Assembly (NCBI GenBank): GCA_964413715.1
Contig: CAYPSN010000002.1
Location: 850-64,849 of the forward strand
Direction of reading: 5' to 3'
Source: an uncultured Candidatus Saccharibacteria bacterium
GTDB taxonomy: Bacteria; Patescibacteriota; Saccharimonadia; CAILAD01; JADZBC01
Length of the DNA: 64,000 bases
Shown: in pieces, positions 1 through 64,000 of the stretch
Layout of the letters: every line of letters starts with the position of its first letter
How positions within the stretch are numbered: the stretch's first letter is position 1
The notes under the pieces: model-generated
The model's input: the letters and a program-made list of their open reading frames with translations, nothing else
The model's database searches: none
Told to the model about the DNA's origin: nothing
Translations under genes and position numbers: made by a program

Positions 1-1776
1 AGCTGGCGGAACCGTGCTCATATTCGTCCAGCCGCCATTGGGAATATTCTCGCCGCCTTGCCCTTCTGACATGCTAATGGTTGGGTTAGTCGGTGCAGTG
101 GTGTCTATCAGGTAGTTAATAGAAACTCCTGTTACCTTAAAGTCGCTACCAGCATCGGCTGACATGACTAGCTGGTATGCTAGGTATCTATTATTGGGAT
201 TCATGCAGTCACTGCTGTCGTTGGCTGGTGCTTGCTCGCTGTCCACCGTATAGGCGCACCACGTCATAGCGCTATCATCATACGACGTACCATCCCCAGT
301 GCGCAGAAGCCGCACAGCGGCACTCCCACCTGTGCCAGACGTTGTAATATTTACACTTTGTATATGCGCAATAGCGAAGTCAGGACTCAAATCGAAGCTG
401 TTAGACAATAGTGTACCTACACTCCCACCCAAAGATTCCTCCAGGCCCACACGTGTTTGCAAGCCGTTTTGTACTTTGTAGCGCTGGACATAAGGCACGT
501 TGTACGACACACTTACTCCCGCTCCGTTCCAGAAATTGAGACCAAAAGGTCCGTTATCAGAGCCTGCTTGATTACTAGACCCATTACCCATATTCACCCA
601 CGTACTACCGCTGCGGTATTGCATAACACCAGCATAATCATCCACCCCTACGCGGAAGTACCGCGGACCCGAACTGTTCGCCTGATTCTGCAATGGGCCA
701 AAATTTGCAGCACTCCAATTAAGCCCGCCATCCACCGTTTGACTACCTGAGACTACATTGTAGGTGTTGCCCGCATCACAGTTGAAGAACATTTGGTAAC
801 TCTCGGTTGTCTGACTGAAAACATTTACACCAAGCGAATTATTGATATCGCACGGGCTATTGCCGAAGCCCAGCACGTCCACGCCAAATTCATAGACCGA
901 CGAGTCGGTGCGCGTTATGCCTCCGTCTTGTGCAGTAATGCCAAAGTTATTAGATGTTCCTGTGACTGCCATATTGCCGTTGCCGTCCTGCGTGACGCCT
1001 AAATTACTCACATCATTCCACTTGTTAGCATCCAAAGCGCCATTGCCATTGAAATCGTCGTAAAAGTCGTAAACAGCCACGGGGTCAGACTGGCTGCCAG
1101 CGTTGGCATTGCCATAGTACATATATATTGGCGTAGTAGACTGCGGGACACTTGGCACCTTCACCATAACGGTAACGGAGGAGCCCTCTGCTGAGGAACG
1201 AATCACATACGGCAGATCCTGATCCCCTGCCTCATTGGTAAAACGCAGGTCCTGGAACTGACTCTGCATCTCGCTCTCGTATGCAACGGTGAACTCGACC
1301 TGCAAATCAGTGCGTGGACCGCCGCTGTTGGCTATTTCGATTTTTTTGCGCTTACTCCAGGTGTTGTCACAGTTAAGTGTCGAACACCAGTTAGTAATGG
1401 TCGTGTTCCCCAGGCTTAGTTCGTCTGGCGAACTGGTTACTATATTGGTAGCAGACTTGTACTCATTAACCGTACCGGTACCTACCCCCTGGCTCCAGTC
1501 CGACTGACTAAAGGTATCAAAGGCCTTGGCAATATTAGTAAGACCCAAGGCACCCACCAGCGCAATCGCTGCGTAAAGTCCTGCAATACCTAGGTGGACT
1601 TTTTTGTGGTGCTTCTTGGTATGCCAGGCCGCATAGCCTTTACTGTGGGCCATAAGGTGGGCGTGTGGTTTGGCGGCTACATGGTGGTGAGTTTTAGCCA
1701 AAGCAGTAGCCACACTCCTGGGCACAAACGTAATCACGCGGCGAAATTTACTCTGCTTTGTTTTTGGTTTACTCAT
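1..1776 (-). CDS. large membrane-anchored surface protein, DUF2341/LamG-like (partial; C-terminus lies beyond window start)
   Basis: Uninterrupted minus-strand frame from ATG at 1776 (MSKPKTKQSKFRRVITF...) to the window edge. It is absent from the ORF track only because no stop falls inside the window. N-terminal His/Lys-rich tail, TM helix LGIAGLYAAIALVGALGL, then DLRFTNEAGDQDLPYVI..VMVKVPSVP..IYMYYGN, typical of DUF2341. Confidence 0.6.
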   Translation of the reverse strand, partial: MSKPKTKQSKFRRVITFVPRSVATALAKTHHHVAAKPHAHLMAHSKGYAAWHTKKHHKKVHLGIAGLYAAIALVGALGLTNIAKAFDTFSQSDWSQGVGTGTVNEYKSATNIVTSSPDELSLGNTTITNWCSTLNCDNTWSKRKKIEIANSGGPRTDLQVEFTVAYESEMQSQFQDLRFTNEAGDQDLPYVIRSSAEGSSVTVMVKVPSVPQSTTPIYMYYGNANAGSQSDPVAVYDFYDDFNGNGALDANKWNDVSNLGVTQDGNGNMAVTGTSNNFGITAQDGGITRTDSSVYEFGVDVLGFGNSPCDINNSLGVNVFSQTTESYQMFFNCDAGNTYNVVSGSQTVDGGLNWSAANFGPLQNQANSSGPRYFRVGVDDYAGVMQYRSGSTWVNMGNGSSNQAGSDNGPFGLNFWNGAGVSVSYNVPYVQRYKVQNGLQTRVGLEESLGGSVGTLLSNSFDLSPDFAIAHIQSVNITTSGTGGSAAVRLLRTGDGTSYDDSAMTWCAYTVDSEQAPANDSSDCMNPNNRYLAYQLVMSADAGSDFKVTGVSINYLIDTTAPTNPTISMSEGQGGENIPNGGWTNMSTVPPA

Positions 1777-1951
1777 CTTGGGTTTTTCTAAGCTGCGCTT
1801 ACCCTACCTTAAGCGTTATTGTTAGCCCCATTATAACCTTAAGCGTTACGAGAGTGCAAATAGTTTTTTTGCCAAATATTTTGTTCAGTTTTCCCCACCC
1901 CAATTTACTTTTCCACTTGTTTTTTTAATAGTTATATGACAATATATAGTC

Positions 1952-2386
1952 ATGTTATGCCCATTCTGTCAGCACGATAAAACCGAAGTGTTCAATAGCC
2001 GTAGTACAGCTCATAGCACCCAAGTATGGCGTCGTAGGCGCTGCAAAAGCTGTCACAACGCCTTTACTACCTACGAGGCCTATGACTTAGGCTTTTTAGA
2101 CGTAAAAGACACCCATGGAGCCGTACGTGGCTATAGTCGAGCCCGGCTTTTTAGCAGCGTATATATGGCGTTTGTGGGCAGTAACCTAGAAGACGACCAA
2201 ACTATTGATAACGTTACGGCCACCATCGAGCAAAAGCTGCAGGCGCTGCAAAAACCACTTCTCCACCGTGATGAAATCATCGCGATAGTCGTAAAAACCA
2301 TTCGACCGCTCAGCATTACAGCCACTATGCGGTACCTGGCTGACCATACTCCAACAGATAGCAAAGACCCCTCTCGCCTACTTTAA
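1952..2386 (+). CDS. nrdR: transcriptional repressor NrdR (zinc ribbon + ATP-cone)
   Basis: MLCPFCQHDKTEVFNSRS...CKSC zinc ribbon followed by an ATP-cone-like region; size 144 aa. Confidence 0.8.
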   Translation: MLCPFCQHDKTEVFNSRSTAHSTQVWRRRRCKSCHNAFTTYEAYDLGFLDVKDTHGAVRGYSRARLFSSVYMAFVGSNLEDDQTIDNVTATIEQKLQALQKPLLHRDEIIAIVVKTIRPLSITATMRYLADHTPTDSKDPSRLL

Positions 2387-2501
2387 ACAACTTAACTTTC
2401 ATGCTTTCGTATGAATTGTAAGTAACTAATCGCGACGCCTATCCTGCAAAACACACTTATACTGAGTGAACATTATTTGCGTAATTTCGAACTCCAAATA
2501 C

Positions 2502-2529
2502 GTCATTCCGAGCTTGTCGAGGAATCTGC
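2502..2529. repeat. left arm of perfect 28-bp inverted repeat flanking the GIY-YIG gene
   Basis: GTCATTCCGAGCTTGTCGAGGAATCTGC; exact reverse complement at 2842-2869. Confidence 0.9.
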
Positions 2530-2799
2530 CGCCAAATCCTTTAGGCCAGGGTTTATACTGCGGGCTAAATTAAGTTTCTTACTGCGTCGCCAGCCTTTCA
2601 GTTGCTTCTCTCGGGCTATAGCTTCATATATATCCCGTGCTGCCTCAAAGTACATCAGCCGATCCACACTATATCGCGAGGTAAAACCATGTACTGTTTT
2701 TGATTTATGCTCATAAACCCGCCTCTGCAAGTCATTTGTTACGCCAATATAAATCGTGCCGGTCTTGCTGGCCAACATGTAAACATATGCACCGTTCAT
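2503..2799 (-). CDS. GIY-YIG nuclease family protein (UPF0213-like)
   Basis: MNGAYVYMLASKTGTIYIGVTNDLQRRVYEHK...YFE motifs. Start moved to the ATG at 2799, because the upstream extension in the ORF track is translation of the inverted repeat. Confidence 0.75.
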   Translation of the reverse strand: MNGAYVYMLASKTGTIYIGVTNDLQRRVYEHKSKTVHGFTSRYSVDRLMYFEAARDIYEAIAREKQLKGWRRSKKLNLARSINPGLKDLAADSSTSSE

Positions 2800-2841
2800 G
2801 CCTATAAAAATATATAGCCTTATAAAACTAGGCAAGCATAT

Positions 2842-2869
2842 GCAGATTCCTCGACAAGCTCGGAATGAC
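2842..2869. repeat. right arm of perfect 28-bp inverted repeat flanking the GIY-YIG gene
   Basis: GCAGATTCCTCGACAAGCTCGGAATGAC = reverse complement of 2502-2529. Confidence 0.9.
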
Positions 2870-3097
2870 ACGGCTAAGCTTTGAAGGGCGAAAAGGTTTT
2901 CCGACCACGGGTTCGCAAGCTAGGATTCATCTCATGCTTCGACTTATTAGCATTCAACTGCGGGATCGCTATCGCTAAGTCCTCGCCGAAGCTGAAGTTC
3001 TCAGATTCGCTGATCCTGTTGCTCCAAGGTCGGGGTAAGCTCCAGAAAACAGAAAAGACCCCGAGTTGGGGTCTTTTCTAAGTAGTAGAGAGCAGGT

Positions 3098-3769
3098 TTA
3101 CTCTTTAGCTTCACCTTCAGTGGCTGCTTCACCGCCTTCGCTGGCCTCACCCTCTTCGGCAGGTACAGCATCACCCACTTCGCTATCAAGCTCTTCAAGC
3201 TCTTCTTCGCTACGTGGCGGTTCTACCTTGGCAACAAGCTCTTCGGCATCAGTAAGAACCTCTACGCCTTCAGGAACTGTAAGATCAGCTACTGTAATGG
3301 TCTTTTCGAAGTCATCTAGCACTGCGATGTCGACTTCGATGTTCGACGGAAGCTTACCAGGCAAACATTCAATTTCCAGTTCACCTAGAGGTGTTACCAG
3401 ACTACCACCATCTTGGAATACAGCTGTTGATTCGCCAACAGTAACCAATGGCACTGAAGTGCGTACTACTTCGTCCATCTTTACGGTATATAGGTCGGCA
3501 TGCAATGGGAATGGTGCGTGCACACCGTGCTGAACGTCCTGAATAAGGGCATTTTTCTTGCCATCGCCTTCGATTTCAATCTCTAAAATGGTGCTGTGAC
3601 CAACGTGGGCGTAGAGTTTTGCAAACTCTGCCGCATCAACGCTTAAATTAACTGCTTCGCTACCCTGGCCGTACATTACGACTGGCATTCTCCCAGCTGT
3701 ACGCAAAGAAGCGAGTTTTTTACCTGTAATATCACGTTTTTGTGCTTTTAGCACGACTACATCTGTCAT
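3098..3769 (-). CDS. rplY: 50S ribosomal protein L25 / general stress protein Ctc, with acidic C-terminal tail
   Basis: MTDVVVLKAQKRDITGKKLASLRTAGRMPVVMYGQG... L25/Ctc fold signature; E/A/G-rich tail. Confidence 0.85.
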   Translation of the reverse strand: MTDVVVLKAQKRDITGKKLASLRTAGRMPVVMYGQGSEAVNLSVDAAEFAKLYAHVGHSTILEIEIEGDGKKNALIQDVQHGVHAPFPLHADLYTVKMDEVVRTSVPLVTVGESTAVFQDGGSLVTPLGELEIECLPGKLPSNIEVDIAVLDDFEKTITVADLTVPEGVEVLTDAEELVAKVEPPRSEEELEELDSEVGDAVPAEEGEASEGGEAATEGEAKE

Positions 3770-3785
3770 GTTGTTCTCTCTATAG

Positions 3786-4181
3786 TTACTTACGTTTACG
3801 TTGAGTAGGGATTAGACCGGCAAAATTACCGGAGTAGCCACTTATCTGCAAGTGAAAATCTGCAATCTCAGCCGAACTTATAGGCTCCATGGCCGAAAAG
3901 CGTGCTTTTTCGCCTGACTTGAGGTCTGTACGAGCTCTTTTAGCACGAGGGGCTACCTGGCCGGCTGGCTTAAGGCCATTACCTGCCTGGTTGTTCTCGG
4001 TTAAGAAAACTGTGGCCAAAACAGGCAGCGAGCAACGCTGACAGTTCAGCTGCATGAAGCAGTGACTGTCTACTTTGCCCAAGAATTTGATGTCGTTGAG
4101 TCGATAACCACCGTCACAGGAAGGACACTTGTAAAAAACCTGGAGGTTTTTAATCAGCTCTTGCAGATTTTTGCTTGTCAA
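3786..4181 (-). CDS. hypothetical C4 zinc-ribbon protein
   Basis: CPSC...17 aa...CQRC pattern. TTG start at 4181 preceded by AGAGGGAG; function unknown. Confidence 0.35.
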   Translation of the reverse strand: MTSKNLQELIKNLQVFYKCPSCDGGYRLNDIKFLGKVDSHCFMQLNCQRCSLPVLATVFLTENNQAGNGLKPAGQVAPRAKRARTDLKSGEKARFSAMEPISSAEIADFHLQISGYSGNFAGLIPTQRKRK

Positions 4182-4229
4182 AAAAGTACTCCCTCTTGCA
4201 CTAAAGCATAGCATTTTCGCTCACTCGCG

Positions 4230-5309
4230 TCAATCTGAAGCGGTAGTGTTGGCTTGTTTTTTACGCCTTAGCAGCGTTAAGGAGAGAATAAGTATTGCTA
4301 AAATTACAACTAACAGACCAAAGGCCATAATTTTCTGTGAGCTGGAAGCCACCAGAGCAACAATCCCGAAGACAATTGAGAAGGCGTAGATAACCAAAAC
4401 GGCCTGGCGCTGACTGAGCCCAACGTCGAGCAACAGGTGGTGAATATGCCCCCTGTCGGCACTGAATGGTGAGCGGCCAGCTGCCACCCTACGCACGACT
4501 GCCCAAAATGTATCAACAATTGGCAGACCAAGTACGAGCATGGCGGTAGCCAGCTTTGCACCCGAGAATATAGCAAGAATCCCAATCGTCATACCTAAGA
4601 AGTACGCTCCGCTATCACCATTAAAAATCTTGGCTGGATAGAAATTGTAAACTAAGTAGCCCAAGCATGCGCCGGCTAATACCAAGGCTATGAGTGCTGT
4701 GTTGGGCTGATTTACTCTGGGCCCAACGGCTACAAAGAACATCACAATAGCTGCAATTGCTGCTACTCCACTCGATAATCCATCGAGACCATCGAGTAAA
4801 TTCATGGTGTTGGTCATGCCTACGAGCCAAATAGTCGTTAAAGCCACTGCCACGGCATTAATACTTAGGGTTATCCCTACGATCGGCACCGTCCACTGCG
4901 AGGTATTAAACACAAACGAAGTGCCGAAGGGGTTACTTACGGCGTCAATACTAATGCCAAACCCGATTGCCGCCACCAAGGCCGCCACAACCTGGCCTGC
5001 TAACTTCAGCCATGGGTTCACTCCCCAAACGTCATCGGCCAAACCAATCAGCAGGACCATGGTTCCAGCTACAATGAGACCAACAAATGGCTTCTGGATA
5101 GTGCTTACGAGAGCTAGACTAATGGCCGTAAACGAGGCATAGATGGCCAAGCCACCAGCCCGAGCAATTGGCTTGGTGTGGAGCTTACGCTTTTCCTTGG
5201 AAACCTGATCAACAGCACCAATACGAAAGGCCAATTTACGCACTGCGGGCACCATCAAACAAGCTACAAGTGCAGCGGCTAAAAAGCCGAATACATACAG
5301 CATGGTCAT
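4230..5309 (-). CDS. UDP-GlcNAc:undecaprenyl-phosphate GlcNAc-1-phosphate transferase (WecA/TagO family, MraY-like GT4)
   Basis: 11 predicted TM helices; KLHTKPIARAGGLAIY, ADDVWG, NLLDGLDGL, KIFNGDSGAYFLG, DRGHIHHLLL motifs. Confidence 0.7.
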   Translation of the reverse strand: MTMLYVFGFLAAALVACLMVPAVRKLAFRIGAVDQVSKEKRKLHTKPIARAGGLAIYASFTAISLALVSTIQKPFVGLIVAGTMVLLIGLADDVWGVNPWLKLAGQVVAALVAAIGFGISIDAVSNPFGTSFVFNTSQWTVPIVGITLSINAVAVALTTIWLVGMTNTMNLLDGLDGLSSGVAAIAAIVMFFVAVGPRVNQPNTALIALVLAGACLGYLVYNFYPAKIFNGDSGAYFLGMTIGILAIFSGAKLATAMLVLGLPIVDTFWAVVRRVAAGRSPFSADRGHIHHLLLDVGLSQRQAVLVIYAFSIVFGIVALVASSSQKIMAFGLLVVILAILILSLTLLRRKKQANTTASD

Positions 5310-6994
5310 TTGCTTAGACCCTTTTCAGTTACGTCAAACTCCTCCAAGTAGCGGCCAAACATGAGGCGGGTTTGCGCATTGAGCGCGGCAAAAGCGCCAA
5401 AAGCAATCGTAGTAAACGGCAACAATGCCCACTGAACAAACATCCAGAGCATTCGAGAGCGCTTGTGGTGTGCTGGCCGAGGTGGCAAGAGCAAAAAGCT
5501 CACCCAAATGGTGGCAATAATACCAACCGAAGCGAATGTCAGCACCCGCGAGGCTACTACGGGTAGTTGATGAGCCAAAACTTGGTCCTTAAAGGCTGGG
5601 TTGAGCATTAAAGGTAGCCAAGCATAGTAGGCCAATACTAATGGCGCAGTTGCCCAGCTTACATGGCCCTCCAAATGGCGCGCGATTTGGAGAAATTTAT
5701 CGCCAAAAGGCGCTCGTTGATTACGAATTGCTTCGCGCACCGCATAGGCAAAGTCACTCACCCCCCATGCCCATCGCCTGAGCTGTACAAACTGGTTTTT
5801 AAATGCCGCTCGATAGGTTCGGCCCTCGATAGCATCTTGGTAAATCGGCACATACATTGGTATGACCTTATGGTCGCCGTCGTAGGTAAAGTACGTGCGC
5901 CAGTACTGGTGGCCGTCCTCTACTACCGTGGTAACCGACCAAAAATCCGTATCAATTAGCGTTTGCAAACCTTGAGCGTGCGAAGCAAAGTTACGCAACC
6001 TGTGCGGGCGGGTCATCTCTATCATGTTCCAGAAGGAATTACCACTCGCTATCACCCGCATTGGCGCCGGCACGTCCCAAATATTGGTTAGATACATTGC
6101 TATAGGCTGGAATGATCGGCGGCGGCGGCTTGGTTCTGCTGCATAGGTAAGTGCCAAATACGAAAAGTAGTTAGGATCAACCACATTATCTTCATCAAGT
6201 GTTGTAACAATTACATTACTAACGTCAATATTGAGCTCTTCTACGATGGCTAATGACTCGCGGCCAGCGTAGGTAATGTTGGCGCCCTTCCCCTTAATTT
6301 CTCCTTTGAGGCCGTCGGGGTGCTTGATTATTCGGAATGTTTTAAAGGAGTTTTTGTAGGTAATGGCCATTTGCTCGGCGTTGCGCTCGGATTCTTCACC
6401 GCCCCGCTCCTCGTAAGCTAACACGAAGATGACTTTGCGCGCATCGCTGTTGGAATTAAGCACTGCCTCGATAGAGGGCTGCACTACCTCGGGCACTACC
6501 TTGTAACAAGGCATAATTACCAGGTGATATAGGTCTTTCGGGCGAAGAATCAGACTCTCATGCTGAGCCAGTGCCTGCAATTCGGCCACATATGCTTTCA
6601 AATCCTTACGATGCTGTGCAGCAGCATCAGGAATAAGCCTGCGGAGCAGCGAAGGCCGAGGCAGCGCCAAAAACTCTTCTTGTTTAGCCTTAACGGTAGC
6701 AGCCAAGTTGTTTAAATCATTCGCTCGCTGCTCCCAGTTGATAACCTTGCTGTTCTTGTAGCGACGGTACGCTGTAATCAACCCCAAACTCATGCGCAAC
6801 GACTTTAGCAGCCAGTATATGTCGAAGGCGATAATGAAGTAGGCCAATACCACAGGCGCGCTAAAGCTTAAATAAAACGGCAAAAGGATAATCGTCCAGG
6901 TAAGAACACCTGGCAAGATCTCCAAGATTCGATAAAACCACCGTGAATCAACGAAGCCGAGCGATATATTGGGGATACCTTTGCGTCGTGCCAT
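5306..6994 (-). CDS. processive family-2 glycosyltransferase (cellulose/chitin-synthase-like, QxxRW motif)
   Basis: N-terminal TM helices, LDEDN (DxD), TVVEDGH (TED) and FVQLRRWAWG (QxxRW). 4-bp overlap with the downstream WecA-like gene. Confidence 0.7.
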   Translation of the reverse strand: MARRKGIPNISLGFVDSRWFYRILEILPGVLTWTIILLPFYLSFSAPVVLAYFIIAFDIYWLLKSLRMSLGLITAYRRYKNSKVINWEQRANDLNNLAATVKAKQEEFLALPRPSLLRRLIPDAAAQHRKDLKAYVAELQALAQHESLILRPKDLYHLVIMPCYKVVPEVVQPSIEAVLNSNSDARKVIFVLAYEERGGEESERNAEQMAITYKNSFKTFRIIKHPDGLKGEIKGKGANITYAGRESLAIVEELNIDVSNVIVTTLDEDNVVDPNYFSYLALTYAAEPSRRRRSFQPIAMYLTNIWDVPAPMRVIASGNSFWNMIEMTRPHRLRNFASHAQGLQTLIDTDFWSVTTVVEDGHQYWRTYFTYDGDHKVIPMYVPIYQDAIEGRTYRAAFKNQFVQLRRWAWGVSDFAYAVREAIRNQRAPFGDKFLQIARHLEGHVSWATAPLVLAYYAWLPLMLNPAFKDQVLAHQLPVVASRVLTFASVGIIATIWVSFLLLPPRPAHHKRSRMLWMFVQWALLPFTTIAFGAFAALNAQTRLMFGRYLEEFDVTEKGLSK

Positions 6995-6996
6995 CG

Positions 6997-7386
6997 CTAC
7001 ACCCCACTATAGTTAATAGCTGTAAACCCTACGAGCATGGCAATGCAGACAATTGATACCACAACGCTTATACCCAAAAGCGCCGCGCTGAGAAAGCGGT
7101 ACCTAGAATGTGCGACAAGGGCCAAAACAAGGTTCATGCCGAAGGTAAAGGCGGCCATTGCGAATAATTGATAGAGTTGATACCACTTACCGAGCACATC
7201 GAAGTTCGCAAAGCTGGTAAACCGAATCGGCACGGCTAGCTCGGTAGGCTTAATGTTCGAAAAACTCCAAAACAGCAGCCCCGCCAGGAGTGCGAGATTA
7301 ATCAATACTAATATAAGTAGCGGCGTGTCGCTAAAAAGCTGGTGGCTCCGAACCCGACCAATGCGGCCTTTGATTTGCTTTTTCAT
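6997..7386 (-). CDS. small integral membrane protein (3-4 TM), hypothetical
   Basis: Hydrophobic segments; immediately upstream of, and nearly abutting, the GT2 gene. Confidence 0.5.
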   Translation of the reverse strand: MKKQIKGRIGRVRSHQLFSDTPLLILVLINLALLAGLLFWSFSNIKPTELAVPIRFTSFANFDVLGKWYQLYQLFAMAAFTFGMNLVLALVAHSRYRFLSAALLGISVVVSIVCIAMLVGFTAINYSGV

Positions 7387-7433
7387 CTTATGCTCAAGTA
7401 TAGCATTTTTACGCCTTGTAGCGGAATAATTAC

Positions 7434-7509
7434 TGGAGCCACCTGCCGGGATTGAACCGGCGACCTACGCTTTACGAAAGCGTCGCTCTACCAACTGAGC
7501 TAAGGTGGC
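7434..7509 (-). tRNA. tRNA-Thr (anticodon CGT)
   Basis: Reverse complement GCCACCTTAGCTCAGTTGGTAGAGCGACGCTTTCGTAAAGCGTAGGTCGCCGGTTCAATCCCGGCAGGTGGCTCCA gives a cloverleaf with encoded CCA. Confidence 0.9.
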
Positions 7510-7510
7510 A

Positions 7511-7584
7511 TGGAGCGGGTAACGGGAATCGAACCCGTATCTCAACCTTGGGAAGGTTGCATTCTACCACTAAACTATACCCGC
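7511..7584 (-). tRNA. tRNA-Gly (anticodon CCC)
   Basis: Reverse complement GCGGGTATAGTTTAGTGGTAGAATGCAACCTTCCCAAGGTTGAGATACGGGTTCGATTCCCGTTACCCGCTCCA; 1 nt from tRNA-Thr. Confidence 0.9.
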
Positions 7585-7610
7585 CTGTACAGGGGCTCGC
7601 CGACAGATAT

Positions 7611-7649
7611 AAAATAACTCGCGTCCGTCGAGGATACGCGAGTTATTTT
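7611..7649 (-). terminator. intrinsic terminator hairpin downstream of the 7681-7908 gene
   Basis: AAAATAACTCGCGT-11 nt loop-ACGCGAGTTATTTT; 14-bp stem with U-rich 3' arm on the minus transcript. Confidence 0.6.
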
Positions 7650-7680
7650 AGCACAACTGGGCGGCGGCTCGGTAGTATCT

Positions 7681-7908
7681 CTACCGAGAAAGACGCTTTT
7701 TCAGTTTTGACTCAAGGGTTTCCCACTGCGCCTGTTCCGCCTGCGGGGCATTTGGCAGTTTTAGCAAAAACGTAGCACCAAACTTCTTTACCGCTTCACT
7801 CCGCGTATTTACTACGTTTTCGGCATGTAGGTAAGGCACTTGGGCCTGAGGCTTTACTTTACGGACTTTAATCTTCCGTTCTTTTGTAGGTTCATAATTA
7901 TAAAACAT
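7681..7908 (-). CDS. small basic hypothetical protein (75 aa)
   Basis: ORF with downstream terminator; no recognisable family. Confidence 0.4.
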   Translation of the reverse strand: MFYNYEPTKERKIKVRKVKPQAQVPYLHAENVVNTRSEAVKKFGATFLLKLPNAPQAEQAQWETLESKLKKRLSR

Positions 7909-8095
7909 ATCAAATTCCTTTGTTCTACTTTTGTGTTCGTTTTTGTTTAGCCGAATAGGCTTTTTATTTTATGTATTCATTTTCCCTCCACGACTGTTCA
8001 ATAACAGTCTCACAACACTAACAAACGAATATTATACGCTGATTGTCAATACTTATCAAGTATATTTCTTATGTTTTATGACTTTATGATTCATC

Positions 8096-8124
8096 TTGCC
8101 CATATCCCCTATTTTTGCTACTAT
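8096..8124 (+). promoter_or_regulatory. candidate sigma70 promoter of tRNA-Asp
   Basis: TTGCCC-17 nt-TACTAT, about 30 nt upstream of the tRNA 5' end. Confidence 0.35.
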
Positions 8125-8155
8125 ATCTAGGTTACAGTCAGCCTGAAACAAATGC

Positions 8156-8232
8156 GGGCCCGTGGTGTAGAGGCCTAACATGCCTCCCTGTCACGGAGGA
8201 GATCGCCGGTTCGAATCCGGTCGGGCCCGCCA
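8156..8232 (+). tRNA. tRNA-Asp (anticodon GTC)
   Basis: GGGCCCGTGGTGTAGAGGCCTAACATGCCTCCCTGTCACGGAGGAGATCGCCGGTTCGAATCCGGTCGGGCCCGCCA. Confidence 0.9.
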
Positions 8233-8369
8233 GATTACTTATACCCATGACTCCCGTTAGGAGTCATTTTTTATTGACATTTTAGTTTTTTTATGCCAAT
8301 ATATATACTTATAGGTCATTGAATTCAATTCAACCCCGCACCCCAACAACGCCCCCTTGGAGGCACCAA

Positions 8370-9383
8370 ATGGACTTGACCGTAAAGATCCTGGACAACC
8401 AGGCCAACATCCATCGTGGGGACGTTCTCGTCGCTTCGATCGGCCTTGACCCCTGGGAACAGGTGGACAAAGTCATCCTCATGCCCGACATCACGCAGGA
8501 CGAGACGGAACACGTCATTCGTCTCGCGGGTTCCCACATCCGTCACTTCGTTCGTCACCGCGACACCCCCGTGTTCGGCGAGCTGATGCGAGCGAAGCAC
8601 TACGACAACACCCTGACGTGCGCCATGTCGCACGAGATGCTGGAGACCCAGCAGATCGCCGACGACGTGAAGGAGATGGAAGTCGACTTCATCAAAGAGA
8701 TGTGCAAGCAGCTCTACATCCCGATCATCGTCGCTGTGTTCAAGACTGTCGACGAAGCCATCCTTTCGATCCTCTCTGACCCCCGTCTCGACAGCAAGAT
8801 CAGGTACGAGACGACTGAGAAGGACTTCCTGGGTGAAATGGGGCTCACGGTCTACTCGGAGAAGGATTCGGGCTTCCGATTCTGGCACTCTGTCATGATC
8901 GGCGGCTTCGACCTCGATGTCGTCCCTCTCTACCACCCCGTTCGACAGGACGGCCGCTCATCAGTGGGCATGATCAACGGTGACACGGATGCATACATCC
9001 GTGGTCGATCAGTCCGTTTCATCCATGCCCCTCAGGAAGCTCTGGTCGCCAGCAGTGGCTGGGCCACCTGGAGCTACGTCAACCACCCTTACTACGCGAA
9101 AGGACCCACGTTCGGCATGAAGATCATCCCGTGGGAGCTGCTTTCGCAGGAAGGGGCTGACAGCCTGAAGGATGTCCTGCTCGGTGCCTTGGAGATCGAC
9201 GGCAAGTACGTCGAGGTCAGCGGTGGCTTCCGTGCCCCTGCGGGTACGCCTTCCATACCTCACGGAGGAAAGCGGCTCGGATCTGAGGAACGAGCATACT
9301 GGTCGATCCAGGTGCTCAAGCAAGAAGGTGAGCTCGAAGGATCTCACATCCCTAGCTGGGCCGCATCCGTGGCCCGCGTCTGA
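8370..9383 (+). CDS. hypothetical protein (337 aa), high-GC island gene
   Basis: ATG at 8370 preceded by GGAGG; the ORF-track TTG extension is unlikely. Visibly GC-rich codons; no recognisable motif. Confidence 0.5.
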   Translation: MDLTVKILDNQANIHRGDVLVASIGLDPWEQVDKVILMPDITQDETEHVIRLAGSHIRHFVRHRDTPVFGELMRAKHYDNTLTCAMSHEMLETQQIADDVKEMEVDFIKEMCKQLYIPIIVAVFKTVDEAILSILSDPRLDSKIRYETTEKDFLGEMGLTVYSEKDSGFRFWHSVMIGGFDLDVVPLYHPVRQDGRSSVGMINGDTDAYIRGRSVRFIHAPQEALVASSGWATWSYVNHPYYAKGPTFGMKIIPWELLSQEGADSLKDVLLGALEIDGKYVEVSGGFRAPAGTPSIPHGGKRLGSEERAYWSIQVLKQEGELEGSHIPSWAASVARV

Positions 9384-9391
9384 CCTACCCC

Positions 9392-9444
9392 GCCCCCACC
9401 TGATTCCTGAAAGGGATGATGGTGGGGGCACTTCTATTTGTGGG
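9392..9444 (+). terminator. intrinsic terminator of the 8370-9383 gene
   Basis: GCCCCCACC-20 nt loop-GGTGGGGGC followed by ACTTCTATTTGTG. Confidence 0.6.
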
Positions 9445-9491
9445 TATAACCAAGTTCTAACTTCGTAAGCTCTAGGGCTTACGTTTTAGCC

Positions 9492-9520
9492 TTGAAAAAA
9501 CTAAAGCTTTAATGCATAAT
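9492..9520 (+). promoter_or_regulatory. sigma70-like promoter for NYN/wHTH operon
   Basis: TTGAAA-17 nt-CATAAT in an AT-rich spacer. Confidence 0.5.
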
Positions 9521-9573
9521 ACTGCTGTTCGTATCCCGAGCAATTTGCTCCTTAACAGAAAGGTTCTCGCACC

Positions 9574-10158
9574 GTGCCAGAACCAAAAAATACAAAGCGT
9601 CGTTATAAGCGCAAAACACTCACGGTCTTCGTTATGGACGCCCCGAATGTCGATGCAAGCTTCGGCCTGCTACTAGAGAGGGCCCCGCTGCCATCCGAGC
9701 GAATGCGCATGGATGCTCTTATGCAGTGGCTAGAGGGCAAGCAGCAGGCAAACGGCAGCGAGCTGTACGCCAAGATCTTCGTAAATCGTCCTGCTGAGTC
9801 AGTTGCAAGCAACAGGCAATTCGGCTGGGTGGTTGCCATGCAGAAGCTTGGCTACCATGTGTATTCAAAGATTCGAACCACTGATGACAGCGACGTTGAC
9901 GAAGATATGGTCGCATATATCAACAAGCTCGTGAAGTGCCACGAAGTTGTAGAGATCGTGCTGGCATCCAACGACGGCCAAAGGTTTCATAACATCCTGG
10001 AGATCTTGGCCTGCAACGGAGTCAAGGTAACAATCTTGGGTTTCAACGAGTTCCCAAGCATTCTCACTAGAAACGAGCTCTTCGAATTCGTCCCGTACAG
10101 CAGCATTCCTGGCCTGATGCCAGCAACGGGTTGCCAAACGGAAAGCCAAGCAACATGA
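9574..10158 (+). CDS. NYN/LabA-like (PIN-fold) nuclease domain protein
   Basis: KTLTVFVMDAPNVDASFG... resembles the NYN/DUF88 N-terminal strand plus acidic cluster. GTG start with AAAGG upstream. Confidence 0.5.
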   Translation: MPEPKNTKRRYKRKTLTVFVMDAPNVDASFGLLLERAPLPSERMRMDALMQWLEGKQQANGSELYAKIFVNRPAESVASNRQFGWVVAMQKLGYHVYSKIRTTDDSDVDEDMVAYINKLVKCHEVVEIVLASNDGQRFHNILEILACNGVKVTILGFNEFPSILTRNELFEFVPYSSIPGLMPATGCQTESQAT

Positions 10159-10466
10159 AGAAAGTACGCATCAACGAAAGCCTGCAGTCACTTCGGACGT
10201 ACGCAACGATGGTTGGCACAGATGGCCCCATCACCGCACGAGAGATCATGGATAGAACAGGTATCGCAGATGGAACCCTGTATCCAATCCTCGAGAAACG
10301 TGTGGCGGCAGGGATCATCGTTGAGGTCGAAGGTGGACACCCTGCCAGGTTCGACCTCTCACCTGATGGGTACGAGGTTGCAAAAGCAATACTGCTTTCA
10401 CTCGAGCTATCCTCATCCGCCTGGCTGCGCTGCGACCGCAGGCACAGACCCCCCCTGCTTAGCTAG
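10155..10466 (+). CDS. winged-helix DNA-binding protein (PadR-like)
   Basis: GTLYPILEKRVAAGIIVEVEG resembles the PadR wing/recognition helix. ATGA start-stop overlap with the NYN gene. Confidence 0.4.
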   Translation: MKKVRINESLQSLRTYATMVGTDGPITAREIMDRTGIADGTLYPILEKRVAAGIIVEVEGGHPARFDLSPDGYEVAKAILLSLELSSSAWLRCDRRHRPPLLS

Positions 10467-10496
10467 TCAGTAGCCCTGCTGGGCTCCAACAAAGAT

Positions 10497-10524
10497 GGAG
10501 CTTGGCGGGGCTCCTTCTTTTTTG
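10497..10524 (+). terminator. intrinsic terminator
   Basis: GGAGCTTGGCGGGGCTCC followed by TTCTTTTTTG. Confidence 0.6.
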
Positions 10525-10540
10525 GCAGAATAATTACATA

Positions 10541-10569
10541 TTGCCTGAGCATTCTAATCGTGTTATGAT
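10541..10569 (+). promoter_or_regulatory. sigma70-like promoter
   Basis: TTGCCT-17 nt-TATGAT upstream of the 10622 ORF. Confidence 0.45.
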
Positions 10570-10621
10570 TTTCTCCTCGCTCCGAAACTACTAGAATCAG
10601 GGGAAACAATTGAGCGTAGCC

Positions 10622-10864
10622 ATGGAGTTCGCTGCCATCAGCAGGCCCACCCAGATGGGCATTGGCATCTGCGTCTTGGGGCTGGCATGGTGCATCACCA
10701 TGCAGTGGCTGTTGGGCAAGGGCCACATCCAGGTGGTCAACCAAGACGAACCGGCCGCAGAGCCTTCGCGAGAGCGGTGGTTCAACTGGGAGTGGTTGTC
10801 CGCCATCAAGGAGTTCGCCAACTCGCGCGCTCGTGCCCACGGCCAACCCCAGCCCAAGCCGTAG
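10622..10864 (+). CDS. small membrane protein (80 aa), hypothetical, high GC
   Basis: GGGGAAA RBS; one hydrophobic helix GIGICVLGLAWCITMQWLL; own promoter and terminator. Competing minus-strand ORF 10463-10930 judged spurious. Confidence 0.4.
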   Translation: MEFAAISRPTQMGIGICVLGLAWCITMQWLLGKGHIQVVNQDEPAAEPSRERWFNWEWLSAIKEFANSRARAHGQPQPKP

Positions 10865-10892
10865 TTCCTGCCTCGGCAGTGGCTTCAACCTA

Positions 10893-10935
10893 GAACCCCC
10901 TCGGCATCGCGCCAAGGGGGTTCTTCTCATTTCAC
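10893..10935 (+). terminator. intrinsic terminator
   Basis: GAACCCCCT-13 nt loop-AGGGGGTTC followed by TTCTCATTTCACTTTCC. Confidence 0.6.
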
Positions 10936-10959
10936 TTTCCTACTCTGGATTCGTACGAA

Positions 10960-12060
10960 CTAAGGCCTGAAGTACTCTTTAATCTTAGCTTTTGTTCGTT
11001 GTGCTTTGAGCCAAGTTTCCACGTCGGTGCCCTTTATAAGGATGTGTGAGGCCTTTACTTGGTCATCTTTCTTATCGGTCACCTTGATAATATGATAGCC
11101 GTACTGAGTCTTTACAATGCCGCTCACTGCACCTTTCTCGAGCGCAAAGGCAGCTTGTTCGAACTCTGGCACCATTTGGCCTTTGCCAAAGAAACCTAAA
11201 TCACCACCATTTGAAGCGCTGCCATCTTGAGAATACTTCTTGGCTAACTCTTCGAAGTTGCCGCCTTCACGAACTTGCTTAAGGATGTCTTCGGCTTGCT
11301 TTTCGGCGCCGCCATTGAGGTTAGGATCTGCAGCAATCTTCTCGCCCAGCTTCTTCTGAAGCAGGCTTAGGCGCACACGCTCGCGGAAATCATCTACAGT
11401 CCAGCCATATAACTTATCAAGCGTGGTTTTTACCTTATCAATGCCACCGGCATTTTTCACTAGCTCGTTGAATTCGGTGTCAACGTCCTTCTTGGTAACA
11501 ATAATTTTATACTTTTTAGCCGACTGTTCGACCAATAAATTGTCTTCTTGCTGCTTAATCAAGTCTTGCTTGAGCTGTGCTAGCTTCTTTTTGCCTTCAG
11601 CCGAGTTGAGGTCCTGACCCTGTGATTTGTAGAACTTCTCGACGCTAGCGAGCTCGAAGAGATAGTCTTTGTAGCTAGTAGTATTCCACACCACATTGCC
11701 GTTTACGCTCGACACTGGGTATGGCACGACGCTCGCAAAAATACGCACTGCACGATTGGTCTGCTTGTATTTATAAATCAATACACCGAACACTACGGTA
11801 AACAGGAGTAAAGCCCCAAGTACGCTCGCGATAACGACGCCAATGGTCTTTTTGCTTGGGCCCTTTTTCACACCAAGCTTGCTCAAGCGCTCCTGAAAAC
11901 TCTGCTGCTTAGCTTCAGTCTTCTTTTCTGCAGGCGCAGCTGGCTTAGGAGCAGCTGCTACAGCCTTAGTTACTGGCTTTTTCTTAGCAGGCTTCTTGCT
12001 CGCTGCGGTCGGCTTAGTAGCCGGTTTCTTGTTTGGTTTGATGTCTGGATCTTGTGCCAT
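10960..12060 (-). CDS. peptidyl-prolyl cis-trans isomerase, parvulin/PpiC type (PrsA/SurA-like), membrane-anchored with Lys/Ala/Pro-rich N-tail
   Basis: SNGGDLGFFGKGQMVPEFEQAAF...YGYHIIKV rotamase motifs; TM IGVVIASVLGALLLFTVVFGVLI. Start at 12060 (ATG) or 12081 (TTG) is uncertain. Confidence 0.8.
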   Translation of the reverse strand: MAQDPDIKPNKKPATKPTAASKKPAKKKPVTKAVAAAPKPAAPAEKKTEAKQQSFQERLSKLGVKKGPSKKTIGVVIASVLGALLLFTVVFGVLIYKYKQTNRAVRIFASVVPYPVSSVNGNVVWNTTSYKDYLFELASVEKFYKSQGQDLNSAEGKKKLAQLKQDLIKQQEDNLLVEQSAKKYKIIVTKKDVDTEFNELVKNAGGIDKVKTTLDKLYGWTVDDFRERVRLSLLQKKLGEKIAADPNLNGGAEKQAEDILKQVREGGNFEELAKKYSQDGSASNGGDLGFFGKGQMVPEFEQAAFALEKGAVSGIVKTQYGYHIIKVTDKKDDQVKASHILIKGTDVETWLKAQRTKAKIKEYFRP

Positions 12061-12111
12061 AAAACGTGTATTCACCCTCAATAAATTACTTAATACTTAG
12101 CACTAATAGTA

Positions 12112-12693
12112 TCACGAAGCGGCAGGTGGTGTCGAACTGTTGGAGGTGTACTTATGAACCGCATCGATAATCTGCTTGGCAAGGACTGCTGGCTTATGAA
12201 CGAACTTCAGCTCCATGTCGCCAGAACCAGATAGCGTCTGAACGAGCACGTTGCCGTAGCCAAACAGCGAGGCATTAAAGCCGTCGACGTGATAGTTAAC
12301 GCTCTGGATGTTGTGAAGCTCCATGTCGGACACTTTGCGGTTAAAAAAGCCTTTTTGGGTAATGATTTTTAAGCTCTTATTGGTTAATACATACACACTA
12401 TAGTACCAGCTCACCCAGTGCCAAAAGCCATAACAAAAAGCCAGGCCAAAGCCGAGCCACATCATCCCGGCGGTCTCCTCTACTAAATTCGTGGCGTAAT
12501 TGCTCGCCAAAGCCCATGGTAGCATTACAAGCACCAGCATCGTGCCGCCGAACAAAATTGGTCGCCGCAGGGCAATAATAAACTGGCGCACTACTACAAT
12601 AACTTCTTCGTCTTTTTCCCGACCCACTGCGGCGGCGCCACGTTTGTGGGCAAGTTCGCGCTTATTTGGATTCGCTCTTTCGCTCATGGCCAT
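12112..12693 (-). CDS. bacterial PH-domain membrane protein (YdbS/DUF304-like)
   Basis: ATG at 12693 (MAMSERANPNK); two TM helices followed by a bPH_2-like domain. The ORF-track N-terminal extension overlaps the neighbouring gene. Confidence 0.55.
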   Translation of the reverse strand: MAMSERANPNKRELAHKRGAAAVGREKDEEVIVVVRQFIIALRRPILFGGTMLVLVMLPWALASNYATNLVEETAGMMWLGFGLAFCYGFWHWVSWYYSVYVLTNKSLKIITQKGFFNRKVSDMELHNIQSVNYHVDGFNASLFGYGNVLVQTLSGSGDMELKFVHKPAVLAKQIIDAVHKYTSNSSTPPAAS

Positions 12694-12772
12694 ATTGTAA
12701 CAGCTTATGATTATTCGACCAAAATCAAACCAAAAGGAAAACCCGGTCTTCTCGTCTTTGAGAAAACCGGGT

Positions 12773-13381
12773 TTAGTCGCGGAGCTTGATGTGTACTGGC
12801 CGATCGCGGTAGTACGCGTCGATGTACCCCACAATGCCATCTGGCAACTGCGTGGACTCGTTCTCAAGCGGCATCTCTGCCTTGTACCTGATAGCGAGGT
12901 CCTTGCCAGACAGCCCCCACGGGAACTCCTCGCCCGAGCTATCGCAGGGCCGCCAGCCATGTGAGCGAATCCAGGCCAACAGGTTCTCCCTGGCGGGAGT
13001 CTTGGCAGTTGACCGAACCCACAGATGATGGTTCTTGCCCTTCAGGGTGACCCGAAAGAGGAAAAACTTCACTGGCTTGAGCTTGCGCTGTGCACTGCGA
13101 CTGGGGTGGTGAACAGGCGCTTCGGTCGCGTAAGGCGGCTCGAATTCCTCGGCGGCGAGGAGCTCCTCGGCCTCGGTAGCTCGATGGATTATGTGGTCGT
13201 CGGTTTCGTTCGCGGCGGCATTTGCCCTGCGCTCGTCGAACATGATGATCTTGCCATCGTGGCCGTCGAGAACCACAGGATCACCACGCGTGAAGTCAGG
13301 TTCGGCGATGTGCGCACCGCAACTTGGACAGGTACTCGCCTCGATCTCATCGATCGAGGCTTCACAGATTGGACACTGCAT
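12773..13381 (-). CDS. hypothetical protein with N-terminal CPxC..CPxC zinc ribbon, high GC
   Basis: ATG at 13381 (MQCPICEASIDEIEASTCPSCGAH) with AAAGGA/GAGGA upstream; visibly GC-rich. Confidence 0.45.
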   Translation of the reverse strand: MQCPICEASIDEIEASTCPSCGAHIAEPDFTRGDPVVLDGHDGKIIMFDERRANAAANETDDHIIHRATEAEELLAAEEFEPPYATEAPVHHPSRSAQRKLKPVKFFLFRVTLKGKNHHLWVRSTAKTPARENLLAWIRSHGWRPCDSSGEEFPWGLSGKDLAIRYKAEMPLENESTQLPDGIVGYIDAYYRDRPVHIKLRD

Positions 13382-13495
13382 ATCCTCGATCCTTTCAATC
13401 GATTGTGCGGACGCCCTAAAAATACAACACTTATGGTTTTTTGTCAATCCCTGGTAACAACTTTTAGTGTATAATTATGGACGCGTGCGAATTAC

Positions 13496-13571
13496 GCCCT
13501 GGTAGCTCAGTGGATAGAGCGTCTCCGTCCTAAGGAGAGCGTCGGGGGTTCGATTCCCTCCCAGGGTACCA
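13496..13571 (+). tRNA. tRNA-Arg (anticodon CCT)
   Basis: GCCCTGGTAGCTCAGTGGATAGAGCGTCTCCGTCCTAAGGAGAGCGTCGGGGGTTCGATTCCCTCCCAGGGTACCA. Confidence 0.85.
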
Positions 13572-13576
13572 TTCTA

Positions 13577-13605
13577 TTGACTTTTTTAATTACTTATGCT
13601 ATTAT
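13577..13605 (+). promoter_or_regulatory. near-consensus sigma70 promoter
   Basis: TTGACT-17 nt-TATTAT, followed by a 5'-UTR hairpin GGTACCAG..CTGGTACC and RBS AAAGGAGG. Confidence 0.55.
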
Positions 13606-13672
13606 AGGCAAGTTCTAACGTTCAGGTACCAGTCACACAAAGCTGGTACCGCTCCTACCCAAAGGAGGCGCC

Positions 13673-14002
13673 GTGAGGCGTATCTTGATTGCAATGCTGA
13701 TCGTACTCTTCGGAGTCTGCATCAGCTCGGTCGCCCCTGCGGCTACCCAGGGCGGCACGCCACCAACGACGGTACCGCCCATCACGCCCACGACAGCGTG
13801 GCAGACAGTTCCGCCGACTGTGGATCCGCCCACCATCACCCCGTCGACTGTTCGGCCGTCAGCCAGCAACAGACCATCAACGGTCGAGGTCAAAGGGTTG
13901 CACGAAGTAATCGTGCTGATGCGATGGGTGGTGGTGGCCGCCTTTCTCGCATGTGCGATCCTCATATGGATCCTCATGCGGTTGTACCGGCCAAGCCGGT
14001 GA
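13673..14002 (+). CDS. small secreted/anchored Pro/Thr-rich protein (signal peptide, PT-rich linker, C-terminal TM)
   Basis: GTG start 6 nt after AAAGGAGG. MRRILIAMLIVLFGVCISSVAPAA signal peptide, TPPTTVPPITPTT repeats, C-terminal helix WVVVAAFLACAILIWILM. Confidence 0.5.
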   Translation: MRRILIAMLIVLFGVCISSVAPAATQGGTPPTTVPPITPTTAWQTVPPTVDPPTITPSTVRPSASNRPSTVEVKGLHEVIVLMRWVVVAAFLACAILIWILMRLYRPSR

Positions 14003-14008
14003 TATTCC

Positions 14009-14057
14009 GCCTGGCGGGGACGACAAGATCGTCCTTAGCCGGGCGATCTTTCGTTTA
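14009..14057 (+). repeat. copy 1 of ~47-bp direct repeat (hairpin + T-run, terminator-like)
   Basis: CGCCTGGCGGGGACGACAAGATCGTCCTTAGCCGGGCGATCTTTCGTTT; second copy at 14491-14542 with 4-5 mismatches. Confidence 0.7.
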
Positions 14058-14145
14058 GGAGAAATAATCAATGACGGCAAGTGGTATAATTGTATTCTCC
14101 CGCACAGTCCAAACCACTCCGCTTCGCAGATCAAAGTGAGGAATA

Positions 14146-14463
14146 ATGAAGAGACCACCCCGCCCCAGAAGCTTGGATGATGTTAACCAGCTCGTAGCGG
14201 AGCTACTTGAAACTGGTAGGCCAAAGGTAGCGAATCTCCCTATCCTCAACCGAGATGACGCAATCTTAAGAATGCTGGCGCTCATTGGGATTTGCTGGGG
14301 ACGAGACGAAGCCATGCTCGAATCGATCCTGGGTGAAGATGTCAAATTGGTTGATCCAGCAGAGAACGTAAAGTTTGCAGTTCGACAGCAAGACGGCTCT
14401 TACGTATTTGTAGACAAGTTTGACCAACTCAAGTCAACCGTCTACTACATGCTGAGCTCCTAG
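14146..14463 (+). CDS. hypothetical protein (105 aa) flanked by the direct repeats
   Basis: ORF with lower GC than its high-GC neighbours; no recognisable motif. Confidence 0.4.
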   Translation: MKRPPRPRSLDDVNQLVAELLETGRPKVANLPILNRDDAILRMLALIGICWGRDEAMLESILGEDVKLVDPAENVKFAVRQQDGSYVFVDKFDQLKSTVYYMLSS

Positions 14464-14490
14464 ATGAACTGCACAAAGCAGAGAGTTAAT

Positions 14491-14542
14491 CGCCCGACGG
14501 GGACGACAAGATCTTCCTTAGCCGGGCGGTCTTTCGTTTTTA
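14491..14542 (+). repeat. copy 2 of ~47-bp direct repeat
   Basis: CGCCCGACGGGGACGACAAGATCTTCCTTAGCCGGGCGGTCTTTCGTTTTT. Confidence 0.7.
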
Positions 14543-14643
14543 CACATAGAACTGCTTGCGCTTGAAATAACGAACAATTTGTTTAATAATCTGCTCCATG
14601 CATCGTGCAACAAGCGTACGAGCAAGAACCCCTAGGGGGAACA

Positions 14644-14871
14644 TTGAAAGTAATCGGAACAGCAGTCTCGCTCGGCCTCACGGCCGCAGTGGGTGCAGTC
14701 AGCCTGGCACTCGCCAGCGAACGCAAGCACGCCGACCAAGCTCGGCCGAAGGAGCTCCAATACCAGGGAGGGCCTCACTTCCTCGACCAGCTGGTCGGAG
14801 CCATGTACATCTTGGCGCCCATCGCCCTGGTGTGGCGTGCCACGCGCAAGCTGCGCGGAGGTGGCTGGTGA
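14644..14871 (+). CDS. small 2-TM membrane protein (75 aa), first gene of a high-GC overlapping four-gene operon
   Basis: TTG start after GGGGGA; two hydrophobic helices. Start is ambiguous; the ORF track GTG is at 14605. Confidence 0.4.
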   Translation: MKVIGTAVSLGLTAAVGAVSLALASERKHADQARPKELQYQGGPHFLDQLVGAMYILAPIALVWRATRKLRGGGW

Positions 14872-15017
14872 TCAAGCGATTCGTCGGCAAGACCCTGCTC
14901 TACACTGCAACGATCGGTGCTGGTGCTGCTATCGGCATCGGCTCGGTCAGGGTTGGTGAATGGGCGCTCCTCCACGGTTGGGATCGGCTGATGAACCCAA
15001 GTGCGAGGCGCCCATGA
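14868..15017 (+). CDS. hypothetical 49-aa protein, GTGA-overlap coupled
   Basis: GTG at 14868 overlaps the upstream TGA (GTGA). Same frame as ORF-track 14598-15017. Confidence 0.35.
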   Translation: MIKRFVGKTLLYTATIGAGAAIGIGSVRVGEWALLHGWDRLMNPSARRP

Positions 15018-15277
15018 GCCAGCCCTACAGAGGCAAAGACCCGAACTTCACCCAAGAGTGGTGGGATCTGGTTTGCTCGGCCCCTGAAAAGATCGAGCAT
15101 GCTCGCGCTAAGACCAAGGCAATTCGTGAAGGCAGAGCTCCAGTCGTACACTACGACTACGGCGATGTATTAACCAAGGCTGGCCTTGATGCTGCTGCCG
15201 AAGTCTTAGCTAGGGACAAGAAAACGCGTGTCAGTCAAGCTGACCGACTCCTGCCAGCGAGTCTCCGCGATGAATAA
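15014..15277 (+). CDS. hypothetical 87-aa protein, ATGA-overlap coupled
   Basis: ATG at 15014 overlaps the upstream TGA; sequence MSQPYRGKDPNFTQEWWDL... Confidence 0.4.
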   Translation: MSQPYRGKDPNFTQEWWDLVCSAPEKIEHARAKTKAIREGRAPVVHYDYGDVLTKAGLDAAAEVLARDKKTRVSQADRLLPASLRDE

Positions 15278-15362
15278 GCCAACCAGGACCCAGCGGCTGG
15301 CCTACCGAATAGGTCGATTCTTCGGCCTGGTCATCGGCGCGTTCCTGCGCGTCTTCGACTAA
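15270..15362 (+). CDS. 30-aa basic amphipathic peptide (not in ORF track)
   Basis: ATG at 15270 overlaps the upstream gene end (ATGAATAA); MNKPTRTQRLAYRIGRFFGLVIGAFLRVFD, then stop. Confidence 0.3.
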   Translation: MNKPTRTQRLAYRIGRFFGLVIGAFLRVFD

Positions 15363-15417
15363 AATAGCGCGGGGTAAGCGGCGATTGCAGCCGGCCCCGC
15401 AGACTATGCCCATAACC

Positions 15418-15446
15418 AAAAGCCCCGAGATATCTCGGGGCTTTCA
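15418..15446. terminator. bidirectional intrinsic terminator
   Basis: AAA-AGCCCCGAGA-TA-TCTCGGGGCT-TTCA; 10-bp perfect stem between the convergent operon and the NUDIX gene. Confidence 0.7.
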
Positions 15447-15461
15447 TCGTATTGATTGCTA

Positions 15462-15884
15462 TTACTTCAGCCAATCCCTGTATTGCTCTAACTGAAATCG
15501 TGTCATTGGTGTCAAATCTTCCTGGGCTAATGCATCTTCGAGAGGATGCCATTTGAACTCTAACACCCTGTCATACTCTGTTCTGTGAGGCTCTCCACTC
15601 TTCCAGTCACACTGAAACGTTATTCCCACCCAGTGCTCTTTGCCATCTGGACTTTGGCGCACGTTGCTACCAATAATTTTGCCAGGGCTAACTTCGAGGC
15701 CAGCTTCTTCGCGCACTTCCCGCTTCACTGCCTCTTCCAAGCTCTCGCCAAACTCTACGAGGCCACCTAGTAGCTCCCACTTGTAATGTTGGTCTCGCGC
15801 CTTGGGCCCACGTAAGCCGAGTAGAATGTTACCGTCCTTGATAATAAGAGCGCCAACGCCGACTCGAAACTTCTGTTCTTCCAT
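15462..15884 (-). CDS. NUDIX hydrolase
   Basis: Nudix box GGLVEFGESLEEAVKREVREEAGL. Confidence 0.85.
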   Translation of the reverse strand: MEEQKFRVGVGALIIKDGNILLGLRGPKARDQHYKWELLGGLVEFGESLEEAVKREVREEAGLEVSPGKIIGSNVRQSPDGKEHWVGITFQCDWKSGEPHRTEYDRVLEFKWHPLEDALAQEDLTPMTRFQLEQYRDWLK

Positions 15885-15887
15885 AAC

Positions 15888-16379
15888 CTAGTGTCCAAAG
15901 GTATGAATCTGGTGCACGGTCTTATAGTCCTGCACATCTTCGTCGGCAAACCATAGCTTAATTTCCGCTTCGGCCTCTTCTGCATTACCCGAAGCATGCA
16001 CTAAGTTGCGTAGTGACTTGTTGTTACTATCGCCCCAGCTGTAGTTCTCATGAGCAAAGTCGCCACGAATGGTGCCTGGTGCAGCCCCAAGAGGTTCGGT
16101 CGTTCCAACCATCTTGCGCACAGCAGCAATCACCCCAACGCCTTCTAGTACGAATGCAAGCACAGGGCCTTCCGACAAGTAGGCAGTTGCCTGGTCAAAA
16201 ACCTTCTGGCTAACACGCTCGGCCAAGCCGTCGTAATGAGCATCGGCGTGCTCCTTGCTTACGTTCATAAGCTTCATGCCTACAACTTTCATACCTGCGT
16301 CTTCAAAGCGTTGAATAATCCGACCCATCAGCCCTCGTGCAACTCCATCGGGCTTAATTATTACGAGTGTTCTTTCCAT
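15888..16379 (-). CDS. ndk: nucleoside diphosphate kinase
   Basis: MERTLVIIKPDGVARGLMGRIIQRFE...NLVHASGNAEEAEAEIKLWF. Confidence 0.9.
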   Translation of the reverse strand: MERTLVIIKPDGVARGLMGRIIQRFEDAGMKVVGMKLMNVSKEHADAHYDGLAERVSQKVFDQATAYLSEGPVLAFVLEGVGVIAAVRKMVGTTEPLGAAPGTIRGDFAHENYSWGDSNNKSLRNLVHASGNAEEAEAEIKLWFADEDVQDYKTVHQIHTFGH

Positions 16380-16394
16380 AATTGTCTCCTAGTT

Positions 16395-18281
16395 TCAGTT
16401 AGTTATTGTAGCAGCTTTGCGCCCAGCCTGGCCACGATGCCGATGGGCATGCAATGCAATCATGAGGATGCTCATGTCAGCTGGTGTTATGCCCTGCACC
16501 TTACCAGCTTGAGCTAAGGTAGTTGGTTGCATTTCTTCGAGTCTCTTGCGGGCTTCGTTGCGCAACCCCCTTACCTGTTCATAATCAAAATCACCTGGAA
16601 TCGGCTGACCAGCCTTTTCATGCAACTTGGCTGCCTCGCGTTGCTGACGCTCAAAGTAGCCGTGGTATTTTGCCTCCAGCTCCACAGCTTCCATATATTC
16701 ATCCTGAATTTCGATTCCATGCTCCCCCGCCACATCCTTAAGCCGTAATTCGGGGCGAGCTAGTAGTTCGTAGAGAGATACCTTGCCATGAGCTTGCGCT
16801 ACGCGAACACCCTTAAGCTGCTCTAGAGCTGACTGCACGCCAGCCTGCTTAGCCACTACTCTGTCGTAGGACTCTTTGCTAGCGAGCCCCAGCTCATGCC
16901 CCAGCTTCGTTAGGCGCATGTCGGCGTTATCGTTGCGCAAAAGCAGCCGATATTCGGCACGACTAGTGAACATTCTATATGGCTCCACGTGCGTTTTAGT
17001 CGTTAAATCCTCAATCAAAACTCCAATGTAAGCCTGCGTTCTATCCAGCGTAAATTCTGGCTTGCCAAGGGCCTTGCGCGCCGCATTCACTCCTGATATC
17101 AGCCCCTGAGCGGCGGCTTCTTCGTAGCCTGTGGTGCCGTTCATTTGACCAGCAAAATACAAACCTTGAACAATTTTTGTTTCCAATGTGAGCTTAAGTT
17201 GGTGGGGCAAAAAATAATCGTATACAACCGCATAGCCATGGGCTAAAAACTGTGCACGTTCCAAGCCCGGCACGCTGTGGATAATTTGCTCTTGGACCTC
17301 TTCGGGGAATGCCAGCGATCCACCTTGAATATACATACGCTGGCCGTCAGGGCCGTCTGGTCGACCCTCTGGCTCTATAAACAATGGGTGTCGGTCCTTA
17401 TCTGGAAAGTTTGCTACCTTCAGGTCAAGCGATGGGCAGCTCCTGGGTGCTCGCTCATTGATCATGCCCGAGAACACTGGAGATTTCTTGAGGTTATCCA
17501 TGATGATCTGGTGTGTTTCAGGCGTTGTATAGGTTAAGTAGCACGGTTCTTGTTGGCCTAAAGGAAGGATTTCCCTATCTGGATAACTAAAGCTCACTGG
17601 GCCCGCCGAACCTGGAGCCAACTCCATTTTGGCGTAATCAATGCTGTCGCGCGCAATTCTAGGTGGCGTGCCAGTCTTAAGCCGACCGTGCTTGAGCCCC
17701 AGCTTTACCAGCGACTCCGTGAGCCCACCAACTGAATCTTCGTCGATCCGACCACCTTTGCGCACCACTCTGTCCCCCACTACGATTTCGCCATTAAGAA
17801 ACGTACCAGCACAGATAATGACTGATTTAGTAGCAATTACTCCCCTATGAGTAGTCTCCACGCCTGTTATGCTTCCATCCTCAGCCTGCACGCCATGCAC
17901 TTCGTCTTCGAGCAGGTCTAGGCCCTCTGTGGCTCGTAAAACCGCCAGCATGTTGTCATTGTAGCCTGGCTTATCGATTTGCGCTCTGTAGGCGCGTACG
18001 GCTGGGCCTTTGGACGTATTAAGCTCCTTTAACTGAATAGCGCTTTTGTCCACTACGTCGGCCATAATGCCACCCAGGGCGCCGATTTCACGCACCAAGT
18101 GACCTTTGCCCGGCCCGCCAACCGACGGATTGCAGGGCAAAGTCGCCACCTTAGCAAGCGTGGTGGTAATGAGTGCAGTCTTGGCGCCTAGTTTAGCTGC
18201 TGCCACAGCAGCTTCACAGCCAGCATGACCAGCACCTACGACCACAACGTCGTATTGTTGTTTTTGGATTGCTTTAGCCAT
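16395..18281 (-). CDS. mnmG: tRNA uridine-5-carboxymethylaminomethyl modification enzyme MnmG (GidA)
   Basis: [19 protein letters not shown] motif; 628 aa; GidA C-terminal domain. Confidence 0.9.
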
Positions 18282-18358
18282 AAATCGAGGCTAATTATAG
18301 CTTAAAAAGGCCATTATGTCACCTTGCAGGTTGCCCCAAAACAGCTTAAGCTAAAGGT

Positions 18359-19270
18359 ATGTTTAATGACTACATGGCTGATTTTTTGGAATACATGGAA
18401 GTAGAACGCGGGCGCAGCGTTAAGACGATAGAAAACTACGCCCACTACTTGAATCGCTTCGATGAATTCGCTGGCGAAATTAAGGTTGAAAAGATCACGC
18501 TCGATACTATTAGCAAGTGGCGCCAATGGTTGAACCGCTACGTTACCGACGACGGTCGCAGTATTAGCCGCACCACCCAAAACTACCATCTAATAGCTAT
18601 GCGAAGTTTTCTGCGCTACCTGGTGAAGCGGGACGTTAAAAGTCTGAGCCCCGACAAGATAGAGCTCGCTCAAGCCAAACGACCACAGGTGAGCTTTCTG
18701 GATAAAGATGAGGTACATAGGCTCATGGAGGCAGTAAAAACCGACACCATGACTGGCCTGCGTGATAAAGCAATCCTAGCCATGCTATTCTCCACTGGCC
18801 TGCGCGTGTCAGAACTAGTAGCACTCAATCGCGACAGCGTTAACTTGGATCGCGGCGAGTTTAGCGTACGCGGTAAAGGGCAAAAGGATCGGCCAGTCTA
18901 CTTGAGCGAATCGGCCGCGTTAATCCTTAGTTACTATCTGGAAGCCCGCCACGACGAGTACGATCCGCTCTTCATCCACTTTAGCGGCACCAAAAGCAAC
19001 CTCGAAGGTGGCGAATACACACGCCTAACTACCCGTAGCATTCAGCGCATTGTAGAAAAATATACGAAGCTCGCTGGCATTACCAAACACGTTACGCCCC
19101 ACACCCTGCGCCACAGCTTTGCCACTGACCTGCTTATGAATGGCGCCGACATCCGCAGCGTGCAAGGGCTATTGGGCCACTCCAACATATCCACAACGCA
19201 AGTGTATACCCACATTACCGACCCGCACCTAAAGGACGTGCACAAGAAGTTTCATTCGGACAACAGTTAA
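18359..19270 (+). CDS. tyrosine site-specific recombinase XerC/XerD family
   Basis: Catalytic tail LRHSFATDLLMNGADIRSVQGLLGHSNISTTQVYTHI; 303 aa. Confidence 0.85.
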   Translation: MFNDYMADFLEYMEVERGRSVKTIENYAHYLNRFDEFAGEIKVEKITLDTISKWRQWLNRYVTDDGRSISRTTQNYHLIAMRSFLRYLVKRDVKSLSPDKIELAQAKRPQVSFLDKDEVHRLMEAVKTDTMTGLRDKAILAMLFSTGLRVSELVALNRDSVNLDRGEFSVRGKGQKDRPVYLSESAALILSYYLEARHDEYDPLFIHFSGTKSNLEGGEYTRLTTRSIQRIVEKYTKLAGITKHVTPHTLRHSFATDLLMNGADIRSVQGLLGHSNISTTQVYTHITDPHLKDVHKKFHSDNS

Positions 19271-19273
19271 AGG

Positions 19274-20338
19274 CTAGCTCCCGCTTTCGCAGCTACTATC
19301 ATTTTTACCGTCTCCACCTGCTACTGGCTTGTATTGATCATTCACCTGTAATGATTTGCAGATATTCTTTCCAGAAAACAGTACATTGCCATCGAGAAAA
19401 TCGAACGTGGAAGTCGGACTAAGATCTTTTGTGGCGATAACTCGCCTATAGAGGTTATTCGCCCTAGCTGTAACATCAATTTTGGCGTAAGGAAGTGGAA
19501 TTTCTAACTGCTTGCCATTGGCATCATAAAATTTTAGCCTTACGCGCGAAGAGTTATATCGCGGCGTCACCTTCACAACCAGATTACTAACTGCATCTAG
19601 ATTGGTAACCGTTTTAATACTAATTTTTTGGGCTGTCTTAGTACGACAAAAATATCCATCGGAGTAAGCTGTATCTGGATCACTACTGCATTCCGTCGCG
19701 ATAGGGCCAGATGTGCCGCCAGGTTTGGTAAGATACTTATTGATCTTGAAACCATAGTCACCATTGGCGTCATTCACTGGAGTGATCGGAGCACCGTCCC
19801 ACCACACAAAAGTTGATTCAATCGCGGCTGCAGTTTGCCCATTGCCGTCGCTCGCAGGCCATCCTGTCAAAGAAAAGAAGTCTGTGGCGGGCACCGTTGA
19901 CCATTCCATAGACATTGAGGCTATTGGGGTGGCTAAATTGGTTAGCTCGAGCCTCATCGAGCGGTCGCGGTCTAATTCCTTCTCAGCATAATCACCCTTG
20001 CCAGCACTTACCGAGTAGCAGGTAATCTCAATATTCTCAGTCTGCTTCAGTGTATCGTCGGTCTGGCAGCTGTCTATAAACTTAAAATTAGATGAAGATA
20101 TTTTGTTACCGAGTTTCTGCACATAAGATTCGGCTGCAGTAAGTGCCCTATTCGATTGCTCAGTGTTACTTGCCTGGCGCAGCTCGCGCACAGAGAGTGT
20201 CGTAAGACCGCCGACAACTCCAAGCAAAAGGACAGCTAACACGACTGTTACGAGTAGTGACGCTCCACCCTTCTGTTTGCGCAATAACTTTATCATACTC
20301 CTTATGCTATCAGATGTAGCGTATCGTGTTAATGCCAT
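19274..20338 (-). CDS. PilX-like type IV pilus minor pilin/assembly protein
   Basis: N-terminus RKQKGGASLLVTVVLAVLLLGVVGGLTTLSV...ALTAAES resembles PilX_N. TAATG overlap with the upstream minor pilin. Confidence 0.5.
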   Translation of the reverse strand: MALTRYATSDSIRSMIKLLRKQKGGASLLVTVVLAVLLLGVVGGLTTLSVRELRQASNTEQSNRALTAAESYVQKLGNKISSSNFKFIDSCQTDDTLKQTENIEITCYSVSAGKGDYAEKELDRDRSMRLELTNLATPIASMSMEWSTVPATDFFSLTGWPASDGNGQTAAAIESTFVWWDGAPITPVNDANGDYGFKINKYLTKPGGTSGPIATECSSDPDTAYSDGYFCRTKTAQKISIKTVTNLDAVSNLVVKVTPRYNSSRVRLKFYDANGKQLEIPLPYAKIDVTARANNLYRRVIATKDLSPTSTFDFLDGNVLFSGKNICKSLQVNDQYKPVAGGDGKNDSSCESGS

Positions 20339-20916
20339 TATTCATAACCCCGCAAGAAATATGTTGACTGCAGCTTAAAGGCATTACTAAATTGACGCGC
20401 CCTAGGAGTCGCTTCTGTACCGACACTCTTTTCAATCAAGACCCTAATAGACTGAGACTCTACCTCGCCTTGCAAATACTGATTTAGCTCAAAGCTTTTA
20501 ACGCTCGTCAAAATTACTGAGTCGCCGGACTGCACGGTGAATGTTTGTAAGTAAACAATACAGCCCTGCAGCATATCCGAACCTGACACTTTTCTCGTCC
20601 GAAGATTACTCGTGACTGATTGTGCGGCATCTTTGTAATACACCACGCCTCCTGCAGTGCCACCTTCAAGACACAACACAGCTTGATTGGTATCCGACTT
20701 AACAGCTGACTTTTTTGCAGAACGAATGTCGGCACCAATCTGTTCCATAGTCCGCCTGACCTGCTGCTGGTTGTCTCGACTCACGTTAGCCTGATTGTAT
20801 ATTGCTACGGCGTTTAAAAACCCCGATACGGCAACTATCAGCATAACGCTAAACCCAGCCATTGCGAATATGAGCTCAATGAGTGTAAAACCGCGCTCCT
20901 TTCGTACTCCCAACAT
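20338..20916 (-). CDS. minor pilin (prepilin-type N-terminal cleavage/methylation domain; PilW-like position)
   Basis: GFTLIELIFAMAGFSVMLIV after a short leader. ATG at 20916 in TGATG overlap with GGAGG upstream; the ORF-track extension was rejected. Confidence 0.65.
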   Translation of the reverse strand: MLGVRKERGFTLIELIFAMAGFSVMLIVAVSGFLNAVAIYNQANVSRDNQQQVRRTMEQIGADIRSAKKSAVKSDTNQAVLCLEGGTAGGVVYYKDAAQSVTSNLRTRKVSGSDMLQGCIVYLQTFTVQSGDSVILTSVKSFELNQYLQGEVESQSIRVLIEKSVGTEATPRARQFSNAFKLQSTYFLRGYE

Positions 20917-21419
20917 CAGTCGTCCTCCGTAATCGTCATAAGCTGAGTGGTTGAATTCAAAGTGGTTGAACCAAGTGATCGCCACGTGACTGTTATCTTT
21001 AATTCGATTGATTTTGCATCGGCTGCAGCTGGTCCGGTTTGGGTAATTGCGACTAGTGCCGATGGAAGAATCAGAGATAGCCCCCCTGCCCCACCTTCGC
21101 CAGATTTGACTTCCCATGTTTGTTGGCTATTTGCATCTTGCTGAACTGGCGCCATATGTACAGTCTTTTGGCCACCCGAAGCATCAGTAAAATTTTCTTT
21201 AAAACTCTGCCAGTCAGCAGCATCAACAACCTTCTTATAGGCCCTGAGTGCTTCGGCCTGTTCATTGGCAATTGCCGACGCCTGAGTGCGCTCTCCTGCA
21301 ACACGTGATGTGCGCCATGCATTCACCGCCCCACTAGTCATAACGGTTAAAATTGTTGCCAATATTGCCAATGCAAAGACTACCTCAATGAGAGTATCAC
21401 CACGCCTTAATTTAGCCAT
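20916..21419 (-). CDS. minor pilin (PilV-like position)
   Basis: MAKLRRGDTLIEVVFALAILATIL; TGATG coupling at both ends. Confidence 0.65.
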   Translation of the reverse strand: MAKLRRGDTLIEVVFALAILATILTVMTSGAVNAWRTSRVAGERTQASAIANEQAEALRAYKKVVDAADWQSFKENFTDASGGQKTVHMAPVQQDANSQQTWEVKSGEGGAGGLSLILPSALVAITQTGPAAADAKSIELKITVTWRSLGSTTLNSTTQLMTITEDD

Positions 21420-22054
21420 CACTGCTTCAACTCCATTGCCCCAGTAGCAGTATTCACTTCAATTGTCGCTTTATAGTCAGCCTTTGAGCCCTCGAAGCTT
21501 ATTACAACAACCCCCGTTTGCGAAGCCGTATATTTGTCAGCATTCGCAACATCGCCGACAAAATCCGACGAAGCAAAAAAGTATGGTAAAGCGCTAGTTG
21601 ACCCAGTCAGATTAACAAAATTCAGAGTGCCTTTCGTGCCACTCCCTGCTAGAGTTTGAAAGCCAGTAATCTTTATACCTGCGGGCAGATTTACCTTTAC
21701 ACCATTAATATCTGATTTTTGAATTACGTTGCGGTCAGCAGCACCCTCTCCCGACCTAACCAGCCAGTAGTTAGTGTAGGCTACAGTTGGGGCTTCACCT
21801 TCAAAAACAATACCCTTACCCACTAATTCTTTGCCTGCAAGATTCTGAGCTGGGGCTTGCCCACTGCTTGCCTCGTTCTGTACTTGTCGGAAGTTATTAA
21901 GTACTTGGCGCATGCCATCGTCAAACTGTGCCCTGCCACTGTTTGCCACGCCATTAATCGCTAGAACTATCATAAAACCAGCGATTGCCACGACCAAAAT
22001 GACCTCGACGAGGCCTATCCCCCTTTGCCTATTTTTGGGAAGTTTTATAGGCAT
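21419..22054 (-). CDS. minor pilin/pseudopilin (FimT/GspH-like position)
   Basis: RGIGLVEVILVVAIAGFMIVLAI prepilin-like N-terminus. Confidence 0.55.
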   Translation of the reverse strand: MPIKLPKNRQRGIGLVEVILVVAIAGFMIVLAINGVANSGRAQFDDGMRQVLNNFRQVQNEASSGQAPAQNLAGKELVGKGIVFEGEAPTVAYTNYWLVRSGEGAADRNVIQKSDINGVKVNLPAGIKITGFQTLAGSGTKGTLNFVNLTGSTSALPYFFASSDFVGDVANADKYTASQTGVVVISFEGSKADYKATIEVNTATGAMELKQ

Positions 22055-22108
22055 AAATACATAAATCCTTATGCTTTATTATACCACTTATGCTGAGCCA
22101 GAACGAAA

Positions 22109-22879
22109 CTATACACCAAGATACATATTTATGAGTGCTTCACCTAAAAATAGACCTATAAAGGTGCCGAGGATTAAGAATGGGCCAAGAGGAATAACGT
22201 CTTTACGATTTTTTAACCTGAGCCCCAATAGTGCTAAGGCTGTGATTGCAGCTATGTTAAAACTAAAGAAAATTGCCACCACAAGCTGCTGGGGGCTCAA
22301 CAATAAGCCCATCAGGAATGCCAACCGTATATCACCATCACCAATCCATGTGCCTTTGGAAAAAAACCACAATGCCCCAAAGAATAGCGCGAACACCAAA
22401 GCGCCCACCGCCCTAGCTGCCAATACCGGCTGGCCAAAGTAGCTGTTCGCTAGTAGCAAGTAGCCTACTGCCAAAACTATCGCTGGGATCATAAATCTGT
22501 CAGGCAAAAGCATCCAGCGCAAATCATATACGAATGATGCCATGAGCAAGCTGGCAATTACCAACCAAAACACGAGTGTAATACGGCCAAGGCTGGTAAC
22601 GTTACTGCCGAACTTTGCATACAACAATGCAAACATAGCAGCGGTGCCAAGCTCTACCATTGGGTACTGCGCAGAAATCGTCTTGCCGCACTTACGGCAC
22701 TTACCCTTTTGCAGCACGTAGCTTAAAACAGGTATCAGCTCGTACCACGCAAGCGTTTTGTGGCACTTGGGGCATTCGGAGCGGCCGGTTACAAAGCTCT
22801 TCTTATTATGAGTGCGGAAGATTAATACATTTAGGAAGCTACCAATCAACAACCCCAATATGGCCATAAACAACCACAT
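22109..22879 (-). CDS. pilD: prepilin peptidase (A24 family)
   Basis: CPKC..CRKC zinc motif, 8 TM helices, GDGDIRL catalytic Asp motif. Confidence 0.9.
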   Translation of the reverse strand: MWLFMAILGLLIGSFLNVLIFRTHNKKSFVTGRSECPKCHKTLAWYELIPVLSYVLQKGKCRKCGKTISAQYPMVELGTAAMFALLYAKFGSNVTSLGRITLVFWLVIASLLMASFVYDLRWMLLPDRFMIPAIVLAVGYLLLANSYFGQPVLAARAVGALVFALFFGALWFFSKGTWIGDGDIRLAFLMGLLLSPQQLVVAIFFSFNIAAITALALLGLRLKNRKDVIPLGPFLILGTFIGLFLGEALINMYLGV

Positions 22880-23340
22880 TATGGAGTGTATTTATATATA
22901 CCGCTTTCGAGACACGTTTCTAAGCGATAGGACGTTGGATTAGCTGCGTCATTGACTATATAGCCCACATAAGTCGGGAAGCAGAAGTTATTCGGTAACG
23001 GAGTCGTCCTGTATAGTACAAAGTAGGTTTTTCCTGTCGTTGGATCTTTGAATTTATCATTTGCGATATAGCCCTTGGTATATAGATCACCAGGAGCACT
23101 GCTGTCAGCATTTGCTCCAGTTTGGAAAAAATCCTGACTTCCAGGGAGTTTACCGTTATTATTAGCTGCGTACTGCTCAATGGCTGTTGCCAACTTTTGT
23201 GTGTCTGCTCTGCGAGTAGTATCTCTTGCACTACGCTGCGCGCCACTAACTGCAATAAACACCGCAGCCGTAATGAGTGAAGCAATACCTAGAACCATGA
23301 TTATTTCTACTAGTGTAAAGCCTTTATTCTTATGCTTCAT
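22879..23340 (-). CDS. pilA: type IV pilin (second PilA paralogue)
   Basis: MKHKNKGFTLVEIIMVLGI; TAATG overlap with pilD. Confidence 0.8.
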   Translation of the reverse strand: MKHKNKGFTLVEIIMVLGIASLITAAVFIAVSGAQRSARDTTRRADTQKLATAIEQYAANNNGKLPGSQDFFQTGANADSSAPGDLYTKGYIANDKFKDPTTGKTYFVLYRTTPLPNNFCFPTYVGYIVNDAANPTSYRLETCLESGIYKYTP

Positions 23341-23373
23341 GAATACAGTTTAATTCAGTTGACTAAGTTCTGC

Positions 23374-23409
23374 AAATCAAAAACACCCGTTCGGGTGTTT
23401 TTGATTTGC
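23374..23409. terminator. bidirectional intrinsic terminator between the two pilin genes
   Basis: CAAATCAAAAACACCCG-TT-CGGGTGTTTTTGATTTG; 17-bp perfect stem. Confidence 0.75.
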
Positions 23410-23424
23410 ATATATCTTAAATCG

Positions 23425-23901
23425 TTAGTTGCTAATGCACACCGGACCATTTTTAGTTTCTGACCAGTAGCTGACTGCGACCTGTGTGTCTGAACCGTTG
23501 GCATAAGCTTTGCCGTCATTTGTTGCAACAGCCCCTGAAGCAGGAGTCGATAGACAAGTCCCTTTTGCAACGTAGTACCAAGTTTTAGATGCTACATCAG
23601 ATCCGTTTGTAGCTACAGCCGTTGCTGCAGAAAATGTGACTGGCTGAGAACGCCCATCTTTAATATTAACCACATACTGGTTCATATCTCCAGATGCAGT
23701 AGGTGCCTTGTTTGAATTATCTCCTAAATATGCAGTATAAGCAGCAACGACTTTGCCTGCTGCGTCCTTACTTGCTTGATCACGCTGAGCGCGTTGAGCA
23801 CCGCCGACTGCTAAGAACACAATCACGAGTATCAAAGCAGCGATTGCCAAGACAATTACGATTTCGATAAGTGTGAAACCTTTTTTCTTAAGAGCTAACA
23901 T
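23425..23901 (-). CDS. pilA: type IV major pilin
   Basis: MLALKKKGFTLIEIVIVLAIAALIL; strong terminator directly downstream. Confidence 0.85.
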   Translation of the reverse strand: MLALKKKGFTLIEIVIVLAIAALILVIVFLAVGGAQRAQRDQASKDAAGKVVAAYTAYLGDNSNKAPTASGDMNQYVVNIKDGRSQPVTFSAATAVATNGSDVASKTWYYVAKGTCLSTPASGAVATNDGKAYANGSDTQVAVSYWSETKNGPVCISN

Positions 23902-23978
23902 TTTATAAGTTCTCCTTTTGTAATATTACCTAAAACTCTTATGCTTAGATTAGTTGATTTACCCATGCCAGTCAAGAG

Positions 23979-25226
23979 CTACTTGGTCTGAGTGCTACTT
24001 GCTGGATTGGTATCTATCCCACCGCCAACCAGGCTATACACTGGCAACAATATGGCAGCAATCATAAAGAATACCAAACCGCCAAGTACGACCATCATAA
24101 CCGGCTCAATGATTGTAGAGAGGTTCTTAACAGTCTGGTCAACTTCGTCTTCGTAAAAGTTTGCAACCTTGTCCAGCATATCGCCCAAGGTGCCCGAGTC
24201 TTCACCAATGCGAATCATTTGAGGAACGAGTGGCAAAATGTATTTATGCCCCGTTAGCGTGGCCGACAGAGCTTTACCGCCCTTTACCTGCTGTGCGGCA
24301 CCATCAATGATGTTTTTGATAATCACATTGTTCACCGCGTCCGAAGTAATGCTCATAGCTTCGAGAACCGGCACACCGCTTGCCACCAGTGAACCTAAGG
24401 TGCGGGTAAAGCGCGCCATGTAGACTTTCTGGAATAGCTTACCAAAAACTGGCGCGTTCAATTTGATTTTATCGAGAGTTTTGCGGCCGGGTTTAGACTG
24501 CACATAGGCTCGTGCCCCAAACACAGACGCAACTAGCACTAGCAACGTAAGCCACCAGTAGGTGATGACAAAATTGGACACTCCTAAAAGAATGCTTGTG
24601 TAAATAGGCAACTCCTTGCCAAGGTCTTTGTACAATCCTGTTACTTGAGGCAGTACTGAAACCAACATAAAGCCGATGACCGCTAGAATCACCACCAACA
24701 CAAGTGCTGGGTAGATGAGAGCGCCACGGACTTTAGAGGCAATGGCGAGCTCTTTTTCTTGCTGGTTGGCGAGTCGTTCTAACGCCGAATCAAGCGTACC
24801 AGACGCCTCCCCGGCTTTTACAAGGCTTATGTAGGTGTGGTTAAAAACCTGCGGGTATTTATCAAAGGAGTCAGCCAAACTATTACCGCCCTCTACCGAA
24901 GCCACGACTTTTTGCAAAATGTCCTTAAACTTTTCACTACTTACTTGATCAACTGCAGTAGCAAGCGCCTGCGTAATGGGCAAACCGGCCTTAATAAGCG
25001 TAGACAGCTGCCGAGTAAAGATAACCCTGTCACGAGCCTTGACCTTTTCTACACTCGATAGGTCTATACCGAAAAGAGTGCCCTTTTTAGCCGGCGTAAT
25101 CTTTACAGGAACTAGTTGTTTTTGCATTAACAAATCAGCTGCAGCCGATTCATTGTCGGCCTGGATGTTGCCTTTTATGGTAGAGCCAGAGGCCTGATCG
25201 CGAGCGGTATAAATATAATCAATCAC
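23979..25226 (-). CDS. pilC: type IV pilus assembly platform protein PilC (GspF family)
   Basis: Duplicated T2SSF domains and three TM segments; GTG start after TGAGGGG. Confidence 0.9.
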   Translation of the reverse strand: MIDYIYTARDQASGSTIKGNIQADNESAAADLLMQKQLVPVKITPAKKGTLFGIDLSSVEKVKARDRVIFTRQLSTLIKAGLPITQALATAVDQVSSEKFKDILQKVVASVEGGNSLADSFDKYPQVFNHTYISLVKAGEASGTLDSALERLANQQEKELAIASKVRGALIYPALVLVVILAVIGFMLVSVLPQVTGLYKDLGKELPIYTSILLGVSNFVITYWWLTLLVLVASVFGARAYVQSKPGRKTLDKIKLNAPVFGKLFQKVYMARFTRTLGSLVASGVPVLEAMSITSDAVNNVIIKNIIDGAAQQVKGGKALSATLTGHKYILPLVPQMIRIGEDSGTLGDMLDKVANFYEDEVDQTVKNLSTIIEPVMMVVLGGLVFFMIAAILLPVYSLVGGGIDTNPASSTQTK

Positions 25227-25228
25227 GG

Positions 25229-26299
25229 CTAGCCCCTCATTAAGCGGTCAAGTTCTGATAAATCAATGGCGTAGTTTTTGGCCTCTTCATAGCTAATCTT
25301 GCCTGCTCGAATCAGCGAGATGAGTGTGCGATCCATGGTTTGCATGCCGTATTCAGCGCCGGTTTGAATCGCGGCGTCCAGCTGGTGAGTTTTTGCATCA
25401 CGAATGATGTTACGTACCGCCGAAGTAGCCACCATTATTTCGGTAGCCGCCACACGACCACCACCCACCATAGGAATAAGCCGCTGTGCCACAATTGCCT
25501 GCAATATGCCAGCCAGCTGCACACGCACTTGTTGCTGTTGATATGGCGGGAAGACGTCTATGATACGGTCGATCGTTTGAGCAGCGTTATTGGTGTGCAA
25601 CGTAGCCAATACTAAGTGGCCAGTTTCGGCAATGGTAATAGCAGCCGCAATGGTTTCGAGATCGCGCATTTCACCAATCAGTACTACGTCTGGATCTTCA
25701 CGCAAAGCCGAACGCAAAGCTGGCGTAAAACCATTGGTATCAAAGTGGACTTCGCGTTGCACTACAATTGATTTTTTGTGATGGTGCTCGTATTCAATCG
25801 GGTCTTCGATGGTAACAATGTGAAGTGATTTGTTGGTATTGATAAGGTCCACCATGGCCGCCAAAGTGGTCGACTTACCAGAGCCAGTTGGCCCGGTCAC
25901 CAGCACTAAACCACGTGGAAAATTCGTAAAGGTATTGACCACCTGTGGCATGCCGAGCTCTTCGAGCGTACGGATTTTCGTGGGGATCAAACGCAACGCT
26001 ACAGCCAAATTACCCTTTTCATGAAAGGCATTTACCCTAAAGCGACCTTTGTTGCCAAAGGCAAATGAAAAGTCTAGCTCGCGGTCTTTAACAAGAATCT
26101 TCTTCTGCTCTTCATCAAGCAGTGAATAAGCTAGTGCCTCAACGTCTTCTCTCTTCAGGGCAGGCGTTTCGGGTACCGGCTGCAAAGCACCATCCACACG
26201 CAACATCGGCGGCAGCCCAACTTGCAAATGCAAATCAGACGCGTCGCGTCGAATAACTTCTTCTAGAAATGGTTCGATCCTCATCTGGGTCGATTCCAT
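25229..26299 (-). CDS. pilT: twitching-motility retraction ATPase PilT
   Basis: GPTGSGKSTTLAAM Walker A, Asp box, His box; 356 aa. Confidence 0.9.
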   Translation of the reverse strand: MESTQMRIEPFLEEVIRRDASDLHLQVGLPPMLRVDGALQPVPETPALKREDVEALAYSLLDEEQKKILVKDRELDFSFAFGNKGRFRVNAFHEKGNLAVALRLIPTKIRTLEELGMPQVVNTFTNFPRGLVLVTGPTGSGKSTTLAAMVDLINTNKSLHIVTIEDPIEYEHHHKKSIVVQREVHFDTNGFTPALRSALREDPDVVLIGEMRDLETIAAAITIAETGHLVLATLHTNNAAQTIDRIIDVFPPYQQQQVRVQLAGILQAIVAQRLIPMVGGGRVAATEIMVATSAVRNIIRDAKTHQLDAAIQTGAEYGMQTMDRTLISLIRAGKISYEEAKNYAIDLSELDRLMRG

Positions 26300-26308
26300 C
26301 CGCCCTCC

Positions 26309-28117
26309 TTAATAATCACTGGCAACTCTCGATACTTCTTCGATAGTCGTAATACCCATCAGCACCTTCAATATGCCATCTTGCTGCATGGTCAACATGC
26401 CATCAGCTTGCGCTTGTTTTTGAATATCCGCAGTAGTCGCGTGACTCAACAGAAGCTTCTCCATGGCCGAGTTCATTTCGAACACTTCATAGATGCCAGT
26501 TCTGCCCTTGTAGCCATCAGCACACTGCGTGCAGCCCTCCCCCTTGTACAAAGTATAAGCTTTTTCGTTATAGATTGGCAAATTGTCATAGCCTAATTCT
26601 TCGGCTTTGGCAGCCGACTCAGACTCGCTTTTGGGTAGCACTGCGCCAAGCGAGCGATTGATCATTTGCGTAGCGGCTTCGCTCGACTCGAATGGCTTTT
26701 TGCAATTGTCGCAAACTTTGCGCACCAAGCGCTGGCCAATTACCGTATTGATAGTGGAAGCGATCAGGAATGGCTCGATTTCCATGTCTAACATACGCGG
26801 CAGAACGCCCGAAGCCGAATTGGTGTGCAGCGTAGAAAGCACCACGTGGCCCGTGAGCGATGCCTGTACTGCCAAATCAGCGGTTTCATGATCACGGATC
26901 TCACCCACCATAATCACGTTCGGGTCTTGACGCAAAATCGAACGTAAGCCCGAAGCAAACGTTAGGCCGACGGCTGTATTAACTTGGATTTGATTGATAC
27001 CTTCCATTTTGTATTCAACCGGGTCTTCGAGCGTTACGATGTTGATGGCAACATCTTTGATCTCCTGAATGACTGCATATAGCGTGGTCGACTTACCCGA
27101 TCCGGTCGGCCCCGTGGAAAGGATCATACCGTGTGGCTTTTTCATACCCTGCTCAATGAGCTTGAGCGAACGACCCTTAAACCCAAGACTATCGAGTGAC
27201 ATGAGTGCTTCGCTCTTGTCTAGCAAACGAATAACCACCTGCTCGCCATACGTAATAGGTGCAATTGCGATACGCAAATCCACCTCTCTACCCCCCACCT
27301 TATACTGCGCCTGACCGTCTTGCGGTATGCGGTGTTCGTCAATTTTTAAATTCGATAGGATTTTGATACGCGAAATCAGCGGTGGCTCGGTAGTTTTTGG
27401 CAACGTCATGGCGTCTTGCAAGATACCGTCGATGCGAAAACGGATTTTGAGTTCCTGCTCTCTTGGCTCGATGTGAATATCTGAAGCCTTTGAATTGATG
27501 GCGTATTCCAAGATTGCATTCAGAGCACGCGTAATCGGCGCGTCTTGGACTAAGTTTTCTACCTCTTTGGCGGTGTCCTTAAACGACTTGGCTTTGCTTT
27601 CTTTATCATCAGTCGCGGCCTGCTTGGCAGTCGCAGCCTGCGCTTGGTCCAACACTTGCGCCACCTCGGCACCAAGTCCTTCGGTGTAATTACCTAGCAC
27701 CGCATCAATTTGCGGCTTGGTCGTCATATATGTTTCGAGGCTATAGCCGGTTTTGCGAGAAATAAAATCAACGGCTTGTAGATTCGATGGGTCCACCATC
27801 GCCACGGCCAACTTATTACCGGCTTTAATCTCAAATGGCACAGCCATATAGGTAGCGGCTACGTCACGAGGCAGAAGCTTGAGCACCTTTTGGTCGATCT
27901 GGCGATCTTTTAAGTCCACGAAAGGCGTGCCCGAGGTAAGGGCAATAATCTTCGTACTATCCTCATCACTAATTAACTTCCGCTCCACGAGTACCTCTAT
28001 CAGGGTTCGGCCCTTGGTTTCTGCCTCTTTTTTGGCATCCAAAAACAGCCGATCATCGATAAGCTTATTGTCGGCGATCAGTTTTTCGATCTTCTGTGCT
28101 GTGTCGCTAGAAAGCAC
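26309..28117 (-). CDS. pilB: type IV pilus extension ATPase PilB (GspE family)
   Basis: GSPII_E N-domain, GPTGSGKSTTLYAV Walker A, tetracysteine CDNC..CTQC; GTG start after AAAGGGGA. Confidence 0.9.
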   Translation of the reverse strand: MLSSDTAQKIEKLIADNKLIDDRLFLDAKKEAETKGRTLIEVLVERKLISDEDSTKIIALTSGTPFVDLKDRQIDQKVLKLLPRDVAATYMAVPFEIKAGNKLAVAMVDPSNLQAVDFISRKTGYSLETYMTTKPQIDAVLGNYTEGLGAEVAQVLDQAQAATAKQAATDDKESKAKSFKDTAKEVENLVQDAPITRALNAILEYAINSKASDIHIEPREQELKIRFRIDGILQDAMTLPKTTEPPLISRIKILSNLKIDEHRIPQDGQAQYKVGGREVDLRIAIAPITYGEQVVIRLLDKSEALMSLDSLGFKGRSLKLIEQGMKKPHGMILSTGPTGSGKSTTLYAVIQEIKDVAINIVTLEDPVEYKMEGINQIQVNTAVGLTFASGLRSILRQDPNVIMVGEIRDHETADLAVQASLTGHVVLSTLHTNSASGVLPRMLDMEIEPFLIASTINTVIGQRLVRKVCDNCKKPFESSEAATQMINRSLGAVLPKSESESAAKAEELGYDNLPIYNEKAYTLYKGEGCTQCADGYKGRTGIYEVFEMNSAMEKLLLSHATTADIQKQAQADGMLTMQQDGILKVLMGITTIEEVSRVASDY

Positions 28118-28130
28118 CGGCTTATCCCCT

Positions 28131-28370
28131 TTACTGGATTATTGGTTTGGCGGCGGAATCAGTTGGTGTAATGTCTGGTGTAAAGTCAGTGACGTTATTC
28201 TTGAGCGTATCAAGCTGCTGTTGGTTAAAAGTTGCTTGCACCGGCCGCGGCACTACCACCTGCACACCATTGTCTTTTGCCGGCGGCACGAAGTAGCGGT
28301 AAATCAACGCGCCTGCGATGAGCAGTATTACCACACTGACTACCAATGTTATGATGTCTCGCTTTTTCAT
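28131..28370 (-). CDS. small single-TM protein in pilus operon (79 aa)
   Basis: ITLVVSVVILLIAGALIYRYF; 4-bp overlap with pilO. Confidence 0.45.
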   Translation of the reverse strand: MKKRDIITLVVSVVILLIAGALIYRYFVPPAKDNGVQVVVPRPVQATFNQQQLDTLKNNVTDFTPDITPTDSAAKPIIQ

Positions 28371-29035
28371 TGTAGTGGCTCCGTTTTACTCGAAATGTCA
28401 GCGGGTGGCTGCCAATACGTTTTCATACTCAAACTTGCCGTAACGGTACCGGAATTGCCCGACAACGTCATGTTTGTAAAGTTCATGACTCTTGCTGAGC
28501 GTTCGGTGTTTTGTAGGAAGGTAAATATTTTGTCATAGGGTCCTTCAAGATTGACTGAAAAGCCAAGCGTTTGGGCGCCGCTCGCCGACGCAGTTGCACT
28601 CGCTGCTGCAGAAGTACTTTGGCTAACAGACGTAACCTTTACGCCACTTTCAAGGCCTATTCTCTCAAGTGAAGCAATTAAGCTTTTGTAGTCTTCGTTG
28701 GTTGGTACAGCTCTGAGCACTAAATCGGCATCGCTAATTCCGCCATCGGCTTTTTGGGTAATGTTGGCATAAGCTGACTTCAAAGCCTCGAGGTCCGTCT
28801 GTTTTTGCTTAAGCAGTGAGATTTGCTTATCCTGAGCCTTAACCTCGTTAGCACCCCGCACATATGATTTACCGAGAGAATAGATGAAGTAACCACCGAT
28901 TATGACCGCAGCTGCCGACACTATTCCCATTACGGCTAGGAAGTTTTTGGTGTCCATCTTCTGCTGCATCGAAACTGGGGTTTTGGGATGCTCAACGGCT
29001 TTCGGTGCTACACTGGGTTTTTCTTGAGGGCTCAT
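28367..29035 (-). CDS. pilO: PilO-like pilus inner-membrane alignment protein
   Basis: Single TM followed by a coiled-coil region, in the pilM-N-O position. Confidence 0.55.
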   Translation of the reverse strand: MSPQEKPSVAPKAVEHPKTPVSMQQKMDTKNFLAVMGIVSAAAVIIGGYFIYSLGKSYVRGANEVKAQDKQISLLKQKQTDLEALKSAYANITQKADGGISDADLVLRAVPTNEDYKSLIASLERIGLESGVKVTSVSQSTSAAASATASASGAQTLGFSVNLEGPYDKIFTFLQNTERSARVMNFTNMTLSGNSGTVTASLSMKTYWQPPADISSKTEPLQ

Positions 29036-29640
29036 GAGCTTTTTCCTCCCTTTGTCTTAAACAAACTTGGGTCGACCTTAAATGTCATGCTAAAGGTAAC
29101 TTTCGAAGAGCTGTTGTCTTTGCTAACGGAGGTGATTTTAACACCGCTAAAGAGTTGTTTGCGATCTAAGTTTTCCTGCGGCTTGAAGTTTACGTTGTAC
29201 TCTTCCAGTGCCTTCGAGAACACACTAACCTCTTTGATGCTCGAGGTGCTGCCACTAATGGTGGCGGTATAGTCATCGGCGAGCGCAAAGCTTGATACTG
29301 TTACGTCAGACGGAATGGTGTTACCAAAATTGCTGAAGATTTCACTCGCGTATAGCCGACTGCTATGGAGAGAATAAAACGTTGCGAGGTGTTCTTGAAT
29401 TGTGGCGGCCTGCTGCTCCATGTCCTTTGATTTGGTAACGTCTTCGTTAAGGCCATTAATAGTACCCTTGTTGGCCTGCGCCACGGTAGCGTTGTAGGCC
29501 ATAAGGAGCAAAAGCGTACCGATAATCGTTGCAATCACCACGCACACAGCTATCATGATGGTCATGGCCAGCTTCTTACGCTTTTCATCACGCAACTTGG
29601 CAACACGTGCTTCTGGCAAGAGATTAATCAAAACCGACAT
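29032..29640 (-). CDS. pilN: PilN-like fimbrial assembly protein
   Basis: MSVLINLLPE start typical of PilN, followed by a TM. Confidence 0.65.
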   Translation of the reverse strand: MSVLINLLPEARVAKLRDEKRKKLAMTIMIAVCVVIATIIGTLLLLMAYNATVAQANKGTINGLNEDVTKSKDMEQQAATIQEHLATFYSLHSSRLYASEIFSNFGNTIPSDVTVSSFALADDYTATISGSTSSIKEVSVFSKALEEYNVNFKPQENLDRKQLFSGVKITSVSKDNSSSKVTFSMTFKVDPSLFKTKGGKSS

Positions 29641-29641
29641 G

Positions 29642-30685
29642 CTATACCATCCCCCGCATAGCTAAGCCCAAAGCACTACTGTACGACAACGACAGCGGCA
29701 AAAGCTTGGCTTCTAGATTGGCTGGGTAACTAACGTTATTCCACGGATTGCCTATTTCAACCGTCACGCCAATGGCATTTGCCAAGTAGGCTGGCAAACC
29801 TGGGAGCGCCGCGGTTCCGCCAGTAATGATGAGTTTGGAGACTTTAACGTCTGGATTTGATTCATGAAAGTAGTTAAGTGACTTGGTAATTTCACCGATT
29901 ATGGAATCCACCGCTGGCTTCAAAGCAGCAAACACTTGCCCTTCAAGCTTGGTATGCACCAAACCAAATTTTTGCATAAACTGCTCGGCTTGTTGTTCAT
30001 CCAGGCTAAGGTTCTGGGCAAGAACGCGCACCATCGTGCGAGAGCCAACGTTGACAGAACGTATAAGCCGCGTTGCCTGGCCAGTAACAATCGCCATGTC
30101 TGTAGCAACTGAGCCAAAATCCAAGATCATCAGTGGCTCGTGATCTATTGGCAAGAGTGAGCGGGTTTGTGCAATTGGGTTGATTTCGAGGGCGAGCAGT
30201 TCTAAGCCAGCTTTTTGCATGATGTTGAGGTATTTGTTGGCAAGCGAAATTGGTGCAGCAACCAACAGAACCTCTACCTCGCTATCCTCGCTACCCTGTT
30301 TGGGGCCTAGCACAGCCCAATCCAACTTAACCTGATCAATCGGCATAGGTATGTATTTGTCAGCCTGAAACCGTACGGCATTCGCCAGCTCATCATGTGG
30401 TAGCTTCGGCATCGGCACTACAGCGGCGTAGGCAAAATTAGAAGGCAGCGCTGCCACTACGTTCTTTGTAGAAACGCGTGCATCCTCTACCAACTGCTTG
30501 ACCATCTGCGCCAGCTTATCTTGATCAATTGGCGAATCACTGGCCAACAGGTTAGGTGGCAATTCCATATCACCATAGGTAAGCAGGCTTGGCTTGCCGT
30601 GCATCTGTTTTAGTTGGACGAGCTTGATGCTGCTGGCACCAAGGTCAAGTCCAAAAAAGTTTTCTTCTTCGGTAAATAGACTCAT
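29642..30685 (-). CDS. pilM: type IV pilus assembly ATPase-fold protein PilM
   Basis: FFGLDLGASSIKLVQL actin-like fold N-terminus; 347 aa. Confidence 0.85.
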   Translation of the reverse strand: MSLFTEEENFFGLDLGASSIKLVQLKQMHGKPSLLTYGDMELPPNLLASDSPIDQDKLAQMVKQLVEDARVSTKNVVAALPSNFAYAAVVPMPKLPHDELANAVRFQADKYIPMPIDQVKLDWAVLGPKQGSEDSEVEVLLVAAPISLANKYLNIMQKAGLELLALEINPIAQTRSLLPIDHEPLMILDFGSVATDMAIVTGQATRLIRSVNVGSRTMVRVLAQNLSLDEQQAEQFMQKFGLVHTKLEGQVFAALKPAVDSIIGEITKSLNYFHESNPDVKVSKLIITGGTAALPGLPAYLANAIGVTVEIGNPWNNVSYPANLEAKLLPLSLSYSSALGLAMRGMV

Positions 30686-30746
30686 ATACCTTATATTAGC
30701 ATAAGTACTATGAACTCAATAGCTTCTTTTTAGATATTCCTACAAC

Positions 30747-33700
30747 TCAGAAGCGTGGATTACCGTTAGTGGTAAGATACTTAACTCCTCGTACGTTTTG
30801 GCTGTAAATATCTACGAAGCCGGGTGGCGGGAATGCCTCTACAAGGCCTGAGCCGATAATGAGCTCTGCTGGAGTATTTGCTCCGTATACATTTCTACCA
30901 AACTCAAATCCCTTGCCTGCCGCAAGCATACCACGTACTTTCAGTTGTTTATTACATGCTTCGCTTGGGTAGGTTGGACCGGCTGGGGTACTCTTTAAAC
31001 CAGAGCAGGTCCGAATTTTGCCACTTGCATATATGGACATATCCAACTGGGTGACATTTGGCTCGATATAGATATCTCCTTTAACAATCAAGCCGACATT
31101 AGGGATCTTATTGATTGCTTGGTAAGAACCATACTGGACAATGTTATTATTTCCTATTCTCAAATCGCCCTCTACATAAAGTGTTGCTCTGTCCTGATTG
31201 AAGAAATGAGGGGCATCAAAGTTATTCGAGTTGGCTTTCCCTATAATCGGGCAGTCCGCTGTTGCGCCAAAACCTCCGTTTGCGCTTGATTGCGTGCCCT
31301 GAAATACGGTCTTTAAATCGAGTGAAACCTTATAAGGCTTCGACGCAGAGCAAGGGCCATCATATGCTCCGCCCGCAAATATCTTCTCAACTCCAGTTAT
31401 CACCGGGTCATTCGTGAAATCAGCAGTGCTATTAAACCTATAGCCATTACTATAAGAACAAGTTGGACTATCTGGCCCCGATAAACCCAAGTTGTACTTC
31501 GGAATACTACAGAAGTTTGTTGAAACATAAGAATTATCTTGAGTTAAGTACGCCATGACTACATAGTCGGCCGAATTAATGCCCGCTCCAGCTAGGGTAC
31601 TGCGTTGGCCAAGTATTCTGCCCAGCGCCAGAACATTACCTTTGCGAGTTTGCAGCCAAGGTCCATATTTTACTTCACTCGGAGGAGGATCAAAGTAAAA
31701 TACGACGGTGGGTGTCTGACCCTCACAGACCCTTACATTAACCGCTCCAACAGAAGAGAAAGTTTCCACACCCTTGGCGTGTGAACCACACTGATCTGGA
31801 TAGGTCACCTCAATCTTCTTAAGCGACCAATCCGTAACGCCGCCATTAACCCCAGCGCTATATACACCAACATCAAGCTTATCTTTCAGCTCTTGTCCGC
31901 CCCACAGCTTCGAAGCATTAGGCACCCCATTAACTATATCCGCCGAGCAGCGCACTGAATAATCAACTGAGGGAGTAAAATCCTTCTGGCCCTTAAGGCA
32001 ATAGAATCGCTTTTTCTCTTCTAGGGTTACATCTGGTGGTACTTTCCAGTCAACTGAATAGCCTGCTCCGTCTTTTATTTTAGATAATGACCAGATTTGA
32101 CCTTTAGGGCCTTCTAGCGGTGGCTTTTTCGTAAAGTACACCCGAATCGTAAAGCCCTTAGCGCCGTTTGCTATGCCAGTGTAGTATTGCTGTGGGATCT
32201 GATACTGGCCACTTGTCGATGAAGCTGTGTATCCTGCATAGCTGCTTGAAGCGTACTCAACTTTCAAGTAGAAAAGGCTTTTGTTGGCATAATCCGCACT
32301 GCTAAGTTCTTCGTAACCACTCGGCGCGCCAAAATTAAACCGCCAAGACGTGTAGCACGTTAAGCCAAAGTTCCAAGGATTCGGGTGGAATGGTGCGTCA
32401 TAAGTAATCTGTCCGCTATTAATGCCGCCATATGAAACATTAACCCCGTAAGCATTCGTGCCTGCGGCTGGCTCGTCCTTACATGGAGTCTTGATATCTC
32501 CGGTACTAGTGATCTTTATTTGCCCACTATTGCTCTGGATAATGCTTTTAGTGGCTGCATCACGATACTCCACGCTAAACGGCAATTTATGGGAATCTCC
32601 ATAGCAGGTAATGCTGTTCGGCGTAGCAGCATGGGCGGCAGGCACAAATAACCTTAAAGCGCGACTTAGCACGCCAGAAACAAATGACAATCCCTGACCT
32701 GTTTCCTGGGGCTTCTTCTCTACTTTGTCAGGTTCTGGTAGCTTGGCATATGAACGATCCACTTTAGCAGCCTCTAGAGCTTTTGCCAGGAGCTCATCAT
32801 ATGTGCCATAGCTGCCATTAAACTTCTTCGTAGCCCTATAGATTACATAGTAGCCAGTCTTGGACTTGAAGATTTTCGTATATTCGCCCTGCTCCAGGTT
32901 ATTTACGTACTGGGTCTCGTCCTCGCCCTCGCTATATTGCTGAAATGTTTTATAAATCTCACTGTTAAAACGAGCTAACTTCAAAACGCGAGAAGGTGGA
33001 TTGCCTAAATCAATTGTTTTTGCATCAAAGTCTTCTGTAGTAGTGTTGCCATTAATGTCTGCCTGCTGCTCAATCGTTGCGTCATCGGCCTTCTGCTCGA
33101 AGAGTGGTAAAAACTGCTTGGTTAATTTCGCAACTGCTTTGTTTTCAACGCTGTCCTGCAACGCCTTGTCTTGGCCTAGTGCGACGTCCCATCGCACATA
33201 TACACCGAAGAGCTCATGGCCAGCTATAAGGTCGTCCTGCAAAAGCTCCTTATAATACTCGAGGCACTGCTGATGAGCACTGACTTGCTCAGTCCAGCCA
33301 TACTGGCTCTTGAGCTTTGAATAGTAGGCACTCCTGCCTCCCTCAGAGCTATAGTTATCCTTCAATAACTCATCGACTTTAGTTTGATCGCAATATTGCT
33401 TGCCGAGTTTTTTAGCCTCATCTTGCAATGCTAGTCGTAAAATAACTTCATCGGCAGCACGGCGCTCGGTTTTTGCAGCATCAACATTTTTACCAGCAGC
33501 ACTTGCCTGATCAAACTTAATGTAGGCAGATTTGATTTCGTCAAAATTTTTTTGACTTTCAGATTGCGTACCAACGATTGCGTATGTGCCTTTGGGTGGA
33601 TAGTTGCGGTTGTTCCACGTTTGCCACCCTATGTATGCACCGGCGACAACAAGAAGCGCCATAACACCCAATAAGACCTTGGGCCAACGGTGTTTTTTGG

Positions 33701-33788
33701 GCATAACGTGGCTTGTAGCTGCAGGAGAAGCATCGGCCTGCGCAACAGCCTCACTCAAAGTCTTTTTGGGCGGAGTAATATCGTTCAT
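30747..33788 (-). CDS. large N-terminally anchored extracellular protein (1013 aa), hypothetical, leading the pilM-pilB operon
   Basis: TM helix VLLGVMALLVVAGAYIGW, then a long Gly/Ser/Tyr/Asn-rich region with many Cys pairs; no recognised family. Confidence 0.5.
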   Translation of the reverse strand: MNDITPPKKTLSEAVAQADASPAATSHVMPKKHRWPKVLLGVMALLVVAGAYIGWQTWNNRNYPPKGTYAIVGTQSESQKNFDEIKSAYIKFDQASAAGKNVDAAKTERRAADEVILRLALQDEAKKLGKQYCDQTKVDELLKDNYSSEGGRSAYYSKLKSQYGWTEQVSAHQQCLEYYKELLQDDLIAGHELFGVYVRWDVALGQDKALQDSVENKAVAKLTKQFLPLFEQKADDATIEQQADINGNTTTEDFDAKTIDLGNPPSRVLKLARFNSEIYKTFQQYSEGEDETQYVNNLEQGEYTKIFKSKTGYYVIYRATKKFNGSYGTYDELLAKALEAAKVDRSYAKLPEPDKVEKKPQETGQGLSFVSGVLSRALRLFVPAAHAATPNSITCYGDSHKLPFSVEYRDAATKSIIQSNSGQIKITSTGDIKTPCKDEPAAGTNAYGVNVSYGGINSGQITYDAPFHPNPWNFGLTCYTSWRFNFGAPSGYEELSSADYANKSLFYLKVEYASSSYAGYTASSTSGQYQIPQQYYTGIANGAKGFTIRVYFTKKPPLEGPKGQIWSLSKIKDGAGYSVDWKVPPDVTLEEKKRFYCLKGQKDFTPSVDYSVRCSADIVNGVPNASKLWGGQELKDKLDVGVYSAGVNGGVTDWSLKKIEVTYPDQCGSHAKGVETFSSVGAVNVRVCEGQTPTVVFYFDPPPSEVKYGPWLQTRKGNVLALGRILGQRSTLAGAGINSADYVVMAYLTQDNSYVSTNFCSIPKYNLGLSGPDSPTCSYSNGYRFNSTADFTNDPVITGVEKIFAGGAYDGPCSASKPYKVSLDLKTVFQGTQSSANGGFGATADCPIIGKANSNNFDAPHFFNQDRATLYVEGDLRIGNNNIVQYGSYQAINKIPNVGLIVKGDIYIEPNVTQLDMSIYASGKIRTCSGLKSTPAGPTYPSEACNKQLKVRGMLAAGKGFEFGRNVYGANTPAELIIGSGLVEAFPPPGFVDIYSQNVRGVKYLTTNGNPRF

Positions 33789-33850
33789 CTATAGATAAAA
33801 AGCTTATGGTACTACTATAGTCCAGCCTACCCGCAATCTCAAGCCTAACC

Positions 33851-33859
33851 TGGTATAAT
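33851..33859 (+). promoter_or_regulatory. extended -10 element (TGgTATAAT) 6 nt upstream of ychF ATG; likely leaderless start
   Basis: TGGTATAAT at 33851-33859, ATG at 33866, no Shine-Dalgarno in between. Confidence 0.45.
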
Positions 33860-33865
33860 ATTCCT

Positions 33866-34942
33866 ATGAGTCTTTCGCTTGGCATAGTCGGACTGCCCAA
33901 CGTCGGCAAGTCCACACTGTTTAATGCCTTAACCAAAAACAATATTTTAGCTGCTAACTACCCATTCGCCACCATCGAGCCAAATGTGGGTGTGGTTGCC
34001 GTACCTGACGATAGACTTGGCAAGCTGGCCGAAATGTCTGGTTCGGTACAAACAATTCCCGCCAGCGTAACGTTTGTGGACATTGCGGGTATTGTGCGTG
34101 GCGCATCGGAAGGTGCGGGCCTAGGCAATAAATTCCTTGCCAACATTCGCGAAACGAACGCCATTGTACAAGTAGTGCGAGCCTTCAGCGACGATAATGT
34201 GATCCATGTGGAAGGCAAAGTCGACCCCAAAGACGATATCGATGCCATTCGCACCGAGCTGTGCTTAGCCGACATCTCGACCATCGAAAAACGCATTGAT
34301 GCAACGCGACGAGAAGCCAAGACTAACGCTAAAGCAAACATGATCGTGGCGGAACTAGAAGGTATTAAAACTAAACTCGACAGCGGTGAGCTCATTAGCC
34401 ACACTTACAGCGAACTGCCAGAATCAATTGCTGATTTGCAGCTGCTGACTGCCAAGCCATTTATTTACGTCTTTAACATGGATGAGGCTGGCTTAAGCGA
34501 CAAAGCGCAACAAGACGAACTCACCAAACTAGCTGGCTCTTCCCCAACTGTTTTCTTGTGTGCCAAAATCGAAGCCGAGCTTCAGGATTTACCATCCGAA
34601 GAAGCAAAAGAGCTACTACAAAGCCTTGGCCAACAGCAAAGTGGTCTCGACAGCTTGGTGCAGATTGGCTACAAAATTCTTGGTCTACAAACGTACTTTA
34701 CCAGCGGACCTAAAGAATCACGCGCCTGGACTATCCACGCCGGCGACACTGCCCCAGAGGCAGCAGGTGTAATTCATACGGATTTTGAAAAAGGCTTCAT
34801 AAAAGCCGAGGTAACCGGCTTCGAAGATATAGTTACAGCTGGCGGTTTCGCCGAAGCCAAGGCTGCCGGCAAGACTCGCCTAGAAGGCAAAGACTACATC
34901 ATGCACGACGGCGATGTTGTGGTGTTTCGATTTAGCAACTAA
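33866..34942 (+). CDS. ychF: ribosome-binding ATPase YchF
   Basis: MSLSLGIVGLPNVGKSTLFNALT; TGS C-terminal domain. Confidence 0.9.
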   Translation: MSLSLGIVGLPNVGKSTLFNALTKNNILAANYPFATIEPNVGVVAVPDDRLGKLAEMSGSVQTIPASVTFVDIAGIVRGASEGAGLGNKFLANIRETNAIVQVVRAFSDDNVIHVEGKVDPKDDIDAIRTELCLADISTIEKRIDATRREAKTNAKANMIVAELEGIKTKLDSGELISHTYSELPESIADLQLLTAKPFIYVFNMDEAGLSDKAQQDELTKLAGSSPTVFLCAKIEAELQDLPSEEAKELLQSLGQQQSGLDSLVQIGYKILGLQTYFTSGPKESRAWTIHAGDTAPEAAGVIHTDFEKGFIKAEVTGFEDIVTAGGFAEAKAAGKTRLEGKDYIMHDGDVVVFRFSN

Positions 34943-35370
34943 TGCATAGATTACATCGAATCGCAAAATTGCTTCACGGCTCCATGCATGACCTAAGCTT
35001 AAAGACACCTATGCTAAATGGGTTCCCAAAAGGAAAATGTGACTATGCTTCCACCATCAGCCTAGTTGTCTTGTATTGTAACGACTTCAAGGGGGTGTCC
35101 TATATCAATCAAATCGACGAGGACTATATGGATAACCACGTCTGGCTGGAATATATGGAGTACTGCATAGATCTAACTATTGATCAATTTACCAATGAAA
35201 TTCCGCTTGTTTCTGATGGGGTATGGCAAAGAACGAACTTCCCGCACAGCTCAAGCAATTCAATTACTGACAGTGAGTGTGCATACGTAAAATGCCTTGA
35301 GCTATTAGAGCAATGGGGGCTAGTTTACGCGCTAGAACACATCCAAGCTAGGATTGATGCATCAAACTGA
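34942..35370 (+). CDS. hypothetical protein (142 aa), low GC, TAATG-coupled to ychF
   Basis: ORF only; His-rich N-terminus; no recognisable family. Confidence 0.4.
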   Translation: MHRLHRIAKLLHGSMHDLSLKTPMLNGFPKGKCDYASTISLVVLYCNDFKGVSYINQIDEDYMDNHVWLEYMEYCIDLTIDQFTNEIPLVSDGVWQRTNFPHSSSNSITDSECAYVKCLELLEQWGLVYALEHIQARIDASN

Positions 35371-35399
35371 TATTAGACTGGCCAACGAATGCATAGCAG

Positions 35400-35606
35400 C
35401 TATTTTTTGTTAATTTTTAGGGCTAAGTAGACAAGTAAAATGACAGTTATGGTTAAGAATGAGAAAAGGGCAATACCTGTAGCGGGAAGCCTCATCGGCT
35501 CAGGCTGCAGAGCAACAGAGCCGCCACTACCCGGCTCTCGCCTATTCTCCAGGCGATAGTCTGTATCAATGCCCTTGGACTTTAAATATCTATCTACCCC
35601 ATTCAT
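35400..35606 (-). CDS. 68-aa ORF consisting largely of an LPXTG cell-wall sorting signal (possible gene remnant or mini-substrate)
   Basis: C-terminus LPATG-IALFSFLTITVILLVYLAL-KINKK is a textbook sortase signal. No N-terminal signal peptide; weak RBS. Confidence 0.3.
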   Translation of the reverse strand: MNGVDRYLKSKGIDTDYRLENRREPGSGGSVALQPEPMRLPATGIALFSFLTITVILLVYLALKINKK

Positions 35607-35642
35607 ACTTATAAGGCAACTCCGATTAAGCTCAATTATAGA

Positions 35643-36203
35643 CTATTTCGCGCGTTCTAAGTATTGGCCAGTGCGAGTATCAACTTTAACGCCGTCGCCG
35701 ACCTTAATGAACATTGGTACTTGAACTTCAATGCCTGTCTCGAGCGTAGCAGGTTTAGTCCCCCCACTAGATGTATTTCCTTTGTCAGCACCAGGGGTTT
35801 CGGTAACCTTAATAACAGTATTTTTTGGCAAATCGAAGCCGATAACTTGTCCCTTATAGATCAAGCCAGTAACTTCTGACCCCTCTGGAAAGTACTTAAC
35901 AATCGCTTCATCAATGTCGGCAGGAACTTCGTATTGATCAAAACTTACCATATCCATAAACGCCAAGTCATTGCCATTTGCATACAGGTATTGGAGCTGC
36001 GCGCGTTCGATACTGGCCGGAGCGACCTTTTCATCGTTTTTGAACGTTTTCTCCAACACGCTGCCATTAAGAAGATTCTTGATTTTCACCTTAACAGTAG
36101 CGCCGCCACGACCCATTTGAGTATGCGAATACTCTGTTACCCGATAAGGTACGCCGTCGAGATCGATCAATGTGTCTTTGCGTAAGTCGGTAATGCCGTA
36201 CAT
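35643..36203 (-). CDS. efp: elongation factor P
   Basis: 186 aa; KPGKGGA-like loop GRGGATVKVK and three OB domains. Confidence 0.9.
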   Translation of the reverse strand: MYGITDLRKDTLIDLDGVPYRVTEYSHTQMGRGGATVKVKIKNLLNGSVLEKTFKNDEKVAPASIERAQLQYLYANGNDLAFMDMVSFDQYEVPADIDEAIVKYFPEGSEVTGLIYKGQVIGFDLPKNTVIKVTETPGADKGNTSSGGTKPATLETGIEVQVPMFIKVGDGVKVDTRTGQYLERAK

Positions 36204-36209
36204 AAATTG

Positions 36210-36647
36210 CTAACTCCTTATTACTTTCTGCATCATTATATGAGGCATATTAGCCTCTTCAAAAACATCGCCGACAGTCTCGTAGCCAAGCTTCTTGTAA
36301 AATTCGGCAGCTGCTAACTTAGAGTGCATTACAAGCTTCTTTACTCCTTTTTGCTTTGCCGTCTCTTCGAGGATCGTCATGACTTGCATTCCAACCTGCT
36401 TGCCACGATATCCCGGCAAGACAGCAACTCGCTCGACCTTTGCAATACCGTCATCAATTAAACGATAACGAGCGGTACCAATAGCGTTTTCGCCATCATA
36501 AGCCACAAACTGTTCGGCCGCTTCATCTCTGCCATCAAAGTCGTGCGACTTCGGAACACCGTCCTCGTCATTAAATACTTGCTTACGAACAGCAAACAGA
36601 GGCGACAAATCAGCACCCCGACCTAGATGTTCTACCTTTATATTCAT
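36210..36647 (-). CDS. GNAT family N-acetyltransferase
   Basis: VAVLPGYRGKQVGMQVM...AAEFYKKLGY acetyl-CoA binding motifs. Confidence 0.8.
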   Translation of the reverse strand: MNIKVEHLGRGADLSPLFAVRKQVFNDEDGVPKSHDFDGRDEAAEQFVAYDGENAIGTARYRLIDDGIAKVERVAVLPGYRGKQVGMQVMTILEETAKQKGVKKLVMHSKLAAAEFYKKLGYETVGDVFEEANMPHIMMQKVIRS

Positions 36648-36650
36648 AGA

Positions 36651-36863
36651 CTATCTAACAACGTACGGAAGCAGACCAATGTGTCGAGCCCGCTTAAGCG
36701 CAACTGCCAACAAGCGTTGGTGCTTCATAGAAGCTCCGGTGCGTTTGCGTGATTCAATTTTGCCAGTTGGACCCAAGTAACGCTGCAACAGCTTTACGTC
36801 TTTGTAGTCGATGACGCTAATTTTTTCTGAATAAAATCGGTTTTGCTTTCGGTATTCTGCCAT
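36651..36863 (-). CDS. rpsR: 30S ribosomal protein S18
   Basis: [25 protein letters not shown]. Confidence 0.9.
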
Positions 36864-36873
36864 TATCTTCTCC

Positions 36874-37335
36874 TTAGAATGGTATGTCGTCTAGATTAAT
36901 TTCACCCTCACCCATGTCCTCGATCACAACGTCGTCGCTCTTTTTGCTTGGCTTTTTAGCTTCTGCTGGTGCAGAACTAGCTGCTGAGTAATCAGTGCCA
37001 TCGCCAGCTCGGTCGAGGAAGTTAATGTCGGTTGCCACGATTTCAGTTTTCTGTCGTTTTACACCGTCAGTCTCCCAAGATCGTGTTTGTAGACGACCAG
37101 TCACAAGCACCTTGCGGCCTTTCGACAGGTAGTTGCTAGCAAGCTCGCCCAACTTACCCCAAGCTACAATATCGTGATACTCCACGGCTTCTTTCTTTTC
37201 ACCCGATGGATCGGTCCAGTTACGGTTCGTTGCAACTGCAAACGAAGCCACCGACTGACCACTTGGTGTGGAGCGAAGTTCTGGGTCTCGCGTTAAGTTG
37301 CCCATTATGATTGCCTGGTTAAAGCCCTGTGCCAT
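36874..37335 (-). CDS. ssb: single-stranded DNA-binding protein
   Basis: OB fold; acidic C-terminal tail ending DDIPF. Confidence 0.9.
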
Positions 37336-37336
37336 A

Positions 37337-37714
37337 TTATTTGCCCTCCTGTGGCTGTTCTTTAGTAGCTTCCTTGTCTTCTTTTACTTCGGTTTCGGTG
37401 TTTTGCTGTGTGGTTTTGCTCACCAATCGAGTGTTTTCCATCGAAACAATTAAATAACGCATAACTTCTTCGGTAATGCGAAGCTTTGCCTCAATCTGAG
37501 CTACGTTGGCAGGCTCCAATTGAACCTGGTAAAACACGTAAATGCCCCAGTCTTGTTTTTTAATCTTGTAAGCCAGCTTACGCTTGCCCCAGTTGTCTTT
37601 TTTGGTAATCTTGCCCTTGGCGGCTTCGATGATTTTTTCTACTTTGCTTGTTGCACTCTCGATGTCGATTTCTAAATCGGGGTGCAATACTACTGCAATC
37701 TCGTAGTTACGCAT
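37337..37714 (-). CDS. rpsF: 30S ribosomal protein S6
   Basis: MRNYEIAVVLHPDLEID start; ORF-track N-extension rejected; acidic/K-rich C-terminal tail. Confidence 0.85.
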   Translation of the reverse strand: MRNYEIAVVLHPDLEIDIESATSKVEKIIEAAKGKITKKDNWGKRKLAYKIKKQDWGIYVFYQVQLEPANVAQIEAKLRITEEVMRYLIVSMENTRLVSKTTQQNTETEVKEDKEATKEQPQEGK

Positions 37715-37876
37715 ATGTTGTTTTGTTCCTTTCTTTGGCTTGACCAACATAAATTTGGTCTTTGCTGTAGTCGGGCTATATAGATGCTCTGCTACAACAA
37801 AAAGGTTAGTTAATACCGTGTTATTCTACCTTATAAAGGTCTTTTGGTCAACCTATCAACGGGTTATAATACAGTC

Positions 37877-38401
37877 ATGCTTATGCTCTATGACCAACTC
37901 ATCGGCCGAACAATTGCAAGCGTGCAGTCTGGCTTGCCATGCGGCCGCATTGCCAGCTTCATTGTAGACCCCGCCAAGCTTGCGATTGAGCTCATCACGA
38001 TACATGACCTGCACGGCGCTCAGTACTTGTTGCCAGGTGACGTACGCTATATTGGCACAGAACGAGTTATTATTGATGCCGAAGAAAAACTTTCTGAAGC
38101 CGACGAGCTGTTGCGTCACCAAGAGATTATTCACCAGAACTATAGTCCAATCAGCTCCAAGGTGGTGACTGAAAGTAAAAAGAAGCTCGGTCGAGTCACC
38201 AACTATGCAATTGACGAAAACAATTGGCGAATTGCAAAGCTCTATGTTACCTCCGGACTCTTTGGCAATCCCTTACAGCAGGAACAGATAATTGACACAG
38301 GAGATGTTGTTAACGTAGAGGCCAACAAGATTATTGTGCGGGACTTACGTAATACTCAAAAGAAACCGCTTACGATACCCTTGCCCAAAAATGTAGCATA
38401 A
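37877..38401 (+). CDS. hypothetical protein (possible PRC-barrel-like repeats)
   Basis: ORF on the plus strand amid minus-strand genes; start uncertain; weak family assignment. Confidence 0.35.
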   Translation: MLMLYDQLIGRTIASVQSGLPCGRIASFIVDPAKLAIELITIHDLHGAQYLLPGDVRYIGTERVIIDAEEKLSEADELLRHQEIIHQNYSPISSKVVTESKKKLGRVTNYAIDENNWRIAKLYVTSGLFGNPLQQEQIIDTGDVVNVEANKIIVRDLRNTQKKPLTIPLPKNVA

Positions 38402-38462
38402 CCTATACTATGTCCAATGAGATGAGGAGGGTGATTTGGTAGTAGTATTTATGTGGCTCTTG

Positions 38463-39107
38463 CTAATCGGTACTGTCATTCGATTCGTTGTTCTCAGCCG
38501 CTAATACACTCATCGCCTCCCGTACGTCCGAATATCTAAAGCCTTGGCCCACCAAATATGTGACTAACTTTTGCTGGTCATTGGCATAACGAGCCAGTCG
38601 CATTTTCTTTATCAGTACCTTGGTTAAGTTTGCTTGCTCATCAGCTGATTCGATTTCGCCAAGCGCAGTATCGAGTACATCACGGCCTATGCCCTTTTTC
38701 ATAAGCTCCATACGCAAAACGCGAGAGGAACTGTGTTTGGTGGCTGACCGACTGCGAATCCACGACCGTGCGAACTCAAGGTCATCCACATACTTTTCGA
38801 CAGCAAGTCGACCGATGGTTGCACTAGCAACATCCTCATCGTAACCTTTGCGTGCTAAATACTGTCGTAATTCATACTCACTGCGCGGGCGATAGCTAAG
38901 ATACCTCAGTGACACATTGTAGGCCTTGGAGCCTAGAGCGGACTGAATGAGATTGGCTTGTTCGTCACTGCTAATTTCCTGGCCGATCTTGAGGCCTCGG
39001 TTTGACATCTCTAATACCCCTAAGCCGCATAGAAATTTACCATCGACTTCAATATTATAGATATCTTGATTTCGCTTTTGAGCCGTTATGTTTGTAATCT
39101 GTGGCAT
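38463..39107 (-). CDS. recX: recombination regulator RecX
   Basis: Three-helix repeats YLSYRPRSEYELRQYLARKGY...; immediately downstream of recA. Confidence 0.85.
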   Translation of the reverse strand: MPQITNITAQKRNQDIYNIEVDGKFLCGLGVLEMSNRGLKIGQEISSDEQANLIQSALGSKAYNVSLRYLSYRPRSEYELRQYLARKGYDEDVASATIGRLAVEKYVDDLEFARSWIRSRSATKHSSSRVLRMELMKKGIGRDVLDTALGEIESADEQANLTKVLIKKMRLARYANDQQKLVTYLVGQGFRYSDVREAMSVLAAENNESNDSTD

Positions 39108-39133
39108 ATGAACCTAGCCAAGAGCTTACTCAG

Positions 39134-40222
39134 CTACTTAAGATCGGCTTCTTTGCGAATAGCAGCATCTAATGCGTCCATGACTTTCGGGTGTTCCTTG
39201 AGAAATCCTTTGGCAGCCTCACGGCCTTGACCGATTTTTTCATCTTTGTAGGAATACCAAGCCCCAGACTTAACTACCATGCCATACTTTACGGCTAAGT
39301 CGATCATATCACCAGCCTTCGATATACCTTCGTTATACATAATGTCGAACTCAGCCACCTTAAATGGCGCGGCAATTTTATTCTTCACCACTTTGACTTT
39401 TACATGATTGCCAATTGGGTTGTCGCCGTCTTTCAGCTGCTCACTGCGACGAATGTCGAGCCGCACCGAGGCGTAATATTTAAGCGCATTACCACCAGCG
39501 GTTACTTCGGGGTTACCGAACATTACACCTATCTTCATGCGCAGCTGGTTAATGAATATAACGGTACAGTTAGATTTACTAATTACACCAGTCAACTTAC
39601 GCATAGCCTGACTCATGAGCCGTGCTTGGAGACCCATTTGGGCATCACCCATATCGCCTTCAATTTCAGCGCGCGGCACCAGTGCTGCCACAGAGTCTAC
39701 GATAACAATGTCCACCGCACTCGAGCGCACAAGCGTTTCACAGATTTCAAGCGCCTGTTCGCCGTTATCGGGCTGAGAAATTAGCAGGCTATCTAAGTTC
39801 ACACCAATTCTTGAGGCGTATTCAGGGTCTAGGGCGTGCTCGGCGTCTATAAAAGCAGCTGTACCGCCGCGCTTTTGCACCTCTGCAACAGCGTGTAGCG
39901 CCAATGTGGTTTTACCACTCGATTCTGGGCCGTAAACCTCTACAATGCGACCTTCGGGAATTCCCCCACCCAAGGCAATATCGAGTGATAAACTGCCAGT
40001 TGGAATGGTTTTTACCTGCACCTTCGAGCCCTCGCCGAGCTTCATAATTGAGCCCTTACCAAACTGACGTTCAATCTGCTCTACTGCTAAATCAACTGCA
40101 CGCAAACGCGCTGCTTTTTCTCCGCTTGGTGCCTTTGATTCTGCTTTGTCATCCTTCACTACTTTTGTATTCTCCAACTTTACGTTCTTCGTTCCTGTTT
40201 TTTCGACTGTTGCTGTACTCAC
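39134..40222 (-). CDS. recA: recombinase RecA
   Basis: [13 protein letters not shown] Walker A; 362 aa. Confidence 0.95.
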
Positions 40223-40284
40223 TTTATCTCCTTACATCTTAAAACATTTGATATAAGGATGATACCGAACAATATACGTACATG

Positions 40285-41325
40285 TCAAGAGGGCTTTTTG
40301 AGCCAACTTTGCAGCTCCTGTACTGTTCTTACCTTACCAAGTACGACTCCCCTATAAACATCGGCGCTAAACACAGTCTTACCATAATCCCCAGCCTGAA
40401 TGAGGTCATACTTTAATTGCAGGATCTGTTCTTTCTGTTGCTCGCTCAACTTCTTATACCAGGCATCCGGCATGTCTGCCATGACGGCCTCGGCTCCGGG
40501 TTTCAGAAACCAAATATCGAAATTCCACATTCTTTCGCCAACCGGCACATTGAGACCGAGATAAACCCCAGTCGGCTGATGCGCCAGTCTTGACTTAAAA
40601 TTTAGATGATTTGAAACAAAGGTCCTGCGTACATCGGCCCGAGAAGCAAAGTATTGGGCCGCTTTTGCAGCCGCTTCCAAGGTTGGAGGAGCCATCCAGA
40701 CACACATATCAATATCCGGGTTCACCATTAAGCCATAGCTTAAACTGCCATCGACTGTGACCGTGCCAAATTGCGACAAGACACTTATCGCATCTAGCTG
40801 CTTTAGCAACTGCTCCCCTTCCGCCACCAAAGCCTTTGAGCCATCAATAACAGGCCCGCGAACAGATACCCTGCGGGCGATGTGTCCTTGCTGCTCCACA
40901 GCATCCCGTCCTACAAGATAACCTTCTAGCAGCGTGGCATCGTACCTATCTTTTACTCGGCCTGAGCGAGATTTAAAGAATAGCGCGTGATCGATGCATT
41001 GAAAGTACAGTCCGTCAATTTCTTCAGCTTGCGCTAGTTGCTCTTCTGAGGTCGGCCAACCTTGCTTTGGCGGAAAGCTTTCAGCCGAAAAACACTCCAC
41101 ATCATCGGCAAGTAAAATCTTTGGGACATCAGATGCTATGACGGGGTGCTTTTTTCTTAGATCTTGCCATAATGCATCGGATACCATAATGTCGACATCG
41201 GTCACCTTACGCAAACCACGAGCACCAAGCGGCCCGCTGCCAACAATCGCATACTGGCCAGCTGGGAGATCAAGCGCCCTTACCCTGTCGAATAACTTAC
41301 GATTATAGGCGACTATCTCATTCAT
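40285..41325 (-). CDS. hypothetical protein with two tandem pol-beta-type nucleotidyltransferase-like motifs
   Basis: GSGPLGARGL..DVDI and GSLSYGLMVNPDIDM resemble hG[GS]x9-13Dh[DE]h NTase signatures. Confidence 0.4.
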   Translation of the reverse strand: MNEIVAYNRKLFDRVRALDLPAGQYAIVGSGPLGARGLRKVTDVDIMVSDALWQDLRKKHPVIASDVPKILLADDVECFSAESFPPKQGWPTSEEQLAQAEEIDGLYFQCIDHALFFKSRSGRVKDRYDATLLEGYLVGRDAVEQQGHIARRVSVRGPVIDGSKALVAEGEQLLKQLDAISVLSQFGTVTVDGSLSYGLMVNPDIDMCVWMAPPTLEAAAKAAQYFASRADVRRTFVSNHLNFKSRLAHQPTGVYLGLNVPVGERMWNFDIWFLKPGAEAVMADMPDAWYKKLSEQQKEQILQLKYDLIQAGDYGKTVFSADVYRGVVLGKVRTVQELQSWLKKPS

Positions 41326-41819
41326 CGGAAGTTTGTAAAACTTAGTGGAAAATCAAAGTCAGCACTTTTAAGTACATTCATTATCCCCTGTAAATCATCT
41401 TTGCTCGTACTACTTACCCGCACTTCTTGCCCTTGAATTTGAGCCTTGGCCTTGGGGTACTCGTCGCGAATCAGCTTAGTGACTTTCTTGGCCTTTTCCT
41501 GATCTAAGCCTTTGCGCAAAGGAACAGTTAATTTACTTACCATGCCGCTCTGCACAATCTCCCCCGACTTATCAAGCACCTTGAGGCTGATGCCGCGCTT
41601 GAGCAGTTTTGATTCAACCACGTCCAGAATCGTCTGGACTTTAAGATCGGAGTTGGCTTCAAGCGCTAACTCCCCCTTATCGCGCACAAATTCACATTTA
41701 GCACCTGTGCCCTGAAAGTCGTAACGAGTTTGTAGTTCTCGCCCCACTTGATCAATCGCGTTAATCATTTCGGACAAATCATAGTCGCTCACCACGTCAA
41801 ATGAAAAATCTTTTGCCAT
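41322..41819 (-). CDS. yajQ: YajQ family nucleotide-binding protein (UPF0234)
   Basis: MAKDFSFDVVSDYDLSEMINAIDQ...; 165 aa. Confidence 0.85.
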   Translation of the reverse strand: MAKDFSFDVVSDYDLSEMINAIDQVGRELQTRYDFQGTGAKCEFVRDKGELALEANSDLKVQTILDVVESKLLKRGISLKVLDKSGEIVQSGMVSKLTVPLRKGLDQEKAKKVTKLIRDEYPKAKAQIQGQEVRVSSTSKDDLQGIMNVLKSADFDFPLSFTNFR

Positions 41820-41871
41820 CGCTTAGGCCTCCATTATCAGATACATTATACCAGATAGCTTTGAGGCGGAA

Positions 41872-42930
41872 CTATTGAACCTGCGTGTCTTTCTTGAAAA
41901 TAATATCGCTCTTCGGCTCAGAGCTTGTCCCGACTTTTCCAAGATCCTTTTTGGTCACCACCGTGTTGCTCAAAATAAGCTGAGTTGAGGCAGCGTTGCT
42001 CGTCGAAACCTTAATCGTTTCATTCGCGCGAAAAGTCTGTTCACTTCCTGCCATCATTGTAGAGCTAAAGACATCTTTGCCGTCTGTGCTCACCACAATA
42101 TTAGCCGTATCTGGCCCTATTCTCACGGTGAGCTCCACCCCGCCAGCCACTGCCGAACTTGCACCGATGACTTTTTCGTCGTCTGGGAGCTTGGCGTTAA
42201 TCGTGCGGACTACTGTGGTGTTTTTGTTAAGTCGACTGCGTGCGGTTACTTTTACTTGGTTCGGGCCATCGACGAGCGTGAGTTTTTGACTAAATTTACC
42301 GTCCGCTGTAATTGTCACTTGGGTGTCGTTAATAAAAAGTTCGGCGGTCTGGTCTGTCTGGCCCGTGATATAGATTGTGCCCGATTTCACCGTAGTGTTA
42401 TTTGGATTATCGACAACCAATGAAGGTGGTGCCGAAAGAACGCTAAGCTGCCACGCTATGTATGCGGTTATTAGACCAACCACCACCACGCCCAATACAA
42501 ATAGGAGGCTTTTGGGCGTAATAACAAACTTGGGACTATCCAAAGGCTTCAAGCCTAGTTGCGGGGAATCTTGTCTTTTGGCTTCGCTGCCACGCCTTGC
42601 CGCAAACGCTTGTCGCTCTTTTTTGTATAAGTTAAGTAGAGGTGCTGTATCAAAACCCAAAAAGTCGGCGTAGTTTTTAACATAGCCGCGCGAATAAATA
42701 TCATCAGGTAGTTTGTCGTACGCAGCAGCTTCGATTTGCTCTAAATAAGCCGCGCGAATGTTTGTCTGTTTTTCAGCATCTTTAATACTCAGGCCAAGCT
42801 CATCGCGTCGTTTCTTTAGTAGCTCGCCTAATGAAAAATCAGCGACTCGTTTGGGAGCCGGCTGACTCTTTGGACTGTGCGCTGAAGGCCTAGATTTCGG
42901 AGTCACTGTCACCTCCCTCGCCCAAGTCAT
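41872..42930 (-). CDS. RodZ-like HTH membrane protein (HTH_25 + TM + C-terminal beta domain)
   Basis: SLGELLKKRRDELGLSIKDAEKQTNIRAAYLEQIE HTH, central TM. Confidence 0.55.
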   Translation of the reverse strand: MTWAREVTVTPKSRPSAHSPKSQPAPKRVADFSLGELLKKRRDELGLSIKDAEKQTNIRAAYLEQIEAAAYDKLPDDIYSRGYVKNYADFLGFDTAPLLNLYKKERQAFAARRGSEAKRQDSPQLGLKPLDSPKFVITPKSLLFVLGVVVVGLITAYIAWQLSVLSAPPSLVVDNPNNTTVKSGTIYITGQTDQTAELFINDTQVTITADGKFSQKLTLVDGPNQVKVTARSRLNKNTTVVRTINAKLPDDEKVIGASSAVAGGVELTVRIGPDTANIVVSTDGKDVFSSTMMAGSEQTFRANETIKVSTSNAASTQLILSNTVVTKKDLGKVGTSSEPKSDIIFKKDTQVQ

Positions 42931-45004
42931 TCATACTCGAAACTAATGTTTTGCGCGGTTTAGCCCCTTCTTTTGGCCCCACAACGCCCCGGTCTTCCAG
43001 CATATCAATCAGGCGACCAGCTCGTGAAAAACCTACCTTGAATCTTCGCTGAATCGTCGAAGCCGATATCTCACCTGACTGAATTGCTAACTCGGCTACT
43101 TCATCGAACAAGTCATCATCACCTGTGTCATAAGCACCACCGCCGCCACCCTTTATGCGCACGGCTTGCTTGAGAATCTCGTCGTCGTACTCGGGCTCAC
43201 GCGCATCCCTTAGGTAGTCTGCAACCGCCTTTACTTCCTCTTCGCTCAACCATACGCCCTGAACACGCTTCGGCTTAATGAACGAAGGGCTGGCGAAGAG
43301 CATATCACCCTTACCAAGCAACTTTTCGGCACCAGACATCTCAATAATGGTGCGCGAATCAACCTGGCTAGCTGTAGTCAACGCAACACGAGTCGGGATA
43401 TTTGCCTTAATCACACCGGTAATTACATTCACACTTGGTCGCTGAGTGGCTAACACTAAGTGAATACCAACGGCACGAGCCATCTGAGTAATGCGCTGCA
43501 CCAAGGCCTCCACGTCTTTGCCAGCAATGGTCATAAGGTCAGCGAACTCATCAATCACAATGACAATGTATGGCATGTTATCGACGCCTTTTTGGGCATT
43601 ATATTCTTCGATCCCGCGCTTACCATTATCTTGTAAGAGCTTATAACGACGTTCCATTTCCGCTACTGCCCACTTTAAAGCAGAGATGGCCTGGGGTGGG
43701 TCTACAATCACCGGAGCCAAAAGGTGTGGAATATCAAAGTATAGACCAAGCTCAACTCGCTTTGGATCAACTAAGATTAGCTTGAGTTCCGCCGGTGAGT
43801 TTCTATATAACAAGCTGGTTATCAGAGTGTTGATCATGACAGACTTACCCGTCCCAGTAGCACCAGCTACGAGTAAATGAGGTGCTTTTCCTAAGTCGGC
43901 GGTTACGATATCTCCACTCACATCTCGACCGAGCACAAACGTAAGCTTGGTACCCTTACCCGCAACTTCTTTTGACGCCAAGATGTCACCAAGCCGAACT
44001 TGTGCTGATTTTTTATTTGGCACCTGAATACCTACTAAGCTTTTACCAGGGATTGGTGCTTCTATGCGAATTTGCTCGGCCTCGAGTTTGAGGGCTAAGT
44101 TGCGATCAAGCGCGGTGAGTTTGTTGAGGTTTACACCCGACGGTGGTTTCAGGCTATATTGAGATACAGTCGGGCCGATGTCGACTTCGCCCATTTGCAC
44201 TTCGTAGTTAAACTCGCCAAACGTATCCTGAATAAGCTTAGCAATTGCCTTGGCATCGCCAGGATCGGCTTGCGTGGTGGTGGCCTTTACTAGATCAAGG
44301 GGTGGATACTTCCAGTCCTTATCCATAGTAGACAGAGTAACGGTCGCCTCTTTCTTTTTTGCTTCTGGCTCCTCTTCACCAATGCTACCGCGGACAGGCA
44401 GTTTGTTGTTAATCTTGAATTCAGTTTCTTCAGCAGCTTCACCGAGCTCTCGTTGGCGTGCAAAAAGCTGCAAGAAGCTTTTGAATAAGTCCTTGACGCG
44501 CGTGTTGGTAGCTACTACCAAGCATATCAATAACAGTGCTGCGAGGATGAAAATAGAAACTGGCTTATTTAAAATCGGCAACATAGCTGCGCTCAAACCA
44601 AAACCAACCATGCCGCCGCCACTTCCTACGTTGCCAAAATCAACATTTTCGGGTGCAAATACCATATGAGCTAGTCCCGCTAGACATATGAAGACAGCAA
44701 TCGTACCGAAAAGATTATTGGGTTTAAATTCGTACTTCGATGGCTGGAATAGCACCCAAGCGATCAGAAGCAAAGCAAACGGCAGCACAAATGCCGCCAG
44801 ACCAATAACAAAGCCTACGGCCATGAAGATCCAGCCGCCTAAGCTACCGGCAAATCCAATCATAGCGAGAATCAAAAATACCGCAATCGTAATCAGGACT
44901 ATTGCTGCAATTTCTCGCTTTGCCTCACTCGAAATGTGCGCCTTGGCTTCACCTGGAATCCGTGCGGTGTCTTTCTTTTTTACTTTTCGCTGCTTCTTAG
45001 CCAT
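42890..45004 (-). CDS. ftsK: DNA translocase FtsK/SpoIIIE
   Basis: N-terminal 4-5 TM segments, LLVAGATGTGKSVMINTLI Walker A, C-terminal winged helix (gamma domain). Confidence 0.9.
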   Translation of the reverse strand: MAKKQRKVKKKDTARIPGEAKAHISSEAKREIAAIVLITIAVFLILAMIGFAGSLGGWIFMAVGFVIGLAAFVLPFALLLIAWVLFQPSKYEFKPNNLFGTIAVFICLAGLAHMVFAPENVDFGNVGSGGGMVGFGLSAAMLPILNKPVSIFILAALLLICLVVATNTRVKDLFKSFLQLFARQRELGEAAEETEFKINNKLPVRGSIGEEEPEAKKKEATVTLSTMDKDWKYPPLDLVKATTTQADPGDAKAIAKLIQDTFGEFNYEVQMGEVDIGPTVSQYSLKPPSGVNLNKLTALDRNLALKLEAEQIRIEAPIPGKSLVGIQVPNKKSAQVRLGDILASKEVAGKGTKLTFVLGRDVSGDIVTADLGKAPHLLVAGATGTGKSVMINTLITSLLYRNSPAELKLILVDPKRVELGLYFDIPHLLAPVIVDPPQAISALKWAVAEMERRYKLLQDNGKRGIEEYNAQKGVDNMPYIVIVIDEFADLMTIAGKDVEALVQRITQMARAVGIHLVLATQRPSVNVITGVIKANIPTRVALTTASQVDSRTIIEMSGAEKLLGKGDMLFASPSFIKPKRVQGVWLSEEEVKAVADYLRDAREPEYDDEILKQAVRIKGGGGGAYDTGDDDLFDEVAELAIQSGEISASTIQRRFKVGFSRAGRLIDMLEDRGVVGPKEGAKPRKTLVSSMNDLGEGGDSDSEI

Positions 45005-45109
45005 AAAGCTTATTATAGGTGCTCCTGGCCTGGTGTGCTAGATGGTTTTTGCATTATTCACCCTCATGTTAGATCCCATTATAGCACAGTAGTACAATAA
45101 TTACAAGAC

Positions 45110-45138
45110 TTGTCAAATATAACCATTTTACCTAGTAT
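45110..45138 (+). promoter_or_regulatory. sigma70-like promoter of ABC exporter operon
   Basis: TTGTCA-17 nt-TAGTAT, then AGGTGA RBS and ATG at 45147. Confidence 0.5.
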
Positions 45139-45146
45139 TAGGTGAT

Positions 45147-46895
45147 ATGAAGAACATCCTCAAGTCACTTAAGCTAGTTAAGTCTGCACGATCGAAGATA
45201 CTACTTTTGATAATAATTGGCTCGATTTCTGCAGCACTCTCATCGGTACAGCCGTATATCGTAAAGGAGATTATAAACTCCTTAGCAGCTGCTGCAGGAG
45301 CGGAGCAAACCACAAAGCAAATTATTTTCTATTTGGTACTATTCTTAACTTTTAGCCTCATATATGCAGTATTTGGCAGCTGGGAGGTCTGGCAAACAAG
45401 ACGAATTAACACACATCTTAATACGCTTCTATCTCTCTCTTCATTCCAAAAACTATCAGGTCTTTCCGTTGACTACTTTGAGATGAACCGGCCTGGATCT
45501 ATCTTGCGTAAAGTTAATGATGGAATCGGCTCGCTCTCGCAGTGGATATATGACCTCTCCTACAACTTCATTGGTCCAGTAGGACTCATAATTTTCGGGC
45601 TACTCGCGCTTTGGAGTAAGTTTCCGCTAATTGGCCTGATGGCCACCTTGGCACTTCCCCTCAATACATATATATTTCTTCGTTCGGCAAAAAAATCTCA
45701 GATTATATATAAGAAATACCGTAAGCTTACTGAAAGATCTGACGGCAAGATGAGCGAGACTTTTTCTAACATCACAACGACCCGGAGCCTTTCAGCGGAA
45801 CGAGCTGTGTATAAACAATACGAGAAGGACATATTAAAGGCACGAGACTATGAACACAAAGATGCAGACATCTGGCGTCTCTCAATCTGGTTACGCATCA
45901 CCATCACCAGAATAGTGTTTGTAGCTTCGATGCTTATCGTTGCCTATCTGGTGATTCAGAACAATGCAACCGTGGGCGACGTAGTCTTCGTCAATCTGTT
46001 CCTGCAACAAGTATTGAGCCAAGCATTAAGTATAGGGCGGTTCTTCGACATGACAATAAAGCGAGATGTAACCATTGGACGGCTACTCGACATATTAGAC
46101 CAAAAGCCTAGATTCAGCGACAAGCCCGACGCCCTACCTCTTGTGGAATTAGACACTATTGAGTTCAAAAAAGTGAGCTTCAGCTATCCCGATGGCAAGA
46201 AAGGTGCAATCAAAAATGTTAGTTTTAAGATCGAGAGTGGTAAAACAGTTGCACTCGTTGGGCCAAGTGGCACTGGCAAAAGCACAATTACAAAACTCCT
46301 TCTACGCTTCTACGAACCTACAGAGGGTCAGATACTTATTAATGGTCAAGATGTTAGTGACTTTACCGCAGATAGTATCCGCCAACACATTGGCATGGTC
46401 ATGCAGGATGTCGCGCTATTTAACGCCACCGTGGAAGAAAATTTAGGCATGGCAAATAACCAGGTGAATAAAGAAGCTATCATTCGTGCAGCCAAACAAG
46501 CCCATGCTGATGATTTCATCCAGAATTTACCGCAGCAATATAGGACTTTAGTCGGCGAACGCGGCATAAAACTCTCGGGTGGACAAAAGCAGCGCGTAGC
46601 AATTGCGCGTGCCATACTCAAAGATCCACAGCTTATCATTCTAGATGAAGCTACGAGCGCTTTAGACAGTGAGTCTGAACGACTGGTTCAAGAAGGCCTA
46701 AAGAAACTTATGGCGGGCCGTAGTGCCCTGGTTATCGCCCACCGACTGAGCACCATTATGCATGCCGATGAGATACTAGTACTCAGAAACGGCAAGATAT
46801 CGGAACGAGGTACGCATGCCGAGCTCATGAATCAAACGGGACTGTACAAGAAGCTCTTCGACCTCCAGTCCTCTAGCGGTAAAGTAAAATTGTAG
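45147..46895 (+). CDS. ABC transporter permease/ATPase (type I exporter half-transporter)
   Basis: 6-TM N-domain; GPSGTGKST, LSGGQKQR, ILDEATSALD. Confidence 0.85.
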   Translation: MKNILKSLKLVKSARSKILLLIIIGSISAALSSVQPYIVKEIINSLAAAAGAEQTTKQIIFYLVLFLTFSLIYAVFGSWEVWQTRRINTHLNTLLSLSSFQKLSGLSVDYFEMNRPGSILRKVNDGIGSLSQWIYDLSYNFIGPVGLIIFGLLALWSKFPLIGLMATLALPLNTYIFLRSAKKSQIIYKKYRKLTERSDGKMSETFSNITTTRSLSAERAVYKQYEKDILKARDYEHKDADIWRLSIWLRITITRIVFVASMLIVAYLVIQNNATVGDVVFVNLFLQQVLSQALSIGRFFDMTIKRDVTIGRLLDILDQKPRFSDKPDALPLVELDTIEFKKVSFSYPDGKKGAIKNVSFKIESGKTVALVGPSGTGKSTITKLLLRFYEPTEGQILINGQDVSDFTADSIRQHIGMVMQDVALFNATVEENLGMANNQVNKEAIIRAAKQAHADDFIQNLPQQYRTLVGERGIKLSGGQKQRVAIARAILKDPQLIILDEATSALDSESERLVQEGLKKLMAGRSALVIAHRLSTIMHADEILVLRNGKISERGTHAELMNQTGLYKKLFDLQSSSGKVKL

Positions 46896-46910
46896 ACAAA
46901 AAGGACCGTC

Positions 46911-48665
46911 ATGAAAAACATCCTCAAACTTACAAAGTACCTAAAGACTGAGAAAAAACCAATCGCTATTGTAGGCTTCTTTAGTCTTGTAATGGGATTA
47001 GTGTCTGCTATTTTGCCACTTCAATTTAAGCGCATCGTAGATAATGTAGCAGAAGCAACAAAGAACCCCGGACCCGACACGACTCAGCAAGTTGCTTTAT
47101 CTGTACTGTTGCTAGGATCACTCTTAATCGGCAATGTGATTCTGCAGTACTTTAATGAGAAGTATTCGGACATCATACGAATGCGAATCCTCACAATACT
47201 CCGACAGAGGATCTACCCGAAGGTCATTGACCTGTCGGTGGATTACATTGAAAAACATCAACCAGGTGCGGTCATACAGAGGGTAACGCAAGGCATTGGT
47301 GATTTCCAAATGTGGATCTTTAGTGTTGCAGAATGGCTATTTTCTCTCTTAACAAGCACCGTATTCATACTTATTATCATATGGACCAAAAGTACAGCGA
47401 TGGGCCTCCTCTTCGTAGTAGCCCTCCCTCTGATGGTATGGCTAAATTTCCGCAAAGTTAACAGAGCTAAAGAATCTAAAGTTAAGGCAAATAAATACTA
47501 TGAAAAATTTGCTGGCGCATTTACGGAAAGTATAGGCCAACTAACAACAATTAAAACTATGTCGGCGGAACACCGAACCCAAGGCAAGATTGAAAACCTG
47601 ACAAATAGTATCCTAGATTTTCGACTGCAGCAGTTTTCAATTGAACGAAACCACAATGTCGCTCGCGATATTATAGGCAACCTCGCCGTAGCTACCTCAG
47701 TGGTCATTGCGGCCTACTATGCCCTGAAAGGTAAGTTTACTCCGGGGGATCTCTTCTTGGTAATTTTCTATAGTCGAGATCTCGTCGGATCGATCAACCC
47801 AATTAGTCGGTTTATACAGAATACTTCGGATGTCGAAGTTACTGCTGAGCGTCTCGTCAGCTTCTTGGAAACGAAACCCAACTTGGTTGACCAGCCTGAT
47901 GCTCTCCCGCTCGTGCAACTAGAAAGTATCGAATTTAAAAACGTAGGATTTAGCTATCCTCAGGGCAAGAAAGGAGCAATAAAGAACATAAGTTTCAAGA
48001 TTGATGAAAACAAAACTATAGCACTCGTTGGCCCAAGTGGCACTGGCAAAAGCACAATTACAAAACTCTTACTGCGCTTCTACGAGCCTACCGAGGGGCA
48101 GATACTAATTAATGGCCAAGACGTAGGTAATTATACTCAAGAGTCTGTGCGTCAACATATTGGAATGGTCATGCAGGATGTTGCACTTTTTAACACAACC
48201 ATCGAAGAAAACTTGGGCATGGCAAATGCTCATGCGAATAAGGAGAATGTTATCCACGCCGCCAAACAAGCTCATGCTGATGACTTTATTCAAGATCTCC
48301 CTAAAAAGTATAAAACCTTAGTAGGTGAACGAGGTATTAAACTCTCGGGTGGTCAAAAACAACGCGTAGCAATTGCTCGAGCCATACTAAAAGACCCCCA
48401 GCTCATCATCCTAGACGAAGCTACGAGTGCGCTGGACAGTGAATCTGAACGACTTGTGCAGGATGGCCTCAAAAAGCTCATGGCCGGCCGTAGCGCCCTC
48501 GTAATCGCCCACCGCTTAAGCACAATTATGCATGCTGATGAAATATTGGTTCTTAAAAACGGCAAGGTTGCCGAGCGCGGTACACATGCCGAACTCATTA
48601 ATCAGACAGGGCTATATAAAAAGCTGTTCGATCTGCAATCTGCCAGCGGCAAAGTTAAGTTGTAA
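46911..48665 (+). CDS. ABC transporter permease/ATPase (paralogous half-transporter, likely heterodimer partner)
   Basis: Same architecture; NBD nucleotide sequence near-identical in long stretches to the upstream paralogue. Confidence 0.85.
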   Translation: MKNILKLTKYLKTEKKPIAIVGFFSLVMGLVSAILPLQFKRIVDNVAEATKNPGPDTTQQVALSVLLLGSLLIGNVILQYFNEKYSDIIRMRILTILRQRIYPKVIDLSVDYIEKHQPGAVIQRVTQGIGDFQMWIFSVAEWLFSLLTSTVFILIIIWTKSTAMGLLFVVALPLMVWLNFRKVNRAKESKVKANKYYEKFAGAFTESIGQLTTIKTMSAEHRTQGKIENLTNSILDFRLQQFSIERNHNVARDIIGNLAVATSVVIAAYYALKGKFTPGDLFLVIFYSRDLVGSINPISRFIQNTSDVEVTAERLVSFLETKPNLVDQPDALPLVQLESIEFKNVGFSYPQGKKGAIKNISFKIDENKTIALVGPSGTGKSTITKLLLRFYEPTEGQILINGQDVGNYTQESVRQHIGMVMQDVALFNTTIEENLGMANAHANKENVIHAAKQAHADDFIQDLPKKYKTLVGERGIKLSGGQKQRVAIARAILKDPQLIILDEATSALDSESERLVQDGLKKLMAGRSALVIAHRLSTIMHADEILVLKNGKVAERGTHAELINQTGLYKKLFDLQSASGKVKL

Positions 48666-48725
48666 TCTCTGCTAAAAACTCAATGCGCTTGAGTACTTAG
48701 GAAAGAAAGGATACATGCAAGCCTT

Positions 48726-48747
48726 GCGGGGGCCCGAAGGCCCCCGC
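48726..48747 (-). terminator. GC-rich hairpin terminator of orphan Zn-ribbon gene
   Basis: GCGGGGGCC-CGAA-GGCCCCCGC, 3 nt after the stop; pyrimidine-rich run follows on the minus strand. Confidence 0.6.
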
Positions 48748-48750
48748 CGA

Positions 48751-49032
48751 TCAGCTTGCGACGGGCTGCAGATGGCGCGACTTGCGCACCCGCGGTCTGG
48801 TTCCGTCCTCCTTGATCATGCGCCGGCCGCCCAGGTAGTGCTTGAGTGCCTGGTGGGTCATCCAGCAACGCACGTTGCAGAACGCCTCGCCCGAGTCGTC
48901 GTACGAGAACCGAGTTCTCCTCGACTCCTTGCACTGTTCGCACTTCCCTTCCGGCTCCGCCTCTCGCAAGAGGAAGAACTTGGTTCCAGGGAACCGCACT
49001 CTGACACACTTGGTGTCGTGTTGCTTCGCCAC
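48751..49032 (-). CDS. orphan high-GC zinc-ribbon protein (93 aa)
   Basis: Perfect SD AGGAGG-6 nt-GTG; CVRV..CEQC..CNVRC Cys pattern. Within a ~440-bp visibly GC-rich insert between the ABC pair and rnj. Confidence 0.5.
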   Translation of the reverse strand: MAKQHDTKCVRVRFPGTKFFLLREAEPEGKCEQCKESRRTRFSYDDSGEAFCNVRCWMTHQALKHYLGGRRMIKEDGTRPRVRKSRHLQPVAS

Positions 49033-49217
49033 GAATGACCTCCTAGGTCGATGGTAAGTTGGGCGAACTCTGATCCTTGGCTAAAGCAAGGTCCAGTAGC
49101 GTGCGCTCTCGTGAGAAGAACGCACATTACCGAACCCTGCTGCATGCATCCTTGTAATGAACCTTGAACTAAATCAAAGTGGAATACATTTTATACTCAA
49201 TAGTGTGTTTTGTCAAG

Positions 49218-51254
49218 CTAAACTTCGATGACCACAGGCACGACAATTGGATTGCGCTTGGTCACTTTGTACAAGTAGTTCGACAATTCGTCGCGCATTT
49301 TCGTCTTGATAATCAGCGAATTCGGCGGTGTTGAACGATCTCGCGAATCAAAGATGTTTTTGACTATTTGTCGCGACTTGTTAATCAACTCTTCGTTGTC
49401 CTTCATATACACAAAGCCACGCGAAATGATGTCTGGGCTGGTGGTGAGACGGCCAGAACGCTTATCAACTGTAGCAATTGCTGTGAATATTCCGTCACTT
49501 CCCATCGCCTTTCGGTCGTTCAATACAACCGCCTGCACGTCGCCAATGCCATTACCATCGATAAACACAATGCCGTTTTGTACAATCGGGCCTTTTTGCA
49601 CTGTCTTACCATCTGCTACCAAAGTTTGGCCGTTTTCAATTACAAACACATGGTCGTTATCGTAGCCTTTGCGCTCAGCAATCTTGGCATTGTGAACCAA
49701 GTGATGAACTTCGCCATGAATTGGCAAGAAGTACTTAGGTCGAACCAAGTCAATCATCTCTTCAATTTCTTCGGTCCAAGCGTGACCCGAAGTGTGTAGG
49801 ATGCCTAAATCATCGAACTTGGCCGTAGCACCTTGGTACACATATGTTCCCCAGCGGTACAAATTGTCTACCATACCCCAAACCGACTTCTCATTGCCCG
49901 GGATGATTGAGGAACTCAAGATAACCACGTCGGTTTCTTTGAGCTTCACATCGCGATGTTCGCCACGACCCATACGGTTCAGGCCACCCATTTCCTCGCC
50001 CTGTGATCCGGTAGTTAGAACAGCCAACTGACCATCTTGGTACTTACCCATTTCTTGAGCGTTAATCATCAGTCCGGTTGGTACCTTAACGTAACCTAGC
50101 TTCATAGCCAGCTCAATGTTATTGAGCATACTGCGGCCAGTCACTACCAACTTACGGTTAGCCTTGGCAATAGCATCAATAATGATCTGCATACGCGTAA
50201 CCTGACTCGAGAACGACGCAATGATAACGCGTTTATTGTAGTTCTGAATCAGAACATCATCGATAGTCTCAACAATTTCCTGTTCAGTTGGTGACTTTCC
50301 TACCACCTCACAGTTCGTACTATCACTCATCAGCATCAACACGCCTTCATCACCCAATTCTTTCAGGCGCTGCTTATTAGAAAGCTTACCGTCCACTGGG
50401 TTTTCTTCGAATCGCCAGTCGCCGGTGTCGATTATGGTACCGACTGGTGTACGAATAGCGAGCGCACAAGCATCAGGGATTGAGTGGGTAATGCGGATAA
50501 ACTCTACCGAGAAAACACCGGCTTGAATGCGTTCACCTGCGTCTTGGTCGACAATACGCAAGTCTGGCTTAAACGGCAAACGATATTCTTCAAGCTGGCG
50601 CTCAATGAATTTAATGCTAAATTTCGCACCAAACACTGGTGCTGGCATTTTAGGTAGCAGGAATGGCACACCACCAACGTGATCGAGGTGAGCGTGAGTT
50701 ATAAAGTGCCCACGGATTTTATGCTTTCGTTCTTCAAGATACGTAACGTCGGGGATAATGAGGTCTACCCCTGGCTCATCGATTCCTGGGAACGAAAAGC
50801 CCAAGTCCAACACGATAATGTCGTCTTCGTACTCCAAGGCCATGACGTTTTTACCAATTTCGCCAAGTCCGCCGAGCGGGATGATTTTGAGCTTACCAGC
50901 GTCGGCTTTGCTGGTTTGAGCACGCACTACTTTTGGCGCAGTGCTGTTTTGATTAAAGCTACCAGTCACAAAGTTAGATCGTCCATCACGACCACGTCGT
51001 GGACCACCTGGTCGTCCACCACTGCGTGGCCCACGCTGCTGACCCGATTGGCTACGCGACTTGCCGCCACGGTTTTGACCTTCGCCGTCTTTCGGCTGCG
51101 AGCGTCGGTTATTGTTATTTTGTCGAGTGTCCTGCGTGGTTGGCTGCACGAGCGTATCTCTGGCAGGAGTCGATGATTTTGCAATTGGCTTCTTACTGGC
51201 CGGCATACCGAGATCCTCGGCGCTTAATGGTCGTGAAGCTAAATTATTACTCAT
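49218..51254 (-). CDS. rnj: ribonuclease J with Arg/Gly-rich N-terminal extension
   Basis: HFITHAHLDHVGG metallo-beta-lactamase motif plus beta-CASP; N-terminal QNRGGKSRSQSGQQRGPRSGGRPGGPRRGRDGR. Confidence 0.9.
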   Translation of the reverse strand: MSNNLASRPLSAEDLGMPASKKPIAKSSTPARDTLVQPTTQDTRQNNNNRRSQPKDGEGQNRGGKSRSQSGQQRGPRSGGRPGGPRRGRDGRSNFVTGSFNQNSTAPKVVRAQTSKADAGKLKIIPLGGLGEIGKNVMALEYEDDIIVLDLGFSFPGIDEPGVDLIIPDVTYLEERKHKIRGHFITHAHLDHVGGVPFLLPKMPAPVFGAKFSIKFIERQLEEYRLPFKPDLRIVDQDAGERIQAGVFSVEFIRITHSIPDACALAIRTPVGTIIDTGDWRFEENPVDGKLSNKQRLKELGDEGVLMLMSDSTNCEVVGKSPTEQEIVETIDDVLIQNYNKRVIIASFSSQVTRMQIIIDAIAKANRKLVVTGRSMLNNIELAMKLGYVKVPTGLMINAQEMGKYQDGQLAVLTTGSQGEEMGGLNRMGRGEHRDVKLKETDVVILSSSIIPGNEKSVWGMVDNLYRWGTYVYQGATAKFDDLGILHTSGHAWTEEIEEMIDLVRPKYFLPIHGEVHHLVHNAKIAERKGYDNDHVFVIENGQTLVADGKTVQKGPIVQNGIVFIDGNGIGDVQAVVLNDRKAMGSDGIFTAIATVDKRSGRLTTSPDIISRGFVYMKDNEELINKSRQIVKNIFDSRDRSTPPNSLIIKTKMRDELSNYLYKVTKRNPIVVPVVIEV

Positions 51255-51358
51255 AGATATAAATTTTCCTTTCTTTACTGGTTATGAGTCATTCTGAATA
51301 TGATTCAGAATCCCTGGTCCTACTAAACGGGTGTTTAGCGAGAGACCCTGAAATCTAT

Positions 51359-51955
51359 TCACAAGGACAGTTTTTTAAGAATGCTGGGGATTTTTTGAAA
51401 ATCTTCCTGCAAAGTAGCCCGCATACCGCCGTTATACAACGCTGCTGCCGGGTGATACAGAGGCAAGAATACTTGGTTGGCCAACGTTAGCTCGCCAACT
51501 TTTACCGTCTGCTTAATAGCATGGCCGTGTGCTTGGCTAATTTTCAAATCCGGGAAGAAAACATTCATAGAATGCCGGCCCAAAAACACCACGAGCTTCG
51601 GCCGGATTACTTTGATCTGTTCAATCAGGTACGGCAGACAAGCTGCAATTTCTTCTTTGCTCGGGTCACGATTGTCGGGTGGACGAAACTTTACAATGTT
51701 GGTTATAAACACGTCTTCGCGCCGTAAGCCAATAAGTTCGAGCATTTCGCCCAGGAACTTTCCGCTTGCACCCACGAAAGGTCGCCCTTCCCTATCTTCC
51801 TGTGCCCCGGGGGCTTCACCCACAAACATGATGTCTGCTTCTGGGTCACCCTCGCCGGGCACAGGGTTCAAGCAACTGTGCGCGATGTCGATGGCAAGTT
51901 CGCGGCTTTTGATCCGGTCGGCAATTGCATCGAGCTGTGTTGCTTGGTCTGACAT
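51359..51955 (-). CDS. uracil-DNA glycosylase, family 4
   Basis: FVGEAPGAQEDREGRPFVGASGKFL motif. Confidence 0.85.
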   Translation of the reverse strand: MSDQATQLDAIADRIKSRELAIDIAHSCLNPVPGEGDPEADIMFVGEAPGAQEDREGRPFVGASGKFLGEMLELIGLRREDVFITNIVKFRPPDNRDPSKEEIAACLPYLIEQIKVIRPKLVVFLGRHSMNVFFPDLKISQAHGHAIKQTVKVGELTLANQVFLPLYHPAAALYNGGMRATLQEDFQKIPSILKKLSL

Positions 51956-51965
51956 GTCAATTAGC

Positions 51966-54113
51966 TTACTGCTCGTCGAGAACCTTTTTACTGAGATTCA
52001 ATCGGCCTTGGCCATCGATCTCCACAAGCTTCACGTCAAACTCATCACCTTCTTTGAGAACCTTGTGAATGTCCTCGACACGATCTTTGGAAATTTGGCT
52101 AATGTGCAGCAGCCCATCTTTGCCAGGCATGATCTCCATAAAAGCACCGAAGTCCATAATGCGCACCACCTTGCCGTGGTACACTTTGCCAACTTCTGGT
52201 TCGGCCACAAGCATTTCGATCCATTCTTTGGCCGCACGAGCAGCAGACTCATCGCGCGATGCAATCATAACCAACCCACTGTCGTCGATGTCAATTTCGA
52301 CACCAGTTTCGTCGATAATTCGATTGATCATTTCGCCGCCCTTACCGATCACTTCGCGGATCTTATCGGGGTTAATGTTCAGCTTCGTGATGCGTGGTGC
52401 ATACGGGCTGAGTTCTGTACGTGGCGCATCAAGAATTGCCAAGAGCTTGCCCATAATGTGCGTTCTGCCCTCTTGAGCTTGTGCTAGGGCGTTTTTCATA
52501 ATCTCAATCGTAATGCCTTTGACTTTAATGTCCATCTGAAGCGCCGTAATGCCGTCATCGGTTCCAGCTACCTTAAAGTCCATGTCACCCGCAAAGTCCT
52601 CAGTGCCTTGGATGTCTGATAGCACTACATAAGTGCCGGGCTTATCATGGTCAAGCACTAAGCCCATAGCAATCCCAGCCACCGGCTTGCGCAGAGGCAC
52701 ACCAGCGTCCATCAAGCTCAAAGTTGAACCACACACACTAGCCATCGAGGTTGAGCCATTTGAGCTCAAGATTTCGGAAACGACACGAATTGTGTACGGA
52801 AATTCTTCTACATCAGGTATCATGGCGGCCAAGGCCTTTTCGGCCAAATAGCCGTGGCCAATTTCGCGACGACCAGCCGAGCGCATTGGCTTAGCTTCGC
52901 CCGTGGAATATGGTGGGAAGTTATAGTGATGCATGTAGCGCTTCTTACTGTCTTCTTCCATGGTGTCGATCAGCTGTGCGTCGCTTGCTGGACCAAGCGT
53001 TACTACGCTGAGCGCTTGTGTGCTGCCGCGAGTAAATAGTGCTGAACCATGGGTGCGTGGCAATAAGCCAACTTGTCCGCTAATAGGTCGAATTTCGGTA
53101 GTAGCACGTCCATCGGGTCGCGCACCATCTTTCAAAATCGCCCGGCGGATTTCCATATCAATTACTTTACCGAAGGCATCACCAACTACGCCACGTGCAT
53201 AACGACCAGCATTAGCGCTGTCCATTGGGTCGTTTTCGATAAATGCAAGCTCATCAAGCACAGACTGCTTGAGTTCCTGAATAGACTGCTGGCGCAGCTT
53301 AGCATCTTTGTGTCGGACGCCTTCGCCTAGTTTGCCATCAAGCAAGTGAGCAACTTTTTCCACTACTTCATTCTCGGGGGTACTGAGCTCGTACTGCTGC
53401 GGCTTCACGCCAACGGCGCGCACCATTTCTTCTTGCAGCCCTACAACTGGCTGCCAAGTTTGTTTGGCTAATTCCAGGCCTTGAATGATCGTGTCTTCAT
53501 CCACCTCGTCAGCCTCTGCTTCCACCATCATAATAGCGTCTTTTGTACCGGCTACTACCAGGCTTAATTTGCTCTCAAGCAATTCCTCAGTTGTTGGGTA
53601 CGCTATGAGCTTACCGTCGACCAAACCAACCCTACAGGCACCAACTGGTCCTTCGAACGGTGCGCCTGATAGCATCAAGGCGCTCGAAGCCGCGATAATA
53701 CTTACGACGTCAGGACTGTGCTCCAGGTCAGCACTCAGCACCACCACTACTACCTGCACATCATTACGGTAACCTTTTGGAAACAGTGGTCGAATTGGGC
53801 GGTCAATCAAGCGACTGGTCAAAATAGCCTGCTCACTCGGTCGGCCTTCGCGCTTAACAAACCGACTACCTGAAATCTTGCCTGCAGCATACATCCGCTC
53901 CTCGTAGTCGACCATGAGCGGGAAAAAATCAACACCTTCGCGCGGCTCATTGGCAATCGTTGCCGTCGCCATTACCACAGTGTCGCCGTAACGAACGGTT
54001 ACAGCACCGTCGGCCATAAATGCCAACTTACCTGTCTCGATTGTGAGTTCGCGCCCAGCAAACTGGGTGCTAAATTGTTGTGTTTTACACCCAAATGGAT
54101 GGATTATCTCCAT
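51966..54113 (-). CDS. pnp: polyribonucleotide nucleotidyltransferase
   Basis: Two RNase PH domains plus KH and S1; 715 aa. Confidence 0.95.
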   Translation of the reverse strand: MEIIHPFGCKTQQFSTQFAGRELTIETGKLAFMADGAVTVRYGDTVVMATATIANEPREGVDFFPLMVDYEERMYAAGKISGSRFVKREGRPSEQAILTSRLIDRPIRPLFPKGYRNDVQVVVVVLSADLEHSPDVVSIIAASSALMLSGAPFEGPVGACRVGLVDGKLIAYPTTEELLESKLSLVVAGTKDAIMMVEAEADEVDEDTIIQGLELAKQTWQPVVGLQEEMVRAVGVKPQQYELSTPENEVVEKVAHLLDGKLGEGVRHKDAKLRQQSIQELKQSVLDELAFIENDPMDSANAGRYARGVVGDAFGKVIDMEIRRAILKDGARPDGRATTEIRPISGQVGLLPRTHGSALFTRGSTQALSVVTLGPASDAQLIDTMEEDSKKRYMHHYNFPPYSTGEAKPMRSAGRREIGHGYLAEKALAAMIPDVEEFPYTIRVVSEILSSNGSTSMASVCGSTLSLMDAGVPLRKPVAGIAMGLVLDHDKPGTYVVLSDIQGTEDFAGDMDFKVAGTDDGITALQMDIKVKGITIEIMKNALAQAQEGRTHIMGKLLAILDAPRTELSPYAPRITKLNINPDKIREVIGKGGEMINRIIDETGVEIDIDDSGLVMIASRDESAARAAKEWIEMLVAEPEVGKVYHGKVVRIMDFGAFMEIMPGKDGLLHISQISKDRVEDIHKVLKEGDEFDVKLVEIDGQGRLNLSKKVLDEQ

Positions 54114-54270
54114 ACATCTCCTCTTCTCTCTTTGTCTATATGCAAAGAGTTCTCGTCATAAGTGCCAGAGACAATTGATCAAATAATTAATCACTTAACT
54201 CTATCACTTACATACGAGCAAATTAGTTATTCTTTTTATACCAAAAGGTACGTTTTGCGATACGCAAACT

Positions 54271-54537
54271 CTAGCGTCGAAGTCCGAGTTTTTTTACAAC
54301 TGCGTCGTAGCGCTTGGTGTCTTTCTTCTGTAAATAGTCCAAAAGACGTCGTCTTTTACTCACCATAGCTAGCAAACCACGGCGACTGTGATTGTCACCT
54401 TTGTGGATTTTTAGATGCTCTGTAAGTTGCTTGATTTTTTCAGTAAACAAAGCAATTTGAACCTCTGGCGAGCCAGTGTCCTTACCATGCACAGCATGTG
54501 CTTTAATGAGTGTTTTCTTTTCTTTCGTTTGCAACAT
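54271..54537 (-). CDS. rpsO: 30S ribosomal protein S15
   Basis: [32 protein letters not shown]. Confidence 0.9.
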
Positions 54538-54567
54538 CGTTTCCTTACTTTAGCAGATTATGCGTAA

Positions 54568-55215
54568 TTAATCAATAAGAACAGCGTTTTTGAGGTCGTT
54601 TTCACCGATACGTGTACGCTTCAGCGCACTCATATATGCTCCGGTCTTCAAGTGCGCACCGATGTCTTCGACCAAACTGCGTATGTAAGTGCCGCTTGAT
54701 ACATGAGTCCGAAATGTGACTTTGGGGTAGTGGTAAGTCATAAGTTCCAGGGAAAATATGGTAACGGGGCGGGCTTCAAGCGTCACCTCTTGGCCGGCTC
54801 GAGCCAACTTATAGGCGCGTTGGCCGCCAATTTTGATAGCAGAATACGCTGGCGGTGTCTGCATAATTTCGCCCGTAAAGAAATTGAGCGCCGCTTCCAC
54901 CTCTTCCCTACTTGGTTCGAGAGCAGAGATATGTGTCAGTTCGCCTTCACGATCACCCGTGGTGGAAGTGCTGCCAAGCGTTGCCTCTACCTCATAAACC
55001 TTATCGAGCTTCAAAAAATTATCTGCCTGGCGAGTGTATTCCTTGCCAACCAGGATAATCATAAGTCCTTCGGCCTGAGGATCAAGCGTACCGGCATGGC
55101 CCACTTTGCGAATGCCCGTAGCGCGGCGTACTTGCGCCACCACGCCGAATGAACTTATGCCAACTGGCTTATGTACCAGCCACACTCCCTCGCCGGATAT
55201 TTTTTGCTGCTTCAT
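54568..55215 (-). CDS. truB: tRNA pseudouridine-55 synthase TruB
   Basis: KPVGISSFGVV..HAGTLDPQAEGLMIILVG catalytic Asp motif. Confidence 0.85.
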   Translation of the reverse strand: MKQQKISGEGVWLVHKPVGISSFGVVAQVRRATGIRKVGHAGTLDPQAEGLMIILVGKEYTRQADNFLKLDKVYEVEATLGSTSTTGDREGELTHISALEPSREEVEAALNFFTGEIMQTPPAYSAIKIGGQRAYKLARAGQEVTLEARPVTIFSLELMTYHYPKVTFRTHVSSGTYIRSLVEDIGAHLKTGAYMSALKRTRIGENDLKNAVLID

Positions 55216-55230
55216 GTTTACTAGTATAGC

Positions 55231-56364
55231 CTAGGCTACTTCAAGCGGACTCTTCAGGGCGGATTTTAAACTGGCTGCCTCGACTGCCGTTGATTCTGCC
55301 TGACCATGGTCCGATTTGCTTACTGGGCTGCTCTGCTTTGCTGTTGGAGAGTTTTTTTTTGAGCCGCTTTTTGACTCATCATCGTCGCCTGCACTGTTTT
55401 CCTCTTTCGGCTCTTCCTTTTTAGACTCTTCTGGGGCATCAATTACCGGCTTCTCTGACTTGTCTTCTTTAGCAGGCTTCTCTTCGGCAGGTTTATCTTC
55501 AGATTTTTCTTCTGAGCGCTTGTCTTCTGCGGGCTTAGCTTCTGCCTTTGGCGCAGAATAAACCTTATCCGAGCTCGCCGTAGTTGCTGGCTTTGGCTCA
55601 GTCTTGTCTTTATCTTTCATAGCCAATGCTTTTACGACCGCTTGCTGTTTAGCACCAGCAGAAATCATCTGTGCAGCAATCGTCAGAGCCTTAGCGGTTG
55701 TGGCGGGAGCAGTAAAATTAGCCGTAGTCGACATGAAGCTCGCCAAAAACGCCGTAGCAATTGGCGCATCAATCATGCCTTGGCCAAGGGATTCAATTGT
55801 AGAAATCAAGATTTCTGCCACACAGGTAGCACTGGTATCCACCAGGTTCACGCTACCATATTGCTCATTAATGCGGTGGTAATCAATGTTAATTAAGTGC
55901 AAACCATCGAATATGGTTGGGTTTGCCTCGTGCAAGCGATCAAGCTTAGCAAGCGATGGCACACCTAGGGCGATAACCAGATCAAACTGGTAGGCACCGT
56001 AGCCAAATGTAACGTCTTTGGCAGTAAAATTTCCGCCATGCGGTGTAATAGTAATGTCCAGATTGCTGCCGTTCACATCGTAACGAACCTTATCAACCTG
56101 AGTTGACCGCATATCAACGCTGACCACAAAGTCCCGCACGCCCTGCATGTCGCCCGCCACCATCGAGGTGTCTAGGATGCTTGCCACTTTAGGTAAGCGA
56201 TCGGTAATTACAATATTCGCCACCTTACCTAACTTCGTAAGTACAGCATGTAAACCAACGGCACTAGCCAGTTGGTCATTGCTTGGTTCGCGGCCAGTCA
56301 CAATTAGAATGTTTTCGGCCTGGCGAATCAGTTCGGTTGTTTGCTGTTTAGGTGTTAAATCCAT
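55231..56364 (-). CDS. DHH-family phosphoesterase (NrnA-like) with long Lys/Glu/Pro/Ala-rich disordered C-tail
   Basis: DHH/DHHA1 architecture (NIDYH, GGGH-like) in the rbfA-truB-rpsO-pnp neighbourhood; roughly 130-aa low-complexity tail. Confidence 0.55.
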   Translation of the reverse strand: MDLTPKQQTTELIRQAENILIVTGREPSNDQLASAVGLHAVLTKLGKVANIVITDRLPKVASILDTSMVAGDMQGVRDFVVSVDMRSTQVDKVRYDVNGSNLDITITPHGGNFTAKDVTFGYGAYQFDLVIALGVPSLAKLDRLHEANPTIFDGLHLINIDYHRINEQYGSVNLVDTSATCVAEILISTIESLGQGMIDAPIATAFLASFMSTTANFTAPATTAKALTIAAQMISAGAKQQAVVKALAMKDKDKTEPKPATTASSDKVYSAPKAEAKPAEDKRSEEKSEDKPAEEKPAKEDKSEKPVIDAPEESKKEEPKEENSAGDDDESKSGSKKNSPTAKQSSPVSKSDHGQAESTAVEAASLKSALKSPLEVA

Positions 56365-56457
56365 AAATTACCTTTGAGGTGTAATATAATAGCAATTTTT
56401 TGACGTTTTGTCAATACCAGCACAAGCTTTTTGGCAGTTTTGGCTAAAAAGACAAAT

Positions 56458-56481
56458 GGCCCGGGGATGAATCCCCGGGCC
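56458..56481 (-). terminator. GC-rich hairpin terminator of orphan membrane-protein gene
   Basis: GGCCCGGGGAT-GA-ATCCCCGGGCC; 11-bp perfect stem, T-rich after it on the minus strand. Confidence 0.65.
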
Positions 56482-56485
56482 ATGT

Positions 56486-56728
56486 TCATGCCTCACCCGT
56501 GAAGCTCTTGATGCAAAGCCCAATGAACCAGTAAAAGAACACACTGGCCACCAGCCACACCGCCAAGGGGTGGAAGCCCCATAGGCAGATAGCCGGGTAT
56601 AGACCGAACAGTCCGCTGGTGATGAGCTTCGCCAACAGCAACACCCGCTTCTTCATGTCGGGGTCTGGCCAGCTGGGATCCTCATGGTCAGATTCGCCGC
56701 TCCAACCAGGAAGTTGGTTCCGGTCCAT
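56486..56728 (-). CDS. orphan high-GC 2-TM membrane protein (80 aa)
   Basis: ATG at 56728, 6 nt after AAGGAG; helices VLLLAKLITSGLFGLYPAICLW and AVWLVASVFFYWFIGL. Confidence 0.45.
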   Translation of the reverse strand: MDRNQLPGWSGESDHEDPSWPDPDMKKRVLLLAKLITSGLFGLYPAICLWGFHPLAVWLVASVFFYWFIGLCIKSFTGEA

Positions 56729-57137
56729 GTCACGCTCCTTTGTAGCGTAGAGGTGTGTTGTCAAATTCCTTATACGAACCTGGGCGAATTTTACGCCCCA
56801 CAGCTCAGAAAAACAAGCCGCACTACGATAATCTCATTGACTTTAGCTTCGAAATTGACTAGTATATATAACCCTGTCCGCTTTACCCAAGCTCAAAGCA
56901 AAGGAAGAAAAGGTGCACTGCACACACAATCCCTGCAAACTCACGTGTCCACTCGTTCAATCGATCCTCTCTTGGATCATGGACGCGCTCGACCTCCTGG
57001 GCGACATGATGCTGGGCGCTGCCGAAGCGCTCTGCCATGACATGCACAGGCTACCCCTGTGTAGCCGGTAAGCAAGCGGACAGGCGCACTCGGAGCCTCA
57101 CGGCTTCGGGTGCTCAGTCCAGCAATTATCGCCTGTC

Positions 57138-57166
57138 TTTACAGGTAAGCAGAATTACGCTATAAT
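57138..57166 (+). promoter_or_regulatory. sigma70 promoter of rpsT
   Basis: TTTACA-17 nt-TATAAT. Confidence 0.55.
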
Positions 57167-57203
57167 AAGCGCTGTTTTAATTCACTTTTAAGAAAGAGAT
57201 TCA

Positions 57204-57611
57204 ATGCCAATTATTAAATCAGCCATCAAACGAGTTCGTCAGCAAAAAGTTCGACGTGCTCGCAACGTGGCCACCAAAACTGAAGTCCGTAAGCAGATTA
57301 AGACGTTTCGTGCCGATGTAGTCGCAGCCGACCTGAAAAAGGCTCAAAGCGACTTAGTCGACGCAATCTCGAAGCTTGACCGAGCTGTAAAGCGTGGCGT
57401 AATGCACAAAAACACTGCTGCCCGCAAAAAAAGCCAACTCACACGCGAATACAACGCCGTAGCTGCCAAGCCATATGGCACCGAAAACCCTGGCTCCGCT
57501 AAGCCAAAGGCTGTCAAACCAGCAGCTAAGAAAGCAGCACCTGCAGCCAAGAAGACTCCGGCCAAAAAAGCTGCTCCAAAAGCAGCGGCCAAAAAGCCTG
57601 CTAGCAAGTAA
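57204..57611 (+). CDS. rpsT: 30S ribosomal protein S20 with Lys/Ala/Pro-rich C-terminal extension
   Basis: MPIIKSAIKRVRQQKVRRARN...; C-terminal tail AKPKAVKPAAKKAAPAAKKTPAKKAAPKAAAKKPASK. Confidence 0.85.
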   Translation: MPIIKSAIKRVRQQKVRRARNVATKTEVRKQIKTFRADVVAADLKKAQSDLVDAISKLDRAVKRGVMHKNTAARKKSQLTREYNAVAAKPYGTENPGSAKPKAVKPAAKKAAPAAKKTPAKKAAPKAAAKKPASK

Positions 57612-57623
57612 TATTTGCTAGGC

Positions 57624-57665
57624 TCTAATCTAAAAACCCCTCGAATGAGGGGTTTTTAGATTAGA
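57624..57665. terminator. bidirectional intrinsic terminator
   Basis: CTAATCTAAAAACCCCTC-GAAT-GAGGGGTTTTTAGATTAG. Confidence 0.7.
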
Positions 57666-58239
57666 AAGCCGGGTCAGCGGTCTCTACGCCTTCCGGCATA
57701 TCCCGCCACGCCACAGGAATTACACATACGGGCTCTATATCCGCATAAGAACGCCATTCGTCACCCCTATGGTGTTCAAAATTTGCCGCATCAAAAACAT
57801 ACACATAGCCCGGCTCCTCCGCATGCCTTGCTGAATCAAGCATGTCGGCAGTGGCATAGAATCGCCATCGGTCGGCAGATCCTCCCCAGCCACTATGACT
57901 ACCTTTGCCTGCAGCACCATGCCCCCTTAATACACCCATAAATATTGCGGGGTCAATGCTCCGAGCCGCACAAACTGCTGGCTCTCCATCTGGAATATTT
58001 TCGCCAGTCTTAGGGTTAAATTGCATTTGCTGTCTTGGTTCGAGATGCGCCAGCTTTCTATCGGTACCATGAAAAACATAATCGCCATTCCTAGCAAGCC
58101 ACTCTAGTGCCTCGCGTCCAGTAACTACGCCCATTTCCACGGCTTTTTCTGGTCCAAGCGCAGCCAATTGAGCTTCAACTCCTAGAGCTACATTACTATC
58201 GCGCCTGATAGGGCCAGGATGTTCTGGCTTTTCTTTCAT
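57661..58239 (-). CDS. hypothetical protein (192 aa)
   Basis: ATG at 58239 (MKEKPEHPG...); no family recognised. Confidence 0.4.
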   Translation of the reverse strand: MKEKPEHPGPIRRDSNVALGVEAQLAALGPEKAVEMGVVTGREALEWLARNGDYVFHGTDRKLAHLEPRQQMQFNPKTGENIPDGEPAVCAARSIDPAIFMGVLRGHGAAGKGSHSGWGGSADRWRFYATADMLDSARHAEEPGYVYVFDAANFEHHRGDEWRSYADIEPVCVIPVAWRDMPEGVETADPAF

Positions 58240-58249
58240 AAATTCTAAC

Positions 58250-59179
58250 CTACCCTTCCTTCTTGCAGAGTGCAATAATCAGATTCTGCGTGGCGCTACT
58301 GCTATCGAGCATGCCAGTCTTGATACTGTAATCAGCTTCTACGATCAGTGCATATGCCCGACGCAAATCATCCAGCGTCATTTTCATAGCTACTTGCATA
58401 GCTTTTTCGGCAGGGTATGGCTTAATGCCAAATTGCTTAGCCCAACCACTTCCCTGGCCAGCGTTATCGTGTGCCAACACAATATTGCGATACTGCCCCA
58501 CGAGCATTGCGATGATCTGCTGGTCAGCCACCCCCTGCCGTACCAAATTCTTGTATGTCGACATAGCTCGATCCAGGTTTTGCGCCACCACCGCGTCAGT
58601 AAGTTCAAAAATCGTCTGCTCTACATTGGCCACCACTAATTCTTCAATTGCTGTCTGTGTAACGTTTTTATCATAAGCCACCAGCTTTTGAATCTCTTGT
58701 GCCAGCTGCCACTGGTCATTACCAATACGCCTGAGTAAGCTCATGGCAAGTGCGGGCGAAATTGTTCCGCCGTGGCGCTGGGCCTGCTGCACTATCCAAT
58801 CACGCAGTGCCACGTCACTAAGCTGCTTAAATTCCTTCGCCTGCTTCAAGGCAGAGAGTTTCTTAAAGTAACTACTACGCCGATCAACCTTCGGCTCCTC
58901 TATAAGTAGCACCGTACTATCGGCAACAGAAGCCAAAACTTCATCAATCTTTTCTACAGCCTTTTTATTGTCACCCAACCCGCGTAGAATGATGAACCGA
59001 CTACTTGCCAACAGCGGCATTACTGCTAGGGCATCGAGCAAGTTGCCCACCGAATGTTCGGCCATATCGATTACTTCTAAGTTTAAATCCCCATCAGATT
59101 TTTTGGCATAATGGCCCTTTAGCCGCTCCACTTCTTGCCGCATCGCGTAGCTGTTTTCGCCATAAAAGAATAGAATCAT
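58250..59179 (-). CDS. holA: DNA polymerase III subunit delta
   Basis: MILFFYGENSYAMRQEVERL N-terminus and overall architecture; 309 aa. Confidence 0.75.
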   Translation of the reverse strand: MILFFYGENSYAMRQEVERLKGHYAKKSDGDLNLEVIDMAEHSVGNLLDALAVMPLLASSRFIILRGLGDNKKAVEKIDEVLASVADSTVLLIEEPKVDRRSSYFKKLSALKQAKEFKQLSDVALRDWIVQQAQRHGGTISPALAMSLLRRIGNDQWQLAQEIQKLVAYDKNVTQTAIEELVVANVEQTIFELTDAVVAQNLDRAMSTYKNLVRQGVADQQIIAMLVGQYRNIVLAHDNAGQGSGWAKQFGIKPYPAEKAMQVAMKMTLDDLRRAYALIVEADYSIKTGMLDSSSATQNLIIALCKKEG

Positions 59180-59194
59180 ATACCTATTGTACCT

Positions 59195-59259
59195 GAAAAT
59201 AAAAAAGGACCCCGCTGGCCAGCTCGCCTCCCGAAGGATTTGAGCCAGCCAGCCGAGTC
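59195..59259 (-). repeat. 65-bp terminator-like repeat, copy 1
   Basis: GAAAATAAAAAAGGACCCCGCTGGCCAGCTCGCCTCCCGAAGGATTTGAGCCAGCCAGCCGAGTC; identical copy at 59871-59935. Confidence 0.8.
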
Positions 59260-59260
59260 A

Positions 59261-59803
59261 TCACCAGCCGTCGGATCGTTCTCTGTGCTCTTCCCACGTC
59301 GACCTGAGGACACCTAGCAGTTCCTCTACGTCGCTTCTGCACTTTGCATCATCCGTCACTACTGCCCAGCCAAGTTCAGCGCATGAACCATCCTCTATGT
59401 TATCCATCGAATAACAAAGCATGAGGGCATCAACGACAACAGTCTTGTCGTCACCTTGTTGGAACACAACGATATAGAGAGTTCCGCCAGCGAACGTTGG
59501 GCCGCATGCCAGCAAGAGGTCGTTCCGCAGCTCAGCGTCGATAAGCTCATCTTCTACACCAACGAACTCGATGACGCTCCTGAACTGATCATCCCGTGCC
59601 AATCTGACTTGGTGGCAATAGCACGGCCCTCGAGGCCGTACATAGGCTTGTATGAAGTCAGCTAGCAGACCAAGCGCTGCCTGCACCAAATCGCACTTGC
59701 GGCAGGTACCAGTTCCGAGCTCGATGCTCTTGTCCCTCCACTGTTCCACATGCACCCTGCGAGAATGAGGGTGCCACGAAACAGCCAAAACTGACCTGTT
59801 CAA
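59261..59803 (-). CDS. hypothetical Cys-rich protein (~180 aa), high GC
   Basis: TTG at 59803 after AAAGGAAA; GTG starts at 59755 and 59749 are also possible. CRKCDL..CYCH cysteine cluster. Confidence 0.35.
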   Translation of the reverse strand: MNRSVLAVSWHPHSRRVHVEQWRDKSIELGTGTCRKCDLVQAALGLLADFIQAYVRPRGPCYCHQVRLARDDQFRSVIEFVGVEDELIDAELRNDLLLACGPTFAGGTLYIVVFQQGDDKTVVVDALMLCYSMDNIEDGSCAELGWAVVTDDAKCRSDVEELLGVLRSTWEEHRERSDGW

Positions 59804-59870
59804 TTTATTTCCTTTCAAAGGCCTATTGGGCAATGTAAGTATGCTGCTGGGGACCAATAAAATCAAGCGT

Positions 59871-59935
59871 GAAAATAAAAAAGGACCCCGCTGGCCAGCT
59901 CGCCTCCCGAAGGATTTGAGCCAGCCAGCCGAGTC
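59871..59935 (-). repeat. 65-bp terminator-like repeat, copy 2
   Basis: Identical to copy 1; 12 nt downstream (minus strand) of the 65-aa ORF stop. Confidence 0.8.
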
Positions 59936-59947
59936 GGCATGTTCCCC

Positions 59948-60145
59948 TCAGTCGGGGAACGGATTGGTGGAGCCGGCCATCGCCAGGTCCATGGAGCCAC
60001 CACCGCGCGGGCGGCGCTGGGGGGTGAGGACGTCCCAGCCCTCACTCAGCTCCGGATGGTCACGGCAGATCTCGCCGTGGGTCTTGCCCTGGGCTCGCAT
60101 CTCCTCGATGCGAGCCGCCTGCTGTCGTGGGCTCAGATCGCCCAT
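59948..60145 (-). CDS. small hypothetical protein (65 aa), overlaps the 3' end of the 696-aa ORF by 85 nt
   Basis: ATG preceded by GGAGAGGAA. Whether this ORF or the C-terminal tail of the large ORF is real cannot be decided from sequence. Confidence 0.3.
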   Translation of the reverse strand: MGDLSPRQQAARIEEMRAQGKTHGEICRDHPELSEGWDVLTPQRRPRGGGSMDLAMAGSTNPFPD

Positions 60146-62150
60146 GTTGGTTCCTCTCCGCCCGTTCGTGGGCTAGGTAGGTAAGCTTGCGGTCGCAAGC
60201 TCGGTGGGTGTATCGCAAACTACGAACCATCTGTTCGGCCCGTAGTACATCTGGATGCCCTGCATCGCTCCTTTCGTATCCTTCGGACAGATCAACGGCC
60301 TCGTGCCAGTACACCTGCGAGGAGGAGTACTCGAGTAGAAGTCTACCAGGCAATTCCGACCCAGTCCAGCTACGAAGATGATTCACCACTGCCAGCGCAA
60401 CGCTGTAGTCAGGGAGACTCACTTCAATAGCCGGGTCGAGTCTAGCAGGCCTCTCACGAGAGAATTCTTCCCCCAACAACCTCAGCTTTCGCCTTAGCCA
60501 GATTGTTGCCGCAGCAAACATTCTATGACGACGAAACTCATCATCATCAAGAAACAGTCGGGCGAGAGCCTCGATTACCTCGCTCTCATGCTCTTCGGGA
60601 TAGATATCATCCCTAAAGCCAAGAAGCTCGAGAGCAAGCCTCAAATCCTGAAATCGCATCAGGCCCAAGGTCTCCTCAGCAGTTAGTTCACCACTTTCCC
60701 CAGAGAATCCAGAGAGCCTCTCCTCAAAGAACTCTTCGAGTAAGTACAGAGGCTCGAGAGTCTCTGCCAGCCAACTGGGCGATTCGAGATAGTACTCGAA
60801 TTGGACCTGCTCTTGTTCGCGCCGGGTAATAGCATCCGTATCCACCGGAAGTTCGGACATGACCTGCATCATAGTCCTTGCTCCCTCTATGGCAGATCTC
60901 AGATCGTCACTCCACTGGACGGTGGATCGCCTGAGCGCTCCACCGTCATCTGCAACAATCGTAAGCCCAGGCAGAACCTTGGCATACTTTTCAAGCAGAG
61001 CGTGTATGGCTGGTATCCCCCAGTCAGCATCGAGCTCAGCCAACGTGCGCTGATATGGATCGAGATGCCACCAGCTCCCGTCGTTTACCTGCAGCACTAC
61101 TCCGTAGTGAAAATCCATGACTTTCACCTGAGAGCGTTGCAAGAAAGTAAGCTCTTTTGAGGACCAGTCATGGAAAGAGGTGCCTGCACCCCCGAGCTCC
61201 TCGAAGGCCTCATGAACTTCGGTATAGACAGGCAGCTTGTCGGCAACCAATCTATCCACCGCCCACTCGATCTGTGACGCAAGAAGCACCGGAGCACCTG
61301 CGAGGCGAGCAAAAGCTAGTAGTGCAATACTCATTCCAAGACAGTTCGGGGTTTGGGTGCCTTCACCCAACTTGCCGTATTGCCTAGGTAGAACGCCCTC
61401 GGCCGGGTAGTCGTTTTCACCAGAGATGCCTTCGAACCACCCATAGTTCGACCTGAGGTGATGCATATCAACCACATAGTTGGCGATAACTTCGTTACCC
61501 TTCTGAACTTCCTTGGGGTCTTCATCCTCGTCGTTGTTCGCAGGATTGCGTGCGTAATCCAATGCCAATTGCGCCAAATCGGCTTCGTCGGCCTTCTCAA
61601 GGCGCCGAAGATGCCGAATGGCTTCTTCGACTTCTTCCGGATAGTAGGTAACGACAATATCGTCAGTCACCTCTACATGCCAACATGGTCCGGTTCGCCC
61701 CCTGGCTGCCTCAAGTTCTTGGTTAGTTTTCGTAATCCTGTAAGCCTTGAGCAACTCGTCATAAACCGTCTGCAGAGCAGTGCGTTGGTCGGCCAGGCTA
61801 AGGGCTTGCCACATAAGGGCGACATTCCTTACAGTATCCGGCAGGCACTCCGCCGCAGCATCTATGAGGCTTTCGCCAAGATGCTCCAGCACGACAGCAT
61901 CAAACGGATCAATTCCGCCAAACACACCAGCCTGCTTAAGCGCTTGGTCTTCTGGGAGGGCATTGAAAAGCTCACCCATTTCGATGTGGCCTGCCCTGTA
62001 GGCGATTGACTCATCGAATTCACCAAGCTGCAAAAGCGAGTAAAGATCGCGACGCTCACGCGTCTCGGCGACCGAATCACAAACTGCTTGTTCGAACGTA
62101 ATGCCGCAGCCCTTTTCAAAGGCCATAGCAACGAGCTCCATGAACTCCAT
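60060..62150 (-). CDS. large acidic hypothetical protein with central transglutaminase-like (papain-fold Cys-His-Asp) core
   Basis: ATG 5 nt after AGGAGGG. NCLGMSIALLAFARLAGAPVLL (Cys), DFHYGVVLQVNDGSWWHLDPY (His..Asp) in the spacing typical of Transglut_core. Confidence 0.5.
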   Translation of the reverse strand: MEFMELVAMAFEKGCGITFEQAVCDSVAETRERRDLYSLLQLGEFDESIAYRAGHIEMGELFNALPEDQALKQAGVFGGIDPFDAVVLEHLGESLIDAAAECLPDTVRNVALMWQALSLADQRTALQTVYDELLKAYRITKTNQELEAARGRTGPCWHVEVTDDIVVTYYPEEVEEAIRHLRRLEKADEADLAQLALDYARNPANNDEDEDPKEVQKGNEVIANYVVDMHHLRSNYGWFEGISGENDYPAEGVLPRQYGKLGEGTQTPNCLGMSIALLAFARLAGAPVLLASQIEWAVDRLVADKLPVYTEVHEAFEELGGAGTSFHDWSSKELTFLQRSQVKVMDFHYGVVLQVNDGSWWHLDPYQRTLAELDADWGIPAIHALLEKYAKVLPGLTIVADDGGALRRSTVQWSDDLRSAIEGARTMMQVMSELPVDTDAITRREQEQVQFEYYLESPSWLAETLEPLYLLEEFFEERLSGFSGESGELTAEETLGLMRFQDLRLALELLGFRDDIYPEEHESEVIEALARLFLDDDEFRRHRMFAAATIWLRRKLRLLGEEFSRERPARLDPAIEVSLPDYSVALAVVNHLRSWTGSELPGRLLLEYSSSQVYWHEAVDLSEGYERSDAGHPDVLRAEQMVRSLRYTHRACDRKLTYLAHERAERNQHGRSEPTTAGGSHRGDASPGQDPRRDLP

Positions 62151-62194
62151 TTGGCCCTCCTGGGCTATGTCAAAGCTGCCCTAAGGCAGTTGCC

Positions 62195-62207
62195 ACCGAA
62201 TTTCGGT
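62195..62207. promoter_or_regulatory. 6-1-6 palindrome ACCGAAtTTCGGT between promoter and RBS of the 696-aa gene (candidate operator)
   Basis: Perfect inverted half-sites; shares the CCGAA core with the microrepeat array upstream of the RHH gene. Confidence 0.4.
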
Positions 62208-62215
62208 ACCGCCGA

Positions 62216-62244
62216 TTTATACCATTTTTCACCTTAAAATACAA
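62216..62244 (-). promoter_or_regulatory. sigma70-like promoter of the 696-aa gene
   Basis: Minus strand TTGTAT-17 nt-TATAAA. Confidence 0.45.
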
Positions 62245-62253
62245 TCATAAGTG

Positions 62254-62318
62254 CAATAAAAAAGGACTCCGCTGGCCAGCTCGTCATCCCTTGGGAATCA
62301 GAGCCAGCCAGCCGAGTC
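62254..62318 (-). repeat. 65-bp terminator-like repeat, diverged copy 3
   Basis: CAATAAAAAAGGACTCCGCTGGCCAGCTCGTCATCCCTTGGGAATCAGAGCCAGCCAGCCGAGTC. Stem arms conserved; loop changed while keeping an inner mini-hairpin. Confidence 0.8.
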
Positions 62319-62319
62319 G

Positions 62320-62571
62320 TCACATGCGAAGTTCGAGCTCCCTTTCGGTGCCATCAGGCGCCCGAACGACGATGATGCATCCCTCCAGGGCACCACACTC
62401 GACAAGCCATCCAAGCGTCTGGAGGGAAGACCTCAAGACCCAGCTTGTATTCACGCCGAATTTGCCTTTCAGACCTTCGAGAATGGCTTTTTCCTCGCGA
62501 TTCACCCTGACCTGCAACGTCTCTTCACGAGACTGCGTGCCAGACAAACTGAGCACCTGGCGATCTGTCAC
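62320..62571 (-). CDS. ribbon-helix-helix DNA-binding protein (MobC/CopG-like), 83 aa
   Basis: Perfect SD AGGAGG-8 nt-GTG at 62571; LQVRVNREEKAILEGLKGKFGVNTSWVLRSSL matches the RHH beta-strand plus two-helix pattern. Confidence 0.5.
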   Translation of the reverse strand: MTDRQVLSLSGTQSREETLQVRVNREEKAILEGLKGKFGVNTSWVLRSSLQTLGWLVECGALEGCIIVVRAPDGTERELELRM

Positions 62572-62608
62572 AACAACTACCTCCTTATAGGATGCGATGA
62601 GCACTGTG

Positions 62609-62637
62609 AGTATGCAGCTTACTGGGCCAGATTTCAA
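62609..62637 (-). promoter_or_regulatory. sigma70-like promoter of RHH gene
   Basis: Minus strand TTGAAA-17 nt-CATACT. Confidence 0.4.
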
Positions 62638-62680
62638 CCCCTAAAACGAAAAGAGGCCCAGCCGGCCCCGCCCTTCCCCC

Positions 62681-62857
62681 GCCGAAGCGTGGAGTTGGTG
62701 CGGGACCGGCCGAAGCCGTTATGCGGTTGGCATGGCATGCATGCTTCCCCGCGGGATGTCGCTGTCGCTGTGAGCCGAAGGCGGATGGCCGACTGCAGAT
62801 GGCGATGCGATGGAACCGAAGGTCGATGGTCGAAGACCGAAGGCCGAAGGTTCGAAG
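62681..62857. repeat. degenerate microrepeat array (CCGAAGG / CGATGG units, at least 8 copies)
   Basis: Copies at 62681, 62710, 62775, 62815, 62829, 62837, 62844 and 62852, in ~500 bp of visibly GC-rich sequence without a convincing ORF, upstream of the RHH gene. Confidence 0.6.
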
Positions 62858-63267
62858 GCTCCTGTAACCCTGGGCAGGGGGCCGTAAGCACACTCGAGCG
62901 CTCGAGTCAGGAGCTTTACCTGCTCCAACCACGTCCTTGGACACCCGGCTTTCGCCAGGAGGATGTAGCTTGCCTACGTATCAACCTACGTGGTGATCCG
63001 CGGACCGTTCCACTCCACCATTCTGCACACGGCATCAGGCTTTAGGTTAATTCTCGTCTTTCCGAGCTGTCCGCCAGTCTGTCTGGCACATCACCCCTAG
63101 CCGAAGCGTGAGGGCGAACTTGTGATTAATTTTCCACGTGTTGTCCGGCTTTTTATTTTGCGGGACAAAGAATATTATAGCCTACGAAGACTTTTTGTCA
63201 ATATCTATTTGAGCTTCTGGCACTTGGGGCAAATATGTGTGCCGCGGCCAGCCAATCATGACTATTA

Positions 63268-63936
63268 TTAACCTTGTGATTTGTACTGCTCTATTGCCTC
63301 GGATATTCGCACCCTCTCAGGCAATTCCTGATTAAGTTTTGCCATCTCAGAGCCTGGCACTATCGTAAGCTTGATGAGTTCGTCGGCGTCGCCCCCTGTG
63401 GCAATTATTTGATCAATCGTTTCGTCACTCAAGCTATATGTGTCACGTAGAATACCCCTACTCGCCTCCTGAGTTTCTGTCGAAAATAATGCCCCGATCA
63501 CTTCACCCAAGCGAGCTCGAGCTGGATTCGGACCTTGGGGCTCTTTGCCTGTTAATCCTGCTACAATCTCATAAGTAGCCTCTTTACCCGAACTACCAAA
63601 TGGGTCTTTGAGCTCATGAATATCGTCATCTACAGCCCAATCACGAACTCGAGACTCAGGGTATACCGCCAGGGCGTCCGATTCATCAACTACCATTGTG
63701 TCGGGATCAACACCCTGTGGAGTACGACCGTCTGCGTCCATGAGCTGAATAATGTCTTTCGGGTGGGTTATATAAGCCCCTACCTTAAATGCCTTCCCTG
63801 TACCACCTTTAAAAGCCTTTTCTTTCGCATTACGACTCTGCCTTGCGCCACCGCTGGCTTTTTCACGTAGTTCATTATATTCATGCATTAAAGCGCGTGC
63901 GGCCAGGATATTCTGCTTTTGTTCTGCCGTGACCAC
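63268..63936 (-). CDS. hypothetical protein; frame stays open to the window end (start either GTG 63936 or beyond 64000)
   Basis: No in-frame stop between 63936 and 64000; AAGG 10 nt upstream of the GTG; no family recognised. Confidence 0.4.
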   Translation of the reverse strand: MVTAEQKQNILAARALMHEYNELREKASGGARQSRNAKEKAFKGGTGKAFKVGAYITHPKDIIQLMDADGRTPQGVDPDTMVVDESDALAVYPESRVRDWAVDDDIHELKDPFGSSGKEATYEIVAGLTGKEPQGPNPARARLGEVIGALFSTETQEASRGILRDTYSLSDETIDQIIATGGDADELIKLTIVPGSEMAKLNQELPERVRISEAIEQYKSQG

Positions 63937-64000
63937 ATCAGGATACCTTCCGAGTTTCGGGTCAGCCCTGCGTTCGTCTGAGTTCCAGCCCTCTAATAAG

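Follow-up and report, generated by a model that had tools for sequence, protein, structure and literature searches.

A Saccharibacteria locus with a GIY-YIG nuclease gene between inverted hairpin motifs is very likely an SRM-ssn-SRM unit of the Ssn family

The stretch of DNA under study (64 kb, hereafter the window) comes from an uncultured Saccharibacteria bacterium and contains, in a chromosomal intergenic context between nrdR and the ribosomal protein L25/Ctc gene (rplY), a small gene for a GIY-YIG nuclease, here designated ssn, which is bordered by two copies of a 28-nt sequence (Table 1). An inverted-repeat search of the window returns these arms as 28 nt long, 100% complementary and 312 nt apart, the downstream one being GTCATTCCGAGCTTGTCGAGGAATCTGC and the upstream one its exact reverse complement. 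When up to three mismatches are tolerated, the 28-mer is still found at these two sites only in the 64 kb, and it is not found at all in 100 dinucleotide-preserving shuffles. The perfect 28-bp inverted repeat described in an earlier note on this DNA is thus confirmed, and the description of the arms as enclosing the GIY-YIG reading frame and nothing else is also borne out. The same note had the arms overlapping the 5′ end of the gene, which is wrong: the gene lies on the minus strand and the arm at 2502-2529 covers its 3′ end, where it encodes the tail of the protein (..AADSSTSSE) plus the stop codon, while the upstream arm does not touch the start codon. The GTCAT ends of both arms face outwards. 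The flanks read ..CCAAATAC, then the unit, then ACGGCTAAG.., and we agree with the earlier observation that there is no target-site duplication, only a trivial AC/AC being present at the flanks.

Table 1. Coordinates of the ssn unit and of the neighbouring genes in the window.
Feature	Position	Strand	Description
nrdR	1952-2386	+	Neighbour; encodes NrdR
Downstream arm (candidate SRM)	2502-2529	+	Reads (C)GTC-ATTCCGAG-CTTGT-CGAGGAAT-C-TGC
Overlap of downstream arm with ssn			Last 8 codons and TGA stop (2505-2503)
ssn	2503-2799	-	98-aa single-domain GIY-YIG nuclease; ATG 2799-2797, TGA 2505-2503
Spacer	2800-2841	-	42 nt between upstream arm and ATG; putative promoter inside
Putative ssn promoter	2835-2830, 2812-2807	-	TTGCCT, 17 nt, TATTTT, 7 nt to the ATG
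Upstream arm (candidate SRM)	2842-2869	-	Identical 28-mer on the coding strand
rplY	3098-3769	-	Other neighbour; ribosomal protein L25/Ctc

The mechanically delimited reading frame begins at a GTG codon at position 2871; the Pfam domain starts only at residue 28 of that frame and the gene calls of relatives comprise 98 residues, and on the basis of this domain boundary and of these calls we take the ATG as the real start. The resulting product matches the Pfam GIY-YIG family (PF01541, E=1e-16) over residues 4-77 and has no second domain. A total of 2531 homologues were found, and in alignments of 29 and 81 of these the residues Y7, Y17, R27, H31, E64 and N83 are invariant or nearly so. The low dN/dS of 0.19 between the window ssn and that of a 93%-identical relative denotes a gene under purifying selection. 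The putative promoter scores under the threshold of the promoter scanner, and its geometry is kept in an 81%-identical relative, L009 (TTGATC-17-TATTTT); transcription from it would yield a leaderless or near-leaderless ssn mRNA that excludes the upstream arm.

Each arm can be described as an oriented hairpin in which GTC leads into a stem of 8 positions closed by a loop of 5 nt, the second half of the stem being followed by a C; both arms have the GTC directly 5′ of the palindrome and the C directly 3′ of it (GTC-ATTCCGAG..CGAGGAAT-C). The 8-nt halves pair as A-T, T-A, T-A, C-G, C-G, G.A, A.G and G-C. Folding of the isolated arm with the DNA parameters of ViennaRNA gives −1.7 kcal/mol, which is no better than shuffled sequences, with only the outer five pairs being formed. 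Because the energy model credits these five pairs only, the proposed 8-position stem rests on the tandem sheared G.A pairs, which are stable in a 5′-PyGAPu-3′ context; and because the model lends no support to the hairpin, this support was drawn from comparison across lineages. Rfam searches of the whole window at gathering thresholds, and of positions 2380-3100 at E≤10, resulted in no match at the arms, and the arm motif taken as a literal sequence gave no relevant match in the literature.

The organization of the locus resembles that of a published system, described for SsnA of N. meningitidis, a 94-aa single-domain GIY-YIG protein assigned to CDD cd10448 (GIY-YIG_unchar_3) (Chenal et al., Nat Commun 2025; PMC11893778). 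SsnA binds the NTS (CGTCATTCCCGCGMAVGCGGGAATCYRG, a dRS3 subset) solely as single-stranded DNA and on one strand only, cuts a few nucleotides upstream of it, is inactive on duplex DNA and neither binds nor cuts RNA, its cleavage being abolished by the Y6A, Y17A and E64A substitutions (PMC11893778). Mutagenesis of the NTS established that cleavage depends most strongly on the three bases preceding the palindrome on its 5′ side and binding on the C that directly follows it, and that no particular bases are essential in the loop (PMC11893778). An Ssn-related motif (SRM) lies nearby in 71% of the SsnA homologues and on both sides in 42%, and the NTS-ssnA-NTS arrangement was likened by its authors, as a hypothesis only, to an insertion sequence or a REP/RAYT pair; Patescibacteria are absent from the mentions in that paper (PMC11893778).

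The window protein has in common with SsnA its size (~94-98 aa) and its single domain, and Y6, Y17 and E64 of SsnA are matched by Y7, Y17 and E64 when the two are compared through the published mutant positions. The motif in the window is likewise an oriented hairpin which starts with (C/T)GTCAT and ends with ..ATC, and here too one motif stands on each side of the gene. Indeed, the arm, written as CGTCATTCC-GAGCTTGTCGA-GGAATCTGC, equals the NTS (CGTCATTCC-CGCGMAVGCG-GGAATCYRG) in the outer parts (CGTCATTCC ... GGAATC-T-G), all differences being confined to the final base and to the interior of stem and loop. In the stem, the window has tandem G.A/A.G pairs where the NTS has Watson-Crick pairs; the host, a member of the Saccharibacteria (candidate phyla radiation), is also unlike Neisseria. 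The best named PNPase matches, at 66-68% identity, come from Candidatus Saccharibacteria and Patescibacteria. As a result of the G.A/A.G stem positions, the published SRM string, HGTCWYN(0-2)YYVSBRHN(0-5)WNVSBRGN(0-2)RNCYNB, has no match in the window; this string is a search heuristic derived from 29 genomes and not a functional definition (PMC11893778).

We have analysed 80 loci, one genome per species, which carry homologues 48-63% identical to the window protein and are distributed over Acidobacteriota, Chloroflexota, Bacteroidota, Cyanobacteriota, Planctomycetota, Nitrospirota, several proteobacterial classes, Clostridia, Patescibacteria and others. An unbiased search for inverted repeats across the homologue genes yielded, for example, TTGTCATTCCGAGCGTAGCGAGGAATC, TGTCATCCTGAACTTGATTCAGGATCC and TTGTCATTCCTGCGTAGGCAGGAATCTA. 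A detector was defined as GTCA followed by an 8-position stem that begins at the A, with a loop of 3-7 nt, Watson-Crick pairing at the first four pairs and at least six of the eight positions paired, and it reported 162 sites in the 80 loci against 23 in shuffled loci. The density of hairpins within 250 nt of the gene is 2.8/kb, compared with 0.13/kb further away (~20x). At least one hairpin is near the gene in 47 of the 80 loci and hairpins occur on both sides in 30, and the arm-gene-arm layout recurs across phyla. The commonest nearest-neighbour arrangement is the outward-facing one of the window (12 loci, versus 8, 7 and 3 for the other three), the remaining 18 of the 30 two-sided loci having other layouts.

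The sites form two stem classes, with a perfect Watson-Crick stem in 32 and G.A/A.G at positions 6-7 in 108, the other 22 corresponding to the background rate. The stems covary from lineage to lineage, as seen at position 3 (T-A 26, C-G 23, G-C 10), at position 5 (T-A 42, C-G 19) and at position 8 (G-C 49, A-T 11), and all of 85 distinct hairpins share the GTC and the 3′ C; as pairing and GTCA are imposed by the detector itself, the independent evidence is limited to the 3′ C and to the diversity of the pairs. Of the 32 hairpins with a perfect stem the published string recognizes 7, and of the tandem-G.A class (108 hairpins) it recognizes none. In four loci (L053, L067, L077 and L091), whose proteins are 57-60% identical to that of the window, the flanking hairpins are within two mismatches of the Neisseria NTS CGTCATTCCCGCGMAVGCGGGAATCYRG. 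The nearest protein neighbour has the same hairpin class in 44 of 48 cases against ~65% expected, a comparison in which host relatedness is ignored.

Close relatives provide a finer view of the same locus. The rplY-ssn-nrdR arrangement was found in 14 metagenome contigs, which encode proteins 93% (P0001) and 81% (P0002) identical to that of the window. In L009 the DNA outside the arms can not be aligned with the window, and between the two ssn genes synonymous sites are saturated (pS 0.76) with a dN of 0.14; the upstream arm is nevertheless identical at 26 of 28 positions, with both differences in the loop. A comparison of the two L009 arms shows four differences, three of them in the loop and one at position 26, which is a Y in the published consensus (PMC11893778). 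Two additional hairpins of the same family are located between ssn and nrdR in this relative. In the 93% clade (seven L001-clade contigs) both arms end in ..CTGT, whereas they end in ..CTGC in the window clade, a concerted change which also converts an alanine of the Ssn tail into threonine. Variation of the arms among the window, L001 and L009 is confined to the loop or to positions which are degenerate in the consensus, and this pattern is the one predicted for selection on a hairpin recognized by a protein. These comparisons indicate that selection maintains the arms and that a certain amount of gene conversion takes place from one to the other.

Taken together, we consider it very likely that this uncultured Saccharibacteria carries an Ssn-family locus of the SRM-ssn-SRM type, with the arms as its cognate hairpin sites. 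The repeat is explained by the published system, and its hairpin variant falls outside the published motif. The sequences themselves show the repeat, the gene family with its catalytic residues intact, the association and layout across homologues and the selection on the arms; what the window Ssn recognizes and where it would cut are extrapolated from SsnA by homology, and its biological role is a proposal. The enzyme would ignore the SRM in duplex DNA; if the strand which reads GTCAT were made single-stranded, be it in replication, in repair or in taken-up or injected DNA, the motif would fold into a hairpin with the stem ATTC/GAAT plus C-G, G.A, A.G and G-C and a 5-nt loop, to which Ssn would bind, cutting a few nucleotides 5′ of GTC. 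Because the arms face outwards, the predicted cuts would lie just outside the unit and on opposite strands, near 2497-2500 (+) and near 2871-2875 (−). The role might be the restriction of motif-bearing single-stranded DNA, the maintenance or spread of the unit, or both.

In respect to the substrates of such an enzyme, no dispersed SRM exists in the 64-kb window besides the two flanking arms, in contrast with the hundreds of dispersed copies in Neisseria. Other detector hits in the window, at 14234, 17346 and 21920, correspond to the background rate. A further candidate for a solo SRM, at 51288-51311 (GTCATTCTGAA-TATGA-TTCAGAATC), was dropped, since the hairpin of relatives at the same intergenic site between the UDG and RNase J genes reads GTTCAT, and since two relatives have an A-to-G change after which pairing is kept only as G.U on the minus strand; this element is more likely an ordinary RNA hairpin. 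Outside the window, at least 120 metagenome contigs, whose G+C contents range from 31% to 71%, contain an exact copy of the 25-mer of the arm, and in only 3 of them does a ssn homologue lie within 300 nt. The 25-mer acts as a dispersed repeat elsewhere, which is the pattern expected of a dispersed repeat recognized by a protein. REP/RAYT pairs (REPtrons), in which a single-copy nuclease gene is placed between inverted copies of its hairpin repeat and the repeat is recognized as single-stranded DNA, have REP repeats dispersed through the genome and a REP-associated tyrosine transposase (RAYT) as the enzyme. The likeness of the ssn unit to these pairs is architectural only, as the RAYT fold is HUH/Y1 and that of Ssn is GIY-YIG, and dispersal of the REP kind is not observed in the 64-kb window. 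As the enzyme would have no dispersed SRM to act on in the window, the role in restriction of transformation seen in Neisseria may not apply here; a ssn with two sites of its own does not suit the restriction of transforming DNA, and self-maintenance of the unit fits better.

The unit may also be regarded as an autonomous mobile element, i.e. a tiny insertion sequence of 368 bp in which Ssn would be the transposase or nickase and the arms the ends, moving in a 'peel and paste' manner; we consider this unlikely, although several observations are in its favour. The terminal inverted repeats surround the nuclease gene alone, the predicted cuts would fall just beyond both ends on opposite strands, and such a hypothesis was raised by the authors of the family paper (PMC11893778). 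The distribution of the unit at the locus is also patchy: ranked by the identity of NrdR to that of the window, it is present in L001 (91%), absent together with the hairpins in L098/L099 (87%), present in L009 (85%) and absent in L100 (80%), L095 (74%) and L096 (68%). Two samples (ERZ28655916 and ERZ27309396) each contain populations that have ssn as well as populations that lack it. Moreover, the metagenome-assembled genome to which L096 belongs (GCA_964600985.1) is empty at the nrdR-rplY site and carries elsewhere (L228) a ssn homologue 63% identical, between HSP20 and SBP_bac_1 genes and near a type IV secretion pilin cluster, in a unit with the same outward-facing layout. The downstream hairpin of this unit is the window arm except for two loop bases, and the upstream one has a compensated stem change (ATCCC../..GGGAT); the genes next to it have no counterparts in the 64-kb window.

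Against mobility stand the lack of a target-site duplication both in the window and in L009, the presence of one ssn and two arms only in the 64-kb window, and the lack of a clean empty site among the relatives compared, as the ~470 bp at 2414-2883 of the window are replaced in L098 by ~115 unrelated bp. The unit has also stayed at its locus through a divergence that saturates synonymous sites, a second ssn copy within 3 kb is found in only 1 of the 80 loci, many loci have flanking hairpins that point the same way or form arrays, and a 98-aa GIY-YIG domain, that of Ssn included, is not known for strand-transfer or ligation activity. From the features which define insertion sequences, the window thus has the terminal inverted repeats and lacks the target-site duplication and the several copies. 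IS200/IS605 elements come close in having subterminal hairpins, recognition of one strand as single-stranded DNA, cleavage nearby and a very small unit; however, their end hairpins are on the same strand, whereas those of the window are inverted, and joining, which their Y1 HUH transposase carries out, is not known for Ssn. I-TevI-type homing endonucleases share the GIY-YIG catalytic domain, but combine it with a long linker and a domain for DNA binding, act on duplex DNA and reside in introns or phage genomes, unlike the 98-aa Ssn encoded in a chromosomal intergenic region.

The suggestion of the earlier note that the unit is a small mobile or selfish element, or a recently inserted homing-type module, is accordingly retained in part. 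The recurring layout, the presence or absence at the locus and the different locus in a relative speak for its first half. A recent insertion is contradicted by the fact that lineages with synonymous-site saturation in ssn share the position of the unit between rplY and nrdR, and a homing-type module by the bare 98-aa catalytic domain devoid of a DNA-binding domain, by a TIGR01453 score of 18 bits against a cut-off of 56, and by the fact that characterized members of the family do not cut double-stranded DNA (PMC11893778). The window contains one copy of the unit, some relatives lack it at this locus and its arms change in concert, a combination other than the one which the note had set against its own reading. 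In our view, the differences between loci fit movement or independent acquisition over evolutionary time, falling short of showing transposition. A bolder proposal, which we regard as improbable, is that SRM-ssn-SRM units form a new minimal class of insertion sequence that would move via single-stranded DNA, the Saccharibacteria copy being bare, at a stage before solo hairpins, and the tandem-G.A hairpins being a second, so far unrecognized specificity class.

A further alternative is that the arms act as RNA, the 5′ and 3′ ends of the ssn transcript pairing over 28 bp to control translation or stability, and in the version of the earlier note the stem occluding the start codon. The folding suggested there does close the 28-bp stem when 2880-2495 is treated as one RNA (MFE −133.6 kcal/mol, z=−5.7), but this is a trivial consequence of the repeat itself, and the ATG is left untouched, as no arm lies on the start codon. 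Position 28 has changed in both arms together, being C:G in the window clade and T:A in the seven L001-clade contigs, as would be expected for a stem, and gene conversion explains this concerted change equally well. In L009, two of the four differences between the arms would be accommodated as G.U pairs, whereas the other two would be C.A mismatches. Since a putative promoter, conserved in L009, is situated between the arms, transcription probably starts past the upstream arm and leaves it out of the mRNA. In the family as a whole the long-range stem is not conserved, because the flanking hairpins often differ in sequence, the upstream and downstream ones being different in L053, L055, L074 and L077, or lie in direct orientation, 18 of the 30 two-sided loci not being outward-facing. 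Considering also that SsnA does not interact with RNA (PMC11893778), a function of the arms as RNA seems to us very unlikely, and the occlusion of the start codon is discarded.

The least plausible possibility, namely that the arms are a functionless product of chance or of recent local duplication around a housekeeping UPF0213/YhbQ-like GIY-YIG gene, could appeal to the fact that the only solved structures reached by sequence are UPF0213 proteins (1zg2, E=1e-4, and 1ywl) with no known repeat association, but is refuted by a chance expectation of no 28-mer inverted repeat, by the conservation of the arms in relatives amid scrambled adjacent DNA, by the same motif architecture beside homologues across phyla and by the spread of the exact 25-mer over unrelated contigs, so that we give it practically no weight. 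UPF0213/YhbQ-like proteins are also stand-alone GIY-YIG domains of ~100 aa, but constitute a separate subfamily, which matches the window Ssn weakly and in the catalytic core only, and which is not known to be associated with hairpin repeats.

If the assignment to the Ssn family holds, this family extends into the Patescibacteria, where the gene can occur with its own two sites alone. The tandem-G.A class represents most of the flanking hairpins among the closest homologues (108 of ~140) and is missed by the published string, and the published counts of SRM and of the association between Ssn and SRM probably omit a large part of the family. These hairpins also point to further candidate pairs of enzyme and site for single-stranded-DNA tools, and the differences among the Saccharibacteria loci constitute concrete material on the question of whether SRM-ssn-SRM units move.

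The overlap between the downstream motif and the coding sequence is not particular to the window. Many homologues have C-terminal tails which are a translated hairpin (for example DSSLRSE, SFDFAQDD and DPSLRSG), and 6 of the 80 loci resemble the window in that ssn terminates at the TGA contributed by the GTCA of the motif.

The exact arm 25-mer GTCATTCCGAGCTTGTCGAGGAATC is carried by at least 120 metagenome contigs (L105-L224) ranging in G+C content from 31% to 71%; an ssn gene almost never adjoins it in these 120 contigs, and at 37 of the 120 loci there are two or more hairpins from the family of Ssn-related motifs (SRM). Such exact agreement among organisms this unlike is striking, and suggests either that recognition is very tightly constrained or that the sequence has spread horizontally. 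Two additional hairpins are found beside the ssn unit in L009, the relative whose Ssn is 81% identical; one of the two belongs to a different subtype, GTCATCCTGAGCGAAGTCGAAGGATC. Solo motifs have therefore been gained or lost beside the unit within this lineage; additional hairpins likewise lie between ssn and nrdR in L010-L014.

Coordinates of the features discussed
Feature	Record	Position	Setting
SRM-like hairpin, GTCATTCTGAA-TATGA-TTCAGAATC	window	51288-51311	between UDG-family gene and RNase J gene
Two additional hairpins	L009	1681-1705; 1730-1753	between ssn and nrdR
ssn unit	L228 (GCA_964600985.1, contig CAZRJR010000002.1)	4963-5359	related Saccharibacteria MAG
Two ssn copies	L021	3001-3270; 4209-4481	Terracidiphilus MAG
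Conserved intergenic block	window	2884-3050	between upstream arm and rplY terminator (3050-3080)
NrdR gene (144 aa)	window	1952-2386	

The motif also reaches into the coding sequence. Odd C-terminal tails are common among database Ssn proteins, such as SFDFAQDD, DPSLRSG, FLDGLGMT and DSSLRSE (examples taken from homologues P0003, P0005, P0010, P0016, P0018, P0090 and P0091), and these are the downstream hairpin in translation. In the window and at 6 of the 80 homologue loci, the TGA stop of ssn is supplied by the GTCA of the motif.

The ssn unit of L228 adjoins TrbL and five clustered T4SS_pilin/TrbC genes, possibly a setting of conjugation or DNA transfer, in which single-stranded DNA arises. 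Among the 80 homologue loci, L021 alone has a second copy of ssn within 3 kb. Several identical hairpins recur there at intervals of about 600 nt, so the locus could be a site of ssn-unit duplication.

At 15 nt from the start of the ssn unit lies an intergenic block whose nucleotide identity is 86–92% across L098, L099, L001 and L096, the flanking NrdR and L25 proteins being just 68–87% identical in amino acids. Upon folding, its minus strand yields a long rod-like hairpin (CCGACC...GGTCGG), and a search against Rfam returned no match to the block, even at E≤10. We consider it a candidate for a conserved non-coding RNA, whether 6S-like or of another kind. Most of the block is deleted in L009.

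The hairpin preceding the RNase J gene was considered as an Ssn site and rejected: the relatives L225-L227 keep a hairpin at the equivalent position, reading GTTCAT and with varying loops, and two of the three have an A-to-G change for which the minus strand alone allows pairing, as G.U. It is probably an RNA hairpin of the RNase J leader.

For NrdR, the Pfam match of the window protein is limited to the N-terminal zinc-ribbon model; homologues of comparable length that are more distant match the ATP-cone model PF03477 as well. In this lineage the C-terminal domain is either divergent or degenerate.

Follow-up and report, generated by a model that had tools for sequence, protein, structure and literature searches.

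In an uncultured Candidatus Saccharibacteria bacterium, the interval between a tRNA-Asp(GTC) gene and a parvulin gene is probably a hypervariable cassette slot common to a Saccharibacteria clade, not a single genomic island. Our analysis covered a window of 64,000 nt (GCA_964413715.1 CAYPSN010000002.1:850-64849). Several observations carry this reading. Genes are present or absent between strains precisely at the CCA end of the tRNA, a recombinase gene occupies that position as an alternative allele, pseudo-tRNA ends occur in relatives, and one cassette is found at three tRNAs, with low synonymous divergence of its gene, ORF1. The site-specific step itself is read from relatives, because the window holds neither a homologue of the serine recombinase nor a repeat of the tRNA end.

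Gene content and composition of the slot

The features of the interval are as follows (window coordinates, strand).

8156..8232, +, tRNA-Asp(GTC) (ARAGORN; Rfam 62 bits); all variation starts at its 3′ CCA end
8233..9504, +, strain-specific insertion; blastn against L341/L343 halts at 8232 and restarts at 9505
8247..8267, +, tRNA terminator, a hairpin and T-run directly past tRNA-Asp (−11 kcal/mol, z −4.6)
8274..8302, +, ORF1 cassette promoter (TTGACA, 17-nt spacer, CAATAT, TATGC upstream), left end of the conserved cassette
8370..9383, +, ORF1, 337 aa; GGAGG ribosome-binding site at 8359-8363
9392..9429, +, GC-rich hairpin 3′ of ORF1, right end of the conserved cassette (−31.8 kcal/mol)
9464..9483, +, second small hairpin, weak (−10.8 kcal/mol, z −2.0)
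9492..9520, +, promoter-like site serving NYN-wHTH (TTGAAA, 17-nt spacer, CATAAT), where relatives become homologous again
9574..10158, +, NYN-domain protein, 194 aa, GTG start (PF01936, 28.5 bits; cut-off 24.2)
10155..10466, +, winged-helix (TrmB-like) protein, wHTH, 103 aa; start codon overlapping the stop of NYN (ATGA)
10472..10512, +, NYN-wHTH operon terminator, a long GC hairpin and T-run (−32.3 kcal/mol)
10541..10569, +, promoter-like site ahead of the small membrane protein gene
10610..10864, +, small one-TM protein (ORF4), 84 aa (TTG start) or 80 aa (ATG 10622); positional homologues in L001, L002 and L082
10892..10924, +, GC hairpin where ORF4 and the parvulin gene converge (−33.2 kcal/mol, z −5.4)
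10960..12081, −, parvulin/SurA-like PPIase, backbone gene and right border of the slot (Pfam Rotamase_3, 3.9e-30)

The initial annotation had described a GC jump directly past tRNA-Asp and a return to lower-GC backbone with the parvulin gene at 10960, and both descriptions hold. Windowed GC moves from 0.40-0.46 (7751-8500) to 0.53-0.60 (8251-9500) and 0.51-0.55 (9500-11000), then down to 0.47-0.48 in the parvulin gene, whose synteny is kept in all relatives; the window mean is 0.487. The jump is uneven, however, as the initial ~135 nt past the tRNA are AT-rich. Comparable GC-rich patches occur in the window at 12.5-15.3 kb and 59-63 kb. Against 45 backbone genes (GC3 0.488 ± 0.053), all four genes are raised: ORF1 0.763 (z = 5.1), NYN 0.621 (z = 2.5), wHTH 0.596 (z = 2.0) and ORF4 0.864 (z = 7.0). 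The last three are GC3-high in relatives too (small membrane protein 0.86 here, 0.81 in L001). Because such long-resident genes share the deviation, GC3 alone cannot date an insertion.

Four genes lie here as annotated, but they form three transcription units rather than four promoter-ORF-terminator modules: ORF1, NYN with the overlapping wHTH, and the small membrane protein. For each of the hairpins at 8247-8267, 9392-9429, 10472-10512 and 10892-10924, none of 200 shuffles folded as well. The first of these is unlike the terminators behind tRNA-Asp in other strains, and at least four different post-tRNA terminators were seen.

ORF1 had been called a protein with no recognisable motif, a description that stood: searches of Pfam, PHROG and PADLOC returned no family, and its predicted fold (AF2 model, pLDDT 86.9) matched nothing in PDB or BFVD. 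Its family comprises 169 clusters, and it is under purifying selection (dN/dS about 0.17-0.2). The NYN assignment and its ATGA coupling to a winged-helix gene are likewise sound, with residues 22-163 aligning to positions 7-133 of the 145-position PF01936 profile above the gathering threshold. The label PadR-like for the 103-aa partner did not hold up. Its best Pfam match is TrmB-type (24.2 bits, just under the 25.6 cut-off), the PadR profile gives no Pfam match at E ≤ 0.1, and by profile the assignment goes no further than winged helix. A type II toxin-antitoxin pair, with NYN as toxin and wHTH as antitoxin, was considered and is disfavoured on indirect evidence: L341 has only a 28-codon remnant of wHTH, yet its NYN ORF is unbroken and keeps the PF01936 call.

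The 80-aa membrane protein does have one TM segment. Its start is probably TTG 10610 rather than ATG 10622, giving 84 aa, because in L001, L002 and L082 the homologue likewise opens with TTG, then ‘SV’. A C-terminal RARAHGQ motif is found in the small proteins of L001, L002 and L341, while L082 has RTTKH. In the near-conspecific strain the region 10470-10960 is backbone-like, at 78-97% identity per 80-nt window, and the gene itself is 91-97% identical to L341 at the nucleotide level. This gene thus looks like an old slot resident, backbone-like between strains though the most GC3-deviant of the four.

Alleles past the tRNA and a travelling cassette

Among strain-level contigs, whose flanks are 93-97% identical to the window in nucleotide sequence, six lose homology to it at 8232 or no more than 4 nt beyond (8232-8236), which bears out the tRNA 3′ end as the insertion point. 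Three alleles follow the CCA of tRNA-Asp: the ORF1 cassette (window, L336, L337); an empty site, in which the tRNA terminator is followed by the NYN promoter (L341, L343, L345); and a gene for a large serine recombinase, oriented towards the tRNA end (L340, L342, L344). The empty site of L341 and L343 consists of 63 nt of terminator and spacer where the window has 8233-9504, and L345 has the same junction. A further contig, L339, starts as the recombinase-allele contigs do but stops 9 nt past the tRNA. Since homology breaks at the CCA and restarts at 9505, only about 8233-9504 is strain-specific; 9505-10950 is shared with close relatives.

The recombinase allele sits in strains whose flanks are 93-94% identical to the window. 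Its C-terminal fragment matches PF07508 (29.4 bits) and PF13408 (23.8 bits), and full-length homologues carry PF00239. The distant L346 has a homologue (62% aa) that likewise runs into the 3′ end of tRNA-Asp and shares the post-CCA hairpin. L347 and L348 carry a 58% homologue within the parvulin-to-tRNA-Asp slot, ~1.1 kb away from the tRNA end. The elements seen whole (L346, L347) bear other cargo, and in no contig do the recombinase and an ORF1-type cassette share one element, the recombinase-bearing strain contigs ending inside the element. Because of this allele, and of tRNA-Asp 3′ ends duplicated in sister species, integrase traffic at the site is documented. The non-integrase mechanism that had been proposed is therefore unneeded.

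The window itself is bare of such machinery, as first described. The recombinase of related strains, used as a tblastn query, has zero matches in the 64 kb, and a Pfam search of the four products found no recombinase. The 17-mer of the tRNA-Asp 3′ end, allowing up to 3 mismatches over the whole window, matches the tRNA alone; shorter cores give chance-level matches in 8233-16000; and local alignment scores for a repeat in the window reach at most 15, under the null median of 16. A conserved Xer-like tyrosine recombinase gene (18359-19270) keeps its synteny in L001, L005 and L006 and so belongs to the backbone.

The older part of the slot is visible in the sister species L001 and L002, where NYN (68% aa identity), wHTH (64-66%) and the small protein occupy the same position and ORF1 is absent; tblastn identified the NYN and wHTH counterparts, and the membrane protein was recognised by position and the RARAHGQ motif. 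Directly behind the tRNA terminator of L002 stands the NYN promoter. Comparison with related genomes thus finds three of the four genes in the same place, an outcome that the initial annotation had named as speaking against an island, although their GC3 is raised there too. NYN is 60-80% identical to L341 up to about 9950 and 90-99% thereafter. The 5′ two-thirds of the gene are a divergent allele, which places a recombination breakpoint near 9950. By these comparisons the NYN-wHTH operon is apparently an old slot resident with a foreign-allele 5′ part.

ORF1 behaves differently. Its cassette lies 3 nt past the CCA of tRNA-Arg(CCT) in L080, 4 nt past the CCA of tRNA-Arg(TCG) in L085-L090, and directly behind a pseudo-tRNA-Asp end in L083. 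At these different sites DNA conservation spans exactly the −35 box to the hairpin: the promoter is kept in all ORF1 cassettes, and across four genomic contexts conservation ends immediately past the 9392-9429 hairpin. ORF1 is 88% identical in amino acids to that of L082 (parvulin 77%) and 73% to that of L080 (parvulin 55%, NDK 47%). Its dS is 0.36 (L082) and 1.04 (L080), far under the saturated parvulin (pS 0.76 and 0.81, respectively), and the cassette therefore moves horizontally. Past the cassette, a candidate repeat in L080 is borderline (score 20, equal to the null 95th percentile), and none was found in L085 or in the window. Taken together, the ~1.2 kb promoter-ORF1-hairpin cassette, inside its 1.27 kb strain-specific segment, has the marks of a recent horizontal arrival. 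Just downstream, TATAACCAAGTTCTAAC precedes the 9464-9483 hairpin and, compared by eye with 13600-13620, resembles the −10/leader of the tRNA-Arg cassette promoter; hairpin and leader are possibly the relic of an older junction.

Arrays and shared promoters in sister genomes

Sister genomes contain cassette arrays with pseudo-tRNA 3′ ends between the units, and tRNA-end repeats occur in L001, L083, L350 and L351/L352. The pseudo-tRNA-Asp end of L001 scores 31 against a null maximum of 23. It represents the displaced original end, because the terminator that follows it matches the real-tRNA terminator of the empty-site strains. L351/L352 carry two pseudo-tRNA-Asp ends, each with a cassette promoter 4 nt on, whereas the single pseudo-end in the tRNA-Asp slot of L350 (3 mismatches) is followed by a terminator rather than a promoter. 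At tRNA-Arg slots, the cassette promoter directly adjoins a pseudo-Arg end in L001 (0 nt) and starts 3 nt past one in L350; L001 has another pseudo-Arg end, behind which stands a terminator. Such arrays, several with the shared promoter 0-4 nt on, bear what appears to be the signature of repeated site-specific integration.

The promoter is itself distinctive. The motif TTGACWTTTT-N8-TATGCYAWTRT occurs twice in 64 kb (8274 and 13577; 0 expected), both copies at tRNA slots and none outside. Two copies of the cassette promoter in L001 are 97% identical over 31 nt, and in several units the shared outward promoter sits 0-5 nt past a real or pseudo tRNA 3′ end.

We infer the following course of events. 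Elements would recombine site-specifically with the tRNA 3′ end, each newcomer setting its own terminator or promoter directly past the CCA and displacing older cassettes from the tRNA; sometimes a 3′-end copy would remain between cassettes, and integrases and repeats would be lost afterwards. Slot alleles may then spread between strains by homologous recombination, with one crossover in the invariant tRNA and the other in conserved slot or backbone sequence; in the window strain the second crossover would fall near 9950 inside NYN. That a serine recombinase or a relative of it moves the cassettes, and the order of events in the window strain, are reconstructions of the same kind. The three tRNAs that host the ORF1 cassette differ in their 3′ ends, so one recombinase specificity cannot explain all three sites.

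Competing explanations and known systems

An unlikely alternative dispenses with any site-specific step in this lineage. The ORF1 cassette and the 5′ part of NYN would have come in from a related Saccharibacterium through DNA uptake and ordinary homologous recombination; crossovers in tRNA-Asp, which is invariant, and in the conserved 3′ region of NYN would make the tRNA border simply the place where homology begins. Natural transformation is experimentally established in Saccharibacteria; type IV pilus and secretion-ATPase genes lie at about 22-33 kb in the window (window ORF list, with Pfam labels from homologous genes); tRNA-Asp is identical throughout the clade; and the divergent tract runs unbroken from 8233 to about 9950 before identity returns to 90-99%. 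However, import accounts for spread and not for origin. The same cassette stands 3-4 nt past two other, non-homologous tRNAs with no flanking homology, and the pseudo-tRNA ends and the recombinase allele are left unexplained. Import is compatible with the cassette-slot explanation and partly contained in it.

We are more doubtful of a tRNA-anchored, integron-like system in which single-gene cassettes, each with a pseudo-tRNA-end site and an outward promoter, are excised as circles and reinserted at tRNA 3′ ends by a recombinase encoded elsewhere, either the serine recombinase of some strains or the Xer-like protein of 18359-19270. Arrays of tRNA, cassette, pseudo-end, promoter and cassette at 0-4 nt spacing (L351/L352 at the Asp slot, L001 and L350 at Arg slots) fit it, as do the single promoter type shared by unrelated cassettes, the confinement of its motif to these slots, and cassettes that lack a mobility gene of their own. 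Yet no circular junction, excision product or recombinase-cassette link was observed, pseudo-ends flank the window cassette on neither side, the promoter likeness could reflect a strong consensus promoter, and decayed larger integrase-bearing elements would give the same arrays.

The original proposal of one old tRNA-integrated island spanning 8233-10950, its four genes arriving together and its integrase and attR repeat since decayed, is now very improbable. It drew on the raised GC3 of all four genes, the position at a tRNA 3′ end, and a window that has neither serine-recombinase homologue nor tRNA-end repeat. It is largely refuted by the empty-site strains, for near-conspecific strains miss 8233-9504 alone; moreover, the other three genes are in place in ORF1-free sister species, identity to L341 shifts three times across the interval, and ORF1 recurs by itself at other tRNAs. 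What survives of that proposal is horizontal movement of the strain-specific ORF1 segment; the 2.7 kb are not one island, and ORF1 is recent rather than old. Of the features expected of a classical island, the window shows deviant composition, and absence from close relatives with a breakpoint at the tRNA applies to 8233-9504; it has no integrase at its edge and no direct repeat of the tRNA 3′ end. Least credible of all is a prophage remnant with ORF1 as a left-over moron: a moron is transcribed independently, from a promoter of its own to its own terminator, has odd GC and counts as extra DNA between sequences adjacent in a relative (PMC3594210), and the ORF1 unit has these features, but it lies in a bacterial chromosome beside a tRNA, the slot holds no phage gene, its neighbours are cellular, and ORF1 has no PHROG match, no relative in IMG/VR, no BFVD fold match and no blastn match among 50,697 phage records.

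The cassette slot that we favor can be set beside several known systems. As in an integron, single-gene arrays build up at an anchored site with short repeated site-like sequences between them, and entry is apparently by the anchor. However, integron cassettes are mostly promoterless, end in attC and need IntI and attI, whereas the slot units each have a promoter and hairpins that behave as terminators, their repeated site mimics a tRNA 3′ end, and Pfam finds no integrase, IntI included, in the slot. CIMEs are integrase-less elements at tRNA or other att sites that are mobilised by accretion with an incoming integrative element, as with ICESt1/ICESt3 of Streptococcus thermophilus. The slot resembles them in its tandem integrase-less units with att-like repeats at the 3′ end of a conserved gene, which a recombinase in trans could move; it differs in its far smaller units, in showing no conjugative element and, for the window copy, in having no flanking repeats.

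A parallel in island-building logic is provided by the tycheposons of Prochlorococcus, elements with a tyrosine or large serine recombinase that integrate at tRNA genes of a streamlined genome; successive integrations push older elements inward, and partial tRNAs, integrase fragments and cargo persist (Hackl et al., bioRxiv 10.1101/2020.12.28.424599). The Saccharibacteria slot likewise combines a recombinase allele next to the tRNA, pseudo-tRNA ends between units and integrase-less cargo beside tRNAs. The comparison concerns that logic: the slot works with single-gene units on a 1-4 kb scale rather than 5-15 kb, no replication module or hallmark gene was seen in it, several units start with one shared outward promoter, and the host is an epibiotic CPR bacterium. 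tRNA-targeted island building is already known, and the slot is a new form of it.

A bolder proposal, which we regard as speculative and rather unlikely, is that of tRNA-anchored cassette capture in Saccharibacteria. Promoter-led single-gene cassettes would be inserted at the CCA ends of several tRNAs by a recombinase acting in trans, for which the large serine recombinase of the same site is the candidate; this would build integron-like arrays without IntI or attC, and ORF1, whose predicted fold resembles no solved structure, would be a widely travelling cargo. Mobilisation in trans, if it occurs, would make this a minimal cassette system of a new sort and provide a natural landing site for engineering bacteria that are hard to manipulate.

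The slot may be relevant in several further respects. First, GC3 alone mis-dates genes here, since the GC3-richest gene is an old slot resident. Second, ORF1, NYN-wHTH and the genes for small membrane or secreted proteins, as cargo, are candidate carriers of strain-specific interaction functions. Finally, Saccharibacteria and other CPR bacteria have tiny genomes, and their mobile elements are little known. The 3′ ends of the Asp-GTC and Arg-CCT tRNAs would serve as loading docks for kilobase-sized, self-expressed cassettes from a GC-richer flexible pool, which are added, pushed along and exchanged there while a serine recombinase segregates at the same site in the population.

Composition and gene content of the slot

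The feature between tRNA-Asp(GTC) and the parvulin gene (10960–12081, −) is real. It represents, in this window, a variable slot for gene cassettes anchored at a tRNA; ORF1 is its one recent cassette, and its two other units are older. A promoter-like site precedes each unit, and the three unit-terminal hairpins have folding energies of −31.8 to −33.2 kcal/mol, with 0 shuffles as stable.

Features of the slot (window positions)
8156–8232, +, tRNA-Asp(GTC) (ARAGORN, Rfam)
8247–8267, hairpin after tRNA-Asp
8274–8302, promoter-like site
8370–9383, +, ORF1, 337 aa
9392–9429, hairpin after the first unit
9492–9520, promoter-like site
9574–10158, +, NYN-domain protein (PF01936; score 28.5 bits, cut-off 24.2)
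10155–10466, +, winged-helix (wHTH) protein, 103 aa; start codon overlapping the stop of NYN (ATGA)
10472–10512, hairpin after the second unit
10541–10569, promoter-like site
probably from TTG 10610, +, small protein with one transmembrane segment (one-TM), 84 aa; start chosen from positional homologues
10892–10924, hairpin after the third unit

The initial annotation had described a GC-rich gene block after tRNA-Asp without a repeat of the tRNA end, and GC profiles, ORFs, hairpins and repeat searches bear it out. GC content is 0.40–0.46 immediately upstream of and around tRNA-Asp, 0.53–0.60 for 8251–9500, 0.51–0.55 from there to 11000, and 0.47–0.48 in the parvulin gene. Nothing above chance resembles the tRNA-Asp 3′ end elsewhere in the window, and the window holds no homologue of the serine recombinase found in related strains. 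An eroded pseudo-end (a partial copy of a tRNA 3′ end), proposed downstream of ORF1 in the window and in the related locus L082, was not significant; the stretch ATTACTTAT, on which the window's post-tRNA spacer resembles both cassette promoter spacers and the 3′ end of the serine recombinase gene, was too short and AT-rich to interpret. The same annotation counted four promoter-ORF-terminator modules; promoter-like sites and stable hairpins delimit three transcription units.

Because backbone third-position GC (GC3) is close to 0.5, codon-choice log-likelihood against the backbone did not discriminate, and GC3 z-scores were used instead. Against 45 backbone genes (0.488 ± 0.053), GC3 is 0.763 for ORF1 (z 5.1), 0.621 for NYN (z 2.5), 0.596 for wHTH (z 2.0) and 0.864 for the small one-TM protein (z 7.0). 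Elsewhere in the window, GC is raised (0.54–0.55) at 59000–63000, which contains a 696-aa ORF (60060–62150, −), and a small stand-alone GIY-YIG-domain ORF lies at 2503–2871 (−) between the NrdR and L25 genes, with a Pfam label that was called on L336/L337, two identical contigs.

The winged-helix protein has its top match, slightly below threshold, to the TrmB type and none to PadR, so that its earlier PadR-like label falls. The membrane protein, previously given as 80 aa, probably starts at TTG 10610 (84 aa), since its positional homologues in the sister species L001 and L002 and in L082 all open TTG-(M)SV. No slot gene had a match of note among known defence systems (PADLOC). ORF1 has a confident predicted structure (pLDDT 86.9), and nothing usable came from Pfam, PHROGs or PADLOC, from sequence-profile comparison with PDB, or from Foldseek searches of the model against PDB and BFVD. 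We rejected a recombinase role for ORF1, which neither family nor fold searches support. Its family carries invariant or near-invariant motifs, PxYHP, NGxTD (NGDTD), HPxxAxG, GGF(R)AP and GSE; because of these, one may speculate on an enzymatic or a specific binding function. Since its dN/dS is ∼0.17–0.2, ORF1 is a functional protein.

Alleles among strains and relatives

Strain-level contigs were found with an exact-match probe, the 75-aa protein upstream of tRNA-Asp. Their backbone is 93–100% identical to the window, and their homology to it ends at 8232, the final tRNA base, or ≤4 nt beyond. The site is polymorphic, with three alleles. The first is the ORF1 cassette (window, L336, L337). 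The second is an empty site (L341, L343, L345), in which 63 nt of terminator and spacer lead to the NYN promoter; its junction reads CCA, then AGTAAAAGCC. The third is a gene convergent on the tRNA end (L340, L342, L344; L339 opens alike but extends for just 9 nt). The protein it encodes resembles large serine recombinases, with matches to their Recombinase and zinc-ribbon domains, and its full-length Saccharibacteria homologues also have the resolvase domain.

Window compared with the empty-site contig L341
8233–9504, no counterpart
9505 to ∼9950, 60–80% identity
9960–10215, 90–99% identity
10215–10450, absent by deletion in L341 (∼230 bp)
10470–10960, 78–97% per 80-nt window

By this alignment, the truly strain-specific DNA amounts to only ∼1.27 kb. 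NYN is mosaic, with a recombination breakpoint inside the gene, and the small one-TM protein unit behaves as backbone, though its GC3 is the highest. In L341, a near-conspecific strain, wHTH is cut down to 28 codons and the upstream NYN is intact. NYN and wHTH are a conserved pair; the loss of wHTH alone argues against a classical toxin-antitoxin pair.

With the parvulin protein as query, syntenic loci were recovered from Saccharibacteria MAGs. In L001 and L002, whose parvulin shows 85% and 84% aa identity, the slot persists between tRNA-Asp and parvulin and carries NYN (68%), wHTH (64–66%) and an 84-aa membrane protein with an identical C-terminal RARAHGQ motif. They have two other genes in place of ORF1, and in L002 the NYN promoter lies directly 3′ of the tRNA terminator. 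Three of the four window genes (NYN, wHTH and the small one-TM protein) are therefore old slot residents, and the proposal that all four form a single decayed island largely fails. About 10 distinct gene modules, variously combined, occupy the slot of L082, L350, L351/L352 and the recombinase-bearing L346 and L347. These differing contents show a variable locus of long standing.

In the distant L346, as in the strain-level recombinase allele, the recombinase ORF overlaps the tRNA-Asp end; the two also have a post-CCA hairpin in common. In L342 (ORF 2–937, +; tRNA-Asp 896–972, −) and L346 (2711–3964, +; 3923–3999, −) the first stop of the ORF comes only after ∼40 nt read on the strand opposite tRNA-Asp, so the C-terminal residues are encoded by the tRNA complement. 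Among the contigs examined, none has both an ORF1-type cassette and a recombinase.

Cassettes, pseudo-ends and a shared promoter

ORF1 has few homologues in close relatives (12 clusters), and a profile search extends the family to 169 clusters at 50% identity. Four contexts hold the close homologues: behind tRNA-Asp itself in the window and L082; immediately behind a pseudo tRNA-Asp end, ACGGTCTGGCCCGCCA, in L083; 3 nt past the CCA of tRNA-Arg(CCT) (L080/L081); and 4 nt past the CCA of tRNA-Arg(TCG) (L085–L090). Cassette DNA is conserved from the −35 box (ATTGAC) to just past the hairpin (..GATGGTGGGGGC). Between the window and L082, ORF1 is 88% and parvulin 77% identical in amino acids; against L080 the figures are 73% for ORF1, 55% for parvulin and 47% for NDK. 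ORF1 synonymous divergence is 0.36 (L082) and 1.04 (L080), whereas parvulin has reached saturation at synonymous sites (pS 0.76 and 0.81). In L080, a lower-GC host, ORF1 has a GC3 of 0.68 vs 0.37–0.47 in the host's own genes. On these comparisons the ORF1 cassette is mobile, tRNA-associated and recently transferred. Distant family members (31–36% aa) sit in stable contexts away from tRNAs; ORF1 is therefore cargo and not an obvious mobility gene. The cassette has no flanking repeat in the window, and a tRNA-Arg-like repeat after the L080 cassette, scoring at the 95th percentile of the null, is only a hint.

Relatives do carry pseudo-ends. In L001, ∼160 nt follow the real tRNA-Asp before a 19/20-nt copy of its 3′ end (score 31 vs a null maximum of 23), then the same terminator as behind the real tRNA of empty-site strains, then a GC-rich 188-aa cassette. 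Because that terminator comes after it, this pseudo-end is the displaced original tRNA-Asp end. L351/L352 have two pseudo-Asp ends, each 4 nt (AGTA) ahead of the cassette promoter and a different cassette, and L350 has one (3 mismatches), followed by a terminator, not a promoter. A ∼120-nt segment that separates the first pseudo-Asp end from the terminator of the real tRNA-Asp (L001 14842–14966, −; L350 4232–4354; L352 4190–4312) is ∼90% conserved in these three species amid variable surroundings and is not in the window. RNAalifold gives a cloverleaf-like fold whose outer stem comes from the pseudo-end, with no covariation among only three sequences; a recombinase arm site and a tRNA-like RNA are candidate identities for the segment.

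The same promoter type lies 4 nt after the window's tRNA-Arg(CCT) (13496–13571), ahead of a GC-rich 109-aa ORF. The L001 homologue of this cassette is 2.7 kb from tRNA-Arg, beyond two units bordered by pseudo-Arg ends (TTCCAAATCTCAATYACGTGRTGTACCA); the distal one adjoins the promoter directly, and a copy of the tRNA terminator comes after the proximal one. In L350 the promoter follows a pseudo-Arg end by 3 nt, and in L351 the real tRNA-Arg by 5 nt. Within the 64-kb window the motif TTGACWTTTT-N8-TATGCYAWTRT occurs only at the Asp and Arg slots, against a chance expectation of none; L001 has one copy per slot, the two being 97% identical over 31 nt.

This second slot (13496–15450) runs from the promoter (13577–13605) through the 109-aa ORF (13673–14002; GC3-rich, Pro/Thr-rich, membrane or secreted) to additional small ORFs. 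It contains two copies of a terminator-like hairpin of 49 nt (14008–14056 and 14491–14539, 92% identical), and divergence begins at the CCA in every relative examined. L001 has a 22-nt copy (91%) of the tRNA-Arg(CCT) 5′ part (8341–8362, 8448–8469), ∼100 nt upstream of the gene. Just upstream of tRNA-Arg in the window, a 224-aa zinc-ribbon protein (12773–13447, −; GC3 0.69, z 3.8) is probably another flexible gene: among L001–L006 only L006 has a counterpart (35% aa), L003 has a weak N-terminal match, and L350 and L351 have a ∼200-aa gene with a faint zinc-ribbon match at its position.

Origin and significance of the slot

Pseudo-ends, a shared promoter and a recombinase at the tRNA are marks of repeated tRNA integration, with newer units displacing older ones inward. 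Cassettes would be placed at the tRNA end by a recombinase like that of the third allele; in this strain, recombinase and any repeat would have been lost later. Alternatively, the tract of ORF1 plus the NYN 5′ part may have come in by homologous exchange, with crossovers in the tRNA and in the NYN 3′ part. Because there are three different tRNA targets, either at least two specificities or a system acting in trans is implied. An integron-like system of trans-mobilized cassettes in Saccharibacteria is a possible but improbable reading. Searches of metagenome and viral collections with the 15/16-nt tRNA-Asp-end core returned, among the matches listed, unrelated GC-rich sequences and none of this clade. 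Taken alone, the ORF1 unit fits the descriptive definition of a phage moron (PMC3594210), but a phage origin was rejected, as ORF1 has no PHROG, IMG/VR or BFVD match and none by blastn in 50,697 phage records.

Integration at tRNAs that repeats and pushes older elements inward is the logic that the slot has in common with the tycheposon-built islands of Prochlorococcus (10.1101/2020.12.28.424599). The literature searched for serine recombinases, tRNA sites or islands in Saccharibacteria yielded nothing on this type of locus. The locus is best filed as tRNA-targeted island building, in a phylum whose elements of this kind have hardly been described, and it would be of high interest if its cassettes prove to be mobilized in trans.

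What the first reader, a model, noticed from the sequence alone, without database searches (positions are those of the whole stretch)
12773..15450. Second mosaic of high-GC modules next to tRNA-Arg, including a compact four-gene overlapping operon of tiny proteins
Around tRNA-Arg lie: a Zn-ribbon protein gene (12773-13381); a PT-rich secreted protein driven by a near-consensus promoter and AAAGGAGG; a repeat-flanked orphan ORF; and a visibly GC-rich operon 14644-15362. The operon's four genes are 75, 49, 87 and 30 aa and overlap by GTGA, ATGA and ATGAATAA, ending at a perfect 10-bp bidirectional terminator. The 30-aa basic amphipathic peptide (MNKPTRTQRLAYRIGRFFGLVIGAFLRVFD) is not in the ORF track. 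Tight coupling of very small membrane or amphipathic proteins resembles holin/antiholin cassettes, small toxin cassettes or bacteriocin-immunity cassettes. No homology can be named.
Basis: partly seen in the sequence, partly recalled or inferred. Interest (0 to 1): 0.5.

Follow-up and report, generated by a model that had tools for sequence, protein, structure and literature searches.

The report
Conserved orphan operon of four tiny proteins
Next to a tRNA-Arg gene in a Saccharibacteria-type genome lies a real operon of four tiny proteins with overlapping genes, including an unannotated 30-residue peptide; it is conserved only in a handful of close relatives, matches no known family, and its function is still unknown.

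Summary
All features are present: the Zn-ribbon gene, tRNA-Arg(CCT), the PT-rich membrane protein with a near-consensus promoter and AAAGGAGG, the 49-nt repeats around an orphan ORF, and four ORFs of 75, 49, 87 and 30 aa. The ORFs overlap by GTGA, ATGA and ATGAATAA and end at a bidirectional hairpin.

The operon is real. Six other variants exist, all in Saccharibacteria/Patescibacteria contigs and all next to ndk-mnmG. They keep the promoter, 5' UTR, TTG start, 4-11-nt overlaps and 3' hairpins, and have dN/dS of 0.04-0.6. The 30-aa peptide D is the best-conserved product, with an invariant G-x3-G-x3-G cationic amphipathic helix.

The family is tiny: 3 clusters among 1.84 billion representatives. 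It has no phage, plasmid, Pfam, PHROG, PADLOC or PDB relative.

GC3 is raised (0.66-0.77 against 0.50±0.07) for most modules, but relatives share this, so it is not a recent import. Only orf105 is an insertion in this lineage, sitting between two copies of a terminator.

Among close relatives the middle of the operon (end of A, B, C) is swapped, replaced or deleted, while A and D persist.

The best reading is a small membrane complex (A, B, D) with a dispensable soluble partner (C). Whether it acts like a holin or a toxin was not tested.

The parts
12773..13381 (-). ZnR: 202-aa protein with an N-terminal 4-Cys zinc ribbon, a variable acidic linker and a conserved ~100-aa C-terminal alpha/beta domain. 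Function unknown.
13419..13447 (-). Promoter-like site for ZnR (TTGACA-17-TATTTT).
13496..13571 (+). tRNA-Arg (anticodon CCT).
   Evidence: The same tRNA sits next to the ZnR orthologue in L013 and L020.
13577..13605 (+). Promoter-like site for the PT-rich gene (TTGACT-17-TATTAT with TG). The Shine-Dalgarno AAAGGAGG lies at 13661-13668.
   Evidence: The promoter block is conserved upstream of the L013 orthologue.
13673..14002 (+). PT-rich 109-aa envelope protein: N-terminal hydrophobic signal or anchor, Pro/Thr-rich stalk, conserved VEVKxxHE motif, C-terminal TM anchor.
   Evidence: Fast-evolving orthologues in L013/L012 (26-33 % identity, E 1e-7 to 1e-13) and a C-terminal fragment in L018.
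14008..14056 (+). Copy 1 of the 49-nt repeat: terminator hairpin plus T-rich tail of the PT-rich gene.
   Evidence: Folds at -29 kcal/mol, z -3.6.
14146..14463 (+). orf105: 105-aa soluble orphan with backbone-like GC3. It is a lineage-specific insertion between two copies of the terminator.
   Evidence: No homologue in any relative locus, and none in phages, plasmids or viral contigs. L018 has the PT-rich gene followed directly by the operon.
14491..14539 (+). Copy 2 of the 49-nt repeat (92 % identical): terminator of orf105.
14562..14590 (+). Operon promoter (TTGAAA-17-AATAAT).
   Evidence: Conserved in L012 and L013; a TTGCAA...GATAAT counterpart is read by eye in L018.
14591..14643 (+). Conserved 5' UTR with an SD-like AGGGGGA at 14634-14640. 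It is not coding.
   Evidence: A 1-nt deletion in L018 puts the upstream GTG out of frame, so the TTG at 14644 is the start.
14644..14871 (+). Gene A, 75 aa: N-terminal hydrophobic segment (TM1 or signal peptide), highly conserved polar loop ASERKHAE-AR-KEV-YQGG--FLD, TM2, basic C-terminal tail.
   Evidence: dN/dS 0.23-0.42.
14868..15017 (+). Gene B, 49 aa: MIR/K start, Gly/Ala-rich hydrophobic helix of variable sequence, conserved C-terminal W-D-x2-M-N-x-S-x2-R motif.
   Evidence: dN/dS 0.04-0.55. The 15-nt and 3-nt indels are in frame.
15014..15277 (+). Gene C, 87 aa: soluble and predicted helical, with a conserved N-terminal 43 residues and a variable C-terminal half. Replaced in L019 and deleted in L018.
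15270..15362 (+). Gene D, 30 aa: cationic amphipathic helix with invariant L-A-x2-I-G-R-F-x-G-L-x-I-G-A-x2-R. The best-conserved product.
15369..15400 (+). Conserved 3'-UTR hairpin directly after the stop codon of D.
   Evidence: A G-C to A-U exchange between the window and L013 keeps the stem (read by eye from the folds; RNAalifold counted no compensatory pair).
15419..15444 (.). Bidirectional terminator hairpin shared with the convergent NUDIX gene.
   Evidence: The stem is invariant in all 7 variants.

Best explanation
Shown:
- Positions 14562-15444 form one transcription unit. It has its own sigma-70-type promoter, a conserved 5' UTR, four translationally coupled cistrons and two 3' hairpins.
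- It is a chromosomal operon restricted to one narrow Saccharibacteria clade. It always lies beside ndk-mnmG, inside a tRNA-Arg-linked variable zone.
- All four ORFs evolve as proteins.

Inferred:
- The 4-11-nt overlaps make the products in fixed proportion, so that they assemble into one small hetero-oligomer at the cytoplasmic membrane.
- A would be a hairpin or signal-anchored protein with a conserved polar loop. B would be a short Gly/Ala-rich helix. D would be a cationic glycine-zipper amphipathic helix.
- C would be a dispensable cytoplasmic helical partner.
- A and D would be the constant core. The A-TM2/B/C segment would be exchangeable and is shuffled by recombination between related genomes.

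Most speculative:
- Glycine zippers and a cationic amphipathic peptide point to a membrane-permeabilising or channel-like activity, in the manner of a holin or a small toxin, modulated by B and C.
- The rest of the finding (ZnR, PT-rich protein) consists of fast-evolving, clade-specific genes of the same zone.
- orf105 is a later insertion that duplicated a terminator.
For: - Conservation: the operon occurs in 7 sequence variants: the window, L012, L013, L014, L017, L018 and L019. The promoter, 5' UTR and TTG start are conserved. The overlaps are kept: A/B 4 nt, B/C 4 nt, C/D 4-11 nt.
- Coding signal: dN/dS is 0.04-0.64. Synonymous changes are in excess at one-sided Fisher p < 0.05 in 8 of 10 gene-pair tests; B window-L013 (p 0.087) and D L014-L012 (p 0.12) miss it. 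The best values are 1.3e-8 for C, 1.9e-4 for A, 8e-4 for B and 2.8e-3 for D. All coding indels are multiples of three.
- Protein features: hydrophobic segments lie at A 3-25 and 49-64 and at B 10-24. D has muH 0.68. D keeps G15, G19, G23, R16 and R27 invariant. The loop of A is the most conserved part of A.
- C is dispensable: it is fused away in L018, replaced in L019 and recombinant in L017.
- Position is fixed beside ndk in every variant whose contig reaches that far.
- No mobile or phage link was found.
Against: - There is no expression, proteomic or interaction data.
- No homologue has a known function, and the structure models are of low confidence.
- B falls below the hydrophobicity threshold in L018 and L019, so B may not be membrane-embedded in every variant.
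- The first hydrophobic segment of A could be a cleaved signal peptide (ALA|SE) rather than a TM helix.
- Translational coupling shows co-expression, not physical assembly.
- The pore or holin-like activity rests only on motif resemblance.
- Synonymous divergence of the operon is 3-4 times lower than that of adjacent ndk. This is not explained. It could mean nucleotide-level constraint or lateral exchange rather than simple vertical descent.
Confidence: 0.5

Rival explanations
1. It is a polymorphic toxin-immunity or bacteriocin-like cassette. A membrane-damaging peptide (D, perhaps with A) is paired with variable cognate protectors or specificity subunits (B, C), and these diversify between strains.
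For: - Genomes with 94-100 % identical ndk carry B alleles only 59-66 % identical at the DNA level and unrelated C genes.
- D is a 30-aa cationic amphipathic peptide.
- The conserved ends with a variable centre resemble allele-swapping loci.
Against: - There is no double-glycine or Sec leader on D, and no exporter or processing gene within 5 kb or more.
- The candidate toxin is the conserved part and the candidate immunity is dispensable: C is absent in L018 while D is kept.
- There is no PADLOC or Pfam match.
Confidence: 0.15
2. It is a phage-derived lysis cassette or prophage remnant (holin, antiholin and spanin-like genes) captured at a tRNA integration site.
For: - A has the general outline of a class II holin: about 75 aa, two hydrophobic segments and a basic C-terminus.
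- The genes overlap and lie close to a tRNA gene.
- In relatives, extra cassettes are inserted exactly at the tRNA 3' end.
Against: - There is no endolysin or any phage gene.
- There is no PHROG hit. tblastn finds nothing in 50,697 phage records, and IMG/VR holds no relative of A or C.
- The window has no tRNA 3'-end repeat.
- The chromosomal position is fixed and selection is purifying across lineages whose ndk dS is saturated.
Confidence: 0.07
3. It is a chromosomal toxin-antitoxin or addiction-type module, in which D (or A) is a small membrane toxin held in check by another product of the operon or by an antisense RNA.
For: - D resembles type I toxins in size and character: under 60 aa, one hydrophobic or amphipathic helix, basic residues.
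- The distribution is narrow and patchy.
Against: - D is the fourth cistron of a coupled operon and not a stand-alone, tightly repressed gene.
- No antisense promoter or known sRNA was found. The only Rfam hit is isrJ, at 26 bits against a gathering score of 37.
- The best antitoxin candidate, C, can be lost.
Confidence: 0.08
4. The high-GC modules are DNA recently acquired from a high-GC donor, for example an actinobacterial host, and the operon is foreign cargo without a role in this genome.
For: GC3 is 0.66-0.77 against a backbone of 0.50±0.07. The modules are adjacent to a tRNA. Genomic islands are common in Patescibacteria (PMC12455944).
Against: - The same genes sit at the same place, with the same raised GC3, in lineages whose ndk dS is 0.5 to above 2.
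- An exhaustive HMMER search with C finds no relative outside the clade. The profile search with A, which is limited by its word index, also finds none.
- Selection is purifying.
- There is no integrase or att repeat.
- An ancient acquisition cannot be excluded.
Confidence: 0.08
5. The small ORFs are chance open frames in GC-rich non-coding DNA.
For: High-GC DNA carries long spurious ORFs. One example is the 139-151-aa frame that runs through A into B in most variants.
Against: - Substitutions peak at third positions of the proposed frames, and dN/dS is below 1.
- Indels are in frame.
- The start-stop overlaps are conserved.
- The long alternative frame is closed in L018, and in that frame substitutions are fewest at its third position.
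Confidence: 0.02

Closest known systems
Class II holins with a partner small membrane protein (e.g. phage 21 S21; mycobacteriophage Ms6 Gp4/Gp5). Recalled from my own knowledge, not tested by homology.
   Same: A is about 75 aa with two hydrophobic segments and a basic C-terminal tail. It is followed by a second short hydrophobic protein in an overlapping reading frame.
   Different: There is no sequence or profile similarity to any holin family, no endolysin and no phage context. The locus is fixed in the chromosome and conserved under purifying selection. It also carries a conserved 30-aa amphipathic peptide and a soluble protein.
Type I toxins and other small membrane peptides (TisB, Hok, Fst, Ldr). 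From my own knowledge.
   Same: D is 30 aa, cationic, forms a single helix and has a glycine zipper that could oligomerise in the membrane.
   Different: D is translated as the last cistron of a coupled operon. No antisense RNA is evident. There is no family match.
Small accessory subunits of membrane machines (KdpF, CydX, AcrZ, MgtS). From my own knowledge.
   Same: They are tiny single-helix proteins encoded in operons and often missed by annotation.
   Different: Here no large partner protein is encoded in the operon or beside it. The neighbours are ndk, a NUDIX gene and a PT-rich anchor protein.
Genomic islands and variable zones of Patescibacteria (PMC12455944)
   Same: The segment has atypical composition, lies next to a tRNA, is rich in hypothetical genes and varies in content between relatives.
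   Different: The core genes (ZnR, PT-rich, A-D) are syntenic and inherited within the clade. There is no integrase or tRNA-derived att repeat in the window.

Membership tests
Phage holin / lysis cassette | Small protein with at least one TM domain and a charged hydrophilic C-terminus. | tested here: met
   A has hydrophobic segments at 3-25 and 49-64 and the tail RATRKLRGGGW.
Phage holin / lysis cassette | Sequence or profile membership of a described holin family. | tested here: not met
   No Pfam, PHROG or NCBIfam hit for A, B or D.
Phage holin / lysis cassette | Adjacent endolysin and a phage or prophage context. | tested here: not met
   No enzyme domain in the locus. No phage or viral-contig relatives.
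Phage holin / lysis cassette | Forms membrane lesions that release a muralytic enzyme. | not testable with these tools
   This needs expression and lysis assays.
Type I toxin-antitoxin | Small hydrophobic or amphipathic toxin peptide under 60 aa. | tested here: met
   D is 30 aa with muH 0.68 and net charge +5.
Type I toxin-antitoxin | Antisense or overlapping sRNA antitoxin. | tested here: inconclusive
   No Rfam family above threshold; isrJ reaches only 26 bits against 37. No antisense promoter-like site over D. Novel sRNAs cannot be excluded.
Class II bacteriocin-immunity cassette | Precursor peptide with a double-glycine or Sec leader. | tested here: not met
   D starts MNKPTRTQRLAY and has no leader (read directly).
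Class II bacteriocin-immunity cassette | Dedicated ABC exporter or accessory genes nearby. | tested here: not met
   The neighbours are the PT-rich gene, orf105, NUDIX, ndk and mnmG.
tRNA-linked integrative genomic island | Atypical base composition next to a tRNA gene. | tested here: met
   GC3 0.66-0.77 against 0.50±0.07. tRNA-Arg at 13496-13571.
tRNA-linked integrative genomic island | Direct repeat of the tRNA 3' end at the distal border. | tested here: not met
   There is only one copy of the 27-nt tRNA 3' end in 64 kb, allowing 3 mismatches.
tRNA-linked integrative genomic island | Integrase or other mobility genes inside the island. | tested here: not met
   None lies between 12773 and 15450. 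The XerC-like gene at 18359-19270 is conserved at the same place in relatives.
tRNA-linked integrative genomic island | Presence or absence polymorphism among relatives. | tested here: inconclusive
   orf105 and NUDIX are variable, and extra cassettes occur in L012 and L013. ZnR, PT-rich and A-B-D are conserved.
Zinc-ribbon domain families (Pfam Zn_ribbon_3, DZR, DZR_2, LysW-like) | Score above the Pfam gathering threshold. | tested here: not met
   Best hit is 15.2 bits against a cutoff of 27. The four Cys are nevertheless invariant in orthologues, so a zinc ribbon is likely by motif.

The most novel reading that the evidence does not exclude
The operon is a new kind of clade-specific membrane-targeting module of epibiotic Saccharibacteria. 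Constant pore-forming parts (A and the 30-aa glycine-zipper peptide D) would be gated or given specificity by exchangeable B/C alleles. It would serve in strain competition, phage exclusion or host-cell interaction. This would explain the allele swapping between near-identical genomes and the unusually low synonymous divergence of the conserved ends.
Probability: 0.12. Interest if true: 0.7.

Novelty: new variant of a known kind. Interest (0 to 1): 0.4.

Why it matters
Saccharibacteria and other Patescibacteria have tiny genomes in which a large share of genes is unannotated. Conserved micro-proteins there are almost unexplored and are often not even called.

This locus supplies a clean test case. 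It is a four-cistron operon with a 30-aa product under purifying selection that standard ORF tracks miss. It is confined to one clade, with a recombining variable centre.

If it proves to be a membrane-permeabilising or specificity module, it could bear on how these epibionts deal with hosts, competitors or phages. If it is only an accessory membrane complex, it is an ordinary orphan operon, and the main value is the annotation correction: the TTG start of A, and genes B and D.

Tried and rejected
- A concatenated A+B+C+D query in the search for homologous proteins returned nothing, not even the proteins themselves. It was uninformative and cost one search.
- Both metagenome-contig scans found nothing: the A profile (its patterns included the non-ATG start) and the C profile.
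- Viral contig scans with A, C, orf105 and ZnR were all negative.
- tblastn of the concatenated products against phages and plasmids gave no match.
- Pfam, PHROGs, PADLOC and NCBIfam gave nothing above threshold.
- PDB sequence searches gave E > 0.9.
- I tested whether the repeat preceding cassettes in relatives is a decayed tRNA 3' half. It is not significant beyond the terminal GTACCA: 348 of 1000 shuffles score as well. The idea was dropped as a claim.
- I considered integron attC sites for the 49-nt repeats and rejected this by reading. There are no RYYYAAC/GTTRRRY core sites. The repeats fold as ordinary terminators with a T-rich tail.
- The gene-caller start of A (GTG 14605, 88 aa) is rejected. 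It is out of frame in L018.
- A literature search for Saccharibacteria plus holin found nothing relevant.


Full report
**What is in the window**

The 64-kb window has 48.7 % GC. The neighbours of the finding are ordinary housekeeping genes:
- a PrsA-like rotamase and a bPH_2 membrane protein on the left;
- NUDIX, ndk, mnmG and a XerC-like recombinase on the right, then a type IV pilus cluster.

The same contig occurs in several metagenome assemblies. The nearest species-level relatives in GTDB are MAGs labelled Patescibacteria and Candidatus Saccharibacteria.

**Check of the observation**

The details are listed under the observation check. Two refinements follow.

First, the composition shift is real, but only for five of the seven ORFs. 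ZnR, PT-rich, A, B and D have GC3 of 0.66-0.77. The 46 long ORFs of the window average 0.499 ± 0.070. C and orf105 are backbone-like at 0.55.

Second, the 49-nt 'repeats flanking an orphan ORF' are two copies of a terminator: a hairpin of -29 or -19.7 kcal/mol followed by TCTTTCGTTT. The first copy ends the PT-rich gene and the second ends orf105.

**Is the four-gene operon real?**

Yes. A pattern scan of one genome per GTDB species with protein C found two loci, L012 and L013. An exhaustive HMMER search of 1.84 billion cluster representatives with C found only three clusters. A profile of A found four 90 % clusters among 5.8 billion. Fetching their contigs gave L014, L017, L018 and L019.

With the window this makes seven sequence variants. 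In each of them A, B and D are present in the same order. The evidence that they code for protein is as follows.
- The -35/-10 hexamers are conserved in L012 and L013, with a TTGCAA...GATAAT counterpart read by eye in L018.
- The 45-nt leader, the AGGGGGA Shine-Dalgarno and the TTG start are conserved in L012, L013 and L018.
- The junctions stay overlapped everywhere: A/B by 4 nt, B/C by 4 nt and C/D by 4, 8 or 11 nt.
- Indels inside the ORFs are 15, 3 and 3 nt. Those in the 3' UTR are 1, 2 and 12 nt.
- Nei-Gojobori dN/dS is 0.23-0.42 for A, 0.04-0.55 for B, 0.17-0.63 for C and 0.12-0.64 for D. Substitutions are concentrated at third positions.
- The excess of synonymous change is significant (one-sided Fisher p < 0.05) in 8 of 10 gene-pair tests. 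B in window-L013 (p 0.087) and D in L014-L012 (p 0.12) are the exceptions.
- A long alternative frame runs through A into B in most variants. It shows the wrong positional pattern and is closed in L018.
- A 1-nt deletion in the L018 leader puts the GTG used by gene callers (the 88-aa version) out of frame.
- B is omitted by the callers in some assemblies. D was called on only one contig, L005.

**What the products look like**

- **A** has an N-terminal hydrophobic stretch, which may be a TM helix or a signal peptide ending ALA|SE. After it comes an almost invariant polar loop (ASERKHAE-AR-KEV-YQGG--FLD), a second hydrophobic helix and a basic tail.
- **B** starts MIR/K. It has a Gly/Ala-rich hydrophobic helix that differs strongly between variants and a conserved end, W-D-x2-M-N-x-S-x2-R. 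Its hydrophobicity falls below the threshold in L018 and L019.
- **C** is soluble and predicted helical, with a mean pLDDT of only 64. Its first 43 residues carry 20 invariant positions. The rest is variable.
- **D** is a 30-31-aa cationic helix with a hydrophobic moment of 0.68. The motif L-A-x2-I-G-R-F-x-G-L-x-I-G-A-x2-R is invariant, which gives a G-x3-G-x3-G zipper with arginines on one face.

None of the four matches Pfam, PHROGs, NCBIfam, PADLOC or PDB sequences. The structure searches gave nothing significant.

**Evolutionary behaviour**

The operon has a fixed address, immediately upstream of ndk and convergent with it. A NUDIX gene lies between them only in the window and in L018.

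No relative was found in 50,697 phage records, in 72,556 plasmids or in IMG/VR. The window holds no paralogue.

Raised GC3 is shared by all variants: 0.65-0.76 for A against 0.49-0.56 for ndk and mnmG in the same contigs. The composition is therefore an old and maintained property, not the mark of a recent import.

Two further features are unusual.

(i) The centre of the operon is mosaic.
- L012 and L019 have ndk 94-100 % identical and D 94 % identical. Identity falls to 59-66 % from the second helix of A through B, and to 31-42 % over C.
- In L019, C is an unrelated 68-aa protein that shares only the last residues.
- L013 and L017 have identical A and almost identical B, but different 3' halves of C.
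- In L018, C is deleted and its first codons are fused to D, giving a 43-aa product.
- A and D are thus the constant parts, B is an exchangeable allele and C is dispensable.

(ii) The operon has 3-4 times lower synonymous divergence than ndk in the same genome pairs. A has dS 0.5-0.7 against about 2.3 for the window and L013, and 0.17 against 0.62 for L012 and L013. I cannot tell whether this reflects constraint on GC-rich codons, constraint on the RNA, or lateral exchange of the operon among relatives.

**The other modules**

- **PT-rich protein.** It has a signal or anchor segment, a Pro/Thr stalk, the motif VEVKxxHE and a C-terminal anchor. Fast-evolving orthologues exist in L012/L013, and a C-terminal fragment lies in L018 directly upstream of the operon.
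- **orf105.** It has no homologue in any relative, nor in phages, plasmids or viral contigs. L018 shows the PT-rich gene followed by the operon with no such gene between them. orf105 is therefore an insertion in the window's lineage that carries a second copy of the terminator.
- **Variable slots in relatives.** In L012, L013 and L017 the same slot holds two other small membrane ORFs. In L012 and L013 a further 2.7 kb lies between tRNA-Arg and the PT-rich promoter. It is built of two units with shared flanks and different cargo, and each unit begins at GTACCA, the last six bases of the tRNA.
- **Nature of the zone.** It is thus a cassette-accreting variable region. The window itself shows no tRNA-end repeat and no integrase. 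The apparent 'pseudo-tRNA end' in relatives is not statistically supported.

**Mechanism**

Shown:
- one promoter, four coupled cistrons and two 3' hairpins;
- purifying selection on all four products;
- a hydrophobic or amphipathic character for A, D and, in most variants, B;
- C is dispensable.

Inferred: the overlaps serve proportional co-synthesis of subunits that assemble into a small membrane complex. A and D would form the core. B would be a variable partner that may contact the second helix of A, which changes together with it in the four allele classes. That number is too small to test.

Speculative: the glycine zipper and the cationic amphipathic helix suggest oligomerisation into a pore or channel-like structure. 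Membership of those families fails wherever it could be tested: no homology, no endolysin or phage context, no leader or exporter, and no antisense RNA detected.

**Verdict**

Its family is extremely small and restricted to one Saccharibacteria clade, and its function is unknown.

It is best filed as an orphan operon of small membrane proteins in a tRNA-linked variable zone. It resembles known small membrane-peptide cassettes in outline but belongs to none of them. Interest is moderate. The allele swapping in the centre and the low synonymous divergence are the features most worth following.

Noticed in passing
L013:5535-8290 and L012:80-2970: In two relatives the DNA between tRNA-Arg and the PT-rich gene is a tandem of two units of about 1.2 kb. 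They share flanks (direct repeats of 50-169 nt, 85-100 % identical) but carry different cargo genes. Each unit begins at GTACCA, the last six bases of the tRNA, followed by the same hairpin. This looks like serial cassette insertion at the tRNA 3' end. The similarity of the repeat to the tRNA itself is not significant.
   Followed up: partly
window 14644-15362 versus 15888-16379 (and the same genes in L012-L014, L019): Synonymous divergence of the operon is 3-4 times lower than that of the adjacent ndk gene in the same genome pairs. This is unexplained. It may reflect codon or RNA constraint, GC-biased conversion or lateral exchange.
   Followed up: partly
L019:584-790; L018:798-929; L017:748-975: Gene C is replaced by an unrelated 68-aa ORF in L019. 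In L018 it is deleted, with its start fused to D. In L017 it is recombinant after residue 43. The flanking genes stay nearly identical to close relatives.
   Followed up: yes
window 14605-14643: Gene callers start gene A at GTG 14605 (88 aa). A 1-nt deletion in the same leader of L018 shows that this stretch is a conserved 5' UTR and that TTG 14644 is the start.
   Followed up: yes
window 15369-15400: A second conserved hairpin lies directly after the stop codon of D, upstream of the bidirectional terminator. A G-C to A-U exchange between the window and L013, seen by eye in the single-sequence folds, keeps the stem; RNAalifold counted no compensatory pair. It has no U-tail and its role is unknown.
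   Followed up: partly
window 15462-15884: The NUDIX hydrolase gene between the operon and ndk is present only in the window and in L018. In L012, L013, L014, L017 and L019 the operon terminator abuts ndk.
   Followed up: partly
window 8319-9383 (also 9574-10158): Another GC3-rich ORF (354 aa by the ORF listing; called as 337 aa) has GC3 of 0.75 and no Pfam hit on record. It lies just downstream of tRNA-Asp (8156-8232) and is followed by a weak NYN-domain gene.
   Followed up: no
L013:9030-9215 and 9245-9472 (same in L012 and L017): Two further small single-helix membrane ORFs (61 aa and about 75 aa) occupy the slot between the PT-rich gene and the operon in relatives, where the window has orf105.
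   Followed up: no
L014:580-1935: In L014 the gene upstream of the operon, divergently oriented, encodes a 430-451-aa protein with a sigma-70 region 4 domain. It is absent from the window.
   Followed up: no
window 13621-13655: The 5' UTR of the PT-rich gene holds an inverted repeat, GGTACCAG-N10-CTGGTACC. It repeats the GGTACCA of the tRNA 3' end, and this may be coincidence.
   Followed up: no
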